This document shows positions 1-64,000 of a stretch of DNA of 64,000 nt, one piece after another. The position numbers were made by a program, and so were the translations under genes. Each line of letters begins with the position of its first letter. Positions within the stretch are counted from its first letter, which is position 1. Under the pieces are notes generated by a model. It searched no databases and was not told where the DNA came from. It saw only the letters and a program-made list of their open reading frames with translations. The DNA comes from Syntrophomonadaceae bacterium (GTDB lineage: Bacteria > Bacillota > Syntrophomonadia > Syntrophomonadales > Syntrophomonadaceae), in contig JAVBKS010000034.1 of the NCBI GenBank assembly GCA_031553935.1, forward strand, positions 5,034 through 69,033. Reading direction: 5' to 3'.

Positions 1-236
1 CTGTTAGTTTCGCTGGGATGATAAATGCTTATAGTTTCCATAAATACACCACCTCAATTTTCATATCCGAATAAGCTTTGCGTGACTTGTCTATAATTAT
101 CAACATTTGATGCATTTTGGCCTGCCCTGAATACAATACTTAGGACTGAAGTTGCCAATAAATTCTTCTAAACTAATTATAGGACCTTTAGAGTCATTTT
201 TATAGTACTTTTGGTCACAATTAGAGTCACTTTTTT

Positions 237-295
237 CGCATCGCAAGGTCACTCATAATGACTATCGGGGTCACTGTGAGTGACCTTGCGATGCG
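237..295. repeat. 19-bp perfect inverted repeat (CGCATCGCAAGGTCACTCA ... TGAGTGACCTTGCGATGCG) with a 21-nt spacer
   Basis: Arms read directly at 237..255 and 277..295. Both arms and the loop contain GTCAC/GTGAC cores. Confidence 0.8.
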
Positions 296-303
296 ATTAA
301 GCA

Positions 304-336
304 ATCTGCGCCGCCCGTTTGGCGAGCGGCGCAGAT
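304..336 (-). terminator. GC-rich stem-loop just downstream of the 360..2042 CDS (putative terminator, no clear U-tract)
   Basis: ATCTGCGCCGC (304..314) pairs with GCGGCGCAGAT (326..336), giving an 11-bp stem and 11-nt loop. It lies about 24 nt beyond the stop codon at 360. Confidence 0.4.
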
Positions 337-359
337 GATTATGTCAAAAATTCGTTTAT

Positions 360-2042
360 TTAGGGTTCGTAAGTTATCCTGATTTCTTGGGTGGCTTCTA
401 TCCACTCAACTCCGCAGCCAAGTTTCTCTGCGATAAAACGCAGAGGCATTAAAATTCTGCCATTGACAATGAGAGGTTTTATATCGGGATTATTAGGATC
501 GATAATGGTTTCAACTCCATTAACCATTGCCGTATTCTTTCCCATCCAGAGTTCAATCGTTTTTGCTCCTAAAATAATGCTGGATTTTTGCTCAATTCCG
601 TTCCAGCTTACTTCAGCACCTAAAGCTTCCGCTATATATCTGATAGGCATATAGGTGACACCATTGATTAAAGTCGGAGGCGCATCCATTGTTAAAGTTT
701 CGCCATTAATTGCGCAAACCATCGAATTTAGTTTGAAGACTGCTACTACTTTAGATGCTGGATGGTTTAACGCATCTTGTTCTTCCTTAATCTGATCATT
801 TGCAGCAGCGTCTACAATTTTGGCAGTACATTTAGCATCAGAATAGTTAATGGCTTTTACTGTTATGGGATAGCTCCCGGTTTTATCGATAATACTCTTT
901 TCTATGCGAATGTCACCCTGGCTAACTGTAAAACCATTCCCTCCAGGCAATAATATGCGGCCATCATAAACGACTTCTGTTATTACTTGGGCGTAAGCCT
1001 GATCATTAGTTCGTAAAAACAAATAATCTCCTGCTTTGCCGCTCATGGGCATAATTGCTGGAGGAGTGGCGTCTTTGATATTGCTTTTGATATTAACCGT
1101 ACATTTTGCATCTGGGTATTGCTGTGATTTAAGCGTAAGCATAAAAGTTCCTTCTACGGCTGGAGGCTGATTAATAGTGATAATATTCCAATTACAAGTA
1201 ATTTCTTTATTCGCTTTCGAAAAGGTCATTACATTAGCTCCCGAAACAATAACAGAGTTTACCGTATAAGCATAATCAGGTGTTTCAGCTATAATTACTA
1301 TCCTATTGCCTAGTTTAACGTCGGGAGCAAATACTTGGGGCTGCTTTTGCGGCCCTTTTAACTCAAGGTCTACTCCATTTGTATTCAGCTTGTTTTCGCC
1401 ATCGCGCCCTTTCACCTCTAGCTCGCAAATCCCATCACTAAAATTTGCAGCTTCAGTCTTCACAGTATACTTTCCTACACTGGTAAAGTATTTAGCCGGA
1501 ATGATAATTGTTCCTTTGGTTTTATCCATGGTATAATCGCCGATGCTCTTGTTATTAACCGTTAGCCCATCAACTAAGAGAATATAGATCGGCGGTTTAT
1601 CCATGATCTCGACTTCAGCATTCTGTCCCAAGATGATGTCTGGGGCTTCGATATTGGGAGCTGCGCCATACCCTACATTTAAAGAACAACTGGTATCAAA
1701 ATATCCAGGCGCTTTGAGTACGACCTTAATCGGCCCGGAAATAGTATTATATATTATTATATCCGCGCCACTAACCCCGAAGCCGGAGAACTCCTCCTTT
1801 ATCTTCTTCTGACCGTTGACTTCGACTTCAGTAACCGCATTAGCATAAGTCGAATTGCCGGTTTTAACTATTACTTCCTCACCATAGGCAACATCTGCAG
1901 CCGAAATAGCCGGTGCAATTTTTACTACCGGCAGCTTGACACCTGTTTCAATTGGCTTAAGTTCAAGTGCCCATGCCCTGCCTGACAAAACGCAGCTAAA
2001 TAATAACATCATTATGACTAAAAACATACTCTTTACTCTCAT
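360..2042 (-). CDS. Secreted repeat protein with C-terminal copper-amine-oxidase-N-terminal-like (stalk) domain
   Basis: The track ORF is 360..2069. An AGGAGGG RBS lies 5 nt before the internal ATG at 2042, which yields the signal peptide MRVKSMFLVIMMLLFSCVLSGRAWA. There are four tandem repeats of about 95 aa, ending GYFDTSCSLNV, ANFSDGICELEV, QYPDAKCTVNI and NYSDAKCTAKI. The C-terminal tandem INGVTYMPIRYIAEALG / VNGRILMPLRFIAEKLG is typical of Cu_amine_oxidN1-like domains. Confidence 0.75.
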   Translation of the reverse strand: MRVKSMFLVIMMLLFSCVLSGRAWALELKPIETGVKLPVVKIAPAISAADVAYGEEVIVKTGNSTYANAVTEVEVNGQKKIKEEFSGFGVSGADIIIYNTISGPIKVVLKAPGYFDTSCSLNVGYGAAPNIEAPDIILGQNAEVEIMDKPPIYILLVDGLTVNNKSIGDYTMDKTKGTIIIPAKYFTSVGKYTVKTEAANFSDGICELEVKGRDGENKLNTNGVDLELKGPQKQPQVFAPDVKLGNRIVIIAETPDYAYTVNSVIVSGANVMTFSKANKEITCNWNIITINQPPAVEGTFMLTLKSQQYPDAKCTVNIKSNIKDATPPAIMPMSGKAGDYLFLRTNDQAYAQVITEVVYDGRILLPGGNGFTVSQGDIRIEKSIIDKTGSYPITVKAINYSDAKCTAKIVDAAANDQIKEEQDALNHPASKVVAVFKLNSMVCAINGETLTMDAPPTLINGVTYMPIRYIAEALGAEVSWNGIEQKSSIILGAKTIELWMGKNTAMVNGVETIIDPNNPDIKPLIVNGRILMPLRFIAEKLGCGVEWIEATQEIRITYEP

Positions 2043-2117
2043 GTATTCCCTCCTTCTAGTCAAAACCATCTGCCAGTATGAATGCTAACAAAATCCTTCA
2101 ATAAAATTATAAATTTT

Positions 2118-2195
2118 GGCAAGTCACTCTAAAAGTGACTATGGTCACCAAAAACAGTCACTACTTTTTTATTAGTAGTCATTTCTTGTGACTTG
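2118..2195. promoter_or_regulatory. Array of GTCAC/GTGAC half-sites upstream of the 360..2042 gene, including the perfect palindrome AGTCACT-CTAAA-AGTGACT
   Basis: Palindrome at 2122..2140, GGTCACC at 2143..2149, AGTCACT at 2157..2163, AGTCATT at 2177..2183, TGTGACT at 2188..2194. A matching array lies downstream of the gene at 191..285. Confidence 0.45.
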
Positions 2196-2402
2196 ATGTC
2201 TGGTTTTGGCTAATTATGCTATTTATTTGGAGGTAATCGTCCGAAAACTTGTTTTTTGCATATATTTCTTGGCCGTGAAATAATAACCAAAACTCTTTCC
2301 CGACTGCACCGGCTCTGTTACAATTAAACTATACGGATCTGAACTTCGTAGCAGTAAATTAAATCTCTCCATTTAGATCCAAAATTAAGGGAGATAAATG
2401 AA

Positions 2403-2960
2403 ATGAATTTTTTTCGTGAATTTATCAGAAATCCTCTTACCATCGGCGCGATAGCCCCCAGCAGCAAAATTCTGTGTCAGCAAATGTTGTCTGATATCGA
2501 TTTCGCAAGCTGTAATTGTATTGTCGAATACGGTCCCGGCACTGGAGTTATTACTCAAGAAATTATCAATAAAAAACCTAGAAAAACTAAGTTCTTGGCA
2601 GTGGAAAAAAATCCTCTTTTCTATAATGAATTAAGTGAGCGCTTCGCCAATTTCGAAAACGTACATATTATTAATGGCAGCGCTGAGCAAACTGCCCATT
2701 ACTTACGCGAATTACATATCAAGAGCGCAGACTATATTATCTCTGGACTTCCTTTCACAGTCTTGCCTGAAGAAGTTGCTAGCAATGTTTTGAGCGCAAC
2801 CAGTAGTATTATGCACCAGGGATCACAATTCGTATTATTTCAGTATTCGCCGCTATTTCGCAGCCGCTTACACATCGATTTCCACCTCAGGAACGAAAAA
2901 TTGATATTGAGAAATATTCCTCCAGCTTTCGTTTATAATCTGCAAAAGAAAAATGCCTGA
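2403..2960 (+). CDS. Class I SAM-dependent methyltransferase (phospholipid N-methyltransferase-like, COG3963 type)
   Basis: 185-aa ORF. The N-terminal FFREFIRNPLTIGAIAPSS segment and the VEYGPGTGVIT SAM-binding glycine loop support the call. Confidence 0.65.
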   Translation: MNFFREFIRNPLTIGAIAPSSKILCQQMLSDIDFASCNCIVEYGPGTGVITQEIINKKPRKTKFLAVEKNPLFYNELSERFANFENVHIINGSAEQTAHYLRELHIKSADYIISGLPFTVLPEEVASNVLSATSSIMHQGSQFVLFQYSPLFRSRLHIDFHLRNEKLILRNIPPAFVYNLQKKNA

Positions 2961-3109
2961 AATTTTCGTTAAGGTGGGGAGAAATGCATTTGGCATAAAT
3001 ATTTCAGGTGGGAAAGGATTGTTTTGATAAGTGGCGAGCCCTTTCAATTGTATATATGAAACTACTATGTGTAAGATAAGTGTCGAGGGGGAACAGTAAA
3101 AAAGATTGA

Positions 3110-3553
3110 TTAACGCTCAAGATGAAGTATGGGAAAAGGTCTGCCTTGCTCGTCATATTCTGACCGACTAATTACATGAAATCCCATGTGTTCGTAAAAG
3201 CCAAACCCTTGCTTGTTCTGCTCGTTAACATCAACAAACTTTGCACCCAAACTTTCAACAGCATAATTCAAAAGCTCTTTGCCAATGCCCTTCCCTCTGG
3301 CACTATCGTCAATGAAAAGCATTTCGATCTTGTAGTTTGCGACACCTATAAAGCCTTGCAAGATACCGTTTTCATCACTAAATCCATACAATTGCTCAAT
3401 TGCCTTTAGTGCTTCCTGTACTTCAGGCTTAATTTGGGCAATATCGTTATTAGAAAGAAATGTATGAGTTTTCTTTACAGCGGATTCCCAAATATCGAGC
3501 AAACGGGCTATTGTTTGTCTATTAAGATTCATCAACAAATTAATTCTATCCAT
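3110..3553 (-). CDS. GNAT family N-acetyltransferase
   Basis: 147-aa ORF with the acetyl-CoA motif ARGKGIGKELLNYAVE and the C-terminal FYEHMGF signature. Confidence 0.8.
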   Translation of the reverse strand: MDRINLLMNLNRQTIARLLDIWESAVKKTHTFLSNNDIAQIKPEVQEALKAIEQLYGFSDENGILQGFIGVANYKIEMLFIDDSARGKGIGKELLNYAVESLGAKFVDVNEQNKQGFGFYEHMGFHVISRSEYDEQGRPFPILHLER

Positions 3554-3629
3554 CTCTATGCTCCGTTCATTTTTGAATAATAATTAAACAGCGACTCCAA
3601 GCCGCATGTGGTTCAGAGTCGTTTCTACA

Positions 3630-4235
3630 TTACTGTTTCTTCATGCTTTTCGTCTTCTTTCCGGCTCGATCGAGAATGTCCTCCGCCACATATGGATAAA
3701 CAGAAAAGGCTTCCTTCAAAAAATCAGGTGTTCGCTCAAAAAGATGCTCATTAAGATATTCTGAAGTCATGTCATTCCCAAATAGCCACTCCCGGAACAT
3801 GCCCATGACGCCATAGGTATGGTATTTGACGGCAAATTCCTGATCCGCCGTCAGAGGATTACCTGTATGGTACATAACAGCATCTCGTGCAATCTGCACA
3901 TTGAAGGTTTGCAGATATCCTGCAATGGAGTTCTGAGAATGATCATCAAAGGCCTTCTGATAGAAAGTTCTTCGTTTTGCCATGCGTATTGTGGCTTGAT
4001 TCAAACCACCGATGGTATAACTTGGGTCTTTATCGCCAAATGTTCCCGAAAAATCCTGCAAAAACATCCATGCAACCAGCTCGTACTTGTCATGAAAATA
4101 ATAGTAAAATGTCGAAGTTGTAGCCCCACACAGCTCGCATAGCTTTGCGACACGAACCTTTTCAAGTGGCATAGAACGGAGCATTTTTTCCAGCCCATCA
4201 GCAAACATAATTTTTGTACGGTCTTTCATCTGCAT
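3630..4235 (-). CDS. TetR/AcrR family transcriptional regulator
   Basis: 201-aa ORF with the N-terminal HTH VRVAKLCELCGATTSTFYYYFHDKYEL. It is divergent from the nitroreductase gene. Confidence 0.8.
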   Translation of the reverse strand: MQMKDRTKIMFADGLEKMLRSMPLEKVRVAKLCELCGATTSTFYYYFHDKYELVAWMFLQDFSGTFGDKDPSYTIGGLNQATIRMAKRRTFYQKAFDDHSQNSIAGYLQTFNVQIARDAVMYHTGNPLTADQEFAVKYHTYGVMGMFREWLFGNDMTSEYLNEHLFERTPDFLKEAFSVYPYVAEDILDRAGKKTKSMKKQ

Positions 4236-4285
4236 AGCAACAATCTCCTTTTATTGGCAATTCTTATGATAATGCAAAATCACAA

Positions 4286-4310
4286 GAAAATCAAACGATA
4301 TCGCATTTTC
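4286..4310. promoter_or_regulatory. Imperfect palindrome GAAAATCAAACGATATCGCATTTTC in the TetR/nitroreductase divergent intergenic region (candidate TetR operator)
   Basis: A central perfect 8-bp palindrome CGATATCG is flanked by AAAAT/ATTTT. It sits between two divergent genes. Confidence 0.3.
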
Positions 4311-4372
4311 AATTAAAGATTTTTATTTTGCTCGCGGTATAATTTAGACAGAGAGCAAAAGGAGGCATTCAG

Positions 4373-4891
4373 ATGTATACGCATTTTTTAGAATTGGCTG
4401 AGGACCGTTACTCGGTTAGAAAATATTCGAATCAGCAGATTGAGCCGGAACAGATGAAGCGAATTCTCCGTGCCGGACAGGTTGCACCCACAGCAGCGAA
4501 CAAACAGCCCCAGAGGATATTCGTTCTTCAGAGCGAGGAAGCTCTGGAAAAAGTCAAAACTCTTACTCGCTTTGATTTCAATGCCCCCACCGTTCTTCTG
4601 ATCTGTTCGGACAGTAGTCAGTCGTGGAAGGCAAAAGATGGTCACGATTCTGGTCCCATCGACTGTGCTATTGTCACTACGCATATGATGCTGGAAGCCT
4701 TTGATGAAGGGATTGGCTCCTGCTGGGTGCGGGGTTTTGACCAGAACGATGTTAGCAAAGTCTTTGGATTGCCAGACCATTTGGAGCCTGTGGCAATGCT
4801 TCCGATTGGATATCCGGCAAAAGATTCGCATCCTTGGCCAGGAGCACATGACAAACGACTGCCGATTGAAGAAACAGTAACTTATTTATAA
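4373..4891 (+). CDS. Nitroreductase family protein
   Basis: 172-aa ORF. RYSVRKYSNQQIE ... ILRAGQVAPTAANKQPQRIFVL is typical of FMN nitroreductases. GGAGG RBS upstream. Confidence 0.8.
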   Translation: MYTHFLELAEDRYSVRKYSNQQIEPEQMKRILRAGQVAPTAANKQPQRIFVLQSEEALEKVKTLTRFDFNAPTVLLICSDSSQSWKAKDGHDSGPIDCAIVTTHMMLEAFDEGIGSCWVRGFDQNDVSKVFGLPDHLEPVAMLPIGYPAKDSHPWPGAHDKRLPIEETVTYL

Positions 4892-4908
4892 GATAGGAGT
4901 GTAAGATT

Positions 4909-5547
4909 ATGAAAACGATTATTATAAACGCAAGCCCTAGAAAAGACGGGAACACGGCACAACTTTTGAAGGAAGCGCAGAAAGGCTCAGAATCTGTTGG
5001 TGCAGCAGTGGAGTATATTGACCTTTATGATCTGACTTTTACAGGCTGCACGAGTTGTCTCGCCTGCAAACGCAAGGGTGCGGAACGAAACAAGTGCTAT
5101 TGGCAAGATGCCCTCTCTCCACTGATTGACAGGATTCTTGCCGCCCATGCTGTGATTATCGGCTCTCCAATCTTTATGGGACAGCCGACCGCATATTTCC
5201 GCGCGCTTTTCGAAAGGCTTGGATTCTGTGTACTCTCCTACGACGGAGGAGAACTCAGCTATTATGGTGGCAAGCTCAATGTAGGCTTTATCTACACCAT
5301 GAATACACCCACGGATTACTATGAGAAGAATTTGCGTCCAGTGCTGCAAGTAACGGAAAGCACCAGTGGTATGTTCTTCAAGGGGCAGGTGAAATCTTAT
5401 GCATCCTGTGACACATTGCAGGTCAAAGACTACAGCAAATACAGCATGGGCGCATTTGATGAGGAAGCGAAAAAAAAGCATCGTGAAGAACAGTTTCCTG
5501 CAGATCTTGAGGAATGCTACCAATTGGGGGCGGAATTAAGCAAATGA
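4909..5547 (+). CDS. Flavodoxin-fold NADPH-dependent FMN reductase / iron-sulfur flavoprotein-like
   Basis: 212-aa ORF. MKTIIINASPRKDGNT is the N-terminal flavodoxin-like loop, followed by the CTSCLACK cysteine cluster. Confidence 0.7.
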   Translation: MKTIIINASPRKDGNTAQLLKEAQKGSESVGAAVEYIDLYDLTFTGCTSCLACKRKGAERNKCYWQDALSPLIDRILAAHAVIIGSPIFMGQPTAYFRALFERLGFCVLSYDGGELSYYGGKLNVGFIYTMNTPTDYYEKNLRPVLQVTESTSGMFFKGQVKSYASCDTLQVKDYSKYSMGAFDEEAKKKHREEQFPADLEECYQLGAELSK

Positions 5548-5846
5548 ATAAGATTTTTAATTTTGAACGGCTCGCCACGCAAGAGCGGAAAACCGATTCT
5601 CCTATCAGAGCGTTTACCGAGGGTGCGAAATATGAAGCTTTGCCAGATTACACCCCCTAAAGATTTTTCTATTTGCTCAATGGAAAGCGAGCCTTGTTCT
5701 TGTCCGGCTTTTCCCCCTTCTGCCAGTTGCGATAGTAGTTTCAAAATACCATTATCTATAGCAGCTGCGCAAATCAAGTGTCAAGCGTTTGAAGTGTCAA
5801 AGGAAACGTAGCGTTTTCTAAGTTATCCATAAGCCCTACTCATACT

Positions 5847-5980
5847 CGTTTTCTATAATCGCCTTTACCATTTTTACATAAGTTATCTTAATCGGTTCAT
5901 TTTGCATAATGGTTATGGGTTTGGAACCTGGTTTCCCAAAAGTCCAATGACTGCTGCCAATGTAACTCAAGGTACCGATC
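5847..5980. repeat. Copy 1 of a ~133-bp dispersed direct repeat (intact short reading frame on the minus strand)
   Basis: It aligns by eye to 6877..7008 at roughly 85-90 percent identity. The minus strand reads (V)GTQKIGTLSYIGSSHWTFGKPGSKPITIMQNEPIKITYVKMVKAIIENEYE-stop. Confidence 0.8.
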
Positions 5981-6013
5981 TTTTGAGTACCCACTTACCA
6001 TCACCTAGTGCTG

Positions 6014-6679
6014 TCACAGACCCAGATCTATAGTTTCTTCTATCATTTTATCATCTGGCTTAATCCAATATATTACACGTAGTTTTCTCCCATTATCTAT
6101 AAACTCTGCTGTGCTTGGCATAGTATAAACAAAAAGTGAAAAATCTCTGTAAATCTCTTTATGGTAAATTGCTGGATCAAACATGTTTTGAACAATCAAG
6201 ACCCAGTTTTTCTCCTCTCCTTGCAAAGTAAAATATGCAACTAACTCTCCATTTACTTGTACTGGCTTTTCAAAAAACCTTGAAACTCTACCATTCGAAA
6301 CATCATAATAACGCCGTTGCCACACTGGACCACCGTGTCCATAATCTAGTTCCAAAATGTCATCCCGTACCTCAAAACCGAAACTACCGCGCCAATCATG
6401 ATATCCTTCATCAATTACATTTCCATCATTATCTTTAACATAATAGTGATACCCAGTTTGAGCGCTATCGGTAAATATTTCATAATTGTTGCCCTTCTCA
6501 ATAGAGATATCAAGGGTGTTCATGTAGTTCCATACATTACCTTTTTCGTCGACGTTGTATTTTGCTTCTAGATCTTTGTTTTGGTCTGGCTCCTTTAACA
6601 TTTGGTTACTCCTGACATAGTATGCAGATAAATAAACTGTCAAAATCATTAATAAAAATAAAAATAACTTATTTGCCAT
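6014..6679 (-). CDS. Hypothetical N-terminally membrane-anchored extracytoplasmic protein
   Basis: 221-aa ORF with an AGAGGTGA RBS and the N-terminal anchor MANKLFLFLLMILTVYLSAYY. I recognise no family. Confidence 0.6.
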   Translation of the reverse strand: MANKLFLFLLMILTVYLSAYYVRSNQMLKEPDQNKDLEAKYNVDEKGNVWNYMNTLDISIEKGNNYEIFTDSAQTGYHYYVKDNDGNVIDEGYHDWRGSFGFEVRDDILELDYGHGGPVWQRRYYDVSNGRVSRFFEKPVQVNGELVAYFTLQGEEKNWVLIVQNMFDPAIYHKEIYRDFSLFVYTMPSTAEFIDNGRKLRVIYWIKPDDKMIEETIDLGL

Positions 6680-6876
6680 TTTTCACCTCTTGCTTGCCAT
6701 AAACTCTTACCCATTCCATATTCATTATCAGAAGTGTCAAGGGGACATTTCTGTTGAAACCCTCATCCGATAAATCGATCGCATTACTGGAATCATTCAA
6801 TGAAATATTTTGAAAGTATAAGTGTCAATAGAAACGTCAGACTGACAGTACGTGTTCTACGTTATTCATGAGCAAT

Positions 6877-7008
6877 CGTTTTCTATAATCGCCTTAACCA
6901 TTTTTACATTAGTTATCTTAATCGGTACTTTTGCGGAATGGTTATGGGTTTGGAATCTGGTTCCCCAAAAGTCCAATGACTGCTGCCAATGTAACTCAGG
7001 TACCGATC
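6877..7008. repeat. Copy 2 of the ~133-bp dispersed repeat (frame disrupted, decaying copy)
   Basis: Same sequence as 5847..5980 with small indels. The minus-strand frame reads LSYIGSSHWTFGEPDSKPITIPQKYRLR-stop. Confidence 0.8.
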
Positions 7009-7014
7009 AATCAT

Positions 7015-7090
7015 TTGAAATTTTTGATCGGGATTATAATTGTGCCTCAAAATCCTTTTAAGTTTACGGGATATCTATATTCCCACCCCA
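7015..7090. repeat. Copy of a second ~78-bp repeat module overlapping the 3-prime end of the 7047..7964 CDS
   Basis: TTTTGATCGGGATTATAATTGTGC ... CCTTTTAAGTTTACGGGATATCTATATTCCCACCCC matches 9800..9878. Both encode (L/E)(G/E)WEYRYPVN(L/I)K on the minus strand. Confidence 0.7.
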
Positions 7091-7964
7091 GTCTTTTCAG
7101 TTCCATAGAAGTTTGGAAAATGCACAACTCTTTATATCTTTCTACAATATACTTGTAATTCTCCGTATCAGCATCAGTAAACTTGTCATCATAATATTTA
7201 GTCCCTTCATTCCCCATGCTCATTTCTAGTATCCAGCCATTGTCAGTTGGACCTTCAATTACAACGAAGACTTTATTGTCATGGTCTCGAAAATTTCTTA
7301 CATAAAGTTGGTATGACCCTGGAACGAAAGCATTTTCGAAATCACTGCTTTTTCTATTAGCCTCAAAACTCTTCTCGATCTCTTTCATAGCTGCTTCAGC
7401 AATTTTTTGCCCAATTTGTTTGCGATCCTCATCTACATTTGGATAAATCGGCTTATAAAATTGCCCAAACTGGATAGAATTTGACTGCAGGTAATGATAA
7501 TTATTGCTGTCGAACTGTTCTTTCAATCTTTCATAGCTATAACTAGGTGAATAGCCAAATAATCTATACTCTCCATTATGTTCCGAAACATTAAGCGCAT
7601 TATAGACAAAATACTTCAGGTATGACTTTTCCTTCAAAAGCAAGCTGTAGGTAGTATCTACTGAATTAGCTTTAGTTTGATGATAATATATATCATAGGA
7701 AAAACTCATATTTTCCAATTCTTCGTAAATTGAATAAGGTCCTCTAAACCAATTGAAATCATTTATATCCCTTAACACTGCCGCATTTAACTTTTCCAAT
7801 TCGTCACGATCAAGAACATAGTCTACTGCACTTCTCTCATTAGTCGAAATAGCTGAACTATTCTCAGTTGTGTTAACTTCTTGCCGTTCTTTACAACTAA
7901 ATAAATTAAGTATTAAAAAGGATAAAACGATGAAACTTTTGAGTTTCTTTCTCTTTAAAGACAT
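7047..7964 (-). CDS. Hypothetical lipoprotein
   Basis: The track ORF is 7047..7979. A GGGGAGA RBS precedes the ATG at 7964. The signal MSLKRKKLKSFIVLSFLILNLFSC contains a lipobox (LFSC). I recognise no family. Confidence 0.6.
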   Translation of the reverse strand: MSLKRKKLKSFIVLSFLILNLFSCKERQEVNTTENSSAISTNERSAVDYVLDRDELEKLNAAVLRDINDFNWFRGPYSIYEELENMSFSYDIYYHQTKANSVDTTYSLLLKEKSYLKYFVYNALNVSEHNGEYRLFGYSPSYSYERLKEQFDSNNYHYLQSNSIQFGQFYKPIYPNVDEDRKQIGQKIAEAAMKEIEKSFEANRKSSDFENAFVPGSYQLYVRNFRDHDNKVFVVIEGPTDNGWILEMSMGNEGTKYYDDKFTDADTENYKYIVERYKELCIFQTSMELKRLGWEYRYPVNLKGF

Positions 7965-8039
7965 ACTCGATCTCCCCATCTATTATGGCCATAGGTAAAA
8001 TGACATTACTGTTTCCAGGCTTCAAACCATTAACACCAG

Positions 8040-8645
8040 TTATTCTATCTTTTCTAAGCGGTACAGACCATTTTGCCTAAACCACTCTCCTCCCCAAATG
8101 TAAGCATCTTCCTTTGATGAGAAAATTCTATCTGGGATATATATTTGCAGATATATACCAAATTCAGCATGTTTGGTCTCATCAAGTGCATCGACGAAAC
8201 TTAAATAAATAAAATTTTCACCTAAGTCTAGTATCCTTGGAAATGGACAATCTTCGTTGTTCGATACTTCACTATATTTTAGATTTTTTATTTTGTTGTA
8301 TTTGTATTCCACATTGTCAAAGTACACAGTCAAATCATCTTTTATGACTAAGTATTTCCCCCTCATTTCCCTCTCAGGTTCATCAGTTCCAAATGGGTGT
8401 CTAGAACCAAATAAATACTCCTTCACTTCATACCTTCCAACCGCTCTCTTTATGCGTTCTAAGCTTTTTTCCTTATGTATTGCCAAATCTTCTTCTAACA
8501 AAACATCGATTTGTTCAAAATTATTGCTCGTCTTTTTGATTTCACCGCTCACTTCTACTTTTGAACAAGATATAGTCGAAAATAGCGAGATTGCCAATAC
8601 CAGGCTAATAATAGGGTTGATTGCTTTTAATCTAATATTTTTCAT
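8040..8645 (-). CDS. Hypothetical lipoprotein
   Basis: 201-aa ORF. The signal MKNIRLKAINPIISLVLAISLFSTISC contains a lipobox. Confidence 0.6.
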   Translation of the reverse strand: MKNIRLKAINPIISLVLAISLFSTISCSKVEVSGEIKKTSNNFEQIDVLLEEDLAIHKEKSLERIKRAVGRYEVKEYLFGSRHPFGTDEPEREMRGKYLVIKDDLTVYFDNVEYKYNKIKNLKYSEVSNNEDCPFPRILDLGENFIYLSFVDALDETKHAEFGIYLQIYIPDRIFSSKEDAYIWGGEWFRQNGLYRLEKIE

Positions 8646-8814
8646 GCTAATACTTGTATACCCTCTCCGATTGTATTTCTGCTTGAACTACTTTCCCAAG
8701 CTCATTCATCCAATTGTTGCTGTTATTAATGTGGTCAACTTTATGTCTCTCACCGAGCGTCAACAAGTTGTGTTGTTGTCGCCATCTTCGTTAATTGAGC
8801 GAACATTGTCAATA

Positions 8815-9585
8815 TTATGGCGCTTTCTTTAGTGTATAGAATGCACCATCCATAAGAAAATAAAATTTGTTATCCGAAGATAGGACAAGTGTTGCTGATT
8901 CATAATGAGCAGGTTGAAGGTCTTCACCCTTTCTTATAAAGAATTTTATATAAAGAACAGGGTATTCAACCCAAAAATCTTTAGTTATTGTCGTGGCATC
9001 TACAAATACTGGATAATTATCACTAGATCTATCAATACTCAACACAATATTCACTGGACTTGGATCCCATCCTTCTACAAAAATGCAATTTGCGCTAGTG
9101 TCTTTCCAATTATCAAGAAATTTTATTTCTTTTACTGAAAAACAATTTGCAGGCTTTTTACTCTTGGCATTCTCTACTTTTTTCTCATATTCCAAAATTA
9201 ACTCTTTATTAGACAATTCATCTTTATGATATTTACTATCATATAAGTCAGGATAATATATTGTGGAATCAACGAATCCTACGTACTCTCCAATATACCA
9301 AACGCCTTTAATTTGGTTCATGATTTGATCTATCTCTTCCAATTCCCACCTGTTATCATCTAAATGTCCCACACCATAAACTTCATTATTTATTCTATCT
9401 TCGTTAATAGATAAAGTTCTTTTCCCTAGCAGATTAATATCAATAGAATTATTTTGAATATTCGAGGAAGTATTAGTTTTCGAATTAATACTATGCGAAA
9501 TAAAATCATTGCCAATTCTGCTAAAAGCAAAAACCATCATAGAAAAAGCGATCGTTACCATTATAAATAGTATTTTTCTATTCAC
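8815..9585 (-). CDS. Hypothetical N-terminally membrane-anchored protein
   Basis: The track ORF starts with TTG at 9615. A GAAGGAGA RBS sits 7 nt before the GTG at 9585, giving (M)NRKILFIMVTIAFSMMVFAF as the anchor. Confidence 0.55.
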   Translation of the reverse strand: MNRKILFIMVTIAFSMMVFAFSRIGNDFISHSINSKTNTSSNIQNNSIDINLLGKRTLSINEDRINNEVYGVGHLDDNRWELEEIDQIMNQIKGVWYIGEYVGFVDSTIYYPDLYDSKYHKDELSNKELILEYEKKVENAKSKKPANCFSVKEIKFLDNWKDTSANCIFVEGWDPSPVNIVLSIDRSSDNYPVFVDATTITKDFWVEYPVLYIKFFIRKGEDLQPAHYESATLVLSSDNKFYFLMDGAFYTLKKAP

Positions 9586-9799
9586 TTCGCTATCTCCTTC
9601 ATCAAGTAGTCGCAAACCATATTTATAAATATCATATTCTCTCTTTTCTTCCTTTTAATCCAGGATTTTTGTCTACATAGGCTTGAGCAACAAGTACCAA
9701 AGTGACACATCTATTGGCAACATGTTGTAATTTTTCACTGGATAGGAAGTCGAGAAAAACGCCCAGCGACTGACATCTATTATCATGTTCTTTCTGGAG

Positions 9800-9878
9800 G
9801 TTTCAAATTTTTGGATATAGGATTATCATTGCACGATAAAACACTTTTATGTTTACGGGATACCTGTATTCCCATTCT
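9800..9878. repeat. Second copy of the ~78-bp repeat module, here non-coding
   Basis: CAAATTTTTGGATATAGGATTATCATTGCAC ... CACTTTTATGTTTACGGGATACCTGTATTCCCATTC aligns to 7015..7090. Confidence 0.7.
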
Positions 9879-9938
9879 AAGTTTCATACGCAGAAAAATA
9901 CCTCATGCAGAGAATCTTCACTTGCTAGAGTTCGTAAG

Positions 9939-10264
9939 TTACCATAGCTTGCCTTGAATGAATTCATATTCTGTTTTTAGCTCATATGCTCTTCGTTTAT
10001 ATCTTTCATATTCAAATTCTGCTGCATCAATCCCCCCCAAAGTCCCCCCTTCATATTCAGCAATAATGAGCTGCATATCTAAATTTGCATCTTCAAATGC
10101 AAATTCTTCCCATTTCATTTGGGACTTGATAAGGCCTATTTTTCCTTCTTCCATTTGATTAGCGGGCTAATTCTTTTCAAGGTATAATTCTGAGAGAGGT
10201 ATAAAAACCCGATCACGAACAAAAATATTATGCTTATTATCACTATGATGGTTTTCTTGTTCAT
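9939..10264 (-). pseudogene. Frameshifted gene for a small membrane-anchored protein (42-aa TM-anchor ORF plus 71-aa ORF in the next frame)
   Basis: The ATG at 10264 has an AGGAG RBS and encodes MNKKTIIVIISIIFLFVIGFLYLSQNYTLKRISPLIKWKKEK-stop (stop at 10136..10138). The 71-aa track ORF starts at 10154 in a different frame, and that frame is closed by a stop only 4 codons upstream of its ATG. Confidence 0.45.
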
Positions 10265-10404
10265 TCTATTCTTCTCCTACTCAAAAAAATCATCTATAGA
10301 ATATCTAGCTAAGTCTCGCATGTAAGTAGTTGGCTCGGTTCAATATTCATTTGGCACAACCAGACGTGTCAATGGGACGAAGATGGCGGAGGAATGACGC
10401 CCAT

Positions 10405-11016
10405 TTATGGTCGATAATCGATTATTGCATACAAGTAATCAGTCCCATCTATTTGGACAAATACAGCTACTAACCCGTAAATAAATAACGCAGTATTATC
10501 TTGAATGTTATCGACGTCTGCACAAACAAGAATAAATCCATTCTTTCTTTTAATTATCGTAGGTTTATTATCTATAGAAACCCCTTGTCCAAGGATTTGA
10601 GCAATTTCTTCCGCATAAGCTGAAACTGAATCAATATTCATTGATATATATCCATCCAATTCGGTTGCATATATTTCTTTTTCACAGATCTCAAGGTTGT
10701 TAAGTGTTAGTGTCAAATCGATCTCTGCCTCTCCAAATACAGGAAAACGCAAATTTTCTGGAATATTTTCCTTTTCTAACTCTATTGCATAATTCTTACC
10801 CCTGACTCCGAAGCTCGAGCTGAAATATCTCATAATGTTTAATTCATCTTTCACCAAAGCCCGAAATGACTTTGCATCTCTATCTTCAATCGATTTCAAA
10901 AGAATAATACTCTTCTTTTCAGACTCCGAATGGTTTCCAATTACATAGATGGTAAAGCACGATATAGTAAATAAACCTATAAACAGAATAATAATAGCAA
11001 TCCATCTTCTTTTCAC
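10405..11016 (-). CDS. Hypothetical N-terminally membrane-anchored protein
   Basis: 203-aa ORF with a GTG start, an AGAGGTG RBS, and the anchor RRWIAIIILFIGLFTISCFTIYVIG. Confidence 0.55.
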   Translation of the reverse strand: MKRRWIAIIILFIGLFTISCFTIYVIGNHSESEKKSIILLKSIEDRDAKSFRALVKDELNIMRYFSSSFGVRGKNYAIELEKENIPENLRFPVFGEAEIDLTLTLNNLEICEKEIYATELDGYISMNIDSVSAYAEEIAQILGQGVSIDNKPTIIKRKNGFILVCADVDNIQDNTALFIYGLVAVFVQIDGTDYLYAIIDYRP

Positions 11017-11169
11017 TTAACACCTCTATTTCCAACATTACGCTTCATTCTGAATCATTCAATCTCAAAGGATCTTGTCGCGGGGACGGTAGACCAATGT
11101 CAGAAAGCTTAACATCCAGAATTGTCAGGGGACGTTTCTATTAACAATTTGCGGCAATTGCAGCAAATT

Positions 11170-11213
11170 AATAAGACTTTATTTTGCCAATCGCAGCATC
11201 ATAAAGTCTTATT
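11170..11213 (-). terminator. 13-bp perfect stem-loop downstream of the 463-aa SLH gene
   Basis: AATAAGACTTTAT (11170..11182) pairs with ATAAAGTCTTATT (11201..11213) around an 18-nt loop. It lies about 60 nt after the stop at 11276. The U-tract is weak. Confidence 0.4.
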
Positions 11214-11275
11214 ATTTATTGGCATTATATTCTTTTATTAGAAGCACCTATGCCCTTAGCGTGTTGCTTCCGCTC

Positions 11276-12667
11276 TTAAAGCTTAAATAGTAACTTTAAT
11301 GTAACCGCAGCTTCGGCGCGATTGGCGTTTTGGGTGCCGTTAATAAAGAAGCCTTGTTCATTTGCTTTGACCAAGTGCCCTTGTTCCAGCAGTCCGCGAT
11401 GTTGAGCATATGCTATATATGGTCTAGCCCAAGTGCTTATGCGGGTTTCTTTGGCAAAAGCAGCGATCAAATTCTGCTCGGCATTTAGGGCTTGTTGCTC
11501 TTCTCCGCTAGCTCTGACCACCATGGCTACCATCTCTTCTACTGTAAGCGGAGTATGCGGCTTAAAGGTTCCATCTTGATAACCATATACAATTCCCTTG
11601 CTAACTGCCCAATTAACATGCTGTTCATACCATGATCCGGCTTCAATATCAGAAAAGGTGCTCGCAGAGTTACTTACTTGACTGTCCTTTGCCATTTCTC
11701 TGCCCAGCATTGTCACAAACATTGCCCGGGTTAGATTCTGCTGTGGGGCAAATTCTCCTTCAGCAATTCCACTGATAATCCCTTTTGCCCCTAGCGCCTT
11801 AATTGCATCCTGCGCCCATTCGAAACCGGCTAGATCATTAAACTGCACTGCTTTCTCCCCGGCATTCCAGAGTGCAACTTCACTATTGCTATGCCCTGCA
11901 CCTACTGCAATTGCTTTAACCTTAAGCCCTGCTTTTATGGGAAGGGGGACATTTAATTGGGGCTGGTAATAACTGGCGCTTACATTATAGATTTTGCTGT
12001 TAATCGTGGGCTCTGATTCATCTGTTGTGTAATAGATCTTTACTAGGTCATAATTCTTATGGCCGAGTTCCAGTACTTCTTGCTTCTGTTCATTTAAGCC
12101 GGTTGTAAAAGTCACCGCTTCCCAGGAGGTTATTTTTTCGGTGGTAACTTCTATGTCAGCTAAGTATTTAACCATCCAGGGGCTGGTCTGTTCGCCTTTG
12201 ACCCTCTGCCCAAGGATTAGCATTAATTCTTTATCTGCTAAATCATTAAAGCTTTTGGCACTTCCTTTAAGTTGAATAAGGGCCGGAACGCGAGCCTGAG
12301 AGCTGCCGTTAAAACTATAGCGCGGATCGTTCAACAGTTCTTGACATGTAAATGTTCGGCTATAGCCATCAGATGCCGTAACTTTTATCAAGGTCGCCTC
12401 CGGCTTGTATCCAGCAAGCTTGAGAACGTTTTCCAAGGGTATACCCTCTGCATATTCAGTTTTGTCAGAGGGAAAATTGTTAGTGTGGGTATAGACATGC
12501 CGTTCTTTGCCGGCTGTGGCTTCAAGTGTCGCTCTATCTAATGTCAATACTTTTTCCACGCCATTGCCGTGAATCTTGACACTTTCGCTAGCCTCTGCAG
12601 TATTTGCTTGAAAAAAAAGCAATAATGTAAAAACCCATGCTGTTAAGGTAATTTTCTTGATGATCAA
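11276..12667 (-). CDS. SLH-domain cell-surface protein with one sulfite-oxidase-fold (molybdopterin-binding-like) module and a chitobiase/Fn3-like domain
   Basis: 463 aa. TTG start with an AAAGGAG RBS, and the signal peptide MIIKKITLTAWVFTLLLFFQANTAEA. The module RHVYTHTNNFPSDKTEYAEGIPLENVLKLAGYKPEATLIKVTASDGYSRTF ... LMLILGQRVKGEQTSPWMVKYLADIEV is followed by YYTTDESEPTINSKIYN. Three C-terminal SLH repeats are present (FNDLAGFEWAQDAIKAL..., FSDIEAGSWYEQHVNWAV...). Confidence 0.8.
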   Translation of the reverse strand: MIIKKITLTAWVFTLLLFFQANTAEASESVKIHGNGVEKVLTLDRATLEATAGKERHVYTHTNNFPSDKTEYAEGIPLENVLKLAGYKPEATLIKVTASDGYSRTFTCQELLNDPRYSFNGSSQARVPALIQLKGSAKSFNDLADKELMLILGQRVKGEQTSPWMVKYLADIEVTTEKITSWEAVTFTTGLNEQKQEVLELGHKNYDLVKIYYTTDESEPTINSKIYNVSASYYQPQLNVPLPIKAGLKVKAIAVGAGHSNSEVALWNAGEKAVQFNDLAGFEWAQDAIKALGAKGIISGIAEGEFAPQQNLTRAMFVTMLGREMAKDSQVSNSASTFSDIEAGSWYEQHVNWAVSKGIVYGYQDGTFKPHTPLTVEEMVAMVVRASGEEQQALNAEQNLIAAFAKETRISTWARPYIAYAQHRGLLEQGHLVKANEQGFFINGTQNANRAEAAVTLKLLFKL

Positions 12668-12722
12668 AAAATTGCTCCTTTCTGATTTTCAACTTACCAG
12701 ATGATTGATGCTGCTCATCTAG

Positions 12723-12762
12723 CGTGTCGCAGGGTGTCAATTCTTCCGTCCCCTGCGACACG
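12723..12762 (-). promoter_or_regulatory. 12-bp perfect GC-rich stem-loop between the giant SLH gene and the 463-aa SLH gene (no U-tract)
   Basis: CGTGTCGCAGGG (12723..12734) pairs with CCCTGCGACACG (12751..12762) around a 16-nt loop. It lies in the 111-nt intercistronic gap. Confidence 0.6.
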
Positions 12763-12778
12763 TACCATCTAAACTTTC

Positions 12779-15700
12779 TTATCTTTGCATAAATATTTCC
12801 AGAATCTTTTTGATGATAGTTGAGGCTTCAGCCCGGCTGGCATGATCCTGGGGCTTGAAATTACCATCCATATCACCATTAAGGATTTCTAGGGCATGCA
12901 TCTCATTAACAGCGTTTAAGGCCCATGCACTGATCTGATCTTGATCTGCAAATGCTTCTGCCTCTTCATCTTGACTCAATCCCAGATTGAGTTCAGTGAT
13001 AAATTTGTAGGTTATTAAAGCCATTTGTTCACGGGTGATTTCTGTATCCGGCTTAAATAATCCGTCTTCAAATCCATTTACGATCTTTTGTTCGGCTGCC
13101 CAGAGGACATATTTTCCATACCATGCAGCAGGATCAATGTCTTCGAAACTGGTTTCCGGGTTGAATTCTAGTCTCAAGCCTTCGATAGTTGCAGCAAGCA
13201 TTTTTATAAATTCAGCTCGGGTAACATTGGCATTAGGATCGAATGCATTCTCAGCCTTGCCGCTGACAACAGCTCTGGCTGCCAGGAACTCCACATTCTT
13301 GCTAGCCCAATGATCTACAGAGTCACCAAAGGTCTGATCATTATAGCCGACTGCAAAAACGCTGAGATGATTAATAAAGCCTATTACCGCTTTGTCATCA
13401 GCATTATAGCCAGACATCGGTATAGCTACTCTATTTCCATTAGCATCAACATGATAGGCAAGTATTTTATCTTCTTTTTCTTCTTCACTCGGAGTATAAG
13501 GTATTGCAAATTTCAAAAAGCTCTGCAGTGAAGTTAGCTCCGTGCCATCAACGGCAAAACTAATATCAATCGCCGGATGCCCTGGATTCGATTCTTCTTG
13601 GCCGTTATCAATGTTAGCTACGGCAATTGTTGCAGTATTACCACTTTTCATTGCTGCTAATAAGCCCGCTAAGACCTCGGTAACAACAGTCAAATCGCCG
13701 TGATTAGTCCTAATGGATAGACCGGCTTGCCCTTGATCTACCAAGCGTTTGAGCACCTCATAGGGCAATTCTACAACTGACTTGTTTATTGTCTCGCCAG
13801 TACTACAGTTTACGATAATGTTCTTGCTGCCGGTGTCATCTGCCAGAACTTTCAGCGCTTTTTCCATGTCTTCAACCGTGATTGCCATGCTGGCTACACC
13901 ATTTTCTACCTTGACTTGGCTTTCCAGGGCTAAAGGAGTCTTTTCTTCTTCCTGTTTCGTATTGCTGCTGCCTGAGGATCCAGGTCCAGGAGTTCCTTCT
14001 CCGTTATTACCTGTGCTGGTACTGATTTCAATATCGCTTACATCACTTACCCAGTCGTCTCTATTGACATCATCGGTACTTTGCTGGGCAACAACTAGTT
14101 GTAAACCAGAGAGTGTATTACCACTTTGTTTCCAAGCTAAGAGCATTGGACCGCCATTAATGAAATTCATGGTTGGCTCACCACTGCTATCGATATTGTA
14201 TACTCGGTAATAGCCATCTGCACTTGAGATTTTGACGCTTTTTCCTCCTGATAATAAGCCGGAATTATTTAATACCGTTGATAGTTTAATTCCAGTAAAA
14301 CTCTCAGTTCCTTTAGAGCCATAATTATTAAGCCACGGATAAGATGCAGTTGTTGATCCCAGGTTTTTCAAATCATTGAGCGAATAATCTTTGTTTGACC
14401 CGTTTCTAGTTACAGTGAGAATGGCATCATTTTCGCCACCGCCTGTTCCGCCTCCGATGTTGAAAGTATTATATGCTAGTCCAGCATCAGAGCCGACATA
14501 TAAAGTGTTGCCGACGAAACCTAGATAATAGATATTATCCATGCCAACAATGTCAGGCCAAGCTTGGTTACCTGAACTATATACATTTTCTATTTCGTTT
14601 AGTTTTTTGCAATAGATAACTCCTGATCCGGAAGTCCCAAACCACAGACCATCGGCTTTATCTACTGCTACCATGCGGATTTCGTGATTACCAGCCAGAT
14701 TTTCCCCAAGTAATTCTTTGCCGGTGTAACTCACGACTGTGCGGTTCGAGCCGCTGCCGCTTACATGGTCTACTCTTCCGCCAACATTGGCTAAGGTTGG
14801 ATATGAACCTGAACGAACTATCCAAGCGCCGCCCTTACTGTCTACCGCAATTCCGCGTACCCAGGCATCAGCCAATAATGATGACTGCAATGTGCTGTCA
14901 TACTGACCTTCATAGGTTTTAGCAAAATCAATCACTCCGGCAGAATTCATATGAGCGTATCCGCCTTTGAAGAGATCATTTTCTGTACCGGTTCCATCAG
15001 GATAACAGCCTATCCATAAGCCTCCCGATTTCTCGAAAGTTATGGTATTGACAGATGCTGCCGGTAAACCATCGGCTTTGGTCCAGGTCCGCCAGGTATT
15101 AGCGGTGGGGTCGTACTTGGTAATTCCGCCAAAGGAACCGAACCAAACATCACCCTTACTGTCAATCTCGATGGCTTGGACATAATCACTGGGGATAGTC
15201 GCCGGATTATCTGCGGCCCGATACCAGGTTATACTGCCATTTTTCAGGTAGCCTATTCCTCTGTTATTCTGAGGTTCACTGTAGCTGGCATTCTGGCTGA
15301 ACCAAACCCCGCCGTCCTTGTCAACAGCCAGAGCGGAGACAAAATCATTTTCCAGCTTTGGTGTACCCTCAGTATTATAAAATGTAAAGCTGGTGTCCGA
15401 AGCAGATTTATAGGCCATGCCAGTGCCATAAGTGCCAATCCAAATTCCATTTTGACTGTCCACTTTAATGCTTCTGATTTTGGCATAGGGAAGATTAATA
15501 CTTGAAACGAAAGAATTAAACGTGTATTTAATCGGCATGGTTACCGATATTCCCTTAATACTAGTCAAACGGTTCTGCCAGTTCTCACCATCATTGAAGT
15601 TGCGATAAATTCTTACAGTTGCTTTAACCCCGTTTTTATCCGCATCTTCGATTTTAGCCAATTCCTCTAGGCTAGGTCCGGCATCATAAGCTAAAAAGTA

Positions 15701-18700
15701 TTTCTTAGCTATGGCATCCTTTAATAATATGTCGCGGTAACTCTCTTGCTTAGTTTCATAGCCGTCGGTAGTATTAATAGTGATTTTGGCATCGGGGTCA
15801 GTTACCCCGGCATCCGCTAATATATCCTGCAGATAAGCACCCTTGACATAATCAGTTTTCTTCTCTCCGGCTTGAGTATAAGAATAATTAGCAGTGGCTT
15901 TGCCTTTATCATTAGGCAGTTGCATGATTCCACCGGCACCGCCAATCCTATAATTCTTGACTCCTGCACTTAAACCGAAAATGCTGAAGTCATTAGTATC
16001 AACCGGTATCACAACTTCCGAATCTCCTACTACGATTTTCTCAAGCCATTTTACGCACCAGCCGGTATTATCATGGACAACTAGGCGCAATGGCCCGAAT
16101 GCATTGCCGTAGTTAGAATCGTAACCGGGGGATTGTTCGTTCTCGACCAAGGGCAGGCCCTGAGTGGCATTGAGACCCTGACCATAAGCAATTATGATGG
16201 GCTTCCCATTAACTCCATTCTTGAGTTGGGCGCCGTCAAATTGGGCTGAAAAACCACCCGAATACGCGGTAACAACCGCAGTATCCAAACCATCTTTAAA
16301 ACCTATCCCCTGCAGGTATTTATATAGATCTATACCTTGCATAAAGAATTCGCCGCCCATTTTGTAGGTGTCGGCAACTTTAATATTGTCTAATGCTTCT
16401 AATGCAGCTACTGTAACCTTCTGCGGGGTTGCAATTTTATTGCCGTTTATCTCCAGCTCGTGACTGGCATAGGGCGCGAAGTTTCCAGACTTGTGGGTCC
16501 AGTCATTAATGGCACCGGCTATAAGCTCGATCTCGGTTACTGATGTAATGCACTGGCTTGCAGTGCCATTATTAATTATCAGCCGCAGTGGACCGCCGCT
16601 ATTATTGTATCCGGCGTCAAAGCCCGGTGATTGCTGTTCCGGCACCAATGGCTTCCCATCAAGAATTCCGCCGCTGCCAGCAATACCATAAGCCAAGATG
16701 ATTTTTTTGTTGCTGTCTGTCAAGTCGGCAATACTTAATTCGATACTATCTTGGCCATTTTTAACTATGATAGCGTTCAGCAAGGCACTGCTGCCTATCG
16801 AGCTGTCGTTTAGCAAGCGGAATAGTTCCAAGCCTCTATAAGTAACCGCTTTGTCTCCAATGGTATACTCTCTCGTGGATAAATACTTTTGCTTCTTTTC
16901 TAAGTCGCTGATTTTAATATCACCAGGTTTAGCCAAAGCCCCTGAGAACTTAACTTCCATATCGCCATAACCAGAATAGGTTTCACCGGTATGGGCATAA
17001 GCATCAGCTTCCATATTAACTACTATCTTGGTTAGGTTCTCGACTATGGTTTTGTTGTCATTGATGGTATCTACAATTCCGCCATTCTTTTCTTGTTCAG
17101 TCTGGCCACGAACGAATAGCAAAGGCCCGCCGGTATTCTTAATAACTTTTCCGGTCACAGTATCGCTATCTACATATCCCGTACCTTTTCCGTTTACTAA
17201 GGGATAGCCATTTTTGGCAAAGGCAATCATCATGCCAAGTTTATCCGTGCCGTTAATACTGTTGAAACCCTCAGCTCCAAGTTGATTCAATTGATAAGAT
17301 GCCTTCAGGGTGTCACCGCCGTATAGATCAACACTTCCCAGACTTCCAGGTAAACCTATATATTCGGTCAGTAAATAATTCAGGTTAACTCCTTCGAATA
17401 GATCCTGTATTTGATCGCCATTACCTGCTTTCTTGTAGTAATAGTAACCCTTTTCCTGGCGTCCTTCCGTATCCCTAATCTTTTTGGTTATTCCTGTTCC
17501 ATAGAGGATGTTTTCTAATTGCGATAGGGTTAGCTCATGACTTTCTTGGGTGCCATTTATTTCTATAGTTAAGGCTGGGTTGTCTTTCATTGCAGCATAA
17601 TCGGGATTCTGGGCATGGGTTGAGTAACGAATTTCGTCGCCCACATATATTTCTTGGGCCCGCTGCAGCTGATTAGAACCGTTATTGTAGAAATAGGCAT
17701 AGTTATCTGGAGCATTACTGTCAATGCGATTCATATTATCGGCTTTGCCAAAAATAACCCTAACCGGTCCGCCGTCATTGCCCAGTCCGCTGCGAAAGCC
17801 CTCTAGAGTGCTGCTGCGCACATAAGGATAACCGTTTACACCATATGCCAGTAAAACCGGATAACCTTTTTTAACCGGATAGTTATTAGAGTCCTTGCTC
17901 CAATTGCCTTCACGGTTGTCGGGCTGATAAGCTGCAGTTGCCAGCTGTTCTTTTGTAGGTCTGGCGGTTCCGATATCTAAGGGTGACTTCTCATAAAACA
18001 TGAATAAATCTGGATTAGCTAGCTGTTGCAATGAGAATTTCGCTGTGGTCAGATAATTATCCCAAGCCGTAAATGATACCAGATTAGTATTATCATTTTT
18101 ATATTGTTCAGCATCCAGACCTAATTTCTGGGTAAGCAATTCCCAGAGCTTAATGCCTTCGTATTCATTTACATACCAATAAGTAGTGTTGGAAAGACCA
18201 TATTCATCTCGGTATCCCAAACCATCTGCTTTCGGTCTCTTATTATCGTCGTATTCGACCATGGCTTCGAGTTCAGCTATGGTATAGTTAACCTCTCTTC
18301 CCAGTAGGGCTCCGGTAAAAGTTAATAAGTATTCGGTATTGGTCTTATTGCTATAGGCCGGATCAAGTGCCTGAGAATGCTTGTAACCAGGTGTGCCCCC
18401 ACTGGGTTCAACATAAATATAGGCTACACTGAGGAATTTTTTCGACTTACTTATATTCTGAAACTCGTTTAAATCATAGACCAATTTCAAACAGCCGTCA
18501 TCATTGCCGAGTTCGGGCTTAGTTCCGAGTGCTCCATCATAAACGAATGGGGCTACACTAGTACCATCCAAGGTTCCGGTACCATAGGCTAAAATCAGCG
18601 GTTTCTTGGCAGTTATTACATCATTATATGGAATTCGGGCTACCTCCTGGCGCCAGCGGTTCTTGAAAACTAAAACTACATCTTCGTCTACTTTGGCAAC

Positions 18701-20464
18701 TGTTGCTTTTACATGGCCTTCGATTATGTCTTTGATTATTATTCCTTCATATAATAATGAAGTTTCATTATCACGAAAATCATTGTAGGCGCCGCGATGA
18801 ATATAAGCATCAGCACTGTTTTCTAATTCCCGCACTGACATCGGTGTAGTGGCCTTGACTCCAGGGCCTTCTACCGTCAAGGTTGCACCGGTAATAGCGT
18901 CGATATTATAGGGAGCACTGCCGCTTAAGCCGCCGTTATTAATGTGCTTATAGGGACTGCCGGCATAAGATTTTTCATCAATTGTGATATTATCAACCAT
19001 TTTAGCCGGGGTCATGTTATCGACATATAGGGTTAAGTAGCCTTTGATTGTTTTATCATTTTTAGCTGTTGAATAAATCGCTTCCCAATTGCCTTGATTC
19101 TTGGTTTCATAGGCCAGAATGGCATGCTTATCAACAAGATCTTTTTTAGTCATACCATCTGCAGCTACTTTAAAGCCATCTGCAGCAGCAAACTTAATTA
19201 CATCATTGTCTTTGTATTTTTCCAAAAGCTTAGCTAGGGATACTCCCCTCACTTCGGCCACGGTTTCATCAGAAGCACCCGTCTTTACAAAACGATGTTC
19301 CTGCTCAGTACGTTCCATCATCAATAATTGCGCCCGGGTGTAATTGTCGTCTTTGGTCTTGAGGGCTATTGTTGCAATTGGTTGCTGGTCCCCGATCAAT
19401 ACTCTGAACAAGGGAGTGGGGCCATTAAAGAGGGGATTATTGTAGTCGTTTAGCGCTAATTGTCCGGCCATGATGCGCAGTTTCGAGTCATCATAAGCGC
19501 TGACTTCAGTTGGTGTTTCGATTGTTCCTCTTGCTCCGCCTTCAGCCCAAGCTACAATAGTCGGAACCTCAATTGCGCCTGCGTCGCTATTATCTCCTAT
19601 CTGGGGATAATAGTAGCGGTCAGCTGTAAAAACCTGTGAAATATTTGCCTCATTTGTTACACCAACTGTAGTTTTTGCTGGATCAAATACTATTTTATAA
19701 CCATCACCAGCGAATACAGTCACTTTATTATTGGCTAAATCAGCATCAGTTTTTGCTAATAAAGCTGCAAGTCTTATGCCTTCACCTCGGAAAACACTCT
19801 TTGTATTAGCTGTATTTATGGCCGAGTATAAGTATTGGTTATTAGCAGCTGCATTCTCGTCTTGTTCAGCAATTGCCAAAAGTTCAGCCAATGAATAAGC
19901 TTTCTCTTGGTTAATATTATTTTCCGTATATTCACCATTTCCGATAATTGCATTTCCGCTTATTAATAATACCGGCTGTTTGGCAGCTCTCATCTGCTCA
20001 TAGTCCAAGGACTGGGAGCCAAGAAGCATATTAAGCAATGATTCATCTTCCAGTTTCATTTCCCAAACATTTGACTGATCTGAATCTTCTGCTTCTGTTT
20101 CTGCTTCTATGGTATCGGAATCAGAGGGCAATTGTTCTTGTCCAGTGGCAGCCTGATCTGCTTCATCCGGTCCTCGGATTTGATCAGCATCGCCTTCATC
20201 TGGTGCTTCTGCCAATGGCACCTCAATCACTTCATCTAGTTCTGAATCTGTTAAATCACCGGCCTCATTCGCATTTTGCCCCTCTAATTCAACAGCATCA
20301 TTATCAGGAGTTTCATTAGTGTCAATGATTTTTACTTCTGTATCTGTTGCCCAAGCCTGTCCTAGAGAAAGGCCTGAAGGTGCAAGTATTTGCATAATGA
20401 AAGCCAAAATGATTATATAACTGATCAAAGATCTGCTATTTTTTTGGTTTCTGGTTTTTAGCAT
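12779..20464 (-). CDS. Giant (~2561 aa) S-layer-homology-anchored protein: ~9 tandem sulfite-oxidase-fold (oxidoreductase molybdopterin-binding-like) modules, a Reg_prop-type beta-propeller, and 3 C-terminal SLH domains
   Basis: The track ORF starts with TTG at 20524. The ATG at 20464 has an AGGGGG RBS and gives the signal peptide MLKTRNQKNSRSLISYIIILAFIMQILAPSGLSLGQAWA. Repeated modules end in ILAYG...GGPLRLIINNG, IIAYGQG...FGPLRLVVHDNTGWCVKWLEKIVV and LLAYGVNG...GGPVRVIFGK, as in the YedY/MsrP and sulfite oxidase Moco domain. Propeller blades include IRSIKVDSQNGIWIGTYG, VSALAVDKDGGVWF and VQAIEIDSKGDVWFGSFGG. SLH repeats begin at FGDSVDHWASKNVEFL.... Confidence 0.85.
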   Translation of the reverse strand: MLKTRNQKNSRSLISYIIILAFIMQILAPSGLSLGQAWATDTEVKIIDTNETPDNDAVELEGQNANEAGDLTDSELDEVIEVPLAEAPDEGDADQIRGPDEADQAATGQEQLPSDSDTIEAETEAEDSDQSNVWEMKLEDESLLNMLLGSQSLDYEQMRAAKQPVLLISGNAIIGNGEYTENNINQEKAYSLAELLAIAEQDENAAANNQYLYSAINTANTKSVFRGEGIRLAALLAKTDADLANNKVTVFAGDGYKIVFDPAKTTVGVTNEANISQVFTADRYYYPQIGDNSDAGAIEVPTIVAWAEGGARGTIETPTEVSAYDDSKLRIMAGQLALNDYNNPLFNGPTPLFRVLIGDQQPIATIALKTKDDNYTRAQLLMMERTEQEHRFVKTGASDETVAEVRGVSLAKLLEKYKDNDVIKFAAADGFKVAADGMTKKDLVDKHAILAYETKNQGNWEAIYSTAKNDKTIKGYLTLYVDNMTPAKMVDNITIDEKSYAGSPYKHINNGGLSGSAPYNIDAITGATLTVEGPGVKATTPMSVRELENSADAYIHRGAYNDFRDNETSLLYEGIIIKDIIEGHVKATVAKVDEDVVLVFKNRWRQEVARIPYNDVITAKKPLILAYGTGTLDGTSVAPFVYDGALGTKPELGNDDGCLKLVYDLNEFQNISKSKKFLSVAYIYVEPSGGTPGYKHSQALDPAYSNKTNTEYLLTFTGALLGREVNYTIAELEAMVEYDDNKRPKADGLGYRDEYGLSNTTYWYVNEYEGIKLWELLTQKLGLDAEQYKNDNTNLVSFTAWDNYLTTAKFSLQQLANPDLFMFYEKSPLDIGTARPTKEQLATAAYQPDNREGNWSKDSNNYPVKKGYPVLLAYGVNGYPYVRSSTLEGFRSGLGNDGGPVRVIFGKADNMNRIDSNAPDNYAYFYNNGSNQLQRAQEIYVGDEIRYSTHAQNPDYAAMKDNPALTIEINGTQESHELTLSQLENILYGTGITKKIRDTEGRQEKGYYYYKKAGNGDQIQDLFEGVNLNYLLTEYIGLPGSLGSVDLYGGDTLKASYQLNQLGAEGFNSINGTDKLGMMIAFAKNGYPLVNGKGTGYVDSDTVTGKVIKNTGGPLLFVRGQTEQEKNGGIVDTINDNKTIVENLTKIVVNMEADAYAHTGETYSGYGDMEVKFSGALAKPGDIKISDLEKKQKYLSTREYTIGDKAVTYRGLELFRLLNDSSIGSSALLNAIIVKNGQDSIELSIADLTDSNKKIILAYGIAGSGGILDGKPLVPEQQSPGFDAGYNNSGGPLRLIINNGTASQCITSVTEIELIAGAINDWTHKSGNFAPYASHELEINGNKIATPQKVTVAALEALDNIKVADTYKMGGEFFMQGIDLYKYLQGIGFKDGLDTAVVTAYSGGFSAQFDGAQLKNGVNGKPIIIAYGQGLNATQGLPLVENEQSPGYDSNYGNAFGPLRLVVHDNTGWCVKWLEKIVVGDSEVVIPVDTNDFSIFGLSAGVKNYRIGGAGGIMQLPNDKGKATANYSYTQAGEKKTDYVKGAYLQDILADAGVTDPDAKITINTTDGYETKQESYRDILLKDAIAKKYFLAYDAGPSLEELAKIEDADKNGVKATVRIYRNFNDGENWQNRLTSIKGISVTMPIKYTFNSFVSSINLPYAKIRSIKVDSQNGIWIGTYGTGMAYKSASDTSFTFYNTEGTPKLENDFVSALAVDKDGGVWFSQNASYSEPQNNRGIGYLKNGSITWYRAADNPATIPSDYVQAIEIDSKGDVWFGSFGGITKYDPTANTWRTWTKADGLPAASVNTITFEKSGGLWIGCYPDGTGTENDLFKGGYAHMNSAGVIDFAKTYEGQYDSTLQSSLLADAWVRGIAVDSKGGAWIVRSGSYPTLANVGGRVDHVSGSGSNRTVVSYTGKELLGENLAGNHEIRMVAVDKADGLWFGTSGSGVIYCKKLNEIENVYSSGNQAWPDIVGMDNIYYLGFVGNTLYVGSDAGLAYNTFNIGGGTGGGENDAILTVTRNGSNKDYSLNDLKNLGSTTASYPWLNNYGSKGTESFTGIKLSTVLNNSGLLSGGKSVKISSADGYYRVYNIDSSGEPTMNFINGGPMLLAWKQSGNTLSGLQLVVAQQSTDDVNRDDWVSDVSDIEISTSTGNNGEGTPGPGSSGSSNTKQEEEKTPLALESQVKVENGVASMAITVEDMEKALKVLADDTGSKNIIVNCSTGETINKSVVELPYEVLKRLVDQGQAGLSIRTNHGDLTVVTEVLAGLLAAMKSGNTATIAVANIDNGQEESNPGHPAIDISFAVDGTELTSLQSFLKFAIPYTPSEEEKEDKILAYHVDANGNRVAIPMSGYNADDKAVIGFINHLSVFAVGYNDQTFGDSVDHWASKNVEFLAARAVVSGKAENAFDPNANVTRAEFIKMLAATIEGLRLEFNPETSFEDIDPAAWYGKYVLWAAEQKIVNGFEDGLFKPDTEITREQMALITYKFITELNLGLSQDEEAEAFADQDQISAWALNAVNEMHALEILNGDMDGNFKPQDHASRAEASTIIKKILEIFMQR

Positions 20465-20534
20465 ATATGTAGTACCCCCTATTATCTTTTCTTTCCTTTT
20501 CATCACATCAATAATTCGTGGCAATTAATATCCA

Positions 20535-21677
20535 TTAATCTACCATTATCAATGAATCGACCAAACCAGGTGTTGTCGTTATACCCAGGTCATTACCAAT
20601 AATCACTCCTTCCATCATAAAATCGGTTTTCGCCTTAGAGAATTCCCCTATAAACTGCATGCCCTTTTCCGGACCCATAACCATTAACGCTTTGGTCATC
20701 ATATCAGCCTCAGTGGAGCTTTTTGCTATCACGGTAGCCGCAACACATTTGGTTGTTGGCTTTCCTGTCTGGGGATCAAATATATGATGATATCTCTGGC
20801 CATCAATCTCGAAATACCTCTCGTAATCACCAGAGGTCACCAGTGAAGCATCAACAACCGGCAAAACTGCAATTACTGCATTTTCGTCCTTACGCGGATG
20901 TCTAATTCCTATCTGCCAAGGCTTCCCATCCGGCTTGGAACCCACTGCATATACATTTCCTCCCGCATTAATTATGGCATGTTTTATTCCCTGTTCTTTC
21001 AGTTTTTCTACAGCTTTGTCAGTAGCATAGCCCTTAGCAATTCCGCCCAAATCCATTATCGTACCCCTGTTAACCATGATTTCATCTCCGGCAAGCGTAA
21101 TACCCTTGTAATTGCCGGCTTGCAGAGCTATCGCCAGTTCATCAGCTGTTGGTATATGTTTTTTACCCTTAATGTCCCATAAGTCACTTACCCGTCCCAA
21201 ACCGATGTCAAAAGTGCCACGACTAAGATCACCAAATTCTAAGGCCCTACTAACCATGGCAATTAAATCCGGTGATACTTTCACCCAAGAACCGGGCGAA
21301 TTATTGATTCTGTATACGTCGCTGCCGCTGGGATCCTGCAAGTTTCGGGCTGCAAATCTATCGGCTAGAATATCAATGCGGTTGTATTCAGCTTCAACCG
21401 CTTGCCTTGATTTTTCTGCCTGTTCGGGCGATTCGGCATAAATTATCAAAGTGATTACAGTATCAAGCGCAAAGAAATTGGTTCTATACTCAGACAGATC
21501 GGCAGCACTTACGTTAGGATTAAGTGTATTGCGTTCACTAATTGAATGGCCGCCATTTTGGCAAGCATTTACGAAAGGAAGAAATAATATAAGAGCAATG
21601 ATGATCTTGGCAGATGATTTGGTTTTACGTAACTTTTCTGAACTTGATCCTAAAAAATACAAAACACATTTCCCCAT
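20535..21677 (-). CDS. apbE: FAD:protein FMN transferase (ApbE family), predicted lipoprotein
   Basis: 380 aa with ApbE hallmarks GGIAKGYATDKA, INAGGNVYAVG and TSGDYERYFEIDGQRYHHIFDPQTGKP. The lipoprotein signal is KIIIALILFLPFVNAC. The stop codon lies 10 nt from the giant ORF and about 70 nt from its likely ATG. Confidence 0.9.
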   Translation of the reverse strand: MGKCVLYFLGSSSEKLRKTKSSAKIIIALILFLPFVNACQNGGHSISERNTLNPNVSAADLSEYRTNFFALDTVITLIIYAESPEQAEKSRQAVEAEYNRIDILADRFAARNLQDPSGSDVYRINNSPGSWVKVSPDLIAMVSRALEFGDLSRGTFDIGLGRVSDLWDIKGKKHIPTADELAIALQAGNYKGITLAGDEIMVNRGTIMDLGGIAKGYATDKAVEKLKEQGIKHAIINAGGNVYAVGSKPDGKPWQIGIRHPRKDENAVIAVLPVVDASLVTSGDYERYFEIDGQRYHHIFDPQTGKPTTKCVAATVIAKSSTEADMMTKALMVMGPEKGMQFIGEFSKAKTDFMMEGVIIGNDLGITTTPGLVDSLIMVD

Positions 21678-21756
21678 TTCGAAATAGATAAAAAGATCTC
21701 CGGCAATTTAAATGCTCTTCGAGCTTTCCTCGTCAGCCGAGATCAAGCCTGATAAA

Positions 21757-21780
21757 TAAAAAAAGCCTGCGCAAGCAGAC
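21757..21780 (-). terminator. Intrinsic terminator inside the apbE leader (candidate riboswitch expression platform)
   Basis: The minus strand reads GUCUGC-UUGC-GCAGGC followed by UUUUUUUAUUU. An alternative pairing of upstream AAGCCU with AGGCUU is possible. It lies about 80 nt upstream of the apbE ATG. Confidence 0.6.
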
Positions 21781-21796
21781 TTCTTCTAGGCTTCAC

Positions 21797-21893
21797 TTGC
21801 TTTCCTTTCCAAACGGGAGGCTTATTCGTTTCCAAACAAACCCATCGGTTAGCAACCATGGCAGTGCTTTAGGTATACTAACTCGGATGCAGA
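21797..21893 (-). ncRNA. Candidate molybdenum-cofactor (Moco) riboswitch aptamer
   Basis: The minus strand reads CAUCCGAGUUAGUAUACCUAAAGCACUGCCAUGGUUGCUAACCGAUGGGUUUGUUUGGAAACGAAUAAGCCUCCCGUUUGGAAAGGAAAG. The 3-prime core GCCUCCCGU..UGGAAAGG matches the E. coli moaA Moco element as I recall it (GCCUCCCGUAUCUGGAAAGG). A hairpin immediately precedes CCUCCC (UUGUUU-GGAAAC-GAAUAA). A CCU..GCAC..CCAUGG/AUGGG segment parallels CCUCUGCACCUGGG/CCAGGG. Matched from memory, not by a covariance model. Confidence 0.65.
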
Positions 21894-22117
21894 TAAAATT
21901 ATTAAATTATTCAATATTTTCTTTTTCTAAGTGAAAGTAAATGTCAATATTAACATAATAATATCATAATTCCATCTATTTCGACAATAGTTGAGCAAAT
22001 TTTCTGATAATTTAAAACATTTCGTGATTTCTCGATTATTACGAGCTGAGTTATAAAAATGTTTTCTAAAGCTCGAAAAAAGGCTAAACTTAATAAAACG
22101 CATTAAAGGTGATTCAT

Positions 22118-23671
22118 ATGAAAAAAATTCTAAGTATCCTATTAGCAGCACTGTTTATACTTATTTATGATCCAATAGTCTTAGGCGACATTTATATCGA
22201 AAACGGGGTCCCCACTGAAAACCCGCGCAGATATGTTTATGACGATTTTCAATTAGTAAAAAATGCCTCTTCCGGCATTAACATCATTTATGATTATCCG
22301 AAAGGTTACTCCCTATTCTATCCGGCTAACCTTGAAATAGACACTTCACTCAGCGAGATAAAAACAGTATTGGCGAATAAGGATACTCAGATTGAAATCT
22401 ATAGAGATAACTTTGCTAAGACTACGTATAATTTCAATAGTTACCATAGTATCAGTAATTATTTTCTCAATAACGGTACTGATCATAAACTGCAAGAAAA
22501 CCGAACAGTAAAAATAAATGACCACACTGCTTATTTACTAAAATGGAACCGGGCGAAATTGAAACAAATCGAAAATGACAAGAACAATTATTTAAGTTTG
22601 GAAATCGCGGTTTCCCCAACTCTAGTTTATACAATTATTGTTAAGTCAAGCCATGAAGTTGACGCCATACTTCCTTATTTAACTACTTTCAACTTAATCG
22701 AAACTCAAGGCGCACCACATAACAATACAATTTTTAAGCCGGTTGAGAAAGATTGGAATGAGGAAACCAAGCTTTTCTTCGATGAGTATTTTTCTCCTGA
22801 GGCCAAAATAAATTGGGGCATTTACGAGCATACTGCACCGGCTAGCTTAGACTTCTTGAAACAATTGGAAAGCAAACTCGGCCATAGATTCAGCATTTTA
22901 ACCCATTATCATACTTTCCATACCCCATTTCCTATGCAGGAACTTAAGAATGCTTATGCTGAGAAGCGTATAGTAGAACTAACTCTGCAGACAATGTGGT
23001 TTAAGCGCGACAATAACAGCACCATTTATCAGATTCTAAATGGCGATTACGATGTGTATTTTAAGAATTATGCCCTGAAAGCAAAAGAATTTGGCCATCC
23101 CATTCTCTTCCGCTTCAATAATGAGATGAATGCAGAGTGGTGCTCCTATTCCAGTTATTTCACGTCTAAGGATCCGGAGCTCTTCAAAGCTATGTGGCGT
23201 CACATTTATAGTATTTTCCAAGAAAATGGCGCCGATAATGTATTGTGGATTTGGAATCCCACTGATGTGTCTTACCCGACTTTCAAATGGAACAGTGCCC
23301 TAAACTATTTTCCCGGTAATGAGTATGTAGATATCGTAGGACTAACCGGGTACAATACCGGAACTTATTATCAAGGCGAAAACTGGCGTACTTTCAGTCA
23401 GATCTATGATCCCCTTTATACCGAATACTGTTTAGCTTTCGATTACCCCTTTATGATTACTGAATTTGCTTCCAGCTCAGTTGGCGGCAATAAGGAGCTA
23501 TGGATTGCAGATATGTTTAAACAAATCGAACGCTTCAAAAAAATCAAAGTAGCCATTTGGTTCAATGGAGTCGATTTCGATGCTAATATGCAGCAGGCTC
23601 GCAAATACCGTTTAGATGATACCCAAGCGGTTGTCAATGCCTTCAAGGATGGATTTAAGCAGTATAATTAG
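22118..23671 (+). CDS. Secreted glycoside hydrolase family 26-like protein (beta-mannanase-type)
   Basis: The track ORF starts at 22109. An AAGGTGA RBS precedes the ATG at 22118, giving the signal MKKILSILLAALFILIY. The C-terminal half has GH26-like motifs FRFNNEMNAEWCSYS, LWIWNPTD, YVDIVGLTGYN and ITEFASS. Confidence 0.65.
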   Translation: MKKILSILLAALFILIYDPIVLGDIYIENGVPTENPRRYVYDDFQLVKNASSGINIIYDYPKGYSLFYPANLEIDTSLSEIKTVLANKDTQIEIYRDNFAKTTYNFNSYHSISNYFLNNGTDHKLQENRTVKINDHTAYLLKWNRAKLKQIENDKNNYLSLEIAVSPTLVYTIIVKSSHEVDAILPYLTTFNLIETQGAPHNNTIFKPVEKDWNEETKLFFDEYFSPEAKINWGIYEHTAPASLDFLKQLESKLGHRFSILTHYHTFHTPFPMQELKNAYAEKRIVELTLQTMWFKRDNNSTIYQILNGDYDVYFKNYALKAKEFGHPILFRFNNEMNAEWCSYSSYFTSKDPELFKAMWRHIYSIFQENGADNVLWIWNPTDVSYPTFKWNSALNYFPGNEYVDIVGLTGYNTGTYYQGENWRTFSQIYDPLYTEYCLAFDYPFMITEFASSSVGGNKELWIADMFKQIERFKKIKVAIWFNGVDFDANMQQARKYRLDDTQAVVNAFKDGFKQYN

Positions 23672-23763
23672 CATACGAATGAATTCGAACGCATCTAATG
23701 AGGATACATGCGCTAACTGAATAATCCATCTGTTGCTTTTGACGCTTCAATAATAGAGGAAAG

Positions 23764-24552
23764 CTATTTTGTCACCCCTCTATTAGAGGAGCTGCTCGGT
23801 GCTTTGATTAGTCCTTCAACCTTACTTCTGCTAAGGCCGGTTAAACGAACCAATTGCCTTACTGATATATTGCCTCCAAGTAGCTTTTTAAGATATCTAG
23901 TCTGCTCTCTTTCGCCAAGCGTTTGGAACTCTTGGAGGTCATTTAGCTTACATTCCTTTTTGATTATTCTTGCTGCAACATGATCGCCGATTCTTTTTTT
24001 CTCACTGAATTCCAAAAACAACTGCTTATTATCAGATCTATCATTTACCATTTCAATGATAGTATCCAGGGGAATAATTTCGAATAGTTGCTCATGATCA
24101 ATTATTGCAGATGTATTCTTTAGCAGACGAAAGCTGCTCCATTGAAAGTCCTCTGCTATTTTGCATAGCTTTGCTTGTACCGGTTTTAAATAAATATATC
24201 GCAGCACTTTTGTAAAATAAGTTACATCTTCTACCGGAATGCTCTTGTAGCGGTCTTGAAATAGATGCCCGCTGCGTTCATATTTTTGGTTGTACCAATA
24301 TACGAAACGCGCTCCTAGTCTTCGAAAGGCTTGAGCAAGAGTTTCTTCTCCCTCTTTAATAAGAAGATGCACCTCATTACCTAATAGTACATAAGCATAG
24401 AGCTCAAATTTGCTTAATTTCTTACTTTCTTCCAAACAATACAGGAATCTTTCTTTATCTTCTTCATCTTTGAATATCATCTGTTGGTTGGCAGCTCGAA
24501 GTATTACATGGTAGATTCCAGTCTCACTTTTATGGCGTGCTGCTCTTGGCAT
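23764..24552 (-). mobile_element. REP-associated tyrosine (Y1, IS200-like) transposase-like protein with C-terminal HTH
   Basis: 262 aa. Supporting segments are GIYHVILRAANQQMIFKDEEDKERFL, EVHLLIKE, HLFQDRYKSIPVED and RYIYLKPVQAKLC..DFQWSSF (RAYT/COG1943 pattern), followed by the HTH SVRQLVRLTGLSRSKV. Confidence 0.75.
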
Positions 24553-24664
24553 AGTTACACTCCCTAAATTTTTTCACTATTTTAGCATTGTGAGCCAGTT
24601 ATAGCAAGCTCCAAGAACCGTCCCCTTAGAGAGCTATTCCCTCTTCGAAGCAGGAGCCCACTCT

Positions 24665-24727
24665 GTCGCTTCGCGCCACCTCCCTCGGAGAACTCCCTCC
24701 GTCGCTTCGCGCCACCTCCCTCGGAGA
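24665..24727. repeat. Two perfect 27-bp direct repeats (GTCGCTTCGCGCCACCTCCCTCGGAGA), period 36 bp, each hairpin-prone (REP-like)
   Basis: Copies at 24665..24691 and 24701..24727. The second copy extends into the hairpin CCTCCCTC-GGA-GAGGGAGG. They lie directly upstream of the RAYT-like gene. Confidence 0.85.
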
Positions 24728-24734
24728 GGGAGGC

Positions 24735-24762
24735 AAAAAAAAGGTCCCCCTCGGAGGGGGAC
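24735..24762 (-). terminator. Rho-independent terminator of the 2293-aa surface protein gene
   Basis: The minus strand reads GUCCCCC-UCCGA-GGGGGAC followed by CUUUUUUUU, starting 12 nt after the stop at 24774. Confidence 0.8.
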
Positions 24763-24773
24763 TTTTTCGCTTT

Positions 24774-27700
24774 TTATCTGAGTCCTAGAGTTTTTTCAAT
24801 TATTATTACTGCTTCCGCCCGAGTGGTTGTATCTTTAGGTGCAAAAATGTTTCCGGGTTTACCGCTAATAATTTTATACTTAATTCCTTTGCGTACATCT
24901 TCTCTTGCCCAATCAGCAATATCCGCGCTGTCATTGAAACTCATTTCGATATATTCTTGCGTTACCATCTCCGGAATCCCCAATTGGTCACATAGACGAA
25001 TGATGATGCTGATTGCCTGTTCTCTGGTAATCATGGCATCGGGGCCAAAGGTATTTTCGTCCATACCAGCTACGATTTTCATGGAGGCTAGCACTTCAAT
25101 ATTGTTTCTGGCCCAATGGTTTTCAACATCCTTAAATGTGATTACAGGCATATCTTGTGGTAATTCCAAGCCAAATGCCAACTTCAGCATAGTGCAGAAC
25201 TCAGCTCTGGTAACCGGGCTATCCGGATAAAACCAGCCTTCGGTTTTACCTTTTACCCAGCCTGAATTATTGGCAGCAATAATACTGGCCCTGGCCCAGT
25301 GCTCATCGATATCACTGTATGGCGATAGGTCCGCAAGTGGTATGTCTTTTTCATCTTCCTGAACATTTTCATTCCACTGCGCATATACTCTGATACTGCT
25401 GTTCACTTCACTAGCGCTGGTAAACTCTTCTCCGCTGCCATCAGCTTTGGTATTCCACTCTTTGAAAGTAAACCCTTCCCGAACAGGAACCGTCGGGAAA
25501 ACGATGCTTTGCCCTAAGCTATAACTAATATTAGTATAGCTGCCACTGCCATCATTCATGTCAAAAGTAATTATATGATTGCGTGAATTCGAGCTGCTGC
25601 CACCACCGCCGCCACCGCCGCTGTAACTGAACTCGGCTTGAATGGTATGATTAGCCCTCACATTGCTGAAAGTATAACTCTCCAGCGCGCCTTTGTTCTC
25701 ACCGTCAACGATTACGCTCTTAATTGCGTAGTTAGCTGAAGGTGCTATGGCAAAGCTTTTGCTTTCGCCTGATAGTACTTCAACATTGCCACTGGGCGTT
25801 ATGCTTCCGCCGCTACCGCTGCTTGCCTGTATGGTAAAAGCAGGCACCGGATTATTTATGGTCGCGGTAGTGCCTACGACCGTGTTTTGATTAAGCATAT
25901 CAGTTATATGCAGGCTTAGTTCATATTCACCCGATGGAATCTGATGACTCATAGCAGTTGGATAACTCTTGCCCTCAAAAGTTTCTAGCACATATTTAAT
26001 CGGGTCATTGCTGCCCACCTTTTTATAGCCCAATGAAACTTGGCGAATCCCGGAATACTTTTGATCATAGTTCCAAGCTGCTTGGTCATCACTGACTGTA
26101 AAGCCTGATATTGCAGGTTTTCCTGATATGGTACGCTTAGGTGCTTCTTCATCCACATCAGTACGGATTGGTTCATTGTAGTCGAAAATGATTTGTGCAA
26201 CTGGAGCAAAGGTAGTTCCCGGGACCAAATCCGAACGTACTCTTACAGTAAAATTCAAGAATCCTTCTCCCTCGGGAGCGATTACATTGGGCGGCAAAAT
26301 AATATCTTGAAACACCCAGATCAAATCACCATCCGCATTGGGAACTGTTACCACCGCCGGTTTGCCGTTCTGGTCAACAAAAGAGGTGGATGCTATTGCT
26401 AAGCTCTCTAGATCCCATACTTCGCTCAGTTTAAATCCATTTTGCTGCTCGGGAAGCACGATGCGGATATCACGAGCAGGCATGACCGCCTCAGCTTTGT
26501 TTTCGAATACAATTGATATCCTAAGTTCTTTGCCCGGCAAAATCCATTTTTCTTCACCGGGAGCTTCCGGAGTAATCCTAAGCGCATTCGGGTCTTCTGC
26601 AGTTCCGGTACCGCCGCCGCTGTTTCTTGGCTTATTAGTACAAGTATCCACATTAACCGGATAAGGGATTTCGGGAATATCTCCTAGCCCAACTAGGGCT
26701 TCCCACCAATTACCTTGAATATTGTTTTCTTCCCGGTACATCCGAATGTCATTGCTTAGCAGAAGTGCTTCTGCCAGGGCCTGCTTTGCTTCCGGGCTGG
26801 AATTATAGTTGAATCCGGTCTGATCATCCAGGGGACGGCCTTCATAGATATTCATATATCCCCCTAGAATATCTCTGGTTTTTATTAATCCTCCGGCTCC
26901 GCCTCCAGCAGCACCCCAAACCATGTCCAAATAGTCGACTATGAAATTGACTTTCTGCTTTTGATCAGCATTTTGCAAACCTGCCATCTGCATTTGGCCG
27001 TCTAGGGCTTTAGTAACACTTTCAATCTGGTCATTTTTGATTTTAGTATAAGCAAGCTTTGAATACTCGTGGCTTTTTTCCAAAGTAGCAAAGGCAAATG
27101 CTGTAACCGGATGATATTCCGCCAATTTTCCGATTCCGTACTTTTTGACCGCGTTTTGGGGGTCGAAAAGATTATCGGATTTGCACTCCGGAGCATCAGC
27201 TTCCGTATCTAATGCCGCTTTAAAATCCATTACCTCATTGGCGATATCTTCCACTGTGTCAGAGGAAATGCTTAATGCTTTCACCTGCCCAGCCGATGAT
27301 AATGAAGCTTTTCTCAGGCCTTGATCGAGACTTACATATGGAGCTGAGGGCATACTGGCGATATAAGGCTGAATCAAGTTAGTGCCGTAATTAACGCCGA
27401 ATTGACCACTGAAAAGGTAATTATAGGTATGGGGAGCTGTGATCTTAAGCATATCCTTATAGAGCTTAAGCCTTTGATCATGACTGCTTTGCTCCCAGCT
27501 GGAATCAGAGCTAACTCCCGGGAAACTATAAATGGGCACATGTACCATTTCTTCCGCATCATTTTCCTCATAATTGTACAAATACAGCGGAGCTATATCC
27601 CGAGCATTATTCATAGTCTCGATGTATTTATCCCATAGGTGCCGGTATTGTTCGGAATTAAGTTCACCACTTAATCCCAGGCTTTGCCATTGCTCTTCCG

Positions 27701-30700
27701 TAAACATCGCACTTACGCTTTCACCGCTGAACACTACTCGGGGCTGATTACCCCAGACCCACTTGGCGCTGCTCTTCCAAGCAATGTCGGAGCTGGAACC
27801 GGCCTTTACTTTGACAACCGCTACAACCGCGTAAGCATCTTGCTCATTATCTGCTCCTTTATCTTGGATAACATAACTGGCTTCAACTGGACTTATTAGT
27901 TGGGGACGACGCTCTTTTAAGTCGGCTAGTCCGGTTTCAATATCGTATTCATATGATCCGGCTAAACGGCCGGGATGAGCAAAATATACCAAGGCATAGC
28001 CGTCCTGCACCCCATCGTTATAAATCCTCCAGATAGAAGTGTTGCTACGGGCATTTGCCATAGTAGGACTCAGTACTTTTTCGGAACGCATTAGCGGAAC
28101 TGGGGGTGCTAAAGCCACCTGCTGGCCGCAGGCCTGCCCATTTACCAAGACATCGTATAATCCGGCTTTATACAGAGCAGTTGTTGTTGCTAGAGCTGTC
28201 CCGTTCTCAAATTCCGTTTTGCAGGGAACCTGCAGATTACCTGCTTGCAAGCCAATATTTCCATTCTTATAAGGATAGAAACTGAAGCTGCCGTCGGCAT
28301 TATAAAAGCCACTCCAGGCCTTGCTAGGAACATCAGCTTGATTCACTGAAATCGGCAAGCTTTGATTAGCATAGACATAGCGGCTCATATATTGTTCAGC
28401 AACGGACTGGTTATCGCGGAAGGCAATATCTAGATAAGTTTCCCCGGGACGCTTAAACTGTACCGGTACATAGAACAAAACTGTCCCTTTTTGAAGATTT
28501 GTCCCGGATTGCCGGAAGGTAATATTAATCGCATTGCTGATCCCGCTGCCGGCGACATAAATATTGCTCTGGTGATTTCCCCGCAGCAAGCCCCCCGTAA
28601 AATCATCTCTGCTAAGTGCAAGGCGGGCTGCCATAGGTGCCGATGCATACATTAAGTTAAGTGCATTATAGGTACGAGGCTTGAAATCCAGGGCTTTGGT
28701 GTCCCAGGTTACCGTCATGCCTAAAGAGTTCGCGATAAGCTCATCAGAGTCTAAAATCACCGGTATATATGCTATTTCTCCCACTTGAGCTGAAATTTCT
28801 GCTCCCGCGCTGCCGTCATCTAAGATTGCTCTCGGGGTACCGGTTTTGAGTTTAAGTGGGGTAAGGCCCTCAATCTTAGTTTGAACAATATTAAAAATAC
28901 TGATTCCGGAGCTACAAACTAACCAAGGTCTGCTAACACCCATTATTCGCGCTCCCGGCGCTTTTTTGAAACGCACTCTTACATCGTAAATCTTGTCTTT
29001 ATTAAGCTGTCCCTCATTTAATTCAGCTGACAGTGTTGATCCGCTGCTGTCAAATGATGCTATTATTTGTCCAGCGTCCATGACCGTGATCTCCAAAGAA
29101 TCTCCAGCTGTTATGCTCAAAGGCTTTAAACTGGGAACCCCATTAAGGATATTGAGGTCTCCCTGCAGATATAGCCCTTGTTTTCCCTCTCCGCCAGATT
29201 TCATCTGCATGGTGTATTCCAGATAAGTATCTCCATCCCATAGTATGTTCATATTATGGAACGGGGCGAAATATTTATCATAAGAACTTAGATTATGTCC
29301 ATGTATATCGAAGCCTACATTATATCCAGGCTCTAAGATACTGCTTTGATAGCGGTACCCAGCTGCTGTTAACCGCTGCTGCAAAATCTCACCTAGTGCA
29401 AATGGGCAAACAAAAGTGCCGTCCGAGTTGCGCCCGGAATAAAAACTGCTATCAAAACTATACGGATCGGATGCGTAATAATTAATAGTGCTTAGCCTAA
29501 AATAGCAGGGATACAGACTCTGACCGCTAATAGTTTCAATTGCTCCTTCACCATTAGCCTCGGTGCTCAGATGACATGTTAAGCGGCCGTAATAGTATCT
29601 ATTCTCCCATTTGATCCCAGCCGGCAAATGAGTGCGCATTACTATTGGAAAGCTTCCAAGAGTGCTAATTCTCCCGTCGGAAGGCAGCCCTACCAGATCA
29701 AGCAGATAATTGGGTTTGAAAATAGGTATTTGGGCAAAGTCTTCCTGTTTATAGGAAAAATAGACTTTATCCACTCCATAGCGGCCGTTTAAACCACTGT
29801 TTAAAGTAATAACTGCCTTGTCGAAACCAGTATTGCCATTGGAAAAAATAAGTGTAGACATATCTAAAGGTCCGGTTGCCATATCGACGCTTTTATAGGT
29901 TTTGCTAGTATTGTTTTCTCCATTATATATGGAGACCTTTAAAGTATCGTCAGCATCTAAGCAGATTGCATGACCGTCATTCCCAGTCAAAAATAATGGT
30001 GCTGTTTCTTTGCCTTCCACTAATTTAGTTGCTGTTATCTCTACCTGAGCATAATCGAAACCACTGCCGGCAGTTAATGAATCCTCACCTAGACCCTGCC
30101 AGGCAATGCCAGGTTCTTCTTCCGTTTGACTGATACCAGGTAAAATGAAATCATAAGCCGGTATCAGGTCCTCTCCACTGCTGCTAAAAAGCAGTGTACC
30201 TTGCTCCGAATAGTTTTGTGCTTTGACCTTGATGCTTATGGCTTCACCAATAGTATCTCCACCGGGTTCGGTCAATTGTAAGCTGAAATGATCACTGCCG
30301 CCATTGAAGACAGCTTTTTCCACGCTTATATCAGCTTGAGCATATAATGGATAGGTACTTGATTGTCTGCCCTTATGATTAGCAGTGACCGGCAGCTCAT
30401 GGGTTCCATCAGGAAATTTAAGGTTATCGCTTGCTTTGATGATCAATGGAATACTGGGCAGAGGATCACCTTGATTCCCGCTCCAGCCTTTATACTCAGC
30501 AGTTATTACCAAGGTGAATTTTTCCACTTGTCCACTGGTTTGATCAAAGGTCAGGGTTTCACCTGAAGTGGTAATATATGCGTTTTCCACCTTTACGAAT
30601 CGGCCGGACATCATTTCAATATTTCCGGCTATTCCGTCCATAGTGGCATTGAAGTATAAAAAATCTCCATGTTCGGGATTAACTTGTCCCGGAAACACGA

Positions 30701-31655
30701 TCTCATAATCGGTATCAGCTAATAGATTTTTGTTCTCACTATAAATGTATTCGCATTTTATTTCCGGATAAGCGCATTCCAGGGTGACTTTTGTGTCTTT
30801 AGGAATATTGACGTCTTTTGTAACCTGGAAAGAAAAGATCCAATCAGTCACGGCTTCGGCTATCATACTCTTGGAACTGAACACTCCCCTGGAGAAAAAA
30901 GGTTCGCTGGTTTCAGTTACCATTAGATTATTCCCTGAAACCAAAATAGTAGTCTTTTCTGTCGTTTCGTCGTAAATCATAAGTATGGACCGGTAATTGC
31001 CAGTTATTAGTGGCGTACCGGAATAACCTTGCATCAAGGCAACGTTTTCCATTTTTAACTCAGCAGGAATTTTCCCTGCCGGAGGATAATCATATCCCAA
31101 AAAAATTAGATCATAATTCTGGTCTAAAAAATCATCTTCCCTAAGGAAGCCATAGTCATACGAATGAACGCTTACTTGATACCTAAGCGGTATCTGCCAG
31201 CTGATGTCGATTTTGCTCCCTGCAGGAGCACTTGCTATCTGCGCAGGACTGCCGGCTTGTGAGAAATTGACGCCAGTTATTTCCACCACATTGAATTCCG
31301 GTTCTGACTCCAAAATCTTCATCGGTGAGTTGGAGGTATCTTTTTCAGTTTCATTCAGTTCTTCCGAATTGGGAAAACCTTTGCTCCCTTCTTCGGGCAA
31401 CATGCTTTCCTCTTTAGATTCTTCAGAATCAAGATCAGTATTGCCCGCCGCTTCCTTTTCATGACTATCTGGGCTGATATAGTCATTTATTTCAGTATTC
31501 GGGCCGCGCTCCAAGTTCTCGCCCAAAACGCTTTCGCTGACATCTTGACCAGGTGCAGTTATATCATTTGCCCAGCTATACGATGGCATTATGAGCAAGA
31601 TTATCAATAATACCAAAAATAATTTACAATAAATTTTATCTGCAAATACTTTCAA
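24774..31655 (-). CDS. Giant (2293 aa) SLH-anchored adhesin-like surface protein
   Basis: TTG start with a GGAGGGA RBS, and the signal KLFLVLLIILLIMPSYSWA. A cohesin-like segment is present (ISAQVGEIAYIPVILDSDELIANSLGMTVTWDTKALDF). There is an InlB-B-repeat-like domain and a Listeria-Bacteroides repeat (ITFDMNDGSGSYTNISY...REGFTFKEWNTKADGSGEEF). A Gly run GGGGGGSSS is followed by three C-terminal SLH repeats. Confidence 0.8.
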   Translation of the reverse strand: MKVFADKIYCKLFLVLLIILLIMPSYSWANDITAPGQDVSESVLGENLERGPNTEINDYISPDSHEKEAAGNTDLDSEESKEESMLPEEGSKGFPNSEELNETEKDTSNSPMKILESEPEFNVVEITGVNFSQAGSPAQIASAPAGSKIDISWQIPLRYQVSVHSYDYGFLREDDFLDQNYDLIFLGYDYPPAGKIPAELKMENVALMQGYSGTPLITGNYRSILMIYDETTEKTTILVSGNNLMVTETSEPFFSRGVFSSKSMIAEAVTDWIFSFQVTKDVNIPKDTKVTLECAYPEIKCEYIYSENKNLLADTDYEIVFPGQVNPEHGDFLYFNATMDGIAGNIEMMSGRFVKVENAYITTSGETLTFDQTSGQVEKFTLVITAEYKGWSGNQGDPLPSIPLIIKASDNLKFPDGTHELPVTANHKGRQSSTYPLYAQADISVEKAVFNGGSDHFSLQLTEPGGDTIGEAISIKVKAQNYSEQGTLLFSSSGEDLIPAYDFILPGISQTEEEPGIAWQGLGEDSLTAGSGFDYAQVEITATKLVEGKETAPLFLTGNDGHAICLDADDTLKVSIYNGENNTSKTYKSVDMATGPLDMSTLIFSNGNTGFDKAVITLNSGLNGRYGVDKVYFSYKQEDFAQIPIFKPNYLLDLVGLPSDGRISTLGSFPIVMRTHLPAGIKWENRYYYGRLTCHLSTEANGEGAIETISGQSLYPCYFRLSTINYYASDPYSFDSSFYSGRNSDGTFVCPFALGEILQQRLTAAGYRYQSSILEPGYNVGFDIHGHNLSSYDKYFAPFHNMNILWDGDTYLEYTMQMKSGGEGKQGLYLQGDLNILNGVPSLKPLSITAGDSLEITVMDAGQIIASFDSSGSTLSAELNEGQLNKDKIYDVRVRFKKAPGARIMGVSRPWLVCSSGISIFNIVQTKIEGLTPLKLKTGTPRAILDDGSAGAEISAQVGEIAYIPVILDSDELIANSLGMTVTWDTKALDFKPRTYNALNLMYASAPMAARLALSRDDFTGGLLRGNHQSNIYVAGSGISNAINITFRQSGTNLQKGTVLFYVPVQFKRPGETYLDIAFRDNQSVAEQYMSRYVYANQSLPISVNQADVPSKAWSGFYNADGSFSFYPYKNGNIGLQAGNLQVPCKTEFENGTALATTTALYKAGLYDVLVNGQACGQQVALAPPVPLMRSEKVLSPTMANARSNTSIWRIYNDGVQDGYALVYFAHPGRLAGSYEYDIETGLADLKERRPQLISPVEASYVIQDKGADNEQDAYAVVAVVKVKAGSSSDIAWKSSAKWVWGNQPRVVFSGESVSAMFTEEQWQSLGLSGELNSEQYRHLWDKYIETMNNARDIAPLYLYNYEENDAEEMVHVPIYSFPGVSSDSSWEQSSHDQRLKLYKDMLKITAPHTYNYLFSGQFGVNYGTNLIQPYIASMPSAPYVSLDQGLRKASLSSAGQVKALSISSDTVEDIANEVMDFKAALDTEADAPECKSDNLFDPQNAVKKYGIGKLAEYHPVTAFAFATLEKSHEYSKLAYTKIKNDQIESVTKALDGQMQMAGLQNADQKQKVNFIVDYLDMVWGAAGGGAGGLIKTRDILGGYMNIYEGRPLDDQTGFNYNSSPEAKQALAEALLLSNDIRMYREENNIQGNWWEALVGLGDIPEIPYPVNVDTCTNKPRNSGGGTGTAEDPNALRITPEAPGEEKWILPGKELRISIVFENKAEAVMPARDIRIVLPEQQNGFKLSEVWDLESLAIASTSFVDQNGKPAVVTVPNADGDLIWVFQDIILPPNVIAPEGEGFLNFTVRVRSDLVPGTTFAPVAQIIFDYNEPIRTDVDEEAPKRTISGKPAISGFTVSDDQAAWNYDQKYSGIRQVSLGYKKVGSNDPIKYVLETFEGKSYPTAMSHQIPSGEYELSLHITDMLNQNTVVGTTATINNPVPAFTIQASSGSGGSITPSGNVEVLSGESKSFAIAPSANYAIKSVIVDGENKGALESYTFSNVRANHTIQAEFSYSGGGGGGGSSSNSRNHIITFDMNDGSGSYTNISYSLGQSIVFPTVPVREGFTFKEWNTKADGSGEEFTSASEVNSSIRVYAQWNENVQEDEKDIPLADLSPYSDIDEHWARASIIAANNSGWVKGKTEGWFYPDSPVTRAEFCTMLKLAFGLELPQDMPVITFKDVENHWARNNIEVLASMKIVAGMDENTFGPDAMITREQAISIIIRLCDQLGIPEMVTQEYIEMSFNDSADIADWAREDVRKGIKYKIISGKPGNIFAPKDTTTRAEAVIIIEKTLGLR

Positions 31656-32018
31656 ATCTTATCCCTCCATGTGATATCCATATATATCCAGGCTCGTTTT
31701 CAGTATTTGGTCATCACTGCCAATTGAATAATTCATAGTCACATATAATGCTTATCACCTTCACCCCTCCTTCCAATACTTACTAGTTTGAAATAAATCG
31801 CCTGGTAGTATTAACCTAATACATTTGCAGACTTTTGGGTAGGATAGGTTCTGTCATAAACCGTATAGGTTTTGATTCTGGCCTCGCATAAAGATAAATA
31901 ATATTGGCAAAAGAGCATAAGTTTTCTGTTAATAACTCATGCTCTCGCAAACGAATCAATATTCTTTTCCATAATAAACCAAGATTAATACTACTTATTA
32001 TATTGCTTGCTTAGTTCC

Positions 32019-33662
32019 CTACCCCATATCTTTTGAGTTATAGTTTTTAACCCAATCAGCTACCTCGACCCTTTTATTGACAGGTATTTTTTTTAGCAAA
32101 TTACTGACGTGGAATTTTATAGTTGACTCTGATAAGAAAAGACTGGCGGCAATTTCAGGATTAGTTTCATTATTACAAAGGGCAGCAAGCATTTCCGTTT
32201 CCCGCTTAGTCAGATGAAAATCTTTCACAATCGCATTTATAAGAGCTTCATTGGCATCTACTTGCGGTTTCGCAACCTTACCGCGAATGCTAATTAAATG
32301 ATTATTAACTTCACTTGCAGTCAGTCTCAACTTACGGCAAATGTCGCGCTGCGTAAAGTGTTCACATAACAATGCTGCAATTTCCTTTTCGATTGGCGAT
32401 AAACTAATTTTCTCTAAATTCTCTTTTTGATCCAAATGTCTTGTCAGTATTTCTCTTTCTTCATCTGTGAGAAACTCTAATTGTAAATTTGATTCTGTTA
32501 TCGCAGTAACATTTTTGAGGATAAACTCGGATCTTTGCTTTGCATATTCGGTACTCACAAAGAAAATTAGCAGCATTGCAAAAGGAGACGCTGCTAGCAT
32601 CATCGCAAAAATGGTCTTCTCGATGCTGTCGGTAGCATATTTGTGCAAAAAAGTCGTAGCAAACATTCCTCCATACAGTAACGCATATCCTAGCCCTGCC
32701 AAATAGAATTTTTTAATCTTTTTAGCATAATAAAGTGGAATAGTTATGGTAACAGCATCCATAGCAATAAAGCCTGCGAGCGTAATATAGGCAAAAGGAA
32801 GAGCAAGAACACTTTCGTAAATGCTATATGACATTATTTGGCCCGTAACGATAACCATGAACAAAAATATCGCAGTAATATGCCACTTGATTTTATCTAT
32901 CAAGTATCCCACAACTATATAAATCGCACTGCTGCTTATTAAGGTTACGAAAAACAGGCCCGATTGATCCAAAGATTCCTTAATGAAATAGAGATTGTAC
33001 AGAACCCCGGCAACGAAGCTATAAAGGCAAAGTATCACTATAACACCGCAAACAATTCTCTTCACCGGCATAGGTTCAAGCTTCATTTCCGTATCATTAA
33101 TTGCTTTATAAGTCGGATTTATAAGAATTGCAATAACAGCAACAATTGTTAGCATTCCCAGTAATCCAAGCTGGATAAATTGATGGTAGTCTTGTAAGGA
33201 AAGGGCTAAACTGCCAATAATATTCATCACCGCAAAGCAGATAGTAGTAAAACGACCCATTACCGAAAAGTCCACTTGCATTGCAATAAGATACATACAC
33301 ATGCTGATGGATACCGAATTTAGCATAAAACCAAAGAACATAAATAAAAGCTTAGACATACCTGACGAAAAAATGCTCAAAGCAGCACAGACAACTGGAA
33401 TTACGAGAATCAATATGTACAATCTAAGATTGAATTCATCTTTTGAATGCTTTAGTAAATAAATTGAAGCAACAACACCTAGAGTCATAGCTAAATAATA
33501 AGGAAGAAAGATAGGCATGCTAAATTCCGGCAATGCTGTATGGTGCAGCGACCAATAACTTACGCGTAAATAGAAAAATCTAAATGTCAGGAGTGCCGAA
33601 AAAACAAAAAACAGTTTTATTGTAAGTTTGTCATTTTTTTCTATAGCTCTATGTAAAAACAC
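32019..33662 (-). CDS. Polytopic membrane protein (about 10-11 TM segments) fused to two C-terminal LuxR/GerE-type HTH domains
   Basis: 547 aa with a GTG start and a GAGGAA RBS. About 380 aa are hydrophobic. They are followed by SPIEKEIAALLCEHFTQRDICRKLRLTASEVNNHLISIRGK and LTKRETEMLAALCNNETNPEIAASLFLSESTIKFHVSNLLKKI. Confidence 0.75.
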   Translation of the reverse strand: MFLHRAIEKNDKLTIKLFFVFSALLTFRFFYLRVSYWSLHHTALPEFSMPIFLPYYLAMTLGVVASIYLLKHSKDEFNLRLYILILVIPVVCAALSIFSSGMSKLLFMFFGFMLNSVSISMCMYLIAMQVDFSVMGRFTTICFAVMNIIGSLALSLQDYHQFIQLGLLGMLTIVAVIAILINPTYKAINDTEMKLEPMPVKRIVCGVIVILCLYSFVAGVLYNLYFIKESLDQSGLFFVTLISSSAIYIVVGYLIDKIKWHITAIFLFMVIVTGQIMSYSIYESVLALPFAYITLAGFIAMDAVTITIPLYYAKKIKKFYLAGLGYALLYGGMFATTFLHKYATDSIEKTIFAMMLAASPFAMLLIFFVSTEYAKQRSEFILKNVTAITESNLQLEFLTDEEREILTRHLDQKENLEKISLSPIEKEIAALLCEHFTQRDICRKLRLTASEVNNHLISIRGKVAKPQVDANEALINAIVKDFHLTKRETEMLAALCNNETNPEIAASLFLSESTIKFHVSNLLKKIPVNKRVEVADWVKNYNSKDMG

Positions 33663-33770
33663 TTTTTATTCCTCATAAACTAATTAAAAATATCATATAA
33701 TTTTTTAGCCTTTTTATACTTACACTATATATCAGCCACTGCATCAAAACAACCATGCCAAATTAAACAA

Positions 33771-33806
33771 ATGCAAGGAAGTAAAGTTAATCTTCGCTCC
33801 CTTGCA
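33771..33806 (-). terminator. Stem-loop downstream of the GC-rich gene (putative terminator)
   Basis: ATGCAAGG (33771..33778) pairs with CCTTGCAT (33799..33806). On the minus strand it is followed by UUGUUUAAUUU. Confidence 0.4.
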
Positions 33807-33948
33807 TCCAAACTTCTATTAAACCCTCATGCCTACCCCTTCGTATTAGGCTATTGTAGCCGTACCCTGTGGGTAGAATAGAATTGTCGACTTTTCGAAG
33901 TCAATGCCTTCGATAGTAACCTAAACCATCTATTCGTGCGGTGTTGCC

Positions 33949-36900
33949 TTAAATTTCTGGATTTTCGATCAGCGTTGGCCTGCCTAATGTGCCGATGGTT
34001 GCAGTGTTCCACACACTTGTCGTGTTCCAGCCTAAGGTATTAATGACGGCAAGCAAGCTGGACGGGTCCATACTCTGACCGTCCAACCCGTTTGGATCGC
34101 TAATCGGTGTAACCGGCACGCCTCCGGAGAGCAGTGTCATTGCACTGTTGGCGTAGTTTTGCTCGAGCGTCGCGCCGTTAACCAGTTGTCCGCAAACCCT
34201 GTGCACCACGCCGCCTGCGTTGGTGGCGACCGCTGAGGTCCCTAGAGCGATGCTGCTTTGCAAGCTGGCTGCGCCCGGCGACTTGGACTCCAAAGAGCCA
34301 ACAAGACCTGCGACGCCGGTGTCACCAGTGGCAGAGCCCGATGCATAGCAGCGGCTGACCGTCGCACCGAGCCCATGGCCCAACAGTGCACCATACTGGG
34401 AGCCGACGCCGCTGCTGTTCCCGGTCGCGTAGCTGTCCAGGATGATCGTAGGATTGGCGCACAATCCCACCATCGAGCCAACCTCAAATTGCCCATTGGA
34501 AACCACATTGCCCGTCGCAAAGCATTGCTCGATCAGCCCATAGGCGCAATTGCCGCTAAAACCTCCAGCACCGTTACCGCTTCCCGTTCCGCCGGTGCTA
34601 GTCACGTTGCCGTGTGCCTGGCACTGGAAAAACTGCAGCGAAGGGTTTTGCGGATTTGCCGGTGCGGGTGCGTCGGTGTTGCCGTTAAATCCGCCAACTC
34701 GAATGGCTGCTTGAGCATTGCCGCTGGCCCGGCAGCGGATATACCTGGCGCCTGAAGTACGACCAACGAATCCGCCGACTTCTTGAGTAACGGCAGTCAC
34801 GTTGGCGGTCGCGGAGCAATCGGTCACGAACATGATCGGTGTTGTGGGTATTGGCGTGATGTTGAGAACCCCTATATGTCCGGCGAAACCACCGCTTACT
34901 CCTGCGGTCGATGGTCCAATTGCCGCTATGGTAGATGCACTTGAGTGACAGTTTGAGATGTTTGTTGTGCCGCCGCCGGTCATGACCTGCATTGCACCGA
35001 TTACACCACCCATGGACGCAGTTCGCCCAGTGATATCCACTCCGCAATTGATATTGGCATAGCTGCTGCCGCTGGTGCGCACTTCGATGGTACCAAATGC
35101 GCCGCCAAGCCGGTTGTTTCCGTAAATTGCGCCGCTTTCCACCTCACCGCCCAACATGGTGAGCGGGGCGGTCAGCGTTGTAAAGCCAATGAGACCCCCT
35201 TGATGCGCAGCAGTCGCAAGCGGATTGGGTTCATTTATTTGTATTTGCCCAACTATAAGATTCGTGAGGTTAGATGGGGCAGTGCACGTAAACATGCCGA
35301 TAATACCGCCACAGTTTGCGGCAAAGAAAAGAAAGGTGCCTGTAGCCACGCTGATATTGGACATTTGACTCACCCCTGCACTGACCAGCCCGATCACCCC
35401 GCCCTGGTTTTGGTTGCCGGTGACCTCCGATTCTGTGACGACCACGTCGCTGACCGTGGCCGAAGCCCCCGCTTGGTTCAGCAGACCGATCAATCCGCCC
35501 GCGTTGACGGATAACGGGGTGATCTCTGCGATAACCAGCTGCGGCGCGATAATGCGCTCAACGATAATTTCGCCTTCCAGTACTCCTGCCATGCCGCCTA
35601 TATATCCAATATTGCTGCCGGTTCCGGAGCGCCCGCCGGATGCTCGCCCTGGATTCAGCATGATGTCTCTGATGGTTCCACCTTGCATATAACCAACCAG
35701 CGTACCGATTTTACCGGTCAATGCGGTGTCGGCAAAACCGGTGAACATTGCTTCCGAAAATGCGTTAACGAGGGTAAAGCGCTCCAGCGCAACTCCGCGA
35801 ACCTGGCCAAAAAGCCCGCGTACCAGCACAGGGTTTTGCGCTGTGGCGGCGGCGTTGATGGTCAGATTGCTGACAACGCAACCGCTTGCCGGGGTCTGGA
35901 CAACGCCGGTGAAAACATGCTCGCCGGATAGAGACGGTACAATCAGACCTGCATCCACATTGCCGATAGGCATCCAACCATTGCCACCCCAAGCAGTTGC
36001 GTAGTTGGCCAAATCGAACTCGCTGTCCAATCTATATGTCAGCGATAGGCTGTCGGGCATGCCATGCACGCCGCCTGTCTGATCGTAAAGCGCCTGCATG
36101 CCTTCGATATTATCAAGAATGCGAGCACTTTCCGTCACACCCGCCCGGTTGCCTGGATTCCCTTGGGACATATCAGGATAAAAGGCCATTTCTGCGGGGG
36201 TGCACATGCGCACAAAGAAGGGATCGCCGATGATGCCATTCCCCGAGGCGAACGGCATGCCCATGGCCGATTCAAACAGCGTCAAAACGCCTGTTGATCG
36301 TCCCTCGTTGGTTATGCCCACCACATAGACATCATAGTTGAAGCCATCCATAACTCCAGTCTCCAGCGGCAACGGCGTTATGTTCTCTTTGCCGGTCAGG
36401 GAGAAGGAAAATGTTTGCGCGGAGGCACTCAGTGAGCGCACGAATTGGCCACGCACGGCGTTACCGGTAATCAGTGAGCCGGGATCATTGTAGCCGACAA
36501 TCTCCTCCGCAGTGGGCACTGGCTGCCCGGGGGTCAGTAACAGATAATATATTGAAAGTGCCGTGACTGGTGAGGCTGACCCGTTCATCTCCACGTCTAC
36601 CGTCCTGAATACTGCACCGCGCACCATTGAGATTAGATTAACGTTCAGGAAGCTGGTATCCACCGTGAAGGTTGAGAACGTGCGCGAGGTGTCCATAGGG
36701 TTGCAGAACGTGCCCAACTGAGTAGCAATGACTGTGTATGTGCCGTCTGGCAGGTCATAAGGCGATTGCACAGCCCACTCGCCATTCTCAGACAGCGTCG
36801 CGGTTTCGCAAAATACAGTCGCTCCAAGACTGTTCTGAACACATACCATCACCTGGCTGTTTGGAACGCCGCGCCCAGCAATGGATGGCCTCGAGGATGC

Positions 36901-37602
36901 GATGACCTCATTCAACTCCGGCACATCGATAGGCGGAGGCGGGCAGGCGGGGTAGACTACATCGAAGCAGGTTTCATCCTGCGGCCTATCGAAATTCACA
37001 CTGCCCGGGCATCGCAGCACTGCCAGCACACAATGGCGCCCCTGCGTCCAAGGCGGATTGGGTTCGTAGCTCCAGTTGCCATTAGCGTCGATGGGCACCC
37101 GTCCGACGAAAATGCCGTCTCGATAAAGCTCCGCTTCGCAGCCAGGTTCTCCGGTTCCAACGATTGGATCTCCCGGATCGGCTCTTCCACCGTTCTCAGG
37201 GCTGGTGATTCGGATTTCCGTGCCTTTCGTAACGTAAAAACACGACATATCTTCCGGTGGATTCCCGGTATAGTTGCCCGGGCAATGCAACACTGCACGA
37301 ACGCAATGACGACCGCCAGTCCATGGTGTAGCGGGACGATACATCCAATGTCCATAGGCATCGATGCTCACAGCCCCGGCAAACCTTCCATCAATGTATA
37401 TATCAACGCGACAAAATGGTGTCCCTTTCCCCGTGACTGGATCAGTAGTGTTGACATTGTCGCCGTTGCAGGGGCACGTGATACAAATACTGCGGCAATA
37501 ATTACGACTGCATGGCTGGCAAAGTGTAGGCACAGGCAAACAGAAGCGGGGTCCCCCGTGAGATATTGGCGCAGAACGAAAACTATTAAAGCACTTTTTC
37601 AT
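33949..37602 (-). CDS. GC-rich, Cys-rich protein with tandem Ig-like domains and a long GLUG-motif beta-helix-like repeat region
   Basis: The track ORF is 33949..37608. An AGGAGG RBS is best spaced for the second ATG at 37602. The N-terminus has 9 Cys in about 45 aa (CLPVPTLCQPCSRNYCRSICITCPC) and no hydrophobic signal peptide. There are two ~85-aa repeats with 4 Cys each, and a Big-like domain (GRGVPNSQVMVCV...DGTYTVIATQ). More than 12 GG(L/V/I/F)(I/V/A/F)G motifs are present (GGLIGLL, GGVIGLV, GGIIGMF, GGFVGRT, GGFSGNCAYGLIEQCFATGNV). Confidence 0.75.
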   Translation of the reverse strand: MKKCFNSFRSAPISHGGPRFCLPVPTLCQPCSRNYCRSICITCPCNGDNVNTTDPVTGKGTPFCRVDIYIDGRFAGAVSIDAYGHWMYRPATPWTGGRHCVRAVLHCPGNYTGNPPEDMSCFYVTKGTEIRITSPENGGRADPGDPIVGTGEPGCEAELYRDGIFVGRVPIDANGNWSYEPNPPWTQGRHCVLAVLRCPGSVNFDRPQDETCFDVVYPACPPPPIDVPELNEVIASSRPSIAGRGVPNSQVMVCVQNSLGATVFCETATLSENGEWAVQSPYDLPDGTYTVIATQLGTFCNPMDTSRTFSTFTVDTSFLNVNLISMVRGAVFRTVDVEMNGSASPVTALSIYYLLLTPGQPVPTAEEIVGYNDPGSLITGNAVRGQFVRSLSASAQTFSFSLTGKENITPLPLETGVMDGFNYDVYVVGITNEGRSTGVLTLFESAMGMPFASGNGIIGDPFFVRMCTPAEMAFYPDMSQGNPGNRAGVTESARILDNIEGMQALYDQTGGVHGMPDSLSLTYRLDSEFDLANYATAWGGNGWMPIGNVDAGLIVPSLSGEHVFTGVVQTPASGCVVSNLTINAAATAQNPVLVRGLFGQVRGVALERFTLVNAFSEAMFTGFADTALTGKIGTLVGYMQGGTIRDIMLNPGRASGGRSGTGSNIGYIGGMAGVLEGEIIVERIIAPQLVIAEITPLSVNAGGLIGLLNQAGASATVSDVVVTESEVTGNQNQGGVIGLVSAGVSQMSNISVATGTFLFFAANCGGIIGMFTCTAPSNLTNLIVGQIQINEPNPLATAAHQGGLIGFTTLTAPLTMLGGEVESGAIYGNNRLGGAFGTIEVRTSGSSYANINCGVDITGRTASMGGVIGAMQVMTGGGTTNISNCHSSASTIAAIGPSTAGVSGGFAGHIGVLNITPIPTTPIMFVTDCSATANVTAVTQEVGGFVGRTSGARYIRCRASGNAQAAIRVGGFNGNTDAPAPANPQNPSLQFFQCQAHGNVTSTGGTGSGNGAGGFSGNCAYGLIEQCFATGNVVSNGQFEVGSMVGLCANPTIILDSYATGNSSGVGSQYGALLGHGLGATVSRCYASGSATGDTGVAGLVGSLESKSPGAASLQSSIALGTSAVATNAGGVVHRVCGQLVNGATLEQNYANSAMTLLSGGVPVTPISDPNGLDGQSMDPSSLLAVINTLGWNTTSVWNTATIGTLGRPTLIENPEI

Positions 37603-37898
37603 AACCATCCTCCTAAACGATTTTCTCGAAAGAGATAGAAAAGCTCCATTATAATAAGATATGTATTCTGTTAAACATATGCTAAGCCATGTGAAATTGC
37701 AGAAAATGGTATTCTCATTATAATTAATGAAAACATTTGCTAAAAACTAAAGATATAGCGGATATACCTGAGGTAAGTTTCTGTTGGGCAATAACTCGAA
37801 TAAAGAAGTGTAATTTTCGCTGGTCTTCGACGACAGCTCATGGCTCCTTTGCAGTTATTAGAAAACTAGCATGGTCAGAGCGCATTCACAATAGAAAG

Positions 37899-37924
37899 GA
37901 TCAGCATGATTGCTCATGCTGATC
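37899..37924 (-). terminator. 10-bp perfect stem-loop after flgJ-like gene
   Basis: GATCAGCATG-ATTGCT-CATGCTGATC lies about 38 nt after the stop at 37963. On the minus strand it is followed by CUUUCUAUU. Confidence 0.5.
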
Positions 37925-37962
37925 AACAAAAATTTTATTATGGGGGGTAATTAATTGGTTAT

Positions 37963-38301
37963 TTATATATGGGCAGATAATTGTTTGTAGAGGGTTTTAG
38001 CAATACCAATCGACCCGGTTTTGCTCATAAGATCCGCATATTTTTCGAAAAGCATTGATTCCCATACATCAGTGGCGAAGCCGCGGTTAATTAATTCACT
38101 TCGCGGTATGGCAGCTCGCATTGAATCCATTACTTTGTTAATGAACACGGCCTCTAATTGCTCGCAAGCAGTCTTAAGTTCTTTTTCTTTTTTACCGTTT
38201 TTAGCATCATTTAATAGTCTATTGAAATCCTGCTGAGAATTAGTCGCCGCTTGTGTTACTACACTTTGGTTCAGCGTGTCGGCAAACCCAGTTATTTTCA
38301 T
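37963..38301 (-). CDS. flgJ: Flagellar rod-binding protein (FlgJ N-terminal domain type)
   Basis: 112 aa. ACEQLEAVFINKVMDSMRAAIP...FEKYADLMSKTGSIGIAKTLYKQL matches the rod-binding domain pattern. Confidence 0.7.
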   Translation of the reverse strand: MKITGFADTLNQSVVTQAATNSQQDFNRLLNDAKNGKKEKELKTACEQLEAVFINKVMDSMRAAIPRSELINRGFATDVWESMLFEKYADLMSKTGSIGIAKTLYKQLSAHI

Positions 38302-38352
38302 GTTTCACCTCGTATGTCGGATGTGTCAAACCCCTATCCTCCGGGCATTGTA

Positions 38353-39138
38353 TTATCTTCTCAGATTAGTAGCGGTTTGCAGCATTTCATCTGAAGACTG
38401 AATTACTTTGGAATTTATTTCATAAGCGCGTTGCGCAGTTATTAAGCCAACCATCTCCTCAACTACTTGAACATTAGACATTTCCAGATATCCGCTCTCA
38501 AGTATCAGGGAATGATCACTCTCAGGATCCCAATCTACCGGTTCCCCAGAATTCTGAGTTGCCACATATAGATTTGCTCCTATTTTATCCAATCCGGCCG
38601 GGTTGATGAATTTTGCTAATTCCAGTTGTCCGGCTTCTTGGACCTCATCATTGCCAGGAATTTTGTAGTTTACGCGACCGTCTTTGGCAATGGAAACATC
38701 ATAAGCATCTTCGGGCAGTATATCAGCTCCTACCATCAAATATCCGTCAGCATTGACAAGCTGTCCGGCAGCATCAATCTTTAAGGCTCCGTTACGCGTA
38801 TATAAGGGGTCATCATATCCAGGAACTTGTATTTTGAAAAAACCCTGACCGGAAATGGCAACATCAATCATGTTGCCGGTATCTTGCATATTGCCTTGCG
38901 AAAAAAGAGTATTGGTTGCAGCTGCCTTTACTCCTAAGCCAATGCTTAAGCCCAAAGGTTCATTCACGGTGTCGGTTACGGCTGGGCGCCTAATCTGCTG
39001 ATAAATTAGATCTTGAAATTCCACCCGCTGTTTTTTGTATCCAGCGGTACTAACATTTGACATATTATGGGCAATAGTATCAATGTTCATCTGTTGTCCA
39101 TACATGCCAGAACTGGCAGTATATAGAGATCTAAGCAT
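38353..39138 (-). CDS. flgG: Flagellar basal-body rod protein FlgG
   Basis: 261 aa. The N-terminus is MLRSLYTASSGMYGQQMNIDTIAHNMSNVSTAGYK and the C-terminus is LEMSNVQVVEEMVGLITAQRAYEINSKVIQSSDEML. Confidence 0.9.
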   Translation of the reverse strand: MLRSLYTASSGMYGQQMNIDTIAHNMSNVSTAGYKKQRVEFQDLIYQQIRRPAVTDTVNEPLGLSIGLGVKAAATNTLFSQGNMQDTGNMIDVAISGQGFFKIQVPGYDDPLYTRNGALKIDAAGQLVNADGYLMVGADILPEDAYDVSIAKDGRVNYKIPGNDEVQEAGQLELAKFINPAGLDKIGANLYVATQNSGEPVDWDPESDHSLILESGYLEMSNVQVVEEMVGLITAQRAYEINSKVIQSSDEMLQTATNLRR

Positions 39139-39192
39139 AGATAATCCTCCTGAAAATGCACATGCGATTATTTAAATTTCAATTCATAGTTT

Positions 39193-39220
39193 ATTATCGT
39201 AAAACTTGCAGAAAGGTTTA
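39193..39220 (-). promoter_or_regulatory. SigD/sigma-28-like promoter upstream of flgG
   Basis: The minus strand reads TAAA-N17-CGATAAT, against the consensus TAAA-N15-GCCGATAT. It lies about 55 nt upstream of the flgG ATG. Confidence 0.35.
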
Positions 39221-39289
39221 ACCATTTGCAATAATATAGAAGTGATTGACAGGGGTAAACATCCTTAATCCTAGTATTTATACAGCAGA

Positions 39290-39475
39290 TCAGTTATTCT
39301 TATTAGCAGTATTTTGGATTATTTCTTGAAGGATTTCGTTTTGGGCAGTAATTTGCCTATTCATTTCATTTAATGTCAATTTAATGCTACGGAAAAATAA
39401 CACTACTCTAAAGATCAAATAGACTATAAGCCCCAATAAGATAAGGTTTAGAATACTCCATATTAAAACTCTCAT
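39290..39475 (-). CDS. Small hypothetical membrane protein
   Basis: 61-aa ORF with one TM segment (VLIWSILNLILLGLIVYLIFRVVLFF) and a GAGGAG RBS upstream. Confidence 0.4.
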   Translation of the reverse strand: MRVLIWSILNLILLGLIVYLIFRVVLFFRSIKLTLNEMNRQITAQNEILQEIIQNTANKNN

Positions 39476-39533
39476 TCTATTTCACTACTCCTCTTTATGC
39501 CTTCATCTTCCGGAAGAGGTCAGGCAGCTAGCG

Positions 39534-40988
39534 TTAAACGCTTCCCAATACTTGTACAAAGTCCAAATAGGGATCGGTAGTACCTTGCAGGGCGCAGTTT
39601 TCTTTTTTCAATATTTTGATATAGTCTATGATTTCTTGAGTAATTTTCTCCCCCATACAAACTACAGGAATTCCAGGTGGATATGCCATAATCATCTCGC
39701 CTGCTATTTCGCCGGCGGCTTCATCTAGTTTAATTGATTTTTTGGGGCTGTAAAAGGCGTCCCTTGGCGATACAATCATATCGGCAAATGCCGGAACAAA
39801 GGTATTGCTCTGAAACTCTCTTACTCTACTCTGGGAAGAAATCACTTGCAGAGCCTCAATTAGAGTCTGGAAATCCTGTTTCTGGTCTCCAATACTGCAA
39901 ATAGCTAAAATATTATTCAGATCAGATAATTCTATCTGGATTTTATATTCGGTTCTTAAAATACTTTCCATCTGGTAACCGGTGTAACCAAGCGGACTGA
40001 CATTTATTCCTAATTTAGTTTCATCCCAATCATAGCAGCCGGGGGTTCCGATTATTTCTTTGCCAAATGCATATAGTCCAGGAATCTTGTTAATTTCCTC
40101 GCGGGCCCAGCGAACCTGTTGTAAGGTTTTTTCCAAGAGTTCTGCCCCTTTGGTTGCCAGCTGCTTTCTCGCAACATCTAAGGAGCACATAAGTAAATAG
40201 GAAGCACTGGAGGTGTAACTAAGATTAAGCACCTGCTTCACTTTATCTGTGGAAATCATGTTGCCCCGCATCAGTAAAACTGAACTCTGAGTTAAAGAAC
40301 CCGCCGTCTTGTGAAGGCTCGCTGCACTCATATCGGCTCCAGCTTCCATTGCCGTGAGCGGAAAGGTATTATGAAATGACATGTGGGCTCCATGAGCCTC
40401 ATCAACTAAGACTGCCATATTATGCGCATGGGCAATCCTGACAATAGCCTTTAAATCAGAAGTATGTCCATAATAAGTAGGATTAAGCAGAAAAACTGCC
40501 TTAGCATGCGGATGTTGTTGTATAGCTTTGTAAATGCTTTCTAGGGTAACACCCATCGAGATACCTAACTCTTGATTGATTTCCGGGTAAACATAGACCG
40601 GTAAAGCTCCGCTCAAGATAATACCACCGATTGTTGACTTATGAGCATTGCGCGGAATAATGATCTCGTTTCCCGGCTCACAAACGCTCATTATCATGGC
40701 TTGAACTCCGGCCGTTGTGCCATTAACTAGAAAAAAACCCTCTTCAGCTCCAAATGCATAAGCCAAAAGTTTCTGGGCTTCTTGGATAACTCCCGCCGGA
40801 TTATTGATATAATCCAATTCGTTCATACCGTTGACATCTAATTGCAGTACCTTTTCTCCAACATAGTCGCGAAATTCCGATAAGCCTCGACCCTGTTTGT
40901 GTCCAGGTACATGAAATGGTATTACTTTTTCAGCTACATAGTTTTTTACAGCATCAAATAATGGAGTAAGGCTCTGATTAGTGATCAT
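39534..40988 (-). CDS. PLP-dependent Orn/Lys/Arg decarboxylase (SpeA-type arginine/lysine decarboxylase)
   Basis: 484 aa. It has the fold-type I major domain and the PLP-lysine motif SLHKTAGSLTQSS. Confidence 0.8.
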   Translation of the reverse strand: MITNQSLTPLFDAVKNYVAEKVIPFHVPGHKQGRGLSEFRDYVGEKVLQLDVNGMNELDYINNPAGVIQEAQKLLAYAFGAEEGFFLVNGTTAGVQAMIMSVCEPGNEIIIPRNAHKSTIGGIILSGALPVYVYPEINQELGISMGVTLESIYKAIQQHPHAKAVFLLNPTYYGHTSDLKAIVRIAHAHNMAVLVDEAHGAHMSFHNTFPLTAMEAGADMSAASLHKTAGSLTQSSVLLMRGNMISTDKVKQVLNLSYTSSASYLLMCSLDVARKQLATKGAELLEKTLQQVRWAREEINKIPGLYAFGKEIIGTPGCYDWDETKLGINVSPLGYTGYQMESILRTEYKIQIELSDLNNILAICSIGDQKQDFQTLIEALQVISSQSRVREFQSNTFVPAFADMIVSPRDAFYSPKKSIKLDEAAGEIAGEMIMAYPPGIPVVCMGEKITQEIIDYIKILKKENCALQGTTDPYLDFVQVLGSV

Positions 40989-41039
40989 GCGCGGCTAAGT
41001 GCTCCTTATAAAAATTAATTATTTACATCCACCCATACT

Positions 41040-41067
41040 ATTATATCTTAGCTCAGCTTATTGACAA
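41040..41067 (-). promoter_or_regulatory. SigA-type promoter for the decarboxylase gene
   Basis: The minus strand reads TTGTCA-N16-TATAAT, about 50 nt upstream of the ATG at 40988. Confidence 0.5.
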
Positions 41068-41074
41068 GCGAAAA

Positions 41075-41575
41075 TCATTGGGAACTGTCAAAAAAGCGCA
41101 GGATAAATGCTGTTATCTCTTCAGGATTTTGAAAAGAAAAAATGGGCTTATCACTTGTCAGGGGAAAATCAGATACTATGGCGATGACATTGTGAATATT
41201 TAGGGGTGTGCTGCCGACTTCAGCGCGCATAACTTCAATTTTAGGATAGTCTTCTTGTTTGAATCCTTCAGTGATTATTATATCTATTTCAGCTGGAATC
41301 ATCTCTATGATCTGAGCTAAACGGCTAGCGCTTTCAGTTCGTTGGTAAGTCAGCAAGACTCCAGGGTTAGTTGCATAAACTGCATCTGCCCCAGCTGAAA
41401 AAAGAATTTCGGAATCATACTCTGAATTTAAAGTCAGACTAGTCACCGCGTTTTTTATTACTGAAACCTTTAAATTCTTGGCTTTAAGGCTTTGCAGCAG
41501 CCCTTTAATTAAAGTGGTTTTGCCGGAATCATGTTTTCCAACAATTGAAATAATTTTTCTTGGCTTTGATGTCAC
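41075..41575 (-). CDS. mobB: Molybdopterin-guanine dinucleotide biosynthesis adapter protein MobB
   Basis: 166 aa. It has the P-loop ISIVGKHDSGKTTLI, then VSVIKNA and ITEGFKQEDYPKIEV. Confidence 0.75.
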   Translation of the reverse strand: MTSKPRKIISIVGKHDSGKTTLIKGLLQSLKAKNLKVSVIKNAVTSLTLNSEYDSEILFSAGADAVYATNPGVLLTYQRTESASRLAQIIEMIPAEIDIIITEGFKQEDYPKIEVMRAEVGSTPLNIHNVIAIVSDFPLTSDKPIFSFQNPEEITAFILRFFDSSQ

Positions 41576-41599
41576 TATTTTCCCAACTTTTGCATGTAT

Positions 41600-42895
41600 T
41601 TATTCCCCAGCAGTTAGTCTTTTTGCTGCTAGTTTCGCGTTTCTTAAAACTTCGTCTTCATCAAATGATTTAATAATTCGGGCTTCCATTAACACTTCGC
41701 CATTTACTATAACCGTCTCAACATCAGCTGCTTGAGCTGAGTATACAATATTGGCGACCACATCATGACAGGGCACCATATGTGGTTTACTGATATCCAT
41801 AATAATCATATCGGCTTGCTTGCCTGGAGCTAAACTGCCGATAAGTTCTTCTTGCCCTAAAGCTCGGGCGCCGTTAATAGTTGCCATTTCCAGCACCTGA
41901 TAAGCAGGCAAAGCTGTAGGATCCAGGTTTGCTACTTTCTGCAAAAATGCAGCCGTGCGCATTTCCTGCAGTAAATCCAAATTGTTATTGCTGGAAGCGC
42001 CATCTGTACCAAGACTGACAGTCAGCCCACACTCTAGCATCTCTTTGACACTAGCGATTCCGCTCCCTAGTTTCATGTTGCTTTCCGGGTTATGCGCTAT
42101 TTTTACATTATGTTTTCTCAGTATTTCGAAATCTCGCGCGTTTAGGTGCACGCAGTGCGCAGCTAAAACATGACAGCCAAATAATCCGGTCTCTTCAGCT
42201 AAAGCTATCGGCGACTTGCCGAATTGTTCACTGATCGAATCATACTCATGCTTGGTCTCGGCTAAGTGGATGTGAATGCCGACATTCATTTCCTTAGCCA
42301 AGTCAGCAACTCTGCTGAGGTAGTCAGGAGAACAAGTATAAGGAGCGTGAGGACCAAACCATACCGTAATTCGGCCTTCTGCCTGGTGGTTCCATTTCTT
42401 GATAAGCTCAACATTTTCCTGCAGCGACTGCTCGCCATTAGGACCATTCCCGATTAGGCCCCGGGATAATACTCCCCTTACTCCGCTATTTTGCACTGCC
42501 AAGGCCACTTCTTCCATGAAAAAGTACATATCAGCAAAGCTTGTGGTTCCAGACCTTATCATTTCCGCAATGGCAAGCATAGTACCCCAATAGACATCAG
42601 CAGCTGTTAGTTTATCTTCTAATGGCCATATTTTATTCTCGAGCCATTCCATAAGTGGCAGGTCATCAGCATATCCTCTAAACAAGGTCATGGCTAAATG
42701 GGTATGGGTATTAATTAATCCTGGTAACAAGACTTTGTTGCACCCTTCGATTACCTTATCAAAATGGATAGTTGGCGGTTTACCTTCGCTGATTTCCAGG
42801 ATTTTATTATTCTCTATAATAAGATAACCTAAATCAATTATCTCATCGGGAGCAGTCATTGGAACTATTGAAATATTCTCAATTAATATCCTCAT
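41600..42895 (-). CDS. mtaD: 5-methylthioadenosine/S-adenosylhomocysteine deaminase (amidohydrolase)
   Basis: 431 aa. Supporting motifs are LLPGLINTHTHLAMTLFRGYADDLPLMEWL, HLAET and GTDGASSNNNLD. Confidence 0.8.
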   Translation of the reverse strand: MRILIENISIVPMTAPDEIIDLGYLIIENNKILEISEGKPPTIHFDKVIEGCNKVLLPGLINTHTHLAMTLFRGYADDLPLMEWLENKIWPLEDKLTAADVYWGTMLAIAEMIRSGTTSFADMYFFMEEVALAVQNSGVRGVLSRGLIGNGPNGEQSLQENVELIKKWNHQAEGRITVWFGPHAPYTCSPDYLSRVADLAKEMNVGIHIHLAETKHEYDSISEQFGKSPIALAEETGLFGCHVLAAHCVHLNARDFEILRKHNVKIAHNPESNMKLGSGIASVKEMLECGLTVSLGTDGASSNNNLDLLQEMRTAAFLQKVANLDPTALPAYQVLEMATINGARALGQEELIGSLAPGKQADMIIMDISKPHMVPCHDVVANIVYSAQAADVETVIVNGEVLMEARIIKSFDEDEVLRNAKLAAKRLTAGE

Positions 42896-42909
42896 TGCTT
42901 GGAATCCTC

Positions 42910-43560
42910 TTATTTTCTCTGGCCATAACTCTTCGCCCGATCATGAAGACTTATAATATCCACTGGGCTTATGGAATGTGGTTGACCAATTTGTTTTGCC
43001 AGCAGCGCAACCATTGCGGTTTTTTCAACAACATGAACAACTGCAAGTGCTCTTCCTGCCGATTGGGCCACGCATACTAAACCATGATTAGCGAGTAAAA
43101 CTGCAGCCCCATCTGTTCCTAATTTGTCTAGCACTTGGTTTGCAAGGTTAGAGCTGCCACATTCTTGATAATCGGTTACTTGGATTTCATGTCCAACCAC
43201 TTGGGCGGTCTCCTCCAAGATCACCGGGATATTAGTGCGGGCAACCGCAAATGCTGAAGCATAGATCGAATGCGCATGCACGATTCCGCCAACATCTGGA
43301 CGATGCTTGTAAATCTCTAAATGCATTGGCGTTTCTATGGAAGGTTTATACTTTCCAACCTGCAGATTGCCTTCAAAATCAACAACTGCCAAATCCTCAG
43401 GCAATAGGTTTTCATAAAACATTCCACTGGGAGTTATGACAATTTTTTCTTCACCTTTGCAGCGAGCACTGATATTGCCCCATGTTCCCATTACTAAACC
43501 ATCTTTTGACATTCTTTTAGCTGCTTTTAAAACAGAATCTCGTTCTTGTATATATTGCAT
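42910..43560 (-). CDS. Class II aldolase/adducin-family protein (MTRu-1-P aldolase Ald2-like or MtnB-like)
   Basis: 216 aa with GNISAR and IVHAHSIYASAFA motifs. It sits between mtnA and mtaD. Confidence 0.7.
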   Translation of the reverse strand: MQYIQERDSVLKAAKRMSKDGLVMGTWGNISARCKGEEKIVITPSGMFYENLLPEDLAVVDFEGNLQVGKYKPSIETPMHLEIYKHRPDVGGIVHAHSIYASAFAVARTNIPVILEETAQVVGHEIQVTDYQECGSSNLANQVLDKLGTDGAAVLLANHGLVCVAQSAGRALAVVHVVEKTAMVALLAKQIGQPHSISPVDIISLHDRAKSYGQRK

Positions 43561-43578
43561 TTATTCACATCCCTTACC

Positions 43579-44598
43579 TTATTTCGCGAAAAAATCAAAA
43601 GGAGGTCCAAACACTCCAATTTCGGTAATTATCCCGGCGATAAGATTACTCGGTGTTATATCAAATGCCGGATTAAATACCTTAACCTCCGGTATACTAA
43701 TACATTTATCACTTAAATATTTTATTTCGTCTGCATTTCTTTCTTCGATCGGTATTTTGTCGCCATTATCAATACTTCTATCCAATGTCGAAGTTGGTGC
43801 TGCTATATAAAAAGGAATCTGGTGGTAACTAGCCAAAACTGCCAATGTGTACGTCCCGATTTTGTTAGCTGTATCGCCGTTTGCAGCTATTCGGTCGGCA
43901 CCAACTATCACTGCATCAACTTTTTTTTGAGCCATTATATATCCAGCCATACTATCAGTAATAAGGGTCACCGGAATACTATCCCGAATGAGTTCCCAAA
44001 CCGTTAGACGAGCACCTTGAAGCACCGGACGGGTCTCACACGCCCAAACCATTTTAATCTTTCCCTGGCTAAAAGCACTTCTTACCACCCCAAGAGCAGT
44101 CCCATAACCTCCAGTTGCTAAAGCTCCAGCATTGCAGATAGTCAATATCTGACTGGCATTAGCAAGTAGTTCGGCTCCATACTGACCAATAGTGCGATTT
44201 GTATTAATGTCCTCATTAAGTATCATTAATGCTTCTTGAATTAATAGGTCTCCAATTTCAGCAGCCGGTCTGGGCATACTGTCTATGAATACGGTTTCCA
44301 TTCGGCTAAGAGCCCAAAAGAGATTGACAGCAGTTGGTCGAGTTGAAGCTAACTGCTGCTTTTTTTGGGAAAAGAACTCCGGCAACTCAGCCATGTCGCC
44401 TGAATAATTAAGTGTTGCCAGAGCCAGCCCGAAAGCTGCTGCAATACCTATCAGCGGAGCTCCCCTAACCTTTAGAGTTCTTATTGCTTCTGCTACTTCT
44501 TCGGCTGAATCATAGTACTCGTATTCAACCTCATTAGGGAGTCTACTCTGGTTTAACACCTTAATCCGCCGGTCTACATATGATAACGCCGATATCAT
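43579..44598 (-). CDS. mtnA: S-methyl-5-thioribose-1-phosphate isomerase
   Basis: 339 aa, eIF-2B-related family. Supporting motifs are RGAPLIGIAAAFG, TRPVLQGARLT and VGADRIAANGDTANKIGTY. Confidence 0.85.
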   Translation of the reverse strand: MISALSYVDRRIKVLNQSRLPNEVEYEYYDSAEEVAEAIRTLKVRGAPLIGIAAAFGLALATLNYSGDMAELPEFFSQKKQQLASTRPTAVNLFWALSRMETVFIDSMPRPAAEIGDLLIQEALMILNEDINTNRTIGQYGAELLANASQILTICNAGALATGGYGTALGVVRSAFSQGKIKMVWACETRPVLQGARLTVWELIRDSIPVTLITDSMAGYIMAQKKVDAVIVGADRIAANGDTANKIGTYTLAVLASYHQIPFYIAAPTSTLDRSIDNGDKIPIEERNADEIKYLSDKCISIPEVKVFNPAFDITPSNLIAGIITEIGVFGPPFDFFAK

Positions 44599-45386
44599 TT
44601 CATTATTCCGGGATCACTCAGTATTTTCTGACAATCACAGTTCTTACTTTTCTCGATATGTTTTACCGTTTCCATTAATAGTAATCTCAGATCATCCATA
44701 CTGGTCCGCATTACTTCCAATACTTCTCCATGGGTCAAAATACCTGGAGATATGCCGGCCGCAAAATTGGTTACTATAGATATATTGGCATAGCACATTC
44801 CTAATTCTCGTGCTAAAGTAACCTCGGGAACACTAGTCATACCTATCAATTGCCCGCCAAAATTCTTAAACATCTGGATTTCAGCAGCGGTTTCAAATCG
44901 GGGACCCTCAGTGCAGACATATACTCCACCGTTAATAACATCAAAATCCTTTTCTTGTCCCGCCTTCATAATTGCTGACCGTAAGTCAGGACAATAGGGA
45001 ACGGTCATATCACAGTGGATAACTCCATGTTCGCCGCCATCATAGAATGTGAGCGCCCGTGATTTAGTAAAATCAATAAATTGATCTGCTAATACAATTT
45101 GTCCGGGCTTGAATTCGAAATATAGTGATCCAACGGCAGCGGTTGCCAATATATTTTCAACCCCCAACCTTTTTAAGGCTAGAATATTGGCACGATAGTT
45201 TACTAAATGCGGAGGTGTACTATGTTTTATTCCATGACGAGGAATAAAAACTATTTCATGTTCGTTATAATATCCGGTAATAATTGTTACTTGTCCATAG
45301 GGTGTATCTTGCACCTTGGTTTTGGCATGGTCCAAAATTTCCGGTTTATATATACCTGTACCACCTATGATTGCTGTTTTTATCAA
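44595..45386 (-). CDS. mtnP: S-methyl-5-thioadenosine (or methylthioinosine) phosphorylase
   Basis: 263 aa. Supporting motifs are IGGTGIY, FIPRHG and GMTSVPEVTLARELGMCYANISIVTNF. There is a 4-nt ATGA overlap with mtnA. Confidence 0.85.
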   Translation of the reverse strand: MIKTAIIGGTGIYKPEILDHAKTKVQDTPYGQVTIITGYYNEHEIVFIPRHGIKHSTPPHLVNYRANILALKRLGVENILATAAVGSLYFEFKPGQIVLADQFIDFTKSRALTFYDGGEHGVIHCDMTVPYCPDLRSAIMKAGQEKDFDVINGGVYVCTEGPRFETAAEIQMFKNFGGQLIGMTSVPEVTLARELGMCYANISIVTNFAAGISPGILTHGEVLEVMRTSMDDLRLLLMETVKHIEKSKNCDCQKILSDPGIMK

Positions 45387-45425
45387 ACTTATACCTCCTT
45401 ACCGCTCTTTTGGGGTTATGCGAGT

Positions 45426-45725
45426 TTATTCAGAATACACCGTAATTGAACCATCTTCTTGCTCAACCACTCGATTGCCCTCTTCAAGTATATAAACTTT
45501 TTTGTTCTTTTTATCTATGGCAATGTCGCGATTAATAATTGTTGAAACTTCTTCTTTGGTTGCCAGTGTGTTAATCTGCACTCCATTATCGTATAACTGC
45601 AGAGTCAGCTCCCCATTTTCTTTTTTAATCGTTTGATGTTGATGCTTAATATATGGTTTCATGAAAACATACTCATAGCCGCCCTCTACAAACATCATTT
45701 CATTTCCATTAAGAAATATTTTCAT
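45426..45725 (-). CDS. Hypothetical protein
   Basis: 99-aa ORF between pyrE and mtnP. I recognise no family. Confidence 0.4.
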   Translation of the reverse strand: MKIFLNGNEMMFVEGGYEYVFMKPYIKHQHQTIKKENGELTLQLYDNGVQINTLATKEEVSTIINRDIAIDKKNKKVYILEEGNRVVEQEDGSITVYSE

Positions 45726-45757
45726 AAGTGTAGTTTTCCTTGTTAATCTACTTGAAC

Positions 45758-46336
45758 TTACTTGCCGCGGCTTCCCGGCTTTATTGGCGCCCCTTGCCCC
45801 GCTTCACAAAATGGACAATGCTCCGGTTCCCAAGACTCTATATCCATTGTAAGTACGGAAACAAATTTAGTTCCAAAATCAGCTTTTCCTGCGCTTCTAT
45901 CTACTAATACGGCAACCCCAACTACAATTCCGCCGTAATCTTTGACTACATCAATCACTTCTTTTACTGAACCACCGGTGGTAACAACATCCTCAACTAC
46001 CAGAACGCGCTGCCCCGGCTTTATGGTAAATCCTCTGCGCAAACTCATTTTGGAGTCTTCACGCTCTGTAAACATTGAAGGAACCTTTAACTGGCGGGCA
46101 ACTTCATAAGCAACAATAATGCCTCCCATTGCAGGGCCAATAACCAGTTCAACATTATCAGAAGAAAAATGCTCCTTAATATGATGAGCTAGTTTTTCTG
46201 TCGCCTCAGGGTATTGCAATACTTGGGCACACTGCATATAACGGTTACTATGCCGCCCTGAGGTTAACAGGAAATGACCTTCTAACAAAGCTCCGGCATC
46301 ACTGAAAATTTTTACGGTTTCGTTTTTTTCTAACAC
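45758..46336 (-). CDS. pyrE: Orotate phosphoribosyltransferase
   Basis: 192 aa with the PRPP motif VLVVEDVVTTGGS. Confidence 0.9.
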   Translation of the reverse strand: MLEKNETVKIFSDAGALLEGHFLLTSGRHSNRYMQCAQVLQYPEATEKLAHHIKEHFSSDNVELVIGPAMGGIIVAYEVARQLKVPSMFTEREDSKMSLRRGFTIKPGQRVLVVEDVVTTGGSVKEVIDVVKDYGGIVVGVAVLVDRSAGKADFGTKFVSVLTMDIESWEPEHCPFCEAGQGAPIKPGSRGK

Positions 46337-46339
46337 TAG

Positions 46340-47059
46340 CTAAGCCTCCAATTCTTCAATGATTCTTTTGGTAGCCTCTAAAGGATCCTCAGCCTTGATA
46401 ATCGGCCTGCCGATGACCATGTAATCAGCTCCTAAATCTAGGGCTTGCCTTGGCGTAGTGATGCGCTTCTGATCACCGGTTTCTGACCAGGCTGGTCTAA
46501 TTCCTGGGGTAACAATTTTAAAGTCAGGTCCGCAGGCGTCCCTAATTATCTTTATTTCTTGCGGAGAACAGACTACTCCATCTATTCCAGCATGTTGTGC
46601 TTTTCTTGCCCAGGATAGTACCACATCCTTAAGTTCCATGCCTCTTATTAACATATCTTCTTCCAATTGTTTTTGGCTTATACTTGTCAATACGGTAACC
46701 GCCAGTACTTTGGGAGCATTAACCCCAAGTCTGCTGCTTTCATCTTTAACTGCTTGCGCTACCTCATTCATCATTTCTTCACCACCAGCAGCGTGAACAT
46801 TAAAAAACATACAATTTAATCTTGTCATTACTCTGCCGGCTGCAGCCACAGTATTAGGAATATCATGAAACTTAAGATCTACAAACACTCGCCCGTTTAA
46901 ATCATTGATCTGCTGCACTATTTGGGGACCAGCAATATTAAAGAGCTGCATTCCGACTTTAAATGAGCCAATACTGCCAGCCAGTTTTTCCACCATTTGC
47001 AGGGCCTCCTGCGGCGAATCCATATCTAAGGCCAAGATTATTCTGTCTTTAGCATTCAT
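46340..47059 (-). CDS. pyrF: Orotidine 5-phosphate decarboxylase
   Basis: The track ORF runs to 47098. A GGAGA RBS precedes the ATG at 47059 (MNAKDRIILALD). Supporting motifs are FVDLKFHDIPNT and MVIGRPI. Confidence 0.9.
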   Translation of the reverse strand: MNAKDRIILALDMDSPQEALQMVEKLAGSIGSFKVGMQLFNIAGPQIVQQINDLNGRVFVDLKFHDIPNTVAAAGRVMTRLNCMFFNVHAAGGEEMMNEVAQAVKDESSRLGVNAPKVLAVTVLTSISQKQLEEDMLIRGMELKDVVLSWARKAQHAGIDGVVCSPQEIKIIRDACGPDFKIVTPGIRPAWSETGDQKRITTPRQALDLGADYMVIGRPIIKAEDPLEATKRIIEELEA

Positions 47060-47102
47060 AGCATTCTCCATTTCATTGGAACAAAACTCGGTCAACAAAT
47101 AA

Positions 47103-48062
47103 TTATATTTTTAGTACCGCTGCTCCACATATATCACTTAGTTTACTAATTCCATTTTCGATCAAATATTCAGTTATTCCAGAATTTATTCTAACCGCAA
47201 GGTCTGGATGAACAAAGTTGCCGGTGCCTATTGATATTGCGGAAGCTCCGGCCATAATAAATTCCAGGGCATCATTGGTATTCATGATTCCCCCACCGCC
47301 TAAAATTGGAATATCGATCTCCCTATGTACCTGGTAGATCATTCTTAAGGCTACCGGTTTGATTGCCGGCCCAGACAGTCCGCCAAAAATATTGCCTAAG
47401 ACTGGTTTTCTGGCTTTGATATCGATTGCCATGCCCATTAAGGTATTGATCATGGAAACAGCGTCCGCCCCTCCGGCTTGTGCTGCTTGGGCAATCATTA
47501 CGATGTCACTGACATTAGGCGATAATTTAGGGATAACCGGAAGATCGGTTGCATTTTTCACCGTTTGAACAACCTGAAATACCATGTCGGGATCAGTTCC
47601 AAACTGCATGCCGCCCTTTTTAACATTGGGACAGGAAATATTCAGTTCAATGGCAGCAATACCAGTACTTTGTCTAATTTTTTCTGCGATTTCGCCGTAT
47701 TCTTCTAGTGTATTGCCGGCGATATTGGCTACCACAGTCACTTGCCTCTGTAACAAATAGGGCAAATGTACATTAAGAAAAGTGTCAATACCGGGGTTTT
47801 CCAAGCCAATCGAATTCAACATCCCCGAAGCGGTTTCATAAATTCTTGGAGCAGGATTTCCCGGCCTTGGCTCTAAGGTTGTACCCTTGACTATTACTGC
47901 TCCCAGTCTTGATATGTCAACATAGTTTTCATATTCTCTTCCATAGCCAAAAGTACCGGAAGCAACCGCGATCGGGTTTTGCATTCTAAACCTGCCGAGT
48001 CTAACACTTATATCCGGTTTCATGTTATCATTTACGCCTGCACGTCCGGGATTCATTTCCAT
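47103..48062 (-). CDS. pyrD: Dihydroorotate dehydrogenase B, catalytic subunit
   Basis: 319 aa with an AAGGAGG RBS. Supporting motifs are [22 protein letters not shown] and GGGGI. Confidence 0.9.
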
Positions 48063-48091
48063 GACGGCAACCTCCTTGAATCATCACCATT

Positions 48092-48895
48092 CTATTTCCG
48101 ATTGGAGAAATCAACTTGTTCAAAAGAAAAAACGGGACCATCTACACATATCTTGGCATGGTTAATATCGTCCGCTCTTAATTTTTTGGCACAACCCAAA
48201 CAAGCACCAACTCCGCATGCCATGTATTCTTCAAAAGACAATTGGCCCGGTATCTCTTTTTTTCTGGCAAAATCAAAAACTTTGGCCATCATCGCCTCCG
48301 GCCCACATGTATAAATGTAATCAATTGCATTTGAGTCTATTTCAGTTTCGAGCAAATCGGTAACCAAACCTTTATAACCCTGACTGCCATCTTGGGTTGC
48401 TGTAATGACCTGGGCATTAAACTCTAATAATTTATCAAGTGCAACCAATCTATCACTATGTAACTCTCCATAAAGGACAGTTATTTGGCATTTGATTTCA
48501 TTTAGTTTTCTAACTAAATAAACCAAGGGGGCAATTCCAATTCCACCGCCTACTAATAATACTCTCACCCCGGCAGGCGGAAGCTTAAAACCGTTTCCTA
48601 AAGGTCCCATTAAGTCTATTCTGGCCCCGGCTTGGATCCTGCTAAGCAAAGCAGTTCCTGTTCCCACAACCTTGTATAGCAGACTAAGCACCCCATCATT
48701 TTGAGCTATATCATGAATACTAATTGGGCGTCTCAATAAAGGTTCATTATCCAAACCGGTTTTTATATGCACAAATTGACCCGGATTGGCTATTTTCGCC
48801 AATTCAGGAAGTATAATATCCATGCGGTATAGATCATGTGTAAGCGCTTTATTCATGCTGACTAAGGAATCTGCAAATAAATGCACTCGTATCAA
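48092..48895 (-). CDS. pyrK: Dihydroorotate dehydrogenase B, electron-transfer subunit
   Basis: 267 aa. It has the FAD/NAD module RRPISI, GGGIGIAP and a C-terminal 2Fe-2S cluster motif CGVGACLGC...C. Confidence 0.85.
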   Translation of the reverse strand: MIRVHLFADSLVSMNKALTHDLYRMDIILPELAKIANPGQFVHIKTGLDNEPLLRRPISIHDIAQNDGVLSLLYKVVGTGTALLSRIQAGARIDLMGPLGNGFKLPPAGVRVLLVGGGIGIAPLVYLVRKLNEIKCQITVLYGELHSDRLVALDKLLEFNAQVITATQDGSQGYKGLVTDLLETEIDSNAIDYIYTCGPEAMMAKVFDFARKKEIPGQLSFEEYMACGVGACLGCAKKLRADDINHAKICVDGPVFSFEQVDFSNRK

Positions 48896-48912
48896 CCTCC
48901 CAAGTGCTATTA

Positions 48913-51900
48913 CTACGAAGTCTTTGCTATAACAAATTCCTGTAAAGACTTTACTTCGTAATGGGCTATATTGTCTCCTTCATCTACTACCTCAACAATA
49001 ACTCTTAAGGTATCTAAAGAAGTCAGACAAGAAACATTATGCTCAACTGCAGCCCTTCTAATTTGAAAGCCATCACTTTCCTGCTTGCGGCCATGGCTTA
49101 AAGTATTAATAATAAAATCAATTTTGCCGGATTGAATTAAGTCAACTATATTAGGAGAACCTTCAGTATACTTTTTGACTATTTCCACTTCCACATCAAG
49201 CGACTTTAACCTGGCAGCTGTTCCTTCAGTTGCTACTAATTTATAACCAAGGTTTGCAAGCTTAACCAATAAGGGTAATGCTTCTTCTTTGTCGCGGTCG
49301 GCAATAGTTGCAACGATTTTAGCACCCTTATTAGGGATTTCGACACCGGCTGCCATCAGTCCTTTAATTAAAGCTTTCTTTAATGAATAATCAATCCCGA
49401 TAACTTCTCCGGTCGATTTCATTTCCGGTCCCAGGTTAATATCTACTTGAATTAGCTTGTTAAAAGAAAAAACCGGTACTTTCACGGCAAAAAATTCTTG
49501 CTTCGGCTGTAATCCATCGCCATAACCCAAATTTTTCAGCTTTTCACCCAACATAATTCTAGTGCCTAAACTCACAATTGGGATCCCGGTTACTTTGCTC
49601 AAAAATGGCACGGTGCGACTTGAGCGCGGGTTAACCTCTAAGACATACAGATCCTTTTGGTACTCGACAAACTGGATGTTAATCATGCCTTTTACTTGTA
49701 ATTCCAGGGCTATTTTTTGGGTATATTCAATAACCTTATTCCTAATTTCATCGCTGAGACTAAAATCCGGATAAACCGCAATACTGTCGCCGGAATGTAT
49801 CCCGGCTCTCTCAATATGCTGCATTATGCCCGGAATCAAGACCCTTTCTCCGTCACAAATGGCATCAACTTCGATCTCTTTGCCCAGCAGATATTTGTCT
49901 ACCAGGACTGGATGGTCTTTATTTATCTTCACTGCGGTTCGCATGTAGGTTTGCAGCTCTTCTTGATTATATACAATCTCCATGGCTCTTCCTCCTAATA
50001 CGTAAGAAGGCCTAACTAAGACGGGATAGCCGATTTCATCAGCTCCGGCAAGTGCGGCTTCAATCGTATACACGCTTCTTCCAGGAGGTCTCAAAATCTG
50101 CAGCTTCTCCAGCATCTCATCAAATCTTTCCCGATCCTCAGCCCTATCAATATTGTCATTTGAGGTGCCGAAAATTTTTACCCCAGCTTTATCTAAAACA
50201 TTAGCCAAATTAATGGCAGTCTGACCGCCAAATTGAACGATTACACCCTGGGGCTGTTCCTCTTCAATAATATTCATGACATCTTCAAAAATCAGCGGCT
50301 CGAAGTACAAACGATCCGATGTGTCGAAATCAGTGCTGACCGTCTCGGGATTATTGTTTACTATAATAGCTTTATATCCGGCATCCCTAATAGCCCAAAT
50401 CGCATGGACCGTGCAGTAATCAAACTCGAGACCCTGGCCGATACGTATAGGTCCGGCGCCAATTACCAGGACTTTTTTATCATTATCATGAGTCGCTTCG
50501 TTTTCTTGCTCATAACAACTATAGTAATAAGGAGTGACGGCATCATATTCTGCCGCACAGGTGTCCACAAGTTTGTAAGTGGGTAAGATTCCTTCTTTTT
50601 TTCTAAGGCTGCGGATCTCTGCTTCATTTGTTCCTCGCAGAGCAGCAATTTCTATGTCTGAGAAGCCCATTTTTTTGGCTGCCTGCAATAATTCAGCATT
50701 CATGGGATTTTTACTGATTATTCTAGAAAAATCTATTATATTTTTGATTTTTTGCAAAAAGTATTTGTCAATTCTAGTTATCTGCCAAATGTCATCCAAT
50801 AGCATATTGCGATTAAAAGCTTCAGCAATAATAAATATTCTCTCGTCATCAGCTTCCTTAAGACGAGTAATTAATTCCTGATCAGAGCTAGTGAGTAATT
50901 CCGGCAAACGCAAGCCATTAATCCCAATTTCAAGAGAGCGGATTGATTTAAGAAAAGCGGCTTCGAAGCTGCGATCAATTGCCATAACTTCTCCGGTAGC
51001 TTTCATCTGGGTCCCCAGGCGGCGGTCTCCGAAAACGAATTTGTCGAATGGCCAGCGCGGAACTTTTAAAACCACATAATCGATCGCCGGCTCAAAACAA
51101 GCAGAAGTTGTGCCAATGATCTCATTAGGTATTTCATCTAAGGTATAACCGATGGCAATCTTAGTGGTAACCCGCGCAATCGGGTATCCAGTCGCTTTCG
51201 AAGCAAGCGCACTTGAGCGGCTAACTCGCGGATTTACTTCGATAACATAATATTTTTTGCTGAAAGGGTCCAAGGCAAATTGAATATTGCACCCTCCCTC
51301 TACCTTAAGTTCTCTTATTATTCTTATGGAAGCGGCATGCAGCATTTGATACTCTTCATCAGTCAGAGTTTGTGCCGGAGCGATTACAATGCTGTCTCCA
51401 GTGTGGATACCCACGGGGTCAAAGTTCTCCATGCTGCATATGGTGATACAATTATCATTGGCATCACGCATGACTTCAAATTCAATTTCTTTAAAACCAG
51501 CAACGCTTTGTTCTAACAGCACTTGCTTTATCGGGCTGCTCAATAAACCTTTAATGGTAGTATTAATCAGCTCTTGTTCATCGTGAGCTGTTCCACCGCC
51601 GGTTCCCCCCATGGTAAATGCCGGTCTAATTATTAATGGATAACCTATACTCTCTGCGAATCGTTTAGCTTCATCGAGACTATGCACAATAGTACTCTCT
51701 GGAATCGGTTCCCCCAGTTTTTGCATGGTTTCTTTGAATAATTCACGGCTTTCAGCTCTCCTAATTGCATCCAGAGTCATTCCCAACAATGGTATTCCGG
51801 TTTCTTCCAGCACTCCGGATTCATCAAGTGCTAATGCTAAATTAAGGCCAATTTGTCCGCCGATATTAGCGATTATTCCATCCGGTTTTTCTTTGATAAG

Positions 51901-52131
51901 TATTTTTTTAAGATTCTCAACTGTTAAAGGCTCGAAATAGACTTGATCGGCGATCTCGGCATCAGTCATTATGGTAGCAGGGTTACTATTAACCAAAACG
52001 ATTTCTAAACCCTCTTCCCTTAATGCTCGGCAAGCCTGAGTTCCTGCATAATCGAATTCAGCAGCTTGACCAATAATAATCGGCCCTGAGCCTATTACCA
52101 GAACTTTTTTTATATCATTTCGCAAAGGCAT
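48913..52131 (-). CDS. carB: Carbamoyl-phosphate synthase large subunit
   Basis: 1072 aa with duplicated ATP-grasp halves ([24 protein letters not shown] / [24 protein letters not shown]). Confidence 0.95.
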
Positions 52132-52158
52132 AAATTTCCCTCCATATTGTCATCGCCA

Positions 52159-53223
52159 TTAAAGATTCTGCACGAATTCATCAAGATAAAACCCGGTTTC
52201 ACTGTAGCCATGATATCCTTCCGGATCAAATTGAACAGATATGATCGGAAAATTCCTGTGCTTAATTCCTTCAATACTATTATCATGAAGACTTCTTAAG
52301 ATAAAATCGGCATCAATGCCCATTAATGAGCTTTCTTCTATGGCATACCCATGATTCTGCGTTGTTATATAAATTCTATTGTTAATCAGATTGCGGACGG
52401 GATGATTAGTACCTCTATGACCATGTGGAAGTTTAAATATTTGAGCTCCTAATGCCAATGCTATTACTTGGTGCCCAAGCCCAACTCCAAATATCGGTAC
52501 CTTTCCCAGCAAGCCTTTGACGGTTTCCTGGATGCTTAGCAGTGCCTGAGGGTCACCGGGGCCGTCGGAAATAAAGACTCCATCCGGCTCTAAATCAAGG
52601 ATTTCTTTGCTGCTGGTCAGGGCAGGAACTGCTACCACTTGACACTTCCTTTTGAGAAAAGAATCAATTGCCGACCTTTTGGTGCCTAAATCCAAAAAGA
52701 CTATTTTTTTGCCTTCCTCGCCAAACTTCATAATATTTCTTCTGGTTACATAAGAAACTAAATCACCAGTTTGGTCTTGGGCTGCTTGTTTCGCTAGTTT
52801 AACTAAATGTTCTATATTATCTATATTTGAGGTGATAATACCTCCTTTTATACCTTTAGTTCTGATAGCACGTGTTAATGCCCTAGTATCAACTTCAGTT
52901 AAAACCGCTATTTCACTGCGGTTTAAAAAGGTAATCATATCTTCTTCCATTTCATAATGGCTGGGAAAATCAGTTGCTTCCCTTAAAACTAATCCCTTAA
53001 CCATGGCTCTAGCTGAGGCAAAACTTTTCTTATTAAAACCTACATTACCTACCAGAGGATAAGTCATAACAACGATTTGTCCCCAAAAAGAAGGATCGGT
53101 AATGATATCCTGGTAGCTAATCATTGCTGTTGTAAATACGACCTCACCACTCGCTTGCAGGCAATCATTAAGTAACTTTCCAGCAAAAATTTGTCCGTTT
53201 TCTAAGACTAAATACCCTTTCAT
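52159..53223 (-). CDS. carA: Carbamoyl-phosphate synthase small (glutaminase) subunit
   Basis: 354 aa. It has the class I glutamine amidotransferase region PIFGVGLGHQ and HGHRGTNHPV. Confidence 0.9.
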   Translation of the reverse strand: MKGYLVLENGQIFAGKLLNDCLQASGEVVFTTAMISYQDIITDPSFWGQIVVMTYPLVGNVGFNKKSFASARAMVKGLVLREATDFPSHYEMEEDMITFLNRSEIAVLTEVDTRALTRAIRTKGIKGGIITSNIDNIEHLVKLAKQAAQDQTGDLVSYVTRRNIMKFGEEGKKIVFLDLGTKRSAIDSFLKRKCQVVAVPALTSSKEILDLEPDGVFISDGPGDPQALLSIQETVKGLLGKVPIFGVGLGHQVIALALGAQIFKLPHGHRGTNHPVRNLINNRIYITTQNHGYAIEESSLMGIDADFILRSLHDNSIEGIKHRNFPIISVQFDPEGYHGYSETGFYLDEFVQNL

Positions 53224-53267
53224 TTCCCCTGCCTTCCCACTGAGAAAAACTCAATATTAATTCTACT

Positions 53268-54551
53268 TTAGATTTTGAGCTCGCCATTGGCGGCAACAAT
53301 GGTTCCATCAACAATTGTCATCACCGGCCAGCCTTGCAGTTGTTGCCCATGAAATGGGCTATTCTTACCTTTAGAATAGAAATTTCCTGTATCAACTGTT
53401 TTGATAAGACGAGGATCAATTATCGTTATATCAGCTTTAGCTCCTTTGGCTAAGCTGCCGCCATCAATATTAAGTATTCGCGCCGGACCCACTGTAAACA
53501 TGGAGATTACGCGCTCCAAACTCAAAACATTTTTGTTGACCAGGTCAAGACACACTGCAACTGCAGTCTCTAGGCCTGAAATTCCGAAACTAGCCAGCTG
53601 GTATTCGCAGTCCTTACTTTCAAGATGATGGGGCGCATGATCAGTTGCAATACAATCAATAGTCCCGTCATTAACGCCAGCTATCAATGCATTTATGTGA
53701 TCCGTTGAACGCAAAGGCGGATTTACTTTGGTATTAGGATCATATGAACCCACTATTTCGTCGCTAAGAGCTAAATGATGCGGTGTTACTTCGCAGGTAA
53801 CAGCTAAGCCATCACCTTTGGCCTTTCTTACCAAGTCTAGCGATTCAGCAGTTGACAAGTGACAGATATGCAGCCTGCCGCCGGTTAGCTTAGCAAGACT
53901 AATCTCACGGCCTACCATTATAGATTCCGCGGCAGCTGGAATAGCCTGAAGTCCGTAAATAGTGGAAAAATATCCTTCATGCATCAAGCCTCCTCGGCTC
54001 AGATCCATTTCCTCACAATGAGATAGAATTGGTAAATCAAACATCTTAGCATAATCCATAGCATTGCGCATTATATTTGCGTGTTTCACCGGTTTGCCAT
54101 CGTCTGAGAGCGCTATACAGCCAGCCGATACTAAGCCGGCTATTTCGCTTAATTCTTCGCCATTAATTCCCTTAGTAATAGATCCGATTGGATAGACCTT
54201 CACCAAAGCGGATTTTTGTGCTCTCTCTTTTACAAAATTTGCAACTACATGGTTGTCAATTGCCGGTTCAGTGTTTGGCATACAGCAAATAGCAGTAAAA
54301 CCTCCAGCAGCAGCAGCCCAGCTACCGGTTGTAATGTCTTCTTTGTATTCAAAACCAGGTTCTCTTAAATGAACATGCATATCAATAAACCCAGGAGCCA
54401 CAATAAGCCCTTCGGCATCAACCACTTCGGCCTTTACTGCTTTACTTTCACCGATTGAACTAATGTAGCCGTCTTCTATCAAAACATCCTGGACTTTATC
54501 GATATTATTGCCAGGATCAATCACTCGACCGTTCTTAATCAACAATTTCAT
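53268..54551 (-). CDS. pyrC: Dihydroorotase
   Basis: 427 aa. Supporting motifs are GFIDMHVHLREPG and ATDHAPH. Confidence 0.9.
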   Translation of the reverse strand: MKLLIKNGRVIDPGNNIDKVQDVLIEDGYISSIGESKAVKAEVVDAEGLIVAPGFIDMHVHLREPGFEYKEDITTGSWAAAAGGFTAICCMPNTEPAIDNHVVANFVKERAQKSALVKVYPIGSITKGINGEELSEIAGLVSAGCIALSDDGKPVKHANIMRNAMDYAKMFDLPILSHCEEMDLSRGGLMHEGYFSTIYGLQAIPAAAESIMVGREISLAKLTGGRLHICHLSTAESLDLVRKAKGDGLAVTCEVTPHHLALSDEIVGSYDPNTKVNPPLRSTDHINALIAGVNDGTIDCIATDHAPHHLESKDCEYQLASFGISGLETAVAVCLDLVNKNVLSLERVISMFTVGPARILNIDGGSLAKGAKADITIIDPRLIKTVDTGNFYSKGKNSPFHGQQLQGWPVMTIVDGTIVAANGELKI

Positions 54552-55476
54552 CTTTTGTCCCTCCCATCATCAGGAACAGTATTGCCATCCGAACTGCAAC
54601 CCCATTGGTTACTTGCTGATTGATGACTGCGCTTAGGCTATCTGCTAATCTACTGTCAATTTCAATACCACGATTCATCGGACCAGGGTGGAGGATCATT
54701 ACATCTTTTTTAGCTGTTCGGGTGCGATAATCATTTACCAGGAATAGATTGGCGTATTCTTCCATGGAGGGAAACAAAGCGCTTTCTTGCCTTTCTTTTT
54801 GAACACGCAAAACATTAATCACATCCGCATCTTCGAAAGCATCTTCAAGGCTATAACAAACACGAACACCTAGTTTTTCAATCTCAGCCGGCATCAGCGT
54901 TGATGGCCCTACTACTCTAATATCACAGTCAAATTTTTGCAGAGCATAAATATTGGATCTCGCTACCCGGCTATGCTTTATGTCGCCAACAATAGCAACT
55001 TTCAAACCATCCAAACTCTTTTTCTTCTCTTTTATCGAAAAGAGATCTAATAGTGCTTGGGTAGGATGCTCATTTTGACCATCACCAGCATTAATAACTC
55101 TCATATTGGTATTGCGAGCAACATAATGGGGCGTTCCGCTCATTGCGTGTCTCATAACCATTAAGTCAAAACCCATCATTTCAATGGTTTTCATAGTATC
55201 TTTCAGGCTTTCCCCTTTTTGGACACTGCTGGTTGCAACAGTGAGATTAACTGTATCAGCACTCAAATACTTGCCGGCAATCTCGAATGAGGTTCTGGTC
55301 CTGGTGCTATTTTCGAAGAATACCGTAGCTAGAGCCTTGCCCCTTAAAGTCGGAACCTTTTTTACATCTCGACTGATGATGTCCTTCATCGGAACAGCCG
55401 TATCTAAAATCTGCAATATTTCTTCTTTGCTAAGTTCACGCAATCCCAATAGATCTTTGCGTTGCTCTAATCTCAA
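54535..55476 (-). CDS. pyrB: Aspartate carbamoyltransferase catalytic subunit
   Basis: The track ORF starts with TTG at 55500. A GGAAGGAGA RBS sits 7 nt before the TTG at 55476, giving (M)RLEQRKDLLGLRELSKEEI. Supporting motifs are STRTR and HPTQ. Confidence 0.9.
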   Translation of the reverse strand: MRLEQRKDLLGLRELSKEEILQILDTAVPMKDIISRDVKKVPTLRGKALATVFFENSTRTRTSFEIAGKYLSADTVNLTVATSSVQKGESLKDTMKTIEMMGFDLMVMRHAMSGTPHYVARNTNMRVINAGDGQNEHPTQALLDLFSIKEKKKSLDGLKVAIVGDIKHSRVARSNIYALQKFDCDIRVVGPSTLMPAEIEKLGVRVCYSLEDAFEDADVINVLRVQKERQESALFPSMEEYANLFLVNDYRTRTAKKDVMILHPGPMNRGIEIDSRLADSLSAVINQQVTNGVAVRMAILFLMMGGTKDEIVD

Positions 55477-55498
55477 ATTGCTATCTCCTTCCGACTGC

Positions 55499-55525
55499 AA
55501 AATAAAACCTCCCGGTATCGGGAGG
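55499..55525 (-). terminator. pyrR-pyrB intercistronic attenuator terminator
   Basis: The minus strand reads CCUCCCGAUACCGGGAGG followed by UUUUAUUUU. It lies between the pyrR stop (55573) and the pyrB start. Confidence 0.7.
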
Positions 55526-55572
55526 TCGCTTCTTTTTTGCTACTCCCTCTTTAGCTTTATCCTATTGGGAGT

Positions 55573-56208
<636 letters not shown>

Positions 56209-56278
56209 AACTTAAAGGTCTAAGGTGATTTTAATAAAACAATTATTTAAAGTCAATGTATACTTTAGGATATTAAGT

Positions 56279-56968
56279 TTATGGCCGTTTCGCTTTGAAC
56301 TCTTCAATTAATGCAATTGCATTACTGGTTCCGATTCTATCTACCCCTAAATCCAGTAGTTCCTGAGCAAAAGCTGCCGTCTTAATCCCTCCGCTGGCTT
56401 TGATTTTTAATCCTCGCGATTTGTATTTATTAATTATTACTATATCTTCGCGACTAACACCCCTTGAGGACATTCCGGTCGAAGTTTTTAGGTAATCGGC
56501 TCCGCTCTCACTTACTATGCTAATTACTTTTATGAGTTCCTCTTCATTTAACAATGCCGTCTCCACAATGATCTTCAGAGTGAATTCGTATTTAGACTTA
56601 AGCTCTAAAACTCGTTCGATTTCCTGGACTATATACTCCCAGCTGCCATCTTTTAACGCCCCTATATTTAAAACGAAATCCAGCTCATTAGCTCCATTTT
56701 GCAGCGCAATTTCTGCTTCAAAACACTTTACTGCTATCTCTTGGGCACCCAGGGGAAAACCAATCACGCTGCACAGCAAAACTTTATTTCCATTGAGGAA
56801 TTGGCGTGCAAGTTTGACTCGATAAGGCATTATACATACAGCACAAACACCGAGCTCAAGAGCTTTACTACATAAAAAATCAATATCCTTGAGCGTAGCA
56901 TCTGCTCTTAAATCCGTGCTATCAATACATGCACAAATCTCCGAAATACGCTTAGACTCTATATCCAA
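56279..56968 (-). CDS. deoC: Deoxyribose-phosphate aldolase
   Basis: 229 aa. It has the Schiff-base lysine context LKTSTG and IKASGGIKT. Confidence 0.85.
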   Translation of the reverse strand: MDIESKRISEICACIDSTDLRADATLKDIDFLCSKALELGVCAVCIMPYRVKLARQFLNGNKVLLCSVIGFPLGAQEIAVKCFEAEIALQNGANELDFVLNIGALKDGSWEYIVQEIERVLELKSKYEFTLKIIVETALLNEEELIKVISIVSESGADYLKTSTGMSSRGVSREDIVIINKYKSRGLKIKASGGIKTAAFAQELLDLGVDRIGTSNAIALIEEFKAKRP

Positions 56969-57833
56969 ATTTCTTCAAATCCTTTTCATTATTGCGCCAG
57001 TTCTTTTTTTCTTTTACCCATAAATCTAAATAAACTTGGCACCCCACCAAGGTTTCAATATCTTGGCGCGCGGTTTCACCAATTTGTTTGAGCATAGCTC
57101 CTTTATTGCCAATTATTATGCCCTTTTGTGAATTTCGCTCCGTATAAATAACCGCTCTTATATATGCCTTGTTACTGGCTTTAAACTTAAATTCCTCAAT
57201 CTCAACGGCAATAGAATGGGGCACCTCGTCTCTGGTTAACAACAAAACTTTTTCCCTAACCATCTCCGAAGCTAAGAATGAAATGGACAGATCACTTAAG
57301 TCTTCTTCCGGGTAATACATTGGTCCTTCGGGCATATACTGAAAAGACTTTTCCACTAGTAGATCTATGTTGGTTCCATTGGCGGCAGAAATAGGAATTA
57401 TTTCAGAAAAACGCAGGTGTCTTTGATAGGTATCCCCTATTTCTTTAATGTTTGCGCCGCTGAGAAGATCAATTTTATTAATAATAAGGAATATTGGAGT
57501 ATTGGTATTACTCATATTCTCGATAATATACATTTCGCCGCTGCCAAGCGATCTAGTCGCATCAACAACATAATATATCAAGTCTGCTTCACTTATGGTC
57601 TGTGCAAATACTCTTAACATATATTCACCTAATAAGTGCTTAGGTTTATGCACTCCCGGTGTATCAACAAAAATTATCTGCCCCATATCTGAAGTATATA
57701 TGCCTTGAATTCGGTTACGAGTAGTCTGAGGCTTTTCGGTAACAATCGCAATTTTTTCACCGATAATTTTATTCAATAAAGTAGACTTTCCTACATTAGG
57801 TCGCCCAACTATGCTAATAAAACCGGATTTCAA
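56952..57833 (-). CDS. era: GTPase Era
   Basis: 293 aa. It has G1 GRPNVGKST, DTPG and NKID, followed by a KH domain. Confidence 0.95.
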   Translation of the reverse strand: MKSGFISIVGRPNVGKSTLLNKIIGEKIAIVTEKPQTTRNRIQGIYTSDMGQIIFVDTPGVHKPKHLLGEYMLRVFAQTISEADLIYYVVDATRSLGSGEMYIIENMSNTNTPIFLIINKIDLLSGANIKEIGDTYQRHLRFSEIIPISAANGTNIDLLVEKSFQYMPEGPMYYPEEDLSDLSISFLASEMVREKVLLLTRDEVPHSIAVEIEEFKFKASNKAYIRAVIYTERNSQKGIIIGNKGAMLKQIGETARQDIETLVGCQVYLDLWVKEKKNWRNNEKDLKKFGYRV

Positions 57834-57844
57834 ATTTGGTCCCC

Positions 57845-58234
57845 CTAATTATTATTTAACTGAAACATAAACGGCAGTAACTCAGAAATATTTTTAACAA
57901 TTATCTCTCCATTTTCACCATGAAAATAGATAGTTAATTGTGAAGAAAACTCAGCCAATACTTGCAGGCAAGCTCCACAGGGAAAAATCGCCTTGTTTTC
58001 AGGCCCACATATCGCTAACTCGGTCAGCTTCCTCTCCCCGTCATTCACAGCTTTAAAAACCGCTACCCTTTCAGCGCAAATGGTTAAACCATAAGAAGCA
58101 TTTTCGATATTTGACCCAGTATAGACTTTGCCACTCGCCGTTCTAAGTGCTGCTCCTACTGCAAATTCCGAATATGGGGAATATGATGCATTTCTTGCAT
58201 CCGCGGCCATTTCCATTAGTCCTTCATTTTTCAT
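57845..58234 (-). CDS. cdd: Cytidine deaminase
   Basis: 129 aa with the zinc motifs CAERVA and PCGACLQ. Confidence 0.9.
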   Translation of the reverse strand: MKNEGLMEMAADARNASYSPYSEFAVGAALRTASGKVYTGSNIENASYGLTICAERVAVFKAVNDGERKLTELAICGPENKAIFPCGACLQVLAEFSSQLTIYFHGENGEIIVKNISELLPFMFQLNNN

Positions 58235-58596
58235 TATTTCTCCAAATAGGCTAAAATATATGGGCCGAAAACTAAAATAGCTACAATTATCGCTGACCCG
58301 GCTGCAGTAAGAACAGCACCGGCAGCAGCATTTTTAGCAATCGCAGCTAAAGGGTTTAATTTCAAGGTGTAAAGATCAATGGTTTTTTCAATCGCGGTAT
58401 TAACCATTTCTGTAACTATCACAATATTTATGGTTAGAAGTATTATTAGCCATTCAGTGCGAGTTAATCTACATATCACTCCCGCTGACACAACCACTAA
58501 CACTGCCAGAGCATGGATTCTCATATTGCGCTCACTTTGCAAGCAATACTTGATTCCGGCCCAAGCATACCCGAAACTCTGTAATAGCTTATTCAT
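58234..58596 (-). CDS. dgkA: Diacylglycerol/undecaprenol kinase
   Basis: 120 aa with three TM segments and the NTAIE motif (EMVNTAIEKTID). Confidence 0.85.
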   Translation of the reverse strand: MNKLLQSFGYAWAGIKYCLQSERNMRIHALAVLVVVSAGVICRLTRTEWLIILLTINIVIVTEMVNTAIEKTIDLYTLKLNPLAAIAKNAAAGAVLTAAGSAIIVAILVFGPYILAYLEK

Positions 58597-58601
58597 TAAA
58601 T

Positions 58602-59072
58602 CTACCTCTCTAACAGTAGATCCCTAAGAATTGTCTCCTCTATGGCCCGCATAGTTTTTTCATCTTCTTCAGCTTCATGGTCATATCCTAATAAATGCAA
58701 TATTCCATGAACAATTAGAAATCCGAGTTCGCGAGTGAAAGCATGTCCATATTCCTGCGCTTGCTCCATAGCTTTTTCCACTGAAATTACTATATCACCA
58801 AGCAAATCAACGCCATCTTCATCACCATATATTGGCTCATCTGCAGATTTTTCATTCATCGCAAATGATAATACATCAGTAGCGGAATCAAAACCGCGGT
58901 AGGTTCGGTTAAGCTCCTTGATATAATCATTATCGCACAATACTATGCTCAGTTCGGCTGCTTCTGCTATTTTCAGATGATCTGCCGTATAGGATGCAGT
59001 TTTGCTGATCAATTGAAACATTTCTTCGTCATAGTTCAGTTTATTCTGTTGGTTCAGAATCAAGGTCTCCAA
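58602..59072 (-). CDS. ybeY: rRNA maturation endoribonuclease YbeY
   Basis: 156 aa with the zinc motif HGILHLLGYDH. Confidence 0.9.
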   Translation of the reverse strand: METLILNQQNKLNYDEEMFQLISKTASYTADHLKIAEAAELSIVLCDNDYIKELNRTYRGFDSATDVLSFAMNEKSADEPIYGDEDGVDLLGDIVISVEKAMEQAQEYGHAFTRELGFLIVHGILHLLGYDHEAEEDEKTMRAIEETILRDLLLER

Positions 59073-61221
59073 GCATCTCTCTCCTTTTTTCGAATTCCTG
59101 GACTACCTCAGGATAAGCTATCCTCTTATGATAAATTCCCTCGAGGATTTTGCAAAACGATTCGGTAATGACATTTAGATCATTAAAGGTTAGATGACTG
59201 TCTTCCAATTGCCCATCCTTTAACTTGTCATTGATTAAACCAACCACCATATTTCTTATCCCAGATGAGGTTGGGTCTTTTAATGACCTTACTCCGGCTT
59301 CCACAGTATCTGCAAGCATAACCAATGCATTTTCTTTGCTCTGCGGCTTGGGGCCCTCATAACGAAAACCCTCTTCACTTAGTTTTTCTTCACCCGCTTC
59401 TATCTGGGCTTGGCTGTAAAAAAACTTGGTCAGGCTTGTACCATGGTGTTGCTGGATAAAATCGATAATGATCTGCGGCAACTTCGCTTCCCGTGCAATC
59501 TCAACTCCATCTCTTACATGTGAAGTCACGATTAAAGCTGATAAAGCCGGAACTATTCTCTCGTGCGGGTTGCCAAAATTCCTCTGATTCTCAATAAAAT
59601 AATCCGGCCTTTTCAATTTGCCGATATCGTGATAATAAGCTCCTACCCGAACTAGCAGAGAATCAGCTCCAATAGCATCTGCTGAAGCTTCTGCCAAGTT
59701 GCCTACCATTAAACTATGATGATAAGTTCCCGGAGCTTCAAGTAACAGCCGCCTTAGAACTTTATGATTTGGGTTTGACAACTCCAATAATCTAATCATG
59801 CTCGTAATATTAAATGCGGTTTCCAAAAAGGGCAAGGCGCCGATCATTAATACCGCTGATAAAATTCCGTTAATTAAGCCGACAATAACTCCAACCAAGA
59901 TTAAAGTCCAATCCATCTGACCATTAATCATTAGAACTATAAGAATTGCGGTTACATTGCCTAAGCCAATGTAAATACCGGATTTTGCAATATCTGAAGT
60001 CTGATTAATTCTTTGAACTCTATAAATGCCGATAATACCGCCCATAAAAGCTACGATCGCATAGTTAAGCTGATTACCTTCATTAAGCAATCCAATGTAG
60101 AAAGACATGAGCATAGTCGCAAAAAAAGCGAAACGATAATCTAGCAGAATCGCGACTAACAATGAACCTGCAGCTACAGGCGCTAAAAAACCAACCATTG
60201 AATTTATTTGTGGCTGGTCACTAATATTGATAAGCACAATAAATCTACTGGTGATTAGTATTATTAAGAAAATAATAGCTAATAATAACAACTGGCTGGC
60301 ATCTGGAAAGTTTTTCACATAATAGCGCTGGGAATACTTGAAGACCAACCACATAGTAAAGAGAATGAAAAGCAAAGTTCCAATAATAATGTACGAAAAA
60401 GAATTATTACTTAAGATTCCCAATTGTTCTAAAGTACTTATTTGTTCAGTTGTGACCCTTTCCCCGGCGCGTACAATAATCTCACCGGCTTTGATCGTTT
60501 TCGTTACCGGCTGAACAGATTCGTAAGCATCTTTTAAAGCTTTTTCCGTTGCTTGTTCATTAAAGAGGATATTAGGGCGAATGGCATTTACCATTACCTT
60601 TTGCATGGTGTCTTTTTCCGCTTGCACAAGGGTTAGGCTCTCGATCTGCAAGGCTAATTGCTGATTGACAGAAACCAAGCCTTCCTCGGCTATCGTTTTT
60701 TTCATGGTTTCCTGGATCAATGGCAATAGAATATTCTTAAGCATTTCCGCATCCCTGGCGGTTTTTTCGCTCCAGAAAGCAATTAAAGCTTCAGTATCGT
60801 TTTTGGGCACATAAGGCGGTACTTTTGGTAAGTTCAGCAGAAGTCCGTTAATTTGCTGATTTTTATCAATATCTTCAGATTCAATAATTTCGCCTAAACG
60901 CGTAAAAAAAGAACTAACGTAACTCACGGCATAAGTAGCTGCTTGCGGATCTTCTTGATAGACCTTCTGAACCTTACTGACAGCTAAATCCCTTAATTCC
61001 TGGGTGCGCTTTTCCTCGATTACAATGGTAGTCGAATTTGCTTGAATATTATACGGAGCAACTTCATCGACATTAACTATTACATTGGTTTGATCTCTTC
61101 CTGTAAGAATAATTAGCATGGAAAACAGGGAAAAAAGAACAGCACCAATTATCAATTTATTATTTGTCTTAAACAGAAATTCAAGTACTTTCTGTTTTAA
61201 ATCTGAAACATACTTGGGCAT
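59041..61221 (-). CDS. pgpH: 7TM-HD membrane phosphohydrolase (PgpH/YqfF-type cyclic-di-AMP phosphodiesterase)
   Basis: 726 aa. It has an extracellular domain, 7 TM segments and an HD domain (HHSLMVGNLAE...AYYHDIGK). Confidence 0.85.
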   Translation of the reverse strand: MPKYVSDLKQKVLEFLFKTNNKLIIGAVLFSLFSMLIILTGRDQTNVIVNVDEVAPYNIQANSTTIVIEEKRTQELRDLAVSKVQKVYQEDPQAATYAVSYVSSFFTRLGEIIESEDIDKNQQINGLLLNLPKVPPYVPKNDTEALIAFWSEKTARDAEMLKNILLPLIQETMKKTIAEEGLVSVNQQLALQIESLTLVQAEKDTMQKVMVNAIRPNILFNEQATEKALKDAYESVQPVTKTIKAGEIIVRAGERVTTEQISTLEQLGILSNNSFSYIIIGTLLFILFTMWLVFKYSQRYYVKNFPDASQLLLLAIIFLIILITSRFIVLINISDQPQINSMVGFLAPVAAGSLLVAILLDYRFAFFATMLMSFYIGLLNEGNQLNYAIVAFMGGIIGIYRVQRINQTSDIAKSGIYIGLGNVTAILIVLMINGQMDWTLILVGVIVGLINGILSAVLMIGALPFLETAFNITSMIRLLELSNPNHKVLRRLLLEAPGTYHHSLMVGNLAEASADAIGADSLLVRVGAYYHDIGKLKRPDYFIENQRNFGNPHERIVPALSALIVTSHVRDGVEIAREAKLPQIIIDFIQQHHGTSLTKFFYSQAQIEAGEEKLSEEGFRYEGPKPQSKENALVMLADTVEAGVRSLKDPTSSGIRNMVVGLINDKLKDGQLEDSHLTFNDLNVITESFCKILEGIYHKRIAYPEVVQEFEKRREMLGDLDSEPTE

Positions 61222-61245
61222 AAAAACTCCCGATAATACTAATTA

Positions 61246-62124
61246 TCAGCTCTTTTTGCGGTCATAGTTTTCGTAAGCATTGATTATCTTTTGGACTAGC
61301 GGATGCCTTACCACATCATCTTTTGTCAGGTATTCAAATGAAACTCCGGGAATACCGCCGAGAATTTTTTGGATTTCGATTAAACCTGAAAATTCTTCTT
61401 TCGGAAGATCTACTTGGGTAATATCGCCAGTAATAACTGCTTTGGAGCCAAATCCTAATCTAGTTAAAAACATTTTCATCTGCTGGGGAGTTGTATTCTG
61501 CGCTTCATCCAAAATAATAAATGCATCGTTTAGGGTTCGGCCGCGCATGTATGCTAAGGGCGCGATTTCAATGATGTTCTTATCCAGATAGCGCTGGGTT
61601 TGCTCAACTCCCAAAATATCGAATAATCCATCATACAAAGGACGCAAATATGGATTGATCTTTTCAATAAAATCACCAGGCAAAAAACCTAGTTTCTCGC
61701 CAGCTTCAACTGCAGGTCTTACTAATACGATTCTCTCTACACTGCGGTTTTTTAATGCCATGACGGCCATAACCACCGCCAAATAAGTCTTGCCTGTCCC
61801 AGCAGGCCCAATGCCAAATACGACATCATCTTTACTAATAGCTTGTATATATCGCTTCTGGCCTAATGTTCTTGCTTTTATTTGCTTTCCGCGAACTGAA
61901 TGCAATAATATATTAGATGGCAATGCCAGTTCATTATCCTTATCGCCATCTTGCAGCACTCTAAAAGCATAATTAATATCATTAATATTCAAATGGGCAT
62001 CTTCAGTGACTATTTTCAATAGCTTTTCTATCAGCTTCCCAACTAAATCTACATCAATTCTTTTTCCTCTGATTATTATCTCCCCGCCGCGGGCATGTAA
62101 TTCGACAGGAACAATTGATCGCAA
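61246..62124 (-). CDS. phoH: PhoH-family ATPase (N-terminus probably extends to about 62208)
   Basis: The Walker A motif is GPAGTGKTYLA and the DEAQN box is present. See the finding on the start codon. Confidence 0.9.
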   Translation of the reverse strand: MRSIVPVELHARGGEIIIRGKRIDVDLVGKLIEKLLKIVTEDAHLNINDINYAFRVLQDGDKDNELALPSNILLHSVRGKQIKARTLGQKRYIQAISKDDVVFGIGPAGTGKTYLAVVMAVMALKNRSVERIVLVRPAVEAGEKLGFLPGDFIEKINPYLRPLYDGLFDILGVEQTQRYLDKNIIEIAPLAYMRGRTLNDAFIILDEAQNTTPQQMKMFLTRLGFGSKAVITGDITQVDLPKEEFSGLIEIQKILGGIPGVSFEYLTKDDVVRHPLVQKIINAYENYDRKKS

Positions 62125-62277
62125 ATAGCGGAAGTTTTCATCTTCATTGCCAAAAAAAATTGCGGCAATATCATTATCAGAAATGCTAATTTTCAGTTCT
62201 TTTTCTATAAAATCTCAGCCCCTATATTCGAATATTTCGTATTATATCATATGCCATGTCTATAAAGCTAATTTTGC

Positions 62278-63471
62278 TTACTCTAACACGCGGACTTCGC
62301 TAATTTCCTCGATCAATTCAACTAAGACTTTGACCCTGACAAACGCTTCAGCTGGTGACGATACTACCTCCACTTTATAATTGCCTTCAGTATCATTAAT
62401 ACTGCGAGGCAGAGAATTCAAAGCCATTTCAACCGCTATTGCTTCAGCTTCGTTTGCACTTCTTTCAATACTATTAGTCTGAAATTCCTGGGAAACAATC
62501 TTTAAAAATCCTAATTGGCCCCAAGGCGTTGAGATAGTCTTAGCTATTCGGTTATCTACAGTATTTCCAAGACTTTCGCTTTGATTCCACATAGATATCT
62601 CTCCCCAAGGCGTTATTAATAAATACTGAAGTTTTTCCTTACCGGCAGCAATTGTCTGTACTTCATTAAGCGCGCATTCGCCGTAGCTTTCCTGCCAAAC
62701 TCGAGCGTAAACAATTCCCCGGGCTCTGACCCGGTAAGGTTCTAAAGATTGATTGGGATCATCAAGACCAAAAGGGTTAGGTTTGGGATAGATAATACCG
62801 CTTATTATAACATCACCTTTGGAAACCACATCATTGACAACTTTTTGTTTCTCGCCATTTAAAACCAGAATATCAGTAATGATCCCGTCGCTATTTGCCA
62901 CTATATCACAAGGTGCTGTTATCTCCGGTCCGGCAAATGTCTTTTCGACTACTTTGATGTTTAAACTAACCCCTTTTATATCAACTTTGGCATATGACAA
63001 GCGGTTAATTTCCCTTAATAAAGCCAATTCAACTTCAGTCTTGTCGAAATCATGCTTGCTGACTCCCTTTTCCACCCCATATTTTGCGGCGACCTCCCTG
63101 ATTTCTTCCGTCGAAACCATCTGATTTCCACTCACATCCATAAACCAAATAAAATCAGAGAGAAAATAAGTCATCAGCAAAAAAAATGAAACCCCAACCA
63201 GAAACCCTAGGCGTCTTTTTAACACTGTCTTGTAAAAAGGTACTCCCTGTTTCTTGATAACTTCAATCTGATAGTCTTGAGTCTCGCAAATGGTCTTTAA
63301 GGCTGAATAGCCGCTGTTTCTAACTTTCAGCACCGCTCCATTGCTCTCTTTGCGAACATCACTTATAAAAACTCCGCGCGCCATTGCCATATTAAGGACT
63401 TTTTCAACTTGGGATCCCGTTATTCTAACTGAGATTAAACCGGCTATGAGATCAAATAATCTTCTAAACAT
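62278..63471 (-). CDS. yqfD: Sporulation protein YqfD
   Basis: 397 aa with a single TM segment after about 85 aa. It holds the conserved position between yqfC and phoH. Confidence 0.8.
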   Translation of the reverse strand: MFRRLFDLIAGLISVRITGSQVEKVLNMAMARGVFISDVRKESNGAVLKVRNSGYSALKTICETQDYQIEVIKKQGVPFYKTVLKRRLGFLVGVSFFLLMTYFLSDFIWFMDVSGNQMVSTEEIREVAAKYGVEKGVSKHDFDKTEVELALLREINRLSYAKVDIKGVSLNIKVVEKTFAGPEITAPCDIVANSDGIITDILVLNGEKQKVVNDVVSKGDVIISGIIYPKPNPFGLDDPNQSLEPYRVRARGIVYARVWQESYGECALNEVQTIAAGKEKLQYLLITPWGEISMWNQSESLGNTVDNRIAKTISTPWGQLGFLKIVSQEFQTNSIERSANEAEAIAVEMALNSLPRSINDTEGNYKVEVVSSPAEAFVRVKVLVELIEEISEVRVLE

Positions 63472-63530
63472 AAATCCACTCCATTACTAAATTAGTCACT
63501 TCAACTATTAAATTAACTACAATTATTGAG

Positions 63531-63821
63531 TCAATCATTGTATGATATGTGATTTAGCAAACCGATTACTTTGATCTCTTCGCTGTTTAAAGATTTGATT
63601 TCCAATCCCTCTCCCACAATACTTAAAAAGCCTCGGCTAAAGTTAATTTTCATCGTATTGAGCCCATATTCTATTATGCCGCGGTGGTTTTCAATCATGA
63701 TTTCGCTGCGCCCTAATATCGTTATTCTAGGTAAATCCAGAACAATATCCGGGGGTATTTCCATAATTTCTCCGATTAATCTGCCAAACTTATCTCTTTT
63801 ACTCACCATGATATCCCCCAT
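63531..63821 (-). CDS. yqfC: Sporulation protein YqfC
   Basis: 96 aa with the YabP/YqfC-like motif DLPRITILGRSEIMIENHRGIIEY. Confidence 0.8.
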   Translation of the reverse strand: MGDIMVSKRDKFGRLIGEIMEIPPDIVLDLPRITILGRSEIMIENHRGIIEYGLNTMKINFSRGFLSIVGEGLEIKSLNSEEIKVIGLLNHISYND

Positions 63822-64000
63822 TCCCCTTGGATGAGATAATTATTAAAGTCTTTAAGCAAATATATGAAAATACTATTATAATCATTCTTTTTAATGAAAA
63901 CTGAGATAAGGAGGTGAAAAAAATGTGATGGTGAGAAGATGTTATAAGGGATCGGGGTATTGAAGATTTCTCATAGATGCCAATATCCCCATCCCATTAA

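Follow-up and report, generated by a model that had tools for sequence, protein, structure and literature searches.

The operon analysed here raises the question whether sulfite-oxidase (SUOX)-fold modules displayed on a bacterial S-layer, under the control of a cofactor riboswitch, belong to an ordinary molybdoenzyme. It is located on the minus strand of a 64,000-nucleotide stretch of DNA from a Syntrophomonadaceae bacterium, the whole of which is referred to as the window. A first-pass annotation had regarded the combination as novel and as a wall-tethered redox machine that needs both Moco and flavin. The claim of novelty agrees with the literature searched, in which we found no description of the combination of riboswitch, ApbE and SLH-anchored SUOX-fold proteins. 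We tentatively favour, with a probability of about 0.4, a role in which a molybdopterin-type pterin is captured and redox-handled at the cell surface for import, the operon being shut down when cofactor is in ample supply; no such capture system was described in the same literature either. If true, the operon would not encode an ordinary molybdoenzyme but a previously undescribed capture system for a cofactor of the molybdopterin type.

A transcription unit opened by a riboswitch

All features named in the first-pass annotation are real and lie at or beside the positions it gave (Table 1). The leader, apbE, the large gene and the small gene form one transcription unit opened by a P3-less Moco/Tuco riboswitch and an intrinsic terminator. 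Chance is excluded as the source of these features by the match scores and by the conservation of the arrangement in other genomes.

The aptamer, originally placed at 21797-21893, was recovered by the RF01055 covariance model (gathering score 36, E 2e-13) over the full model length (positions 1-135), the aptamer having deletions at the P3 positions. The P3 hairpin is also missing from all 12 related aptamers aligned with it. RNAs of this P3-less kind have been correlated with the metabolism of the tungsten cofactor (Regulski 2008, PMC2408646). In Eubacterium limosum they are found upstream of a tungstoenzyme operon and of “iron” ABC transporters as well (PMC11725836), so that membership in the Tuco-riboswitch regulon alone does not indicate cofactor uptake. 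The terminator, previously noted at 21757-21780, directly follows the aptamer (0 nt between the end of the Rfam match and its start) without overlapping the P1 3' strand. Its hairpin (AAGAAGUCUGC-UUGC-GCAGGCUUUUU, -12.7 kcal/mol) precedes the U-run UUAUUUAUC. A candidate promoter of the leader shares 9 of 12 positions with the consensus and carries an extended -10 TG, the consensus scan being weak evidence.

The lipoprotein apbE proposed at 21677-20535 was recognised by both Pfam and NCBIfam (ApbE, 131.6 bits in the latter), and its N-terminal hydrophobic segment ends in the lipobox-like LPFVNAC. The ORF of the large gene, 12779-20524(-), opens at an upstream TTG (2581 aa); the ATG at 20464 is the likely start, and the resulting protein is identical to the public database protein P0001. 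The 111-nt gap that follows holds the strong hairpin seen in the first pass; the region around it folds at -39.2 kcal/mol (z = -4.39, 0 of 200 shuffles equally stable). Since no U-tract was found after it, this hairpin probably serves mRNA stability or processing and not termination. The small protein had been described as an SLH protein with one further module, and both parts were detected. It consists of a signal peptide, one class-B module (~12113-12592, the tenth of the operon), an Fn3_assoc/CHB_HEX_C_1 region and SLH. Its module and CHB_HEX_C part have their homologue in the C-terminal half of Metallophos lipoproteins that are under riboswitch control in L012, L016, L015, L005 and L019.

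Table 1. Features of the operon, in positions of the window.
Feature	Position	Strand	Evidence
Candidate sigma-70-type promoter of the leader (TTGTCG, 18 nt, TG-TATTAT)	21958..21987	-	consensus scan alone, weak
Moco/Tuco riboswitch aptamer, P3-less variant	21786..21899	-	RF01055, 65.2 bits
Intrinsic terminator, expression platform (hairpin and U-run)	~21751..21785	-	RNAfold
apbE, lipoprotein FAD:protein FMN transferase	20535..21677	-	Pfam ApbE, 269.7 bits
Large S-layer-anchored protein, 2561 aa from ATG at 20464	12779..20464	-	Pfam, module HMMs, database identity
Modules M1 and M2, class B, cysteine-less, SUOX-like	18905..19957	-	cross-matches of M9, S1 and M8 HMMs
ApbE flavinylation motif D-A-I-T-G-A-T	18881..18901	-	exact match to D-x-x-[S/T]-G-A-[S/T]
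Modules M3-M7, class A, each starting [YW]-x-H	15995..18862	-	HMM cross-matches
Module M8, class B	15560..15997	-	Oxidored_molyb 16.3 bits alone; HMM cross-matches to M2, M9, S1
Beta-propeller, Reg_prop repeats	14510..15547	-	Pfam Reg_prop 60.7 bits summed; PorZ-like NCBIfam match
Module M9, class B	13985..14467	-	Oxidored_molyb 22.4 bits; PruR-fragment alignment
Three SLH repeats, cell-wall anchor of the large protein	12782..13315	-	Pfam SLH 125.1 bits, 3 stretches
12-bp perfect hairpin in the 111-nt gap between the two SLH genes	12723..12762	-	folding vs shuffles
Small S-layer-anchored protein, 463 aa	11276..12667	-	Pfam and module HMMs

SUOX-like modules and the flavinylation site

The large protein comprises a Sec signal, an acidic linker, M1-M2, the flavinylation site, M3-M8, the beta-propeller, M9, an unknown domain and the three SLH repeats. 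The earlier description of an SLH protein with about nine SUOX-fold modules and a propeller was borne out by Pfam, by HMMs built from orthologues and by AlphaFold2 (AF2) with Foldseek. The Pfam model Oxidored_molyb reached a summed score of 63.8 bits on this protein, yet no single stretch was significant; the mutual homology of the nine modules was established by cross-matching the orthologue HMMs. M3-M7 together with the flavinylation site form a conserved core which also exists as a stand-alone 1042-aa lipoprotein in other genomes. The M9 HMM matches lipoproteins of Clostridium aceticum and Natronincola ferrireducens. The conservation of M3-M5 is enzyme-like with many invariant columns, and the modules contain conserved arginines (e.g. 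R61 and R311 in alignment A2). Simple capture does not account for this conservation of M3-M5, nor for a protein with nine modules, a propeller and a covalent flavin.

The AF2 model of M6-M7 (pLDDT 91.9) had SUOX-fold structures as its top 44 PDB matches, and PruR was among the fold matches at TM 0.63-0.73. For the model of the motif with M3-M4 (pLDDT 82.5) the significant fold matches were PruR structures only, and PruR entries were likewise the sole matches of the module profile among 177,635 PDB sequences. PruR is a periplasmic pterin-binding protein that, like the modules, lacks the cysteine. The Mo-ligating cysteine was absent from all ten modules and from the companion SUOX-like proteins; none of the 6 cysteines in the 2581-aa ORF occupies the Mo-ligand position, and the cysteine-bearing hairpin of the fold is short in the modules as in PruR. 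At the Mo-ligand cysteine position M9 has a P-W pair, as does PruR. PruR contacts the pterin through N102 and Y104 (PMC11194511), and at this N-x-Y position 7 of the 10 modules carry [DN]-x-[YF], with DGY in one member of the M1/M2 pair and DGF in the other. The pocket of PruR has been described as too short for whole Moco, and the ligand could therefore be a smaller or different pterin. By sequence profile and fold, the modules resemble PruR at least as closely as Moco enzymes.

Whereas exported Moco enzymes use Tat signals, the signal peptides of both proteins are of the Sec or lipoprotein type (an incidental RR occurs in only 6 of 116 homologues), so that cytoplasmic insertion of the cofactor would not be possible. 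The modules are unlikely to form a catalytic Moco enzyme. Of the proposed redox machine, ApbE, the SLH anchor, the SUOX fold, the flavinylation motif and the riboswitch stand, but a requirement for Moco as catalytic cofactor is not supported: the Mo-ligand cysteine and Tat signals are missing, and the solved proteins matched by a module profile are all PruR.

The DAITGAT motif reported earlier corresponds exactly to the seven-residue flavinylation motif (definition from PMC12052999) and covers ORF residues 542-548, the FMN acceptor of which would be the last threonine, residue 548. At least 101 of 120 homologues share the extended sequence Y-x-x-D-A-I-T-G-A-T-L-T-V. The Pfam model FMN_bind scored 19.3 bits, under its cutoff of 22, and the flavinylation loop has low confidence in the AF2 model.

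Related loci and the sign of regulation

The protein family is small. Of the 16 loci with enough upstream sequence, 12 have an RF01055 element that closely precedes the homologous gene or operon in the same orientation. The apbE gene is part of the operon in the window and in L016 and adjoins the gene in L003, L005, L012, L013 and L019. The association of riboswitch and protein is no one-genome coincidence, since the riboswitch precedes homologues of just 35-55% identity and the flavinylation motif is widely retained.

The Syntrophomonas locus L016, whose large protein is 52% identical to that of the window, encodes on one strand the riboswitch, ApbE, the large and small proteins, the S component of an ECF importer (PF09819, 43 bits), SUOX-170, EcfA, EcfA', EcfT, MobB and an APH-like kinase. 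The ECF set was also found in L001, L005, L007, L012 and L015, and without the S component in L019; L009 and L010 show the S component only, joined in L010 by the SUOX-like 170. By family the S component is YkoE (thiamine/HMP) and not of the CbiM/NikM metal type, and no CbiN/NikN is present. In relatives, the cultured C. aceticum and N. ferrireducens among them, the riboswitch operon encodes such an importer together with a membrane-anchored SUOX-like module, surface phosphoesterases, MobB and a small kinase, and it has moaCA, moeA and tup/mod-like genes as neighbours. SUOX-like modules are found in all extracytoplasmic proteins of the cluster. The MobB of the clusters passes its NCBIfam cutoff and the 210-aa kinase is Bud32/APH/ThiK-like. 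Furthermore, two unrelated ecto-phosphoesterase families occur, one of the alkaline-phosphatase type (L001, L022, L023), the other a Metallophos lipoprotein fused to a SUOX-like module, which in L012 directly follows the riboswitch. L001 also encodes a NapH-like and FMN_bind electron conduit. No ECF, MobB, kinase or phosphoesterase genes were detected in the window, so that the link to import rests on the orthologues.

The cultured C. aceticum and N. ferrireducens possess a minimal operon behind RF01055. In C. aceticum it adjoins moeA and a riboswitch-led tup/mod-like ABC operon; a Peripla_BP_2/FecCD operon is likewise preceded by RF01055. The sources of the carriers include termite gut, rumen and digesters.

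Most likely, an ample supply of intracellular cofactor causes the riboswitch to terminate transcription, judging from the expression platforms of the relatives. A separate terminator that does not overlap P1 follows 12 of 14 aptamers scanned (none was found after those of L012 and L017) and all four scanned in C. aceticum and N. ferrireducens. In design, the leader is similar to that of the tup/mod-like transporter in C. aceticum. The terminator 5' arm of L016 is complementary to the aptamer 3' core (-17.8 kcal/mol, 0 of 300 shuffles), as in both copies of L001 and in L014. For the leader of the window the OFF sign is transferred from these relatives, because its own antiterminator test was not significant (z = -0.55).

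Possible roles of the surface proteins

The operon may supply the surface part of a conserved system for cofactor acquisition, in which the modules would bind a molybdopterin-family pterin (Moco/Tuco, dinucleotide forms, a precursor or a breakdown product) as cargo or substrate and not as catalytic cofactor. ApbE would attach FMN to DAITGAT outside the cell. This flavin would hold the pterin, which is prone to oxidation, in the reduced state or return it to that state; in some relatives a NapH-like or RnfG-like conduit would feed the flavin. As judged from the relatives, the phosphoesterase would trim phosphate or nucleotide, the membrane-anchored SUOX-like module and the YkoE-type ECF importer would then take over, and the small kinase and MobB would re-activate the imported pterin in the cytoplasm. 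Acquisition of a cofactor-related pterin fits better than its use because of the expression platform and the importer, phosphoesterases, kinase and MobB. Free Moco is chemically labile outside proteins, which counts against capture, and the carriers are not auxotrophs, as moaC and moaA lie adjacent to the cluster in L005, after a second riboswitch.

A rather unlikely alternative to pterin capture is that the flavin makes the surface protein an electron conduit or an extracellular reductase, which would serve extracellular electron transfer or the reductive assimilation of metals. The modules would then be scaffolds, either structural or substrate-binding, or a redox relay based on a pterin. 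The riboswitch would merely couple the conduit to tungstoenzyme-dependent metabolism, a link that has been proposed for the E. limosum Fe transporters. This reading agrees with ApbE, the flavinylation motif and the partners of NapH-like and RnfG-like type. It also agrees with the riboswitch-led Peripla_BP_2/FecCD operon of C. aceticum, with the E. limosum case (PMC11725836) and with flavinylation clusters that contain large SLH proteins lacking annotation and have ties to iron assimilation (Meheust 2021). However, multi-flavinylated wires have many flavin sites and the large protein just one in 2561 aa, with 6 cysteines and no haem or Fe-S motifs. A conduit would also leave MobB, the kinase, the YkoE-type S component and the module-fused phosphoesterases without explanation, and the presence of SUOX-like modules in every extracytoplasmic protein of the cluster argues that the modules are its functional heart. 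The model of the first-pass annotation, an extracellular oxidoreductase with catalytic Moco/Tuco in each module, FMN as electron relay and a riboswitch matching expression to cofactor supply, seems unlikely. The SUOX fold, the riboswitch linkage, the conservation of M3-M5 and the conduit in L001 speak for it, as does the C-terminal signature G-P-L-R-L-V-x...G-W-C-V-K-W of M6 and M7 in the module alignment, which we take to resemble the sulfite oxidase motif. In addition, the S. wolfei relatives have been read as putative (extracellular) sulfite-oxidase-like enzymes (Regulski 2008, PMC2408646; Burroughs 2007). Against it stand the missing Mo-ligand cysteine, the PruR-like short hairpin, export by Sec or lipoprotein signals, and the OFF-type platform of the relatives, and it leaves the importer, kinase, MobB and phosphoesterases unexplained.

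Capture of a metal oxyanion (tungstate, molybdate or thio-forms) in a vestigial SUOX anion pocket, with the ECF system as alternative W/Mo importer, is very unlikely. The operon's place in the Tuco-riboswitch regulon beside a tup/mod-like transporter and the conserved arginines would agree with this role, but the S component is not of the metal type, CbiN/NikN is absent, the phosphoesterases and kinase would have no role, and the closest cysteine-less relative of the fold binds pterins. Finally, it is highly improbable that the modules act as sensors of excreted pterins, or attach to surfaces or partner cells, and control behaviour rather than nutrition, despite the PruR sensors being the closest solved relatives, the adhesin-like giant architecture with SLH anchor and propeller, and sources rich in syntrophic aggregates. 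None of the loci examined encodes a DcpA-type GGDEF/EAL protein or other signalling partner; the covalent flavin, importer, MobB and kinase would remain unexplained, and control by an intracellular cofactor riboswitch suits metabolism better.

The operon and its predicted flavinylation site

The first-pass annotation of this stretch had described, on the minus strand, an aptamer with an intrinsic terminator, a gene for a lipoprotein ApbE, a gene for a 2561-aa SLH-anchored protein with a beta-propeller, a DAITGAT motif and about nine modules of a molybdopterin-binding fold, and, behind a gap of 111 nt holding a strong hairpin, a gene for a 463-aa SLH protein with one further module. These parts were recovered by the database searches. 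Judged from its sequence the operon presumably encodes an ApbE-linked extracytosolic flavoprotein system under the control of a riboswitch for Tuco, the tungsten form of the molybdenum cofactor (Moco).

Coordinates of features in the window and, where a locus is named, in related loci
Feature	Position	Strand	Description
RF01055 aptamer	21786-21899	-	65.2 bits against a gathering score of 36, E 2e-13, model positions 1-135
Terminator hairpin and U-run	~21751-21785	-	directly after aptamer
apbE	20535-21677	-	Pfam ApbE 269.7 bits, profile positions 1-257 of 266
Flavinylation motif DAITGAT	large ORF residues 542-548	-	exact D-x-x-[S/T]-G-A-[S/T]
[YW]-x-H of M3, M4, M6 and M7	large ORF residues ~526-528, 713-715, 1158-1160, 1322-1324 (window 15995-18950)		
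Intergenic hairpin	12723-12762	-	12-bp perfect, GC-rich, 16-nt loop, no U-tract, z = -4.4
Second intergenic hairpin	12697-12722		weaker
Four orphan ORFs	7047-11016	-	203, 266, 201 and 310 aa
GH26	22109-23671	+	directly upstream of leader, with transposase
IS200-like Y1 transposase	23764-24552	-	directly upstream of leader, with GH26
Second giant SLH protein	24774-31655	-	2293 aa, Flg_new and DUF7619
LuxR-type regulator	32019-33662	-	
Big_13 protein	33949-37608	-	1219 aa
Shr-like protein	360-2069	-	569 aa, three haem-binding HID domains and a Cu_amine_oxidN1 'stalk' domain
L005, region of second P3-less RF01055	26301-27600		aptamer directly before moaC and moaA
L016, large protein in two ORFs	9845-17871		overlapping, 1463 and 1212 aa
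L016, second ECF set	24283-27434	opposite	EcfA, EcfA' and EcfT
L012, second ECF set	24167-28173	opposite	EcfA, EcfA' and EcfT
L022, RF01055	8530-8652		
L022, RF01055	18676-18800	-	
L022, RF01055	19017-19136		

The large gene starts about 70 nt after apbE, and translation from the ATG at 20464 yields a protein identical to the database protein P0001. Both SLH proteins carry signal peptides. In the large protein Pfam detected three SLH repeats (125.1 bits in three stretches), Reg_prop repeats, in line with the postulated propeller, and Oxidored_molyb with 63.8 bits, a score that sums weak stretches over the protein and passes the threshold only as a sum. The small protein combines its single module with a Fn3_assoc/CHB_HEX_C_1 domain and SLH (84.9 bits).

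The stronger hairpin between the two genes may influence mRNA processing or stability and in this way set how much of the large protein is made relative to the small one. Past the stop codon of the small gene a hairpin-like inverted repeat and A/U-rich sequence can be recognised by eye; the terminator scan of this region listed none there. Four ORFs further downstream, with signal-, lipoprotein- or transmembrane-like N-termini, were excluded as parts of the system since they match no Pfam or NCBIfam family and have no counterpart in the related loci.

The N-terminus of ApbE has a hydrophobic segment ending in LPFVNAC that resembles a signal sequence with lipobox. The seven-residue motif D-x-x-[S/T]-G-A-[S/T] is sufficient for ApbE (PMC12052999), and in at least 101 of 120 homologues of the large protein DAITGAT is kept as Y-x-x-D-A-I-T-G-A-T-L-T-V; the regular expression used for this count missed a motif variant at the extreme N-terminus of a 1042-aa lipoprotein 'core' form. 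The motif is located between the Y-K-H motif and the first strand of module M3, in a loop modelled with low confidence (pLDDT <50). A canonical FMN_bind domain (PF04205) was not detected around it by Pfam (19.3 bits against a cutoff of 22, profile positions 35-67 only). The apbE gene is part of the operon in the window and in L016 (Syntrophomonas sp. UBA4922), and it is adjacent to the homologous gene in L003, L005, L012, L013 and L019. Flavinylation of the large protein thus appears well supported by sequence features, and the protein would constitute a new class of ApbE substrate that lacks the FMN_bind domain.

Cysteine-less modules of the sulfite oxidase fold

A self-BLAST of the large protein revealed no internal repeats at an E-value of 1e-3. 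Since the modules are too divergent for this approach, HMMs derived from orthologous segments of 120 homologues were needed; they cross-match all nine regions of the large protein (M1-M9) as well as the N-terminus of the small protein, so that the count of nine plus one is right. Single modules stayed below the Oxidored_molyb cutoff of 24 bits (best 22.4, 21.3 and 16.3 bits; nothing for six of the nine). The Pfam scan proposed earlier was therefore positive for ApbE, SLH and Reg_prop and, as a sum, for Oxidored_molyb, and negative in the latter case for any single module, and the assignment to this family is based on the summed score together with the structure.

Modules M3-M7 (class A) open with [YW]-x-H and end in G-N-x-x-G-P-L-R-L, whereas M1, M2, M8, M9 and the module of the small protein belong to class B. 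The histidine of [YW]-x-H in M3, M4, M6 and M7 is invariant across the homologues (H9 and H175 in module alignment A2, H23 and H212 in A4) and might coordinate a bound cofactor or mediate contact between modules. Because the 1042-aa core lipoprotein consists of just the flavinylation motif and M3-M7, these elements form the conserved heart of the family, to which M1, M2, M8, the propeller, M9 and the SLH repeats are additions.

The AlphaFold2 model of M6-M7, built from a 26-sequence alignment, reached a pLDDT of 91.9, and the top 44 PDB matches found by Foldseek all have the sulfite oxidase (SUOX) fold (SorA, SoxC, nitrate reductase, YedY, sulfite oxidase, PruR). The TM-scores with PruR, a cysteine-less periplasmic pterin-binding protein, were 0.63-0.73 when normalised to the PruR chains of 134-149 aa. 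For the flavinylation motif with M3-M4 (pLDDT 82.5) the significant fold matches were PruR structures only, so that structure prediction agrees with the fold postulated from the sequence. Likewise, the class-A profile retrieved two entries from the whole PDB sequence set, both of them PruR (E 4.7e-5 and 1.3), and among 1.84 billion cluster representatives it found 467 proteins at E <= 1e-3 and 99 at 1e-30; a phmmer search of the PDB sequences with the small-protein module gave noise only. By the profile counts the module family is a small distinct clade outside the mainstream enzyme family.

SUOX enzymes hold molybdenum via a conserved cysteine on an extended hairpin. The 2581-residue large ORF contains six cysteines and the small protein one, none of them at the Mo-ligand position in the ten modules. 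Alignment with PruR fragments places hydrophobic or polar residues at this position, with P-W in M9 only, and shows [DN]-x-[YF] where PruR has N-x-Y in seven of the ten modules, the equivalent of W160 being outside the fragment-based alignment. In PruR the ligand cysteine is replaced by Trp, the hairpin is shortened, and small pterins are held between N102, Y104 and W160 (PMC11194511). SUOX-like proteins from genes neighbouring the homologues likewise have no cysteines other than those in a lipobox or transmembrane segment.

In YedY/MsrP, SorA and other exported Moco enzymes the cofactor is inserted within the cytoplasm, which is why they travel by the Tat pathway. The window proteins and their homologues possess Sec or lipoprotein signals, and the RR-like strings found in 6 of 116 proteins lack the Tat consensus, which rules out Tat export. 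Because Moco enters exported enzymes before Tat transport, a Sec-exported protein would meet the pterin only outside the cell. With neither the defining cysteine nor a Tat signal the window proteins do not appear to be ordinary molybdoenzymes. The first-pass annotation was thus right about the combination of riboswitch, ApbE and SUOX fold, but the Moco-dependent role that it proposed does not agree with these features.

The riboswitch leader and companion genes in related loci

The covariance search for RF01055 that had been suggested gave a match to the full model above the gathering score. In the alignment the P3 positions are deleted from the window aptamer, and P3 is missing in all 12 related aptamers as well. 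The window aptamer accordingly falls into the P3-less RF01055 subclass proposed to sense Tuco, its putative ligand.

Of 16 testable loci, 12 have RF01055 closely preceding the homologous gene or operon in the same orientation (the window, L001, L003, L005, L006, L007, L010 as a borderline match, L012, L014, L015, L016 and L017), whereas it was not found upstream in L009, L011, L019 and L020. The homologues are 35-55% identical, belong to Syntrophomonas, Peptococcaceae, Oscillospiraceae, Proteiniborus and other Clostridia, and come from metagenome-assembled genomes of termite gut, rumen and digesters. The co-occurrence is hence borne out, and the riboswitch belongs to the system. The P3-less variant was tied to tungsten-cofactor metabolism by Regulski et al. 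2008, who also reported two P3-less RNAs in front of 'putative sulphite oxidase' genes of Syntrophomonas wolfei as unexplained exceptions (PMC2408646); these very probably are members of the present family. Burroughs et al. 2007 described extracellular 'SO + SLBB + beta-propeller' proteins in S. wolfei; an SLBB domain was not detected by Pfam in the window proteins. The association of riboswitch and SUOX protein has thus been glimpsed twice before and never been analysed.

Separate terminators were detected behind 12 of 14 aptamers in a first scan (the exceptions being those of L012 and L017) and behind all four in a second scan of Clostridium aceticum and Natronincola ferrireducens. The terminators start 0-70 nt past the Rfam match, at most 10 nt in the window and six other leaders, and do not overlap P1. 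An ON design would need a terminator overlapping P1. In L016 the 5' arm of the terminator is complementary to the 3' core of the aptamer (-17.8 kcal/mol, 0 of 300 shuffles), and the same holds for both L001 copies and L014; this is the classic antiterminator arrangement of OFF switches. Of the 12 leaders in which a terminator was detected, only 4 gave a significant result when this duplex was tested against shuffled sequences, and the window leader was not among them (z = -0.55). Minimum-free-energy folds of the whole window leader keep the terminator in every low-energy structure and speak for neither ON nor OFF. The ECF operon of C. aceticum and the tup/mod-like transporter next to it have similar leaders. 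By analogy with such switches the riboswitch probably shuts the operon off when the cofactor is abundant. However, in E. limosum the same aptamer class precedes a tungstoenzyme operon in addition to ABC transporters (PMC11725836), which counsels caution. Since the upstream neighbour runs divergently (GH26, with the IS200-type transposase behind it), the leader must have its own promoter.

Companion genes were mapped by tblastn over 22 loci combined with Pfam and NCBIfam, and a set that recurs among the loci emerged. Genes for an ECF S component, EcfA/A'/T, MobB and the kinase were not found in the 64 kb of the window; the S component and EcfA/A'/T are encoded in the orthologous operons of L001, L005, L007, L012, L015, L016, L022 and L023. 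The best analogue of the window is L016, whose large protein is 52% identical and whose genes lie on one strand with short gaps in the order riboswitch, apbE, large gene, small SLH gene, ECF S component, SUOX-170 (a 170-aa membrane-anchored SUOX-like protein), EcfA, EcfA', EcfT, MobB, kinase and NusG_II. Its S component matches PF09819 (43 bits; YkoE family), which rules out a metal ECF of the CbiM/NikM type in the relatives, and its kinase is small and APH/RIO1/Bud32-like. Upstream of this run a Metallophos lipoprotein is fused to the module and CHB_HEX_C unit of the window's small protein, followed by two more module proteins, one of them with FMN_bind. In L012 the riboswitch directly precedes such a Metallophos-module lipoprotein.

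In L001 one riboswitch leads an ecto-phosphodiesterase of the alkaline-phosphatase superfamily, the ECF set, MobB (above the NCBIfam cutoff) and the kinase. Behind a second one follow the genes for the large protein, a further pair of module proteins and a NapH-like Fe-S/FMN_bind membrane protein, and upstream there is a gene for a tungsten-type AOR. In L005 a further P3-less RF01055 precedes moaC and moaA right after the SUOX-module/ECF/ApbE cluster, so that carriers of the system can also make the cofactor de novo.

Orthologues in cultured species came to light when the S component was used as query. C. aceticum (L022) and N. ferrireducens possess a minimal operon behind a P3-less RF01055, encoding a 370-aa cysteine-less SUOX lipoprotein, the S component, a 500-aa ecto-phosphodiesterase, SUOX-170, EcfAA'T, MobB and the kinase; in N. 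ferrireducens an FMN_bind lipoprotein comes first. The operon of C. aceticum adjoins moeA and riboswitch-led tup/mod-like and Peripla_BP_2/FecCD transporters, the three RF01055 copies within 11 kb leading the SUOX-like/ECF/MobB/kinase operon and the two ABC operons. The Peripla_BP_2/FecCD operon, whose true substrate may merit a second look, has a parallel in the 'iron' transporters that E. limosum places under Tuco riboswitches.

Some further peculiarities of these loci were observed. The large protein of L016 is encoded as two overlapping ORFs, which may reflect a frameshift, an assembly error or a genuine two-protein version. In L016 and L012 a second ECF set is located next to genes for a PF07456 protein (Hpre_diP_synt_I, ECF-S-like), NusG_II and ApbE, and by analogy with Listeria it may be a flavin-trafficking module feeding FAD to ApbE. 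In the window the transposase upstream of the leader may mark a rearrangement that parted the operon from the ECF, MobB and kinase genes, which lie downstream in the relatives.

Proposed function and comparison with known systems

The operon is tentatively interpreted as the surface arm of a system for the capture and salvage of a molybdopterin-family cofactor, a reading to which we assign a probability of roughly 0.4. The importer, the surface phosphoesterases, the kinase and MobB suggest that the ligand bears a phosphate or nucleotide, is imported and is re-activated. The S component belongs to a family handling heterocyclic vitamin precursors, and the phosphoesterases come from two unrelated families, one of them physically fused to a module. 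Taking furthermore into account the control by a Moco/Tuco sensor and the moa, moe and tup neighbours, the most economical ligand would be a molybdopterin-family compound, namely MPT, its MGD or MCD forms, cPMP or an oxidised derivative.

In the proposed pathway cysteine-less SUOX modules on the S-layer would capture cofactor freed by other cells. The window operon would provide the outermost layer, a wall-anchored array of presumed pterin-binding modules with one covalent FMN attached by the co-encoded ApbE, and this FMN may keep the pterin reduced or return it to the reduced state. Module-fused phosphoesterases would then remove the nucleotide or phosphate, the YkoE-type ECF transporter with its own SUOX-like adaptor would take the cofactor in, and the small kinase and MobB would rebuild its active form. 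The Tuco-sensing riboswitch would shut the regulon, the window operon being expressed at low intracellular cofactor levels. This complete sequence of steps, from capture to OFF control, is put forward more tentatively than the surface arm itself.

Several observations speak against salvage: the window has no transporter, at least one carrier is not auxotrophic, the pocket of PruR is short, and the conservation of M3-M5 is enzyme-like, so that the core may perform chemistry on the pterin beyond merely holding it. A surface reductase or electron conduit based on the flavin and linked to tungsten metabolism seems unlikely, as it would not account for MobB, the kinase, the phosphoesterases and the S component. 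The true extracellular Moco or Tuco enzyme assumed in the first-pass annotation is rather less probable, given that the missing cysteine and the Sec export conflict with it. Capture of oxyanions is at odds with the type of the S component and with the phosphoesterases and is very unlikely, and signalling or adhesion in the manner of PruR appears highly improbable since the signalling partner is absent: neither a DcpA-type GGDEF/EAL protein nor a TorS/BaeS-type sensor was found in the window or the related loci.

To our knowledge no uptake or salvage route for Moco or Tuco is known in bacteria, and we know of no other major cofactor that they are believed to obtain by de novo synthesis alone. 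The literature searched on bacterial Moco uptake and salvage, on ECF transporters and Moco, and on flavinylation and molybdopterin describes neither such a system nor Moco uptake by bacteria, in agreement with the earlier statement that none combining these signals had been described. Regulon surveys assign biosynthesis genes and Mo/W transporters to RF01055, and no cofactor uptake. The conserved riboswitch-run set of pterin-binding-type modules, ECF transporter, ecto-phosphoesterases, kinase and MobB is hence a testable candidate for cofactor sharing among syntrophs in anaerobic communities such as those of termite gut, rumen and digesters. It would also give the 'sulfite oxidase' riboswitch exceptions of 2008 an explanation and stretch the idea of the SUOX fold as pterin receptor from proteobacterial signalling to Gram-positive surfaces. 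If salvage is true, the pathway would be categorically new; if not, an uncharacterised protein class would still remain, a giant S-layer flavoprotein in which nine molybdoenzyme folds without their cofactor are joined. The system is of high interest, being conserved, unexplained and relevant to a long-standing assumption on Moco, and the minimal version in C. aceticum and N. ferrireducens makes the question directly testable in cultured Clostridia.

The window system works most like riboswitch-controlled ECF salvage with surface capture, and its modules are most like PruR, yet it is a member of neither, since the operon partner that characterises PruR is absent and the window lacks ECF genes. 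With PruR of A. tumefaciens (PDB 7kos/7kou, 7kom, 7kp2, 7rkb) the modules share the extracytoplasmic location, a size of about 140-170 aa, the cysteine-less degenerate SUOX fold and the short Cys hairpin. However, PruR is a single-domain proteobacterial sensor for folate-branch pterins with a DcpA-type c-di-GMP enzyme as partner, whereas here ten tandem or paired modules are found on clostridial S-layer proteins together with a predicted covalent flavin and a Moco/Tuco riboswitch; modules of class A retain the SUOX signature at their C-terminus and have the invariant [YW]-x-H in addition. The likeness to SUOX molybdoenzymes (YedY/MsrP, SorA/SorT, sulfite oxidase, assimilatory nitrate reductase) is limited to the fold (Foldseek E 3e-7 to 1e-3 for M6-M7) and the weak summed Oxidored_molyb similarity; the Mo-ligand cysteine, the Tat signal and the dimerisation and haem domains are missing.

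A lipoprotein ApbE next to a secreted D-x-x-[ST]-G-A-[ST] protein, with NapH-like and RnfG-like partners in the relatives, recalls the ApbE-dependent flavoproteins (NqrC/RnfG, NosR, PceC, Listeria PplA/FmnB), but canonical FMN_bind is lacking here and the motif lies in a linker before a SUOX-like module. The survey of Meheust et al. 2021 includes large unannotated SLH proteins among its flavinylation clusters, and in its broad sense the window operon qualifies as an ApbE-associated extracytosolic cluster; the ApbE-flavoprotein literature searched, this survey included, does not mention a riboswitch, the molybdopterin fold or a link to MobB.

Riboswitch-run ECF salvage systems (YkoEDC-YkoF for thiamine/HMP, RibU, QueT/QrtT) resemble the relatives in the YkoE-family S component, EcfA/A'/T, a binding protein and a salvage-type kinase, and JGI calls PF09819 homologues 'thiamin/hydroxymethylpyrimidine transport permease'. 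The differences are the Moco/Tuco class of the riboswitch, the SUOX-like accessory proteins, the giant flavoprotein as surface arm and the window's want of a transporter. In the regulon survey of Sun et al. 2013 the RF01055 riboswitch is assigned no role in coenzyme uptake. The Tuco regulons of S. wolfei and Eubacterium limosum share the P3-less aptamer variant, which E. limosum places before wor1, tupABC and ABC transporters (PMC11725836), but the papers on them recognise neither the cysteine-less flavinylated S-layer architecture nor the link to ECF, MobB and kinase.

Upstream of the transposase the window abounds in genes for large surface proteins that have no relation to the SUOX modules, among them a second giant SLH protein and a Big_13 protein, with a LuxR-type regulator gene between the two. 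Near the start of the window lies a gene for an Shr-like protein that may serve surface haem capture and would thus be another cofactor-scavenging surface protein in this stretch.

Follow-up and report, generated by a model that had tools for sequence, protein, structure and literature searches.

The giant gene of the window, as we call the whole 64,000-nucleotide stretch of Syntrophomonadaceae DNA analysed here, encodes what our analyses strongly support to be a surface protein of an anaerobic Firmicute, exported by the Sec route, anchored to the cell wall by SLH repeats and carrying nine ancient, sub-functionalised copies of a minimal PruR-type sulfite-oxidase (SUOX) fold domain. The protein combines components of known kinds: the SUOX fold without the molybdenum-ligating cysteine is known, and what is uncharacterised is an array of nine such modules that is most likely flavinylated and placed under a Tuco-type riboswitch. 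The first-pass annotation of this DNA had offered the missing cysteine as the novelty, which does not hold, since PruR, a cysteine-less SUOX class, was already described in 2024; of the alternatives it proposed, our results favour pterin binding that does not involve canonical Mo ligation. It had likewise recognised SUOX-fold modules without the Mo-cysteine, but overlooked the adjacent gene for ApbE and a flavinylation motif in module 3. The system as a whole points to an undescribed form of extracellular pterin or cofactor handling.

Table 1. Features of the giant-gene locus, in the direction of transcription (positions counted from the first letter of the window).
Feature	Position	Strand	Evidence and remarks
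Moco/Tuco riboswitch aptamer (RF01055), P3-less	21786..21899	-	cmscan 65.2 bits, gathering threshold 36
Intrinsic terminator hairpin and U-run (expression platform)	21755..21787	-	directly after the aptamer
apbE, FAD:protein FMN transferase	20535..21677	-	Pfam ApbE 269.7 bits; NCBIfam ApbE 131.6 bits
Giant surface-protein gene	12779..20464	-	7686 nt, 2561 aa plus stop
Signal peptide, Sec-type	20348..20464	-	ends AWA; read from the sequence by eye
Module 1	19382..20005	-	Cys column Ala; DGY kept; HMM E = 4e-26
Module 2	18941..19405	-	Cys column Phe; DGF kept; HMM
ApbE flavinylation motif DAITGATLT	18875..18901	-	target Thr at start of module 3 beta-strand 1
Module 3	18371..18916	-	Cys column invariant Asp; KNRxR replaces DGY; HMM E = 2e-31
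Module 4	17609..18361	-	Cys column Leu; DNY; GGPVRVIF; long insertion; HMM E = 4e-39
Module 5	16985..17608	-	Cys column Tyr; DGY aromatic gone; HMM
Module 6	16487..16990	-	Cys column Ile; GGPLRLII; Cys1325 in last strand; HMM
Module 7, most SUOX-like	15998..16492	-	FGPLRLVV, GWCVKWLEKIVV; Cys column Met; Cys1490 in last strand
Module 8	15512..16018	-	Cys column Tyr; DGY kept; HMM
Reg_prop beta-propeller	14495..15547	-	Pfam Reg_prop 60.7 bits; internal repeats
Module 9, most PruR-like	13988..14455	-	Trp at Cys column; DGY; Trp before last strand
Domain of no assigned family, between module 9 and SLH repeats	13355..13927	-	
Three SLH repeats, cell-wall anchor	12803..13339	-	Pfam SLH 125 bits; PDB 6BT4, 3PYW
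Downstream gene: tenth Cys-less module, Fn3_assoc/CHB_HEX_C_1, SLH	11276..12667	-	Pfam

Architecture of the giant protein and the fold of its modules

Modules were counted with an HMM that had been seeded with nine modules and iterated on the eight orthologues and on proteins encoded nearby. The window protein contains exactly nine, where about nine had been estimated before, all matching at E values from 1e-21 to 1e-39, and the orthologues have 7-11. In the numbering of the 2561-aa form given in the record (P0001; a purely mechanical ORF call reaches a TTG at 20524), modules 1-5 occupy residues 154-361, 354-508, 517-698, 702-952 and 953-1160, and modules 6-9 residues 1159-1326, 1325-1489, 1483-1651 and 2004-2159. 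Pfam family PF00174 matches the giant protein as a whole with 63.8 bits (cut-off 24), single modules being sub-threshold or silent. A profile of 61 modules compared with the PDB matched the SUOX fold and PruR exclusively, with PruR (7KOM, E = 4.9e-13) ranked ahead of SorA (2e-9) and plant sulfite oxidase (SO; 9e-9), and with E values of 1e-5 to 8e-5 for PruR structures 7RKB and 7KOS. The AlphaFold model of module 7 (pLDDT 92.4, pTM 0.89) has only SUOX enzymes or PruR among its best 39 Foldseek matches, and the model of module 3 (pLDDT 83.4) likewise matches SUOX-fold and PruR structures only. Pfam, the PDB profile and the modelled structures of modules 3 and 7 thus agree on the SUOX Moco-domain fold, and the better alignment to a non-Moco fold that the first-pass annotation had envisaged as a possible counter-indication did not appear.

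The modules are only about 20% identical to one another pairwise. The sequence pattern initially proposed for them is in part real, GGP(L/V)R occurring in four modules only and VKWLEKIVV solely in module 7, and one of the segments then quoted, THTNNFPSD, is absent from the giant protein and belongs to the neighbouring SLH protein encoded at 11276-12667. Module 3 is the most conserved module, with 65% mean column identity among orthologues and a set of invariant charged or aromatic residues (Y61, D63, R65, K102, N103, R104, R106, N155-D157, K161 and Y195-K196-H197 in A4 numbering).

A beta-propeller formerly placed at about 14400-15490 and an SLH anchor are borne out, as a Reg_prop domain at about 14495-15547, with PDB matches 4A2L (E = 1e-18) and 3V9F (E = 1e-16), and SLH repeats at about 12803-13339; the domain preceding the latter has no Pfam match, and a similar stretch occurs in protein L005_749. 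Read by eye, the window protein and seven orthologues lack a twin-arginine motif. Haem or FeS motifs are absent from the 2561 residues, which include six cysteines overall.

The position of the missing cysteine and the putative ligand pocket

The six cysteines lie at ORF positions 678, 1325, 1490, 1840, 1972 and 2240, and none of them falls in the Mo-ligand column of any of the nine modules (Table 1), in agreement with the earlier remark that the protein has few cysteines and none in the xCxGN position. The column was anchored on the PruR Trp that replaces the Mo-cysteine (PMC11194511); the Mo ligands of the reference enzymes are C185 in chicken and C98 in plant SO, the latter verified in the reference sequence, with the alignment to SO made by eye. 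No Cys occurs there in any of 86 aligned modules or of 120 relatives that join an FMN_bind domain to such a module (FMN_bind-SUOX proteins), in all 120 of which the residue is Ile or Val. Further elements of SUOX enzymes, namely the RNH segment, the CxGNRR loop and the dimerisation domain, are absent from this module type, which begins about 10 residues before strand 1 and in which 9-14 residues, as against 26 in SO, separate the Cys column from the conserved Gly.

Some modules have a conserved residue that merits attention: the Asp in the Cys column of module 3 (8/8 orthologues), the invariant Trp in that of module 9, and the last-strand Cys of module 7 (Cys1490, in a G-x-C motif), kept at or near its position in 7/8 orthologues. 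None of these is a known SUOX ligand, and we know of no SUOX-fold enzyme with an Asp or an alternative Cys in this role.

The pocket of PruR is retained to a varying degree. Equivalents of both N102 (Asp/Asn) and Y104 (Tyr/Phe), the PruR residues that hydrogen-bond and stack the pterin, are kept in five of the nine modules (1, 2, 4, 8 and 9), and the pterin-site aromatic in six or seven, being lost in modules 5 and 6; modules 7 and 3 read GGF and NRW at the site, and the FMN_bind-SUOX relatives have Asp and Tyr/Phe there in 120/120 cases each. A Trp in the Cys column, as in PruR, characterises module 9 and, in some orthologues, modules 7 or 8. The HMM alignment to PruR ends before W160, its second stacking Trp, located in the last strand; with the register set by visual comparison with a PruR homologue from Vibrio, modules 7, 8 and 9 have a Trp one or two positions off. 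Pocket residues diverge strongly among the nine module types, yet each type is conserved across species, a pattern more readily explained by separate roles than by ninefold repetition of a single binding site. The modules are most likely not molybdoenzymes but candidate pockets for a pterin-type ligand.

A predicted flavinylation site within module 3

The giant gene directly follows apbE on the same strand, which makes a shared transcript probable. The apbE product, with an N-terminus suggesting a lipoprotein-type signal (VNAC), is 45% identical to ApbE of locus L003, and apbE is also present in the clusters L002, L003, L006, L008, L021, L030, L049 and L050. A probable target is found in the giant protein itself: the motif DAITGATLT, which matches the consensus Dxx[ST]GA[ST] and has Thr528 (P0001 numbering) as its predicted target residue, occurs once per protein and is invariant in 8/8 orthologues, as is its extended form PYx[IL]DAITGATLT[VI]EGPGV. 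According to AlphaFold and Foldseek the motif constitutes strand 1 of the SUOX-fold module 3; Pfam FMN_bind matches there weakly and partially (15-19 bits, best 18.9), and the motif is not inside an FMN_bind, DUF2271, DUF3570 or NqrB/RnfD-type domain. In a 339-aa relative the same motif aligns to RnfG across the flavinylated Thr, and more than 200 clusters show a fusion of FMN_bind with a Cys-less module. Given the adjacent apbE and the invariant motif, the giant protein most likely receives a covalently bound flavin outside the cell.

The riboswitch upstream of apbE

The Moco-type leader noticed in the first-pass annotation is real (aptamer at 21786-21899 on the minus strand, 65 bits), but it precedes apbE rather than the giant gene directly. 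In the cmscan alignment the P3 columns of the aptamer are deleted, and P3-less aptamers also occur upstream in L002, L003, L005 and L006; a model built from them matches 31 of 49 further species-level loci, always upstream and on the strand of the gene. P3-less RF01055 variants have been associated with the tungsten cofactor (PMC2408646). The terminator that follows, AGAAGAAGUCUGC-UUGC-GCAGGCUUUUUUU, folds at -21 kcal/mol. In orthologous loci the aptamer core clearly pairs with the 5' arm of the terminator, an antiterminator arrangement, and the expression platform of the window comprises the terminator and only weak alternative pairings.

The riboswitch of the window is, judging by its sequence, most likely an OFF switch: with a P3-less aptamer followed by a terminator, transcription of the operon would proceed during a shortage of the pyranopterin cofactor and stop once the cofactor is abundant. 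Operons with terminator-type Tuco riboswitches rise under W limitation in Eubacterium limosum (PMC11725836). A leader of this kind speaks for a function induced by starvation rather than for an enzyme that uses the cofactor. Tuco riboswitches of E. limosum also control the cofactor-using WOR1 and iron transporters (PMC11725836), so that this mode of control is not peculiar to acquisition.

Gene neighbourhood and orthologous loci

Three genes of the system lie in the 64-kb window, namely apbE, the giant gene and the SLH/module gene; the transporter, DUF4405 and FMN_bind-SUOX genes of orthologous loci are absent from it. The tenth Cys-less module, in the product of the SLH/module gene, lies at about 12113-12586 and is matched by the module HMM in the orthologue; the product is 44% identical to L003_SLH470, and the gene directly follows the giant gene in orthologous loci too. 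Further large SLH proteins are encoded nearby.

The orthologous loci add more Cys-less modules, in a fusion with an RnfG-like FMN domain, in a fusion with a phosphoesterase (Metallophos) and in a membrane-anchored form. DUF4405 and FMN_bind-SUOX genes occur in L002, L003, L005, L006, L008, L021, L028, L049 and L050, and Lutispora has a NapH-like Fer4_5+FMN_bind protein; DUF4405 proteins are flavinylation-associated haem-b cytochromes (PMC11334425). Among the orthologous loci, an ECF operon downstream of the giant gene encodes a PF09819 membrane protein, a 175-aa anchored module, two ATPases and CbiQ, followed by MobB, and in L005 and L028 MoeA and ThiF are encoded upstream; the S-type component has no sequence match to solved YkoE. 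In L004 a FecCD/Peripla_BP_2 importer adjoins the giant gene. No gene for a DcpA-type GGDEF/EAL protein was found in the window or in those related loci whose gene content was examined, whereas the Vibrio control locus L007 does have such a partner.

The possible biological role of the system

The reading that we tentatively prefer is that the giant protein, flavinylated and Mo-free, is the outer, capturing and redox-conditioning part of a starvation-induced pathway for the acquisition of a W/Mo pyranopterin or its precursor. Its modules would bind a pterin-type ligand, be it the pyranopterin cofactor, a precursor such as cPMP or another pterin. As the orthologous loci suggest, a carrier in the membrane, either a b-type cytochrome of the DUF4405 kind or a NapH-like FeS flavoprotein, would supply electrons via the FMN_bind-module lipoprotein to the FMN of module 3, letting the surface array keep or make the ligand reduced. 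The Metallophos-module fusion may process the ligand, which would then be handed to an importer, either through the 175-aa anchored module of the ECF operon or to the FecCD-type importer of L004.

More doubtful is a complete salvage system of Clostridia, in which Mo-free SUOX-fold arrays would capture Tuco/Moco, MPT or cPMP outside the cell for reduction by flavin, trimming by the phosphoesterase and import through the ECF or FecCD transporter. We know of no system by which bacteria take up Moco, MPT or cPMP, and none of the papers available to us connects an ECF transporter with Moco salvage; if real, this would be the first bacterial Mo/W-cofactor salvage pathway.

Several observations speak against an acquisition role: the case for pterin binding is carried over from PruR across an identity of 13-20%, the stacking aromatic is gone from modules 5 and 6, the pocket residues vary strongly between module types, and the OFF assignment in the window rests on the terminator and weak alternative pairings. 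The ECF transporter, too, could export flavin for ApbE, as is reported for Listeria (PMC9973259).

It seems unlikely that the protein is instead a cofactor-sparing substitute, i.e. a Moco/Tuco-independent extracytoplasmic oxidoreductase holding covalent FMN instead of Moco in its SUOX fold. The isoalloxazine, a benzo-pteridine, would occupy what was once the pterin pocket, both in module 3 and in the FMN_bind-SUOX lipoprotein, and the protein would be made only under pyranopterin scarcity, by analogy with the B12-riboswitch-repressed MetE and NrdEF. The inferred OFF-type control would suit such an enzyme, as would the flavinylation Thr on strand 1 of a SUOX-fold module, the conservation of module 3 with its invariant residues at SUOX pocket-loop positions, the more than 200 FMN_bind fusions, and the parallel of the electron-input modules to MsrQ and MsrP. 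Yet the motif is confined to one module out of nine, there is no substrate to propose, and the MobB, MoeA and importer genes of the same clusters would be left unexplained.

Rather unlikely, in our estimation, is a generic role in extracellular electron transfer or respiration of Gram-positive anaerobes, with electrons flowing from the membrane carrier through an FMN lipoprotein and the flavinylated S-layer protein to Fe(III) or another oxidant. The modules would then serve as scaffolds or redox-shuttle sites, and the riboswitch would link iron or redox demand with the W/Mo status of the cell, as E. limosum does by placing iron transporters under Tuco riboswitches (PMC11725836). An architecture of ApbE, FMN and DUF4405 or NapH-like carriers is typical of flavinylated extracytosolic systems, the SLH repeats place the protein at the surface, and the transporter adjoining the giant gene in L004 is of the FecCD type. 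A single flavin per 2561 residues, with no haem or FeS motifs, would however be no conduit alone; the Cys-less pterin-type module in every partner and the MobB and MoeA neighbours would go unexplained, and the two flavinylation surveys that we consulted do not mention such modules.

A true Mo/W enzyme with a non-canonical ligand (the Asp of module 3, or Cys1490 of module 7 with Cys1325 of module 6), loaded with cofactor after export, is very unlikely. The SUOX fold with GPLRLVV and VKWL motifs in module 7, the conservation of both residues (G-x-C Cys in 7/8 and Asp in 8/8 orthologues), the Moco/Tuco riboswitch and the MobB and MoeA neighbours all agree with such an enzyme. SUOX molybdoenzymes receive their cofactor in the cytoplasm, and those that are exported use the Tat pathway. 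The signal is nevertheless of the Sec rather than the Tat type, so the protein crosses the membrane unfolded, and we know of no extracytoplasmic Moco insertion. The predicted riboswitch logic is moreover repression by the cofactor, a ligand of this sort is not known from any SUOX-fold enzyme, and the modules, like PruR, do not have the N-terminal RNH stretch that belongs to the Moco site of SUOX enzymes; published work regards the PruR site as truncated and as an improbable place for Moco (PMC11194511, PMC13259868).

Least probable of all is a purely structural S-layer protein or adhesin with degenerate, ligand-free SUOX-like building blocks, for although the SLH anchor, length, tandem repeats, propeller, large SLH neighbours and low identity between modules (about 20%) would suit it, the module types are conserved across species with invariant residues in pocket positions, the flavinylation motif and ApbE partner are invariant, the riboswitch is kept in more than 30 loci, and partners with catalytic or transport functions carry the same module as a fusion.

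Comparison with known systems

A functional analogue of the acquisition system that we tentatively favour can be seen in BtuG of Bacteroides, a surface B12-binding protein repressed by a cofactor riboswitch and encoded beside an importer. The likeness stems from gene context, with no relation in sequence or fold, and the B12 systems have no redox component.

We further compared the modules with SUOX molybdoenzymes (1SOX, 1OGP, SorA 2BLF, SorT, SoxC, nitrate reductase 2BIH and YedY/MsrP 1XDQ). These have the same fold as modules 7 and 3 (Foldseek probability 1.0, TMq 0.5-0.64) and share LAY, GPLRLVV and VKWL with module 7, and the path from MsrQ to MsrP resembles the one proposed here from DUF4405 via FMN to a module. 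The modules differ in lacking the Mo-Cys, the CxGNRR loop, the RNH segment and the dimerisation domain, in their tandem arrangement and in Sec rather than Tat export, and the giant gene in its predicted repression by the cofactor rather than a need for it.

With ApbE-flavinylated proteins (RnfG, NqrC, Listeria PplA/FmnB, and NapH-like, MsrQ-like and DUF4405 systems; PMC8238504, PMC11334425) the system shares the motif Dxx[ST]GA[ST], the adjacent apbE, the extracytosolic location and, in orthologous loci, DUF4405 or NapH-like carriers. The motif of the giant protein lies, however, in the first strand of a SUOX fold and not in FMN_bind, DUF2271 or DUF3570. The two flavinylation surveys consulted do not mention molybdopterin-type domains, and control by a Moco/Tuco riboswitch is not described for systems of this kind. 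Tuco regulons, in turn (tupABC, fetABC1, focA and wor1 of E. limosum; PMC11725836, PMC2408646), have the same P3-less aptamer followed by a terminator and the same association with transporters and W/Mo cofactor genes, but apbE, a multi-module surface protein, an SLH/module protein and the ECF operon of the orthologues are not among their described targets.

The closest known relatives are the PruR pterin-binding proteins, Cys-less and of the SUOX fold (Agrobacterium tumefaciens Atu3496; PDB 7KOS, 7KOU, 7KOM, 7KP2, 7RKB; PMC11194511), which rank first in the module-profile comparison (E = 4.9e-13) and superimpose on module 7 with a TM score of 0.62-0.69 normalised to PruR, at an identity of only 14-17%. 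PruR and the modules share a minimal SUOX fold of about 140-170 aa without the Mo-Cys and export by Sec to the extracytoplasmic side; five of the nine modules keep the pterin-site Asp/Asn-x-Tyr/Phe pair, and module 9 has the Trp of PruR at the Cys position. The long NxGGPLR loop of SUOX enzymes, which PruR has only in a short form, persists in modules 4-7. Proteobacterial PruR consists of one periplasmic domain, is encoded with a DcpA-type GGDEF/EAL partner and acts in signalling, whereas the giant protein, from Clostridia and without a GGDEF partner, unites nine divergent fused copies with SLH repeats, a flavinylation site and its ApbE, and a Tuco/Moco riboswitch.

A tandem array of Cys-less modules with the sulfite oxidase fold

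The ORF of the giant surface protein would be 20 codons longer at the 5' end in a mechanical ORF call (TTG start at 20524); the database copy, P0001, corresponds to the 2561-residue form. Searched as a whole against Pfam, the protein matches SLH (125 bits), Oxidored_molyb PF00174 (63.8 bits, cut-off 24) and Reg_prop (60.7 bits), with a weak match to FMN_bind. The PF00174 score is, however, no proof for each module, because PF00174 is sub-threshold on four of the nine single modules and gives nothing on the other five. The modules are only approximately 20% identical to each other, self-BLAST yields no off-diagonal matches and windowed phmmer detects weak repeats only, so that an iterated HMM was needed. 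Seeded with the nine modules and iterated over the eight full-length homologues and their neighbours, it delimits exactly nine modules in the giant protein, all at E values of 1e-21 to 1e-39, and seven to ten modules per homologue.

Three lines of evidence independent of this HMM show that the nine-module description is correct and that the modules adopt the sulfite oxidase (SUOX) fold, being closest to PruR, a Cys-less pterin-binding branch. A 61-module profile compared with all PDB sequences retrieves SUOX-fold proteins only, namely PruR (7KOM, E = 4.9e-13; 7RKB and 7KOS, 1e-5 to 8e-5), SorA (2e-9) and plant sulfite oxidase (9e-9); it alone succeeded, since phmmer did not reach any SUOX entry of PDB, whether the query was the whole giant protein or a single small relative. 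With the AlphaFold model of module 7 (pLDDT 92.4, pTM 0.89) as the query, 39 PDB chains score better than E = 2e-3; each is either PruR or a SUOX enzyme (SorA, nitrate reductase, SoxC, sulfite oxidase, SorT, YedY), and the next match has E = 0.38. Finally, the model of module 3 (pLDDT 83.4), a module without a Pfam hit of its own, has structural matches exclusively among SUOX enzymes. The first-pass annotation had proposed about nine such tandem modules while allowing for a different fold; the number is borne out, and the profile and both models point to nothing but SUOX-fold proteins and PruR. The signal of the giant protein is of the Sec type, with no RR motif recognizable by eye. An acidic low-complexity stretch of approximately 120 residues separates the signal peptide from module 1; it is missing from seven homologues, in which module 1 follows the signal peptide directly.

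Features of the window and of selected related loci
Feature	Coordinates	Strand	Description
Surface cofactor-binding protein	360-2069	minus	569 aa; Shr-like haem-binding HID domain, Cu_amine_oxidN1
Five small ORFs downstream of the operon	6014-11016	minus	203, 266, 201, 310 and 221 aa
SLH/module gene	11276-12667	minus	463 aa; tenth Cys-less module (YTHTNNFPSD...), Fn3_assoc/CHB_HEX_C_1, SLH repeats
Giant gene	20464 (ATG) to 12779	minus	2561 residues
Acidic stretch of giant protein	19985-20347	minus	D, E, T, A rich
Junction motifs (examples)	~18365-18385, ~18917-18940		aromatic-x-His
apbE	20535-21677		FAD:protein FMN transferase (Pfam 270 bits, NCBIfam); directly upstream of giant gene
RF01055 riboswitch	21786-21899		P3-less variant, 65 bits
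GH26 gene	22109-23671	plus	divergent; at expected first-operon site
IS200/Y1 transposase	23764-24552	minus	at expected first-operon site
Second very large SLH-anchored protein	24774-31655	minus	2293 aa; Flg_new/List_Bact_rpt, DUF7619, three SLH repeats
1219-aa ORF	33949-37608	minus	Big_13 Ig-like domain
L024 cluster (Lutispora saccharofermentans m25)	8670-17793		shorter version of the cluster
L025 tandem aptamers	6968-7338		P3-less, upstream of giant gene
L049 tandem aptamers	6979-7580		P3-less, upstream of giant gene

The position of the molybdenum ligand

PruR structures have a Trp in place of the Cys of SUOX enzymes (PMC11194511). We anchored the Mo-ligand column via PruR, which aligns to the modules without large gaps, since hmmalign failed to place the sulfite oxidase Cys (the respective loop has 26 residues in the enzyme and 9-14 in the modules); the column was cross-checked with the plant sulfite oxidase sequence, whose Cys98 context was verified against 1OGP. 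It reads A, F, D, L, Y, I, M, Y and W in modules 1-9, and a Cys occupies it in none of 86 modules from eight giant and thirteen neighbour proteins, upholding the earlier statement that every module lacks the Mo-ligating Cys; one motif quoted in its support, THTNNFPSD, is absent from the giant protein and comes from the next gene. The giant protein has six Cys residues in total, and non-conserved Cys residues lie near the column in three of the 86 modules. Among 120 representatives of FMN_bind-SUOX proteins, in which an RnfG-like FMN domain is fused to a Cys-less module, the column holds Ile (117) or Val (3).

Module 9 and its orthologues share the Trp of PruR, and module 3 combines an invariant Asp in the column with an invariant Arg two residues on. 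The Asp/Asn-x-Tyr/Phe of the PruR site is retained in most modules and in all 120 FMN_bind-module relatives. A Cys in a G-x-C motif of the last strand is kept in seven of eight module 7 orthologues (Cys1490 in the window, GWCVKWL); in an alignment made by eye it takes the place of the Ser in the GARSVKW of sulfite oxidase. What is surprising is not the missing Cys itself but the system in which the Cys-less modules are embedded.

Two further observations concern the modules and their surroundings. Aromatic-x-His motifs occur at the junctions after modules 2-6 (SPYKH, PGYKH, YSTH, AYAHT and WTHK), PGYKH being invariant after module 3. Their spacing resembles that of the active-site Tyr motif NDY(322)K after the Moco domain of sulfite oxidase, a putative equivalence that would involve a part of module 3 modelled with low confidence. 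In addition, the central part of several Cys-less modules in L003 and other loci weakly matches NCBIfam NF041762 (GEGP motif-containing dihaem protein; E = 1e-5 to 1e-8), suggesting from sequence similarity that this haem protein family may share the module domain.

A flavinylation motif inside module 3

The ApbE encoded next to the giant gene has an N-terminus that ends in VNAC and looks like a lipoprotein signal. The giant protein contains a single copy of the ApbE target motif, PYNIDAITGATLTVEGPGV, which is likewise single and invariant in all eight homologues, otherwise 37-49% identical. Its host is not a normal FMN_bind domain, the Pfam match being partial (15-19 bits); the motif lies where beta-strand 1 begins in module 3, the best conserved part of the giant protein (65% mean column identity). 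Judged by sequence, the motif and its ApbE partner mark the giant protein as a predicted ApbE substrate with a new kind of host domain.

A Tuco-type riboswitch linked to the giant gene

The first-pass annotation spoke of a Moco-type leader. The leader does belong to RF01055, but it is the P3-less variant, which Regulski et al. (PMC2408646) associated with the tungsten cofactor and which a study of E. limosum (PMC11725836) took as specific for Tuco; the window riboswitch is a standard Tuco-type RF01055 element. A hairpin and a U-run follow it directly. Orthologous loci show the classical layout of an OFF switch, in which the conserved CCCGUUU core of the aptamer could base-pair with the 5' arm of the terminator. 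Operons with terminator-type Tuco riboswitches are up-regulated in E. limosum under tungsten limitation (PMC11725836).

A strict regex found 13 copies, and a covariance model built from these extended the set to 37. The model matches 31 of the 49 loci, every time on the strand of the giant gene and mostly 0.3-3 kb upstream of the module 3 match, with tandem copies in several loci. Together with the window and loci L002, L003, L005 and L006, this makes the link between riboswitch and giant gene firmly conserved. In L025 and L049, two or three P3-less aptamers stand in tandem before the giant gene, and in L009, L021, L049 and L050 the first (Metallophos) operon has a riboswitch copy of its own.

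Distribution and gene neighbourhood

A word-indexed search returned only eight full-length relatives of the giant protein. An exhaustive profile search of 1.84 billion representatives yielded 2139 proteins at E <= 1e-3 and 128 at E <= 1e-30, including approximately 40 representatives with seven to eleven modules and up to 2981 residues. Species-representative genomes scanned with the module 3 alignment gave 49 loci, the closest of them only 60% identical to the window in this module. Nearly all belong to Clostridia/Bacillota (Syntrophomonas, Anaerovoracaceae, Mogibacterium, Tepidanaerobacteraceae, Oscillospiraceae, Flavonifractor, Sedimentibacter, and MAGs from termite and ruminant gut), with one MAG labelled Coriobacteriales and one cultured isolate, L. 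saccharofermentans m25. With more than 200 clusters retrieved by the word-indexed search, the FMN_bind-module lipoprotein has a wide distribution; its database labels are RnfG or FMN-binding protein.

Syntrophomonas-type loci share a cluster of two operons with the riboswitch between them. The first encodes a fusion of a Metallophos phosphoesterase and a Cys-less module, a two-module protein of 650 residues, a lipoprotein of 339 residues in which an RnfG-like flavinylated FMN domain is fused to a module, and a DUF4405 protein of 83-89 residues; DUF4405 proteins are flavinylation-associated haem-b cytochromes (PMC11334425). The second comprises apbE, the giant gene, invariably followed by the SLH/module gene, an ECF-type transporter (a PF09819 membrane protein, a membrane-anchored 175-residue single module, two ATPases and CbiQ) and MobB. 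The ECF membrane component gave no YkoE match in PDB. L005 and L028 have MoeA and ThiF genes upstream, and the giant gene of L004 comes after a FecCD/Peripla_BP_2 importer and a 165-residue module. The Lutispora cluster runs from the riboswitch through a 1690-aa multi-module and propeller protein without SLH and a 240-aa module to a 543-aa FMN_bind and module protein and a 401-aa NapH-like Fer4_5+FMN_bind membrane protein, the latter in the place of DUF4405. As its carrier is a cultured isolate, this cluster offers a usable experimental system.

Of this cluster, the window contains just the riboswitch, apbE and the giant and SLH/module genes; FMN_bind-SUOX, DUF4405, ECF, MobB and MoeA genes of the cluster are absent from its 64 kb. 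A rearrangement at 22109-24552 may have removed or displaced the first operon. The five small ORFs downstream differ from the ECF genes at the equivalent position in orthologous loci; they match no Pfam family and have hydrophobic N-termini, several of them signal- or lipoprotein-like. The 2293-aa SLH-anchored protein contains no SUOX-type modules, and the stretch around the 1219-aa ORF, with a G+C content of 50-57% compared with approximately 41% elsewhere in the window, may be foreign DNA.

Possible biological role

Firm or strongly supported ground for functional considerations is provided by the fold, the missing Mo ligand, the Sec signal with the SLH anchor, ApbE with its motif, and the P3-less riboswitch with its terminator. 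A protein exported unfolded cannot be loaded with Moco in the cytoplasm, and the modules, being exported in this way, lacking the ligand and presumably repressed by the cofactor, are probably not molybdoenzymes. They may instead provide pockets for a pterin-type ligand, since their nearest characterized relatives bind free reduced pterins in a truncated Moco site and the Asp/Asn-x-Tyr/Phe is so widely retained. Electrons would reach the surface system from a membrane carrier, as suggested by carrier genes that are interchangeable between loci, a pattern described for flavinylated extracytosolic systems. The system might serve to acquire the pyranopterin cofactor, its metal or a precursor, given that cofactor scarcity would switch the operon on and that the genes are joined to importers, a module-fused phosphoesterase, MobB and MoeA.

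We favour this chain as a whole only tentatively, and would not call it probable. The pterin-type ligand is an extrapolation from PruR, and we know of no bacterial uptake of Moco or cPMP. The ECF transporter may rather export flavin for ApbE, as in Listeria. Furthermore, the nine module types have diverged pockets, each kept across species, which suggests that the modules have different jobs.

A cofactor-sparing substitute enzyme, with covalent FMN taking the place of Moco in the SUOX fold, would fit the OFF switch as well as the motif position and the invariant charged residues of module 3; it leaves the other eight modules and the importers unexplained, and we regard it as unlikely. Slightly less likely is a generic extracellular electron-transfer system, which would account for the flavin and the carrier genes, although one flavin without haem or FeS motifs cannot make a conduit. 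That the modules are true Mo/W enzymes after all, using an Asp or an alternative Cys as the ligand, is very improbable: the Sec signal contradicts it, as do the truncated site and the OFF logic. A structural S-layer protein with dead domains is the least credible possibility, being at odds with the conservation pattern.

Should acquisition of the cofactor, a precursor or its metal be the true role, the system would link the PruR-type SUOX branch, ApbE-dependent extracytosolic flavinylation and the W/Mo-cofactor riboswitch regulon, which have so far not been linked. Gram-positive anaerobes, among them syntrophs and gut taxa that rely on W/Mo formate dehydrogenases and aldehyde oxidoreductases, would then spend a 2500-residue surface protein on extracellular pterin-type molecules at times of cofactor shortage. 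This bears on cross-feeding or salvage of Mo/W cofactors between microbes. The cultured carrier L. saccharofermentans m25 (L024) provides an experimental handle on the system. Annotation is concerned as well: a Cys-less module is present in hundreds of clostridial proteins that carry the label "molybdopterin-dependent oxidoreductase", "FMN-binding protein" or "RnfG", and a molybdoenzyme function is unlikely for these.

Comparison with known systems

The initial interpretation had recognized the Cys-less SUOX modules, but ApbE, the flavinylation motif and the P3-less type of the riboswitch had escaped it. In the literature searched, we found no description of a tandem nine-module surface architecture, of a flavinylation site inside a SUOX-fold module, of the module family fused to FMN_bind, phosphoesterase and transporter partners, or of W/Mo-cofactor riboswitch control of such genes; nor was this system described in the papers found on ApbE and molybdopterin, on Oxidored_molyb and FMN_bind, or on ECF transporters and Moco salvage. 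That it represents the first cofactor-salvage system or a flavin-for-Moco swap is a prospect we consider worth stating, if rather against the odds. SUOX enzymes have the fold in common with the modules, but their defining Mo-Cys is absent from the latter. PruR is the closest known branch, yet its operon partner was not found with the modules in the window or in the related loci examined for gene content, and to our knowledge pterin-binding members of the SUOX fold have hitherto been described only as single-domain signalling proteins of Proteobacteria.

Follow-up and report, generated by a model that had tools for sequence, protein, structure and literature searches.

The locus raises the question of whether a seven-residue motif in a giant surface protein, encoded next to apbE, is a genuine site of covalent flavin attachment, and in what kind of protein module it lies. 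ApbE-dependent flavinylation is the main known route to extracytoplasmic flavins in bacteria. Surveys of ApbE substrates have been Pfam-based, covering FMN_bind, NqrB/RnfD, DUF2271, and DUF3570 and later Flavodoxin_4 and FMN reductase, and they state explicitly that rarer substrates await identification (PMC8238504, PMC11334425). In the window (the whole 64-kb stretch of DNA that was analysed), the relevant genes and their parts are the following:

20535..21677, minus strand: apbE, FAD:protein FMN transferase (Pfam ApbE, E 3.7e-80, profile positions 1–257 of 266)
12779..20464, minus strand: giant surface protein gene, 2561 aa from Met21
20348..20464, minus strand: Sec-type signal peptide of the giant protein, aa 21–59, ending AWA/TD, read from the translation
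12782..13330, minus strand: three SLH domains for cell-wall anchoring, aa 2399–2581 (Pfam SLH, E 9.9e-37, three stretches)
11276..12667, minus strand: downstream partner gene, 463 aa (Pfam and translation)

The apbE product also matches the NCBIfam model 'FAD:protein FMN transferase ApbE' (E 3e-38), carries GGIAKGYA, TSGDYERYF, and YHHIFDPQTGKP, and has an N-terminus (...IIIALILFLPFVNAC; ...LFLPFVNAC) that reads as a lipobox-like signal or lipoprotein type. The gene lies directly upstream of the giant ORF, as had been proposed from the sequence alone, and a gap of 10 nt separates the two. The open frame of the giant gene reaches a TTG at 20524 (ORF 12779..20524, 2581 codons), from which residues are numbered here, and, translated from Met21, the 2561-aa product corresponds to entry P0031 in a public collection of proteins. 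In order, the protein consists of a Sec signal, an acidic linker, approximately nine SUOX/PruR-like modules, a Reg_prop β-propeller, and the three SLH domains. Its N-terminus (MLKTRNQKNSRSLISYIIILAFIMQILAPSGLSLGQAWA/TD) is of the signal type by reading and has no twin arginine; the R-R (Tat) motif is likewise absent by reading from the signal peptide (MLKTRNQKNSRSLISY...AWA). The signal-type N-termini read in both products, together with the SLH domains of the giant protein, agree with the earlier prediction that both are extracytoplasmic. The 463-aa partner comprises a signal peptide, one PruR/SUOX-like module, Fn3_assoc/CHB_HEX_C_1, and SLH, and the flavinylation motif is absent from its translation. 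The other neighbours in the window include SLH proteins, a GH26 enzyme, and an IS200-type transposase. None of the membrane electron-transfer components Ndh2/EetAB, DUF4405, or Rnf/Nqr is encoded in the 64-kb window, and it is not obvious from where a lone flavin on an S-layer protein would draw electrons.

The motif and its immediate surroundings within the giant gene are located as follows:

18881..18901, minus strand: ApbE recognition motif D-A-I-T-G-A-T, aa 542–548 (translation and six-frame pattern scan)
18881..18883, minus strand: codon of Thr548 (Thr528 from Met21), the last motif residue and predicted FMN phosphoester acceptor
18860..18958, minus strand: conserved block around the putative flavinylation site, SPYKHINNGGLSGSAPYNIDAITGATLTVEGPG, aa 523–555, the family's best-conserved block
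18365..18880, minus strand: predicted Moco-less SUOX/PruR-like module right after the motif, aa 549–720 (AF2, Foldseek, and family profile)

Around the motif, the translation of minus-strand ORF 12779..20524 runs ...SGSAPYNIDAITGATLTVEGPG..., with IDAITGAT at aa 541–548 (nt 18904–18881, minus strand). The sequence-only reading had placed it at 18905–18882, which was right for the motif and the strand but one base off in the coordinates; the 7/7 fit to the consensus that it claimed, with LTVEG next, was confirmed in the translated ORF. In the seven-residue motif D-x-x-[S/T]-G-A-[S/T], the acceptor is the final residue (PMC12052999). Across the six frames of the 64-kb window, the pattern D-[AG]-x-[ST]-G-A-[ST] is matched by DAITGAT only, and 0.005 matches would be expected by chance in 2581 residues of the protein's own composition. 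A relaxed second site, T-G-A-S at aa 415, was dismissed; homologues do not conserve its position.

In terms of conservation, the family is small, with 110 representatives in an exhaustive HMMER profile search of 1.84 billion proteins, and alignment columns were counted over the 77 domain instances that cover the block, drawn from 74 representatives. In these counts, which come from a search whose profile was built from motif-bearing sequences, the motif residues were retained as D in 66, A in 60, I in 63, T in 67, G in 57, A in 70, and the acceptor T in 76 of 77. Serine occupied the G position in a further 12 instances (G or S, 69/77), and the Asp was replaced by A, S, N, or P in a few members. 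A separate homologue search, made without motif seeding, yielded a 360-residue alignment of homologues with 36–49% identity, in which a block of about 32 residues around the motif (S-x-Y-K-H-I...P-Y-N-I-D-A-I-T-G-A-T-L-T-V-E-G-P) held 12 of the 15 invariant or near-invariant columns. In the family as a whole, conservation is highest in the stretch S-P-Y-K-H-I-N-N-G-G…P-Y-N-I-D-A-I-T-G-A-T-L-T-V-E-G-P. Loss of the motif in orthologues had been named beforehand as a refuting result, and the motif proved to be retained, with a nearly invariant acceptor and with its block the best conserved one in the unseeded search. The family members belong to Clostridia (Syntrophomonas, Anaerovoracaceae, Mogibacterium, and Oscillospiraceae among others), with gut and digester organisms among their hosts, and take the form of either giant SLH-anchored proteins or lipoproteins of about 1000 aa. 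No NCBIfam model covers the block or the module.

For the gene context, 82 related loci were compared; because they had been found by scanning for the motif, they are not valid evidence of motif conservation and were used for gene context only. In eight further species-level genomes, with giant proteins 38–54% identical to that of the window, apbE directly precedes the giant gene in the same orientation; in a ninth, it lies no more than 10 kb away. These eight loci are interrelated (Syntrophomonas and similar), and the linkage may reflect one ancestral arrangement. The whole unit of apbE, giant gene, and 463-aa SLH partner is kept at 38–52% identity in five loci (L004, L011, L016, L020, and L040), and partner orthologues with 43–46% identity directly follow the giant gene in the same five and in L005. 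About 72 of the 82 loci, L005 and L003 (the closest relative) among them, showed no apbE within 10 kb. Scanning metagenomes with the window's ApbE gave distant ApbEs only (32–45% identity), none adjoining the block. With the motif retained and apbE linked in eight genomes, the reading of this motif as an ApbE site served by the adjacent apbE is supported computationally. On these sequence comparisons and structure models, we put at roughly 0.75 the probability that ApbE does flavinylate Thr548 of the SLH-anchored giant protein, a type of site missing from the published surveys checked.

The alternative that survives best, which we nevertheless consider unlikely, is that the block owes its conservation to a purely structural role as the lead-in to β1, that it resembles the ApbE motif by coincidence, and that the ApbE serves other substrates, such as an Rnf elsewhere in the genome. 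The conserved block takes in P-Y-N and L-T-V-E-G-P on top of the seven residues, which is consistent with such a role, as are the (Y/W)-x-H...(P/G)-Y skeleton common to all inter-module linkers and the lack of an adjacent apbE in most related loci. However, the linker alignment places the motif in an insertion of about nine residues just ahead of β1, and the sister modules in the same proteins manage without this insert; because these motif-less modules share the fold and the linker skeleton, the motif is dispensable for the fold. The suspicion, raised in the sequence-only reading, that the TGA(T/L) core is a family-wide strand did not hold in this alignment: FTGAL and FSGAL pair with the β1 residues V-E-G-P-G, not with T-G-A-T. 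Moreover, the positions that ApbE requires are the most conserved ones (T 76/77, A 70/77), apbE is directly upstream in nine species including that of the window, where a rough estimate would predict well under one, and the window encodes no second motif-bearing protein.

It is less probable still that the motif Thr bears another modification, such as O-glycosylation or phosphorylation, or that the site binds a non-covalent ligand, for example a pterin, and no flavin. Glycosylation is frequent in S-layer proteins and the module is PruR-like, both of which fit such a role, but what is kept is the whole seven-residue ApbE consensus, not merely a hydroxyl residue, and it is apbE that travels with the locus, whereas glycosyltransferase and kinase genes do not.

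In terms of fold, the caveat of the sequence-only reading that no full FMN_bind domain surrounds the motif was correct. Pfam FMN_bind (PF04205) matches the giant protein at this block only, where it scores 18.9 and 17.1 bits (cut-off 22) over positions 35–67 or 45–67 of 77 (23–33 positions), and such sub-threshold matches to the motif-proximal part recur in 23 of 30 family members. AF2 modelled the module at aa 549–720 with pLDDT 89–97 and the acceptor region TGATLTVEGP, just ahead of β1, with about 90, whereas the loop before the motif was poorly modelled (below 50 to 60). In the model, G-A-T is followed by β1 of a β-rich module, and the top Foldseek match is PruR (7kp2, E 6.6e-5, TMt 0.69, probability 1.00), followed by further PruR structures (7kom and 7kos, E 3e-4 to 4e-3; TMt 0.62–0.69 for PruR overall) and then by SorA (2ca3) and YedY (1xdy and 1xdq); no FMN_bind-fold structure is among the PDB matches. 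A canonical FMN_bind domain was rejected on the partial scores and the wrong fold. That the motif belongs to an ordinary FMN_bind domain of the PplA/NqrC/RnfG kind, missed through sequence drift, is the least probable alternative, since the weak matches at the motif and an FMN_bind-type helix (VSSKAVTRA) after G-A-T in a 100-aa fragment, P0105, are set against scores that are all below the gathering cut-off, a profile match confined to its motif-proximal third, a SUOX-fold β-strand in place of the helix, Foldseek matches to PruR, SorA, and YedY only, and many homologues in which the block begins about 30 residues past the lipoprotein Cys and therefore leaves no space for the FMN_bind N-terminal β-sheet.

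Instead of a degenerate FMN_bind domain, the predicted context of the motif is thus a Moco-less SUOX/PruR-like module. The module at aa 549–720 scores 280 bits with the family profile and has the family-specific residues YEG, KNRxRQ, AYG, PFVYD, and GNxDGC. Oxidored_molyb (PF00174) matches the whole giant protein with 63.8 bits (cut-off 24) and recognises the motif-adjacent module weakly, in 1 of 30 members at E < 0.1; the family profile gave no match at E ≤ 10 against PDB sequences. Judged from the family alignments, the Mo-ligand Cys on the hairpin before Y-E-G is absent (R-G-x-Y-x-D-x-R...Y-E-G), and the sole conserved Cys (G-N-x-D-G-C) sits where the sister modules show G-G-P-L-R.

Thr548, read as an ApbE site, can be compared with several known systems. 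With the FMN_bind substrates (Listeria PplA, NqrC, RnfG, NosR, and PceC) it shares D-x-x-[S/T]-G-A-[S/T] with the terminal Thr, the T at +2 (G-A-T-x-T), and an extracytoplasmic location served by an ApbE or FmnB that is often encoded nearby; it differs in that a SUOX-module β-strand follows the motif here and a C-terminal helix follows it there. ApbE substrates other than FMN_bind include DUF2271, DUF3570, flavinylated Flavodoxin_4, and FMN reductase (PMC8238504, PMC11334425), a precedent for ApbE sites in unrelated folds. These substrates were found by apbE neighbourhood and a conserved [S/T]GA[S/T], the same logic as here, whereas the fold is now SUOX/PruR-like and the hosts are giant SLH proteins or lipoproteins of about 1000 aa in Clostridia. 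A SUOX/PruR-like class of ApbE substrate does not appear in the text of these two surveys, and the portion of the PMC8238504 supplement examined has no PF00174 entry. We found no paper that links ApbE or flavinylation to sulfite oxidase, and nothing relevant on flavinylation with molybdopterin or the S-layer.

The seven-residue motif alone suffices for ApbE if it is accessible, and T-to-A substitution eliminates flavinylation, whereas the effect of D-to-A is minor (review PMC12052999). As described in that review, the engineered Flavin-tag (Tong et al. 2021) is a bare terminal or loop motif that is flavinylated without an FMN_bind scaffold. Unlike the tag, the motif in the window is natural, evolutionarily conserved, and set inside a longer conserved block, which probably also shapes a flavin pocket.

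The best structural match, PruR (7kom, 7kp2, and 7kos; PMC11194511), is likewise secreted and SUOX-like and lacks the Mo-ligand Cys. Pterin binding in PruR is characterised by Tyr/Trp residues that, with an Asn, sandwich the ligand, and by a P-W motif (PMC11194511). PruR is a single-domain proteobacterial protein of about 135 aa that binds free pterin non-covalently and regulates DcpA (PMC11194511), whereas the modules here are repeated in giant Gram-positive surface proteins, are about 14–17% identical to it, and include one preceded by a predicted covalent-flavin motif; no DcpA-type diguanylate cyclase-phosphodiesterase or sensor kinase is among the window neighbours. The fold is also shared with the SUOX molybdoenzymes (YedY/MsrP and SorA), the family of the PF00174 match. 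The window protein differs from these in lacking the hairpin Cys and in having a Sec signal instead of a Tat signal; Tat export is the expectation for a cofactor-loaded periplasmic Moco enzyme.

Taken together as a mechanism, Sec would export both ApbE and the giant protein, as their signal peptides suggest, and ApbE would then flavinylate Thr548, a step that the motif, its conservation, and the synteny point to. The linker alignment, Pfam, and the Foldseek comparison of the AF2 model place the motif ahead of β1 of a SUOX-fold module without the Mo-Cys, for which PruR provides the nearest solved structures. The tethered isoalloxazine, a benzo-pteridine, may dock on the module at aa 549–720, perhaps in the same cleft that PruR uses for its pterin and SUOX enzymes use for Moco, and the outcome would be a single redox-active flavin module on a cell-wall-anchored protein. 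Such a substrate would widen the known range of ApbE to the sulfite oxidase/PruR fold, which normally holds a pterin, and would provide the first functional handle on an unannotated family of large Clostridia surface proteins.

Many family members are tied to metal-chelate-type importers. An iron-complex-type ABC importer (Peripla_BP_2, FecCD, and ATPase) adjoins the homologue in 39 of the 82 related loci, and this association in about half of the loci suggests, at the level of the family, that electrons are passed outside the cytoplasm to a substrate ahead of its import, metal-chelate reduction being one example. More tentatively, the family may constitute a new class of covalent flavoproteins, in which ApbE-tethered FMN on the lead-in of a Moco-less SUOX/PruR module occupies the ancestral pterin/Moco cleft, the short lipoproteins being reductases of a Gram-positive reductive uptake that feeds the iron-complex-type importer and the giant SLH forms being S-layer-anchored redox enzymes of syntrophic or anaerobic Clostridia. 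If true, a pterin-binding fold would have become a flavin redox module exposed at the cell surface. In the window and its clade, the importer is absent and the unit of apbE, giant gene, and 463-aa partner is found instead. Where the importer does occur, the best solved relative of its binding protein is 4hn9, an unassigned 'iron complex' binding protein.

The minus strand of the window encodes a giant surface protein in which one heptapeptide fits the consensus at which ApbE attaches FMN. The features of this locus are as follows (amino acids are numbered from the TTG at 20524).

11276-12667, minus strand: 463-aa SLH partner, directly downstream of the giant gene; starts with a PruR/SUOX-like module (VKIHGNGVEKVLTLDRATLE...YAEGIPLENVLKL)
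12779..20524, minus strand: giant protein ORF, 2581 codons from TTG; reads ...YKHINNGGLSGSAPYNIDAITGATLTVEGPGVK...
~aa 1660-2010 of the giant protein: Reg_prop β-propeller, interrupting the module chain
18904..18881, minus strand: IDAITGAT, aa 541-548 by translation
18901..18881, minus strand: core D-A-I-T-G-A-T, 7/7 positions fitting D-[A/G]-x-[S/T]-G-A-[S/T]
20535..21677, minus strand: apbE, immediately upstream of the giant ORF; Pfam ApbE E 3.7e-80, NCBIfam ApbE E 3e-38

The protein likely starts at Met21 (20464), which gives 2561 aa and corresponds to P0031 of a public collection. The sequence around Thr548, the predicted FMN acceptor, is ...PYNIDAITGATLTVEGPGVK. In a six-frame translation, D-A-I-T-G-A-T was the sole consensus match in the whole window, and 0.005 matches were expected by chance in the giant protein, given its own composition. 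The sequence-only reading had placed IDAITGAT at 18905-18882; the motif itself stands in translation, but those coordinates are one base off. The ApbE assignment of the upstream gene, also part of that reading, is clear from both Pfam and NCBIfam. ApbE has a signal or lipobox-like sequence at its N-terminus, and the giant protein carries a Sec-type signal (AWA|TD) without a twin arginine and three SLH domains at its C-terminus; both are therefore expected outside the membrane, as had been predicted.

We put the probability of in vivo flavinylation of Thr548 at roughly 0.75. On the computational evidence, the motif is most plausibly a real target of ApbE, as the sequence-only reading proposed: it is exact, the positions needed by ApbE are extremely well conserved, sister modules of the same fold lack it, the linkage to apbE is conserved, and a motif of seven residues on its own is known to be enough for ApbE, as in the Flavin-tag (PMC12052999).

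Using aa 395-754 as query, a word-seeded search identified 17 proteins with 36-49% identity. When these were aligned, 15 columns were invariant or nearly so, and 12 of them fell inside the block S-x-Y-K-H-I...P-Y-N-I-D-A-I-T-G-A-T-L-T-V-E-G-P, which in many homologues starts ~30 residues past the lipoprotein cysteine. An exhaustive HMMER search of 1.84 billion representatives with a block-plus-module profile (E ≤ 0.001) yielded only 110 proteins, of which 74 hold 77 instances spanning the block; the weaker matches were sister modules without the insert. In these 77 instances, collected with a profile built from motif-bearing sequences, the column counts were D 66, A 60, I 63, T 67, G 57 (S 12), A 70, and acceptor T 76, so that the conservation in homologues proposed earlier as a check is borne out. 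Only the word-seeded search and its alignment are fully unbiased for motif conservation. The rare variants replace D with A, S, N, or P, or G with S; mutagenesis at these positions had only partial effects, whereas T-to-A abolishes flavinylation (PMC12052999). Among the metagenomic sequences, P0105, a 100-aa fragment, shares both its lipoprotein N-terminus and the block with the protein P0007 through ...PYNIDAITGAT, but a canonical FMN_bind-type helix (VSSKAVTRAVNSAV) comes next; the fragment is either a chimera of assembly or a natural hybrid, in which case it hints at how the block arose.

The linkage to apbE was considered in 80 loci from species-representative genomes, all Clostridia-type and metagenome-assembled, with the motif itself as the search pattern; they include Syntrophomonas, Peptococcaceae, Anaerovoracaceae, Mogibacterium, and Oscillospiraceae. 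apbE lies directly upstream and co-directional in eight loci (L004, L011, L016, L017, L020, L033, L037, and L040) and within 5 kb in a ninth (L046). On a rough estimate from one or two apbE copies per ~3 Mb genome, chance would place apbE within 10 kb in well under one of 82 loci. The order apbE, giant protein, 463-aa SLH partner is retained in L004, L011, L016, L020, and L040, with 38-52% identity to the window proteins; an adjacent apbE is absent in two relatives (L003 and L005). The partner itself lacks the flavinylation motif and has a weak NCBIfam match, far below the cut-off, to 'GEGP motif-containing diheme protein' (E 2e-6).

Two structural alternatives for the motif were weighed. An FMN_bind domain, of which the sequence-only reading had found no full example, is ruled out by partial Pfam scores below threshold (17-19 bits where the cut-off is 22, covering only the motif-proximal profile positions 35/45-67 of 77), by the modelled β1 strand that follows G-A-T, and by the Foldseek matches. 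A similar sub-threshold partial match occurred in 23 of 30 relatives. The other alternative, a caveat of the same reading, was that the TGA(T/L) core reflects a strand of the module family, since two other modules begin with FTGAL and FSGAL. After an acidic linker, the giant protein continues as a chain of roughly nine divergent modules, each 130-250 residues long, which jointly score 63.8 bits against Pfam Oxidored_molyb. When the protein's own linkers were aligned, they shared the skeleton (Y/W)-x-H ... (P/G)-Y ahead of β1, and in the third module N-I-D-A-I-T-G-A-T filled the variable stretch that separates P-Y from β1. FTGAL and FSGAL paired with the β1 residues V-E-G-P-G rather than with T-G-A-T, and the caveat therefore does not apply.

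AlphaFold2 models of aa 395-754 (pLDDT 81) and aa 505-730 (30-sequence alignment, pLDDT 84, pTM 0.81) both predicted a short helical turn at I-D-A-I-T, with G-A-T leading straight to β1 of a β-rich module. pLDDT was ~90 at TGATLTVEGP and 89-97 across the module, and the length-variable loop GGLSGSAP was poorly defined. The top Foldseek matches in the PDB were PruR pterin-binding proteins (7kp2, E 6.6e-5, TMt 0.69; also 7kom and 7kos), followed by the sulfite dehydrogenase SorA (2ca3) and YedY/MsrP (1xdy, 1xdq); no FMN_bind-fold entry was among them. PruR proteins are secreted SUOX-fold proteins without the Mo-ligand cysteine, in which the pterin is held between aromatic residues (PMC11194511). 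The family alignments likewise contain no cysteine in the segment ahead of the invariant Y-E-G, and a molybdenum cofactor is not expected because the export signal is of the Sec type.

Conservation is not confined to the seven residues required by ApbE but also covers Y-K-H, P-Y-N, and T-V-E-G-P of β1, the last of these being invariant; the module also has features of its own, such as K-N-R-x-R where sister modules carry x-D-G-Y. These sequence features suggest that block and module may jointly form a flavin site. A tethered flavin would dock in the truncated pterin cleft of the PruR-like fold, which is chemically attractive because flavin is a benzo-pteridine. We regard this docking, and any function, as much less certain than flavinylation.

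Family members fall into two architectural types: long proteins (1500-2900 aa, block at ~aa 390-430), to which the giant protein belongs, and lipoproteins (~1000 aa, block at ~aa 60). A Peripla_BP_2/FecCD/ABC-ATPase importer adjoins the family gene in 39/82 loci (e.g., L001 13135-16032, importer downstream), and among solved structures its binding protein is closest to 4hn9, an 'iron complex' binding protein. This link to metal-chelate importers suggests a family role in extracytoplasmic reduction coupled to uptake. The window's clade, however, lacks the importer; the window contains neither this transporter nor a recognisable membrane electron-transfer component.

Two surveys of ApbE substrates list FMN-bind1/2, NqrB/RnfD, DUF2271, DUF3570, Flavodoxin_4, and FMN reductase (PMC8238504, PMC11334425), and the motif context described here is new relative to these classes. 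The first survey noted that some genomes still have orphan apbE genes and that less common substrates have yet to be identified. ApbE flavinylation is already known; what would be new is the fold and the protein family carrying the predicted site. Separately, two metagenomic contigs (L117 ~6830-6950 and L119 ~5100-5190) each have, near a distant apbE, a gene whose product closes with a low-complexity tail. This tail contains three tandem motifs, D-A-T-S-G-A-S / D-G-V-S-G-A-T / D-A-I-T-G-A-S, and resembles a natural flavin tag that is not part of any FMN_bind fold.

Elsewhere in the window, a second giant SLH-anchored protein (24774-31655, minus strand, 2293 aa, DUF7619, Flg_new repeats) lacks the flavinylation motif; between its gene and apbE lie an IS200-type Y1 transposase (23764-24552, minus) and a GH26-like gene (22109-23671, plus). 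Downstream of the locus, five consecutive small ORFs (6014-11016, minus, 201-310 aa) begin with signal or lipoprotein-like sequences and match nothing in Pfam. At 3630-5547, genes for a nitroreductase and an NADPH-dependent FMN reductase (FMN_red) adjoin that of a TetR regulator; their flavin chemistry is cytoplasmic, and nothing evident connects it with the locus. The gene at 360-2069 (minus), ~10 kb from the locus, encodes a 569-aa protein in which a Cu_amine_oxidN1 domain accompanies three Shr-like heme-binding HID stretches (Pfam E 1.6e-26); this protein may serve heme acquisition at the cell surface.
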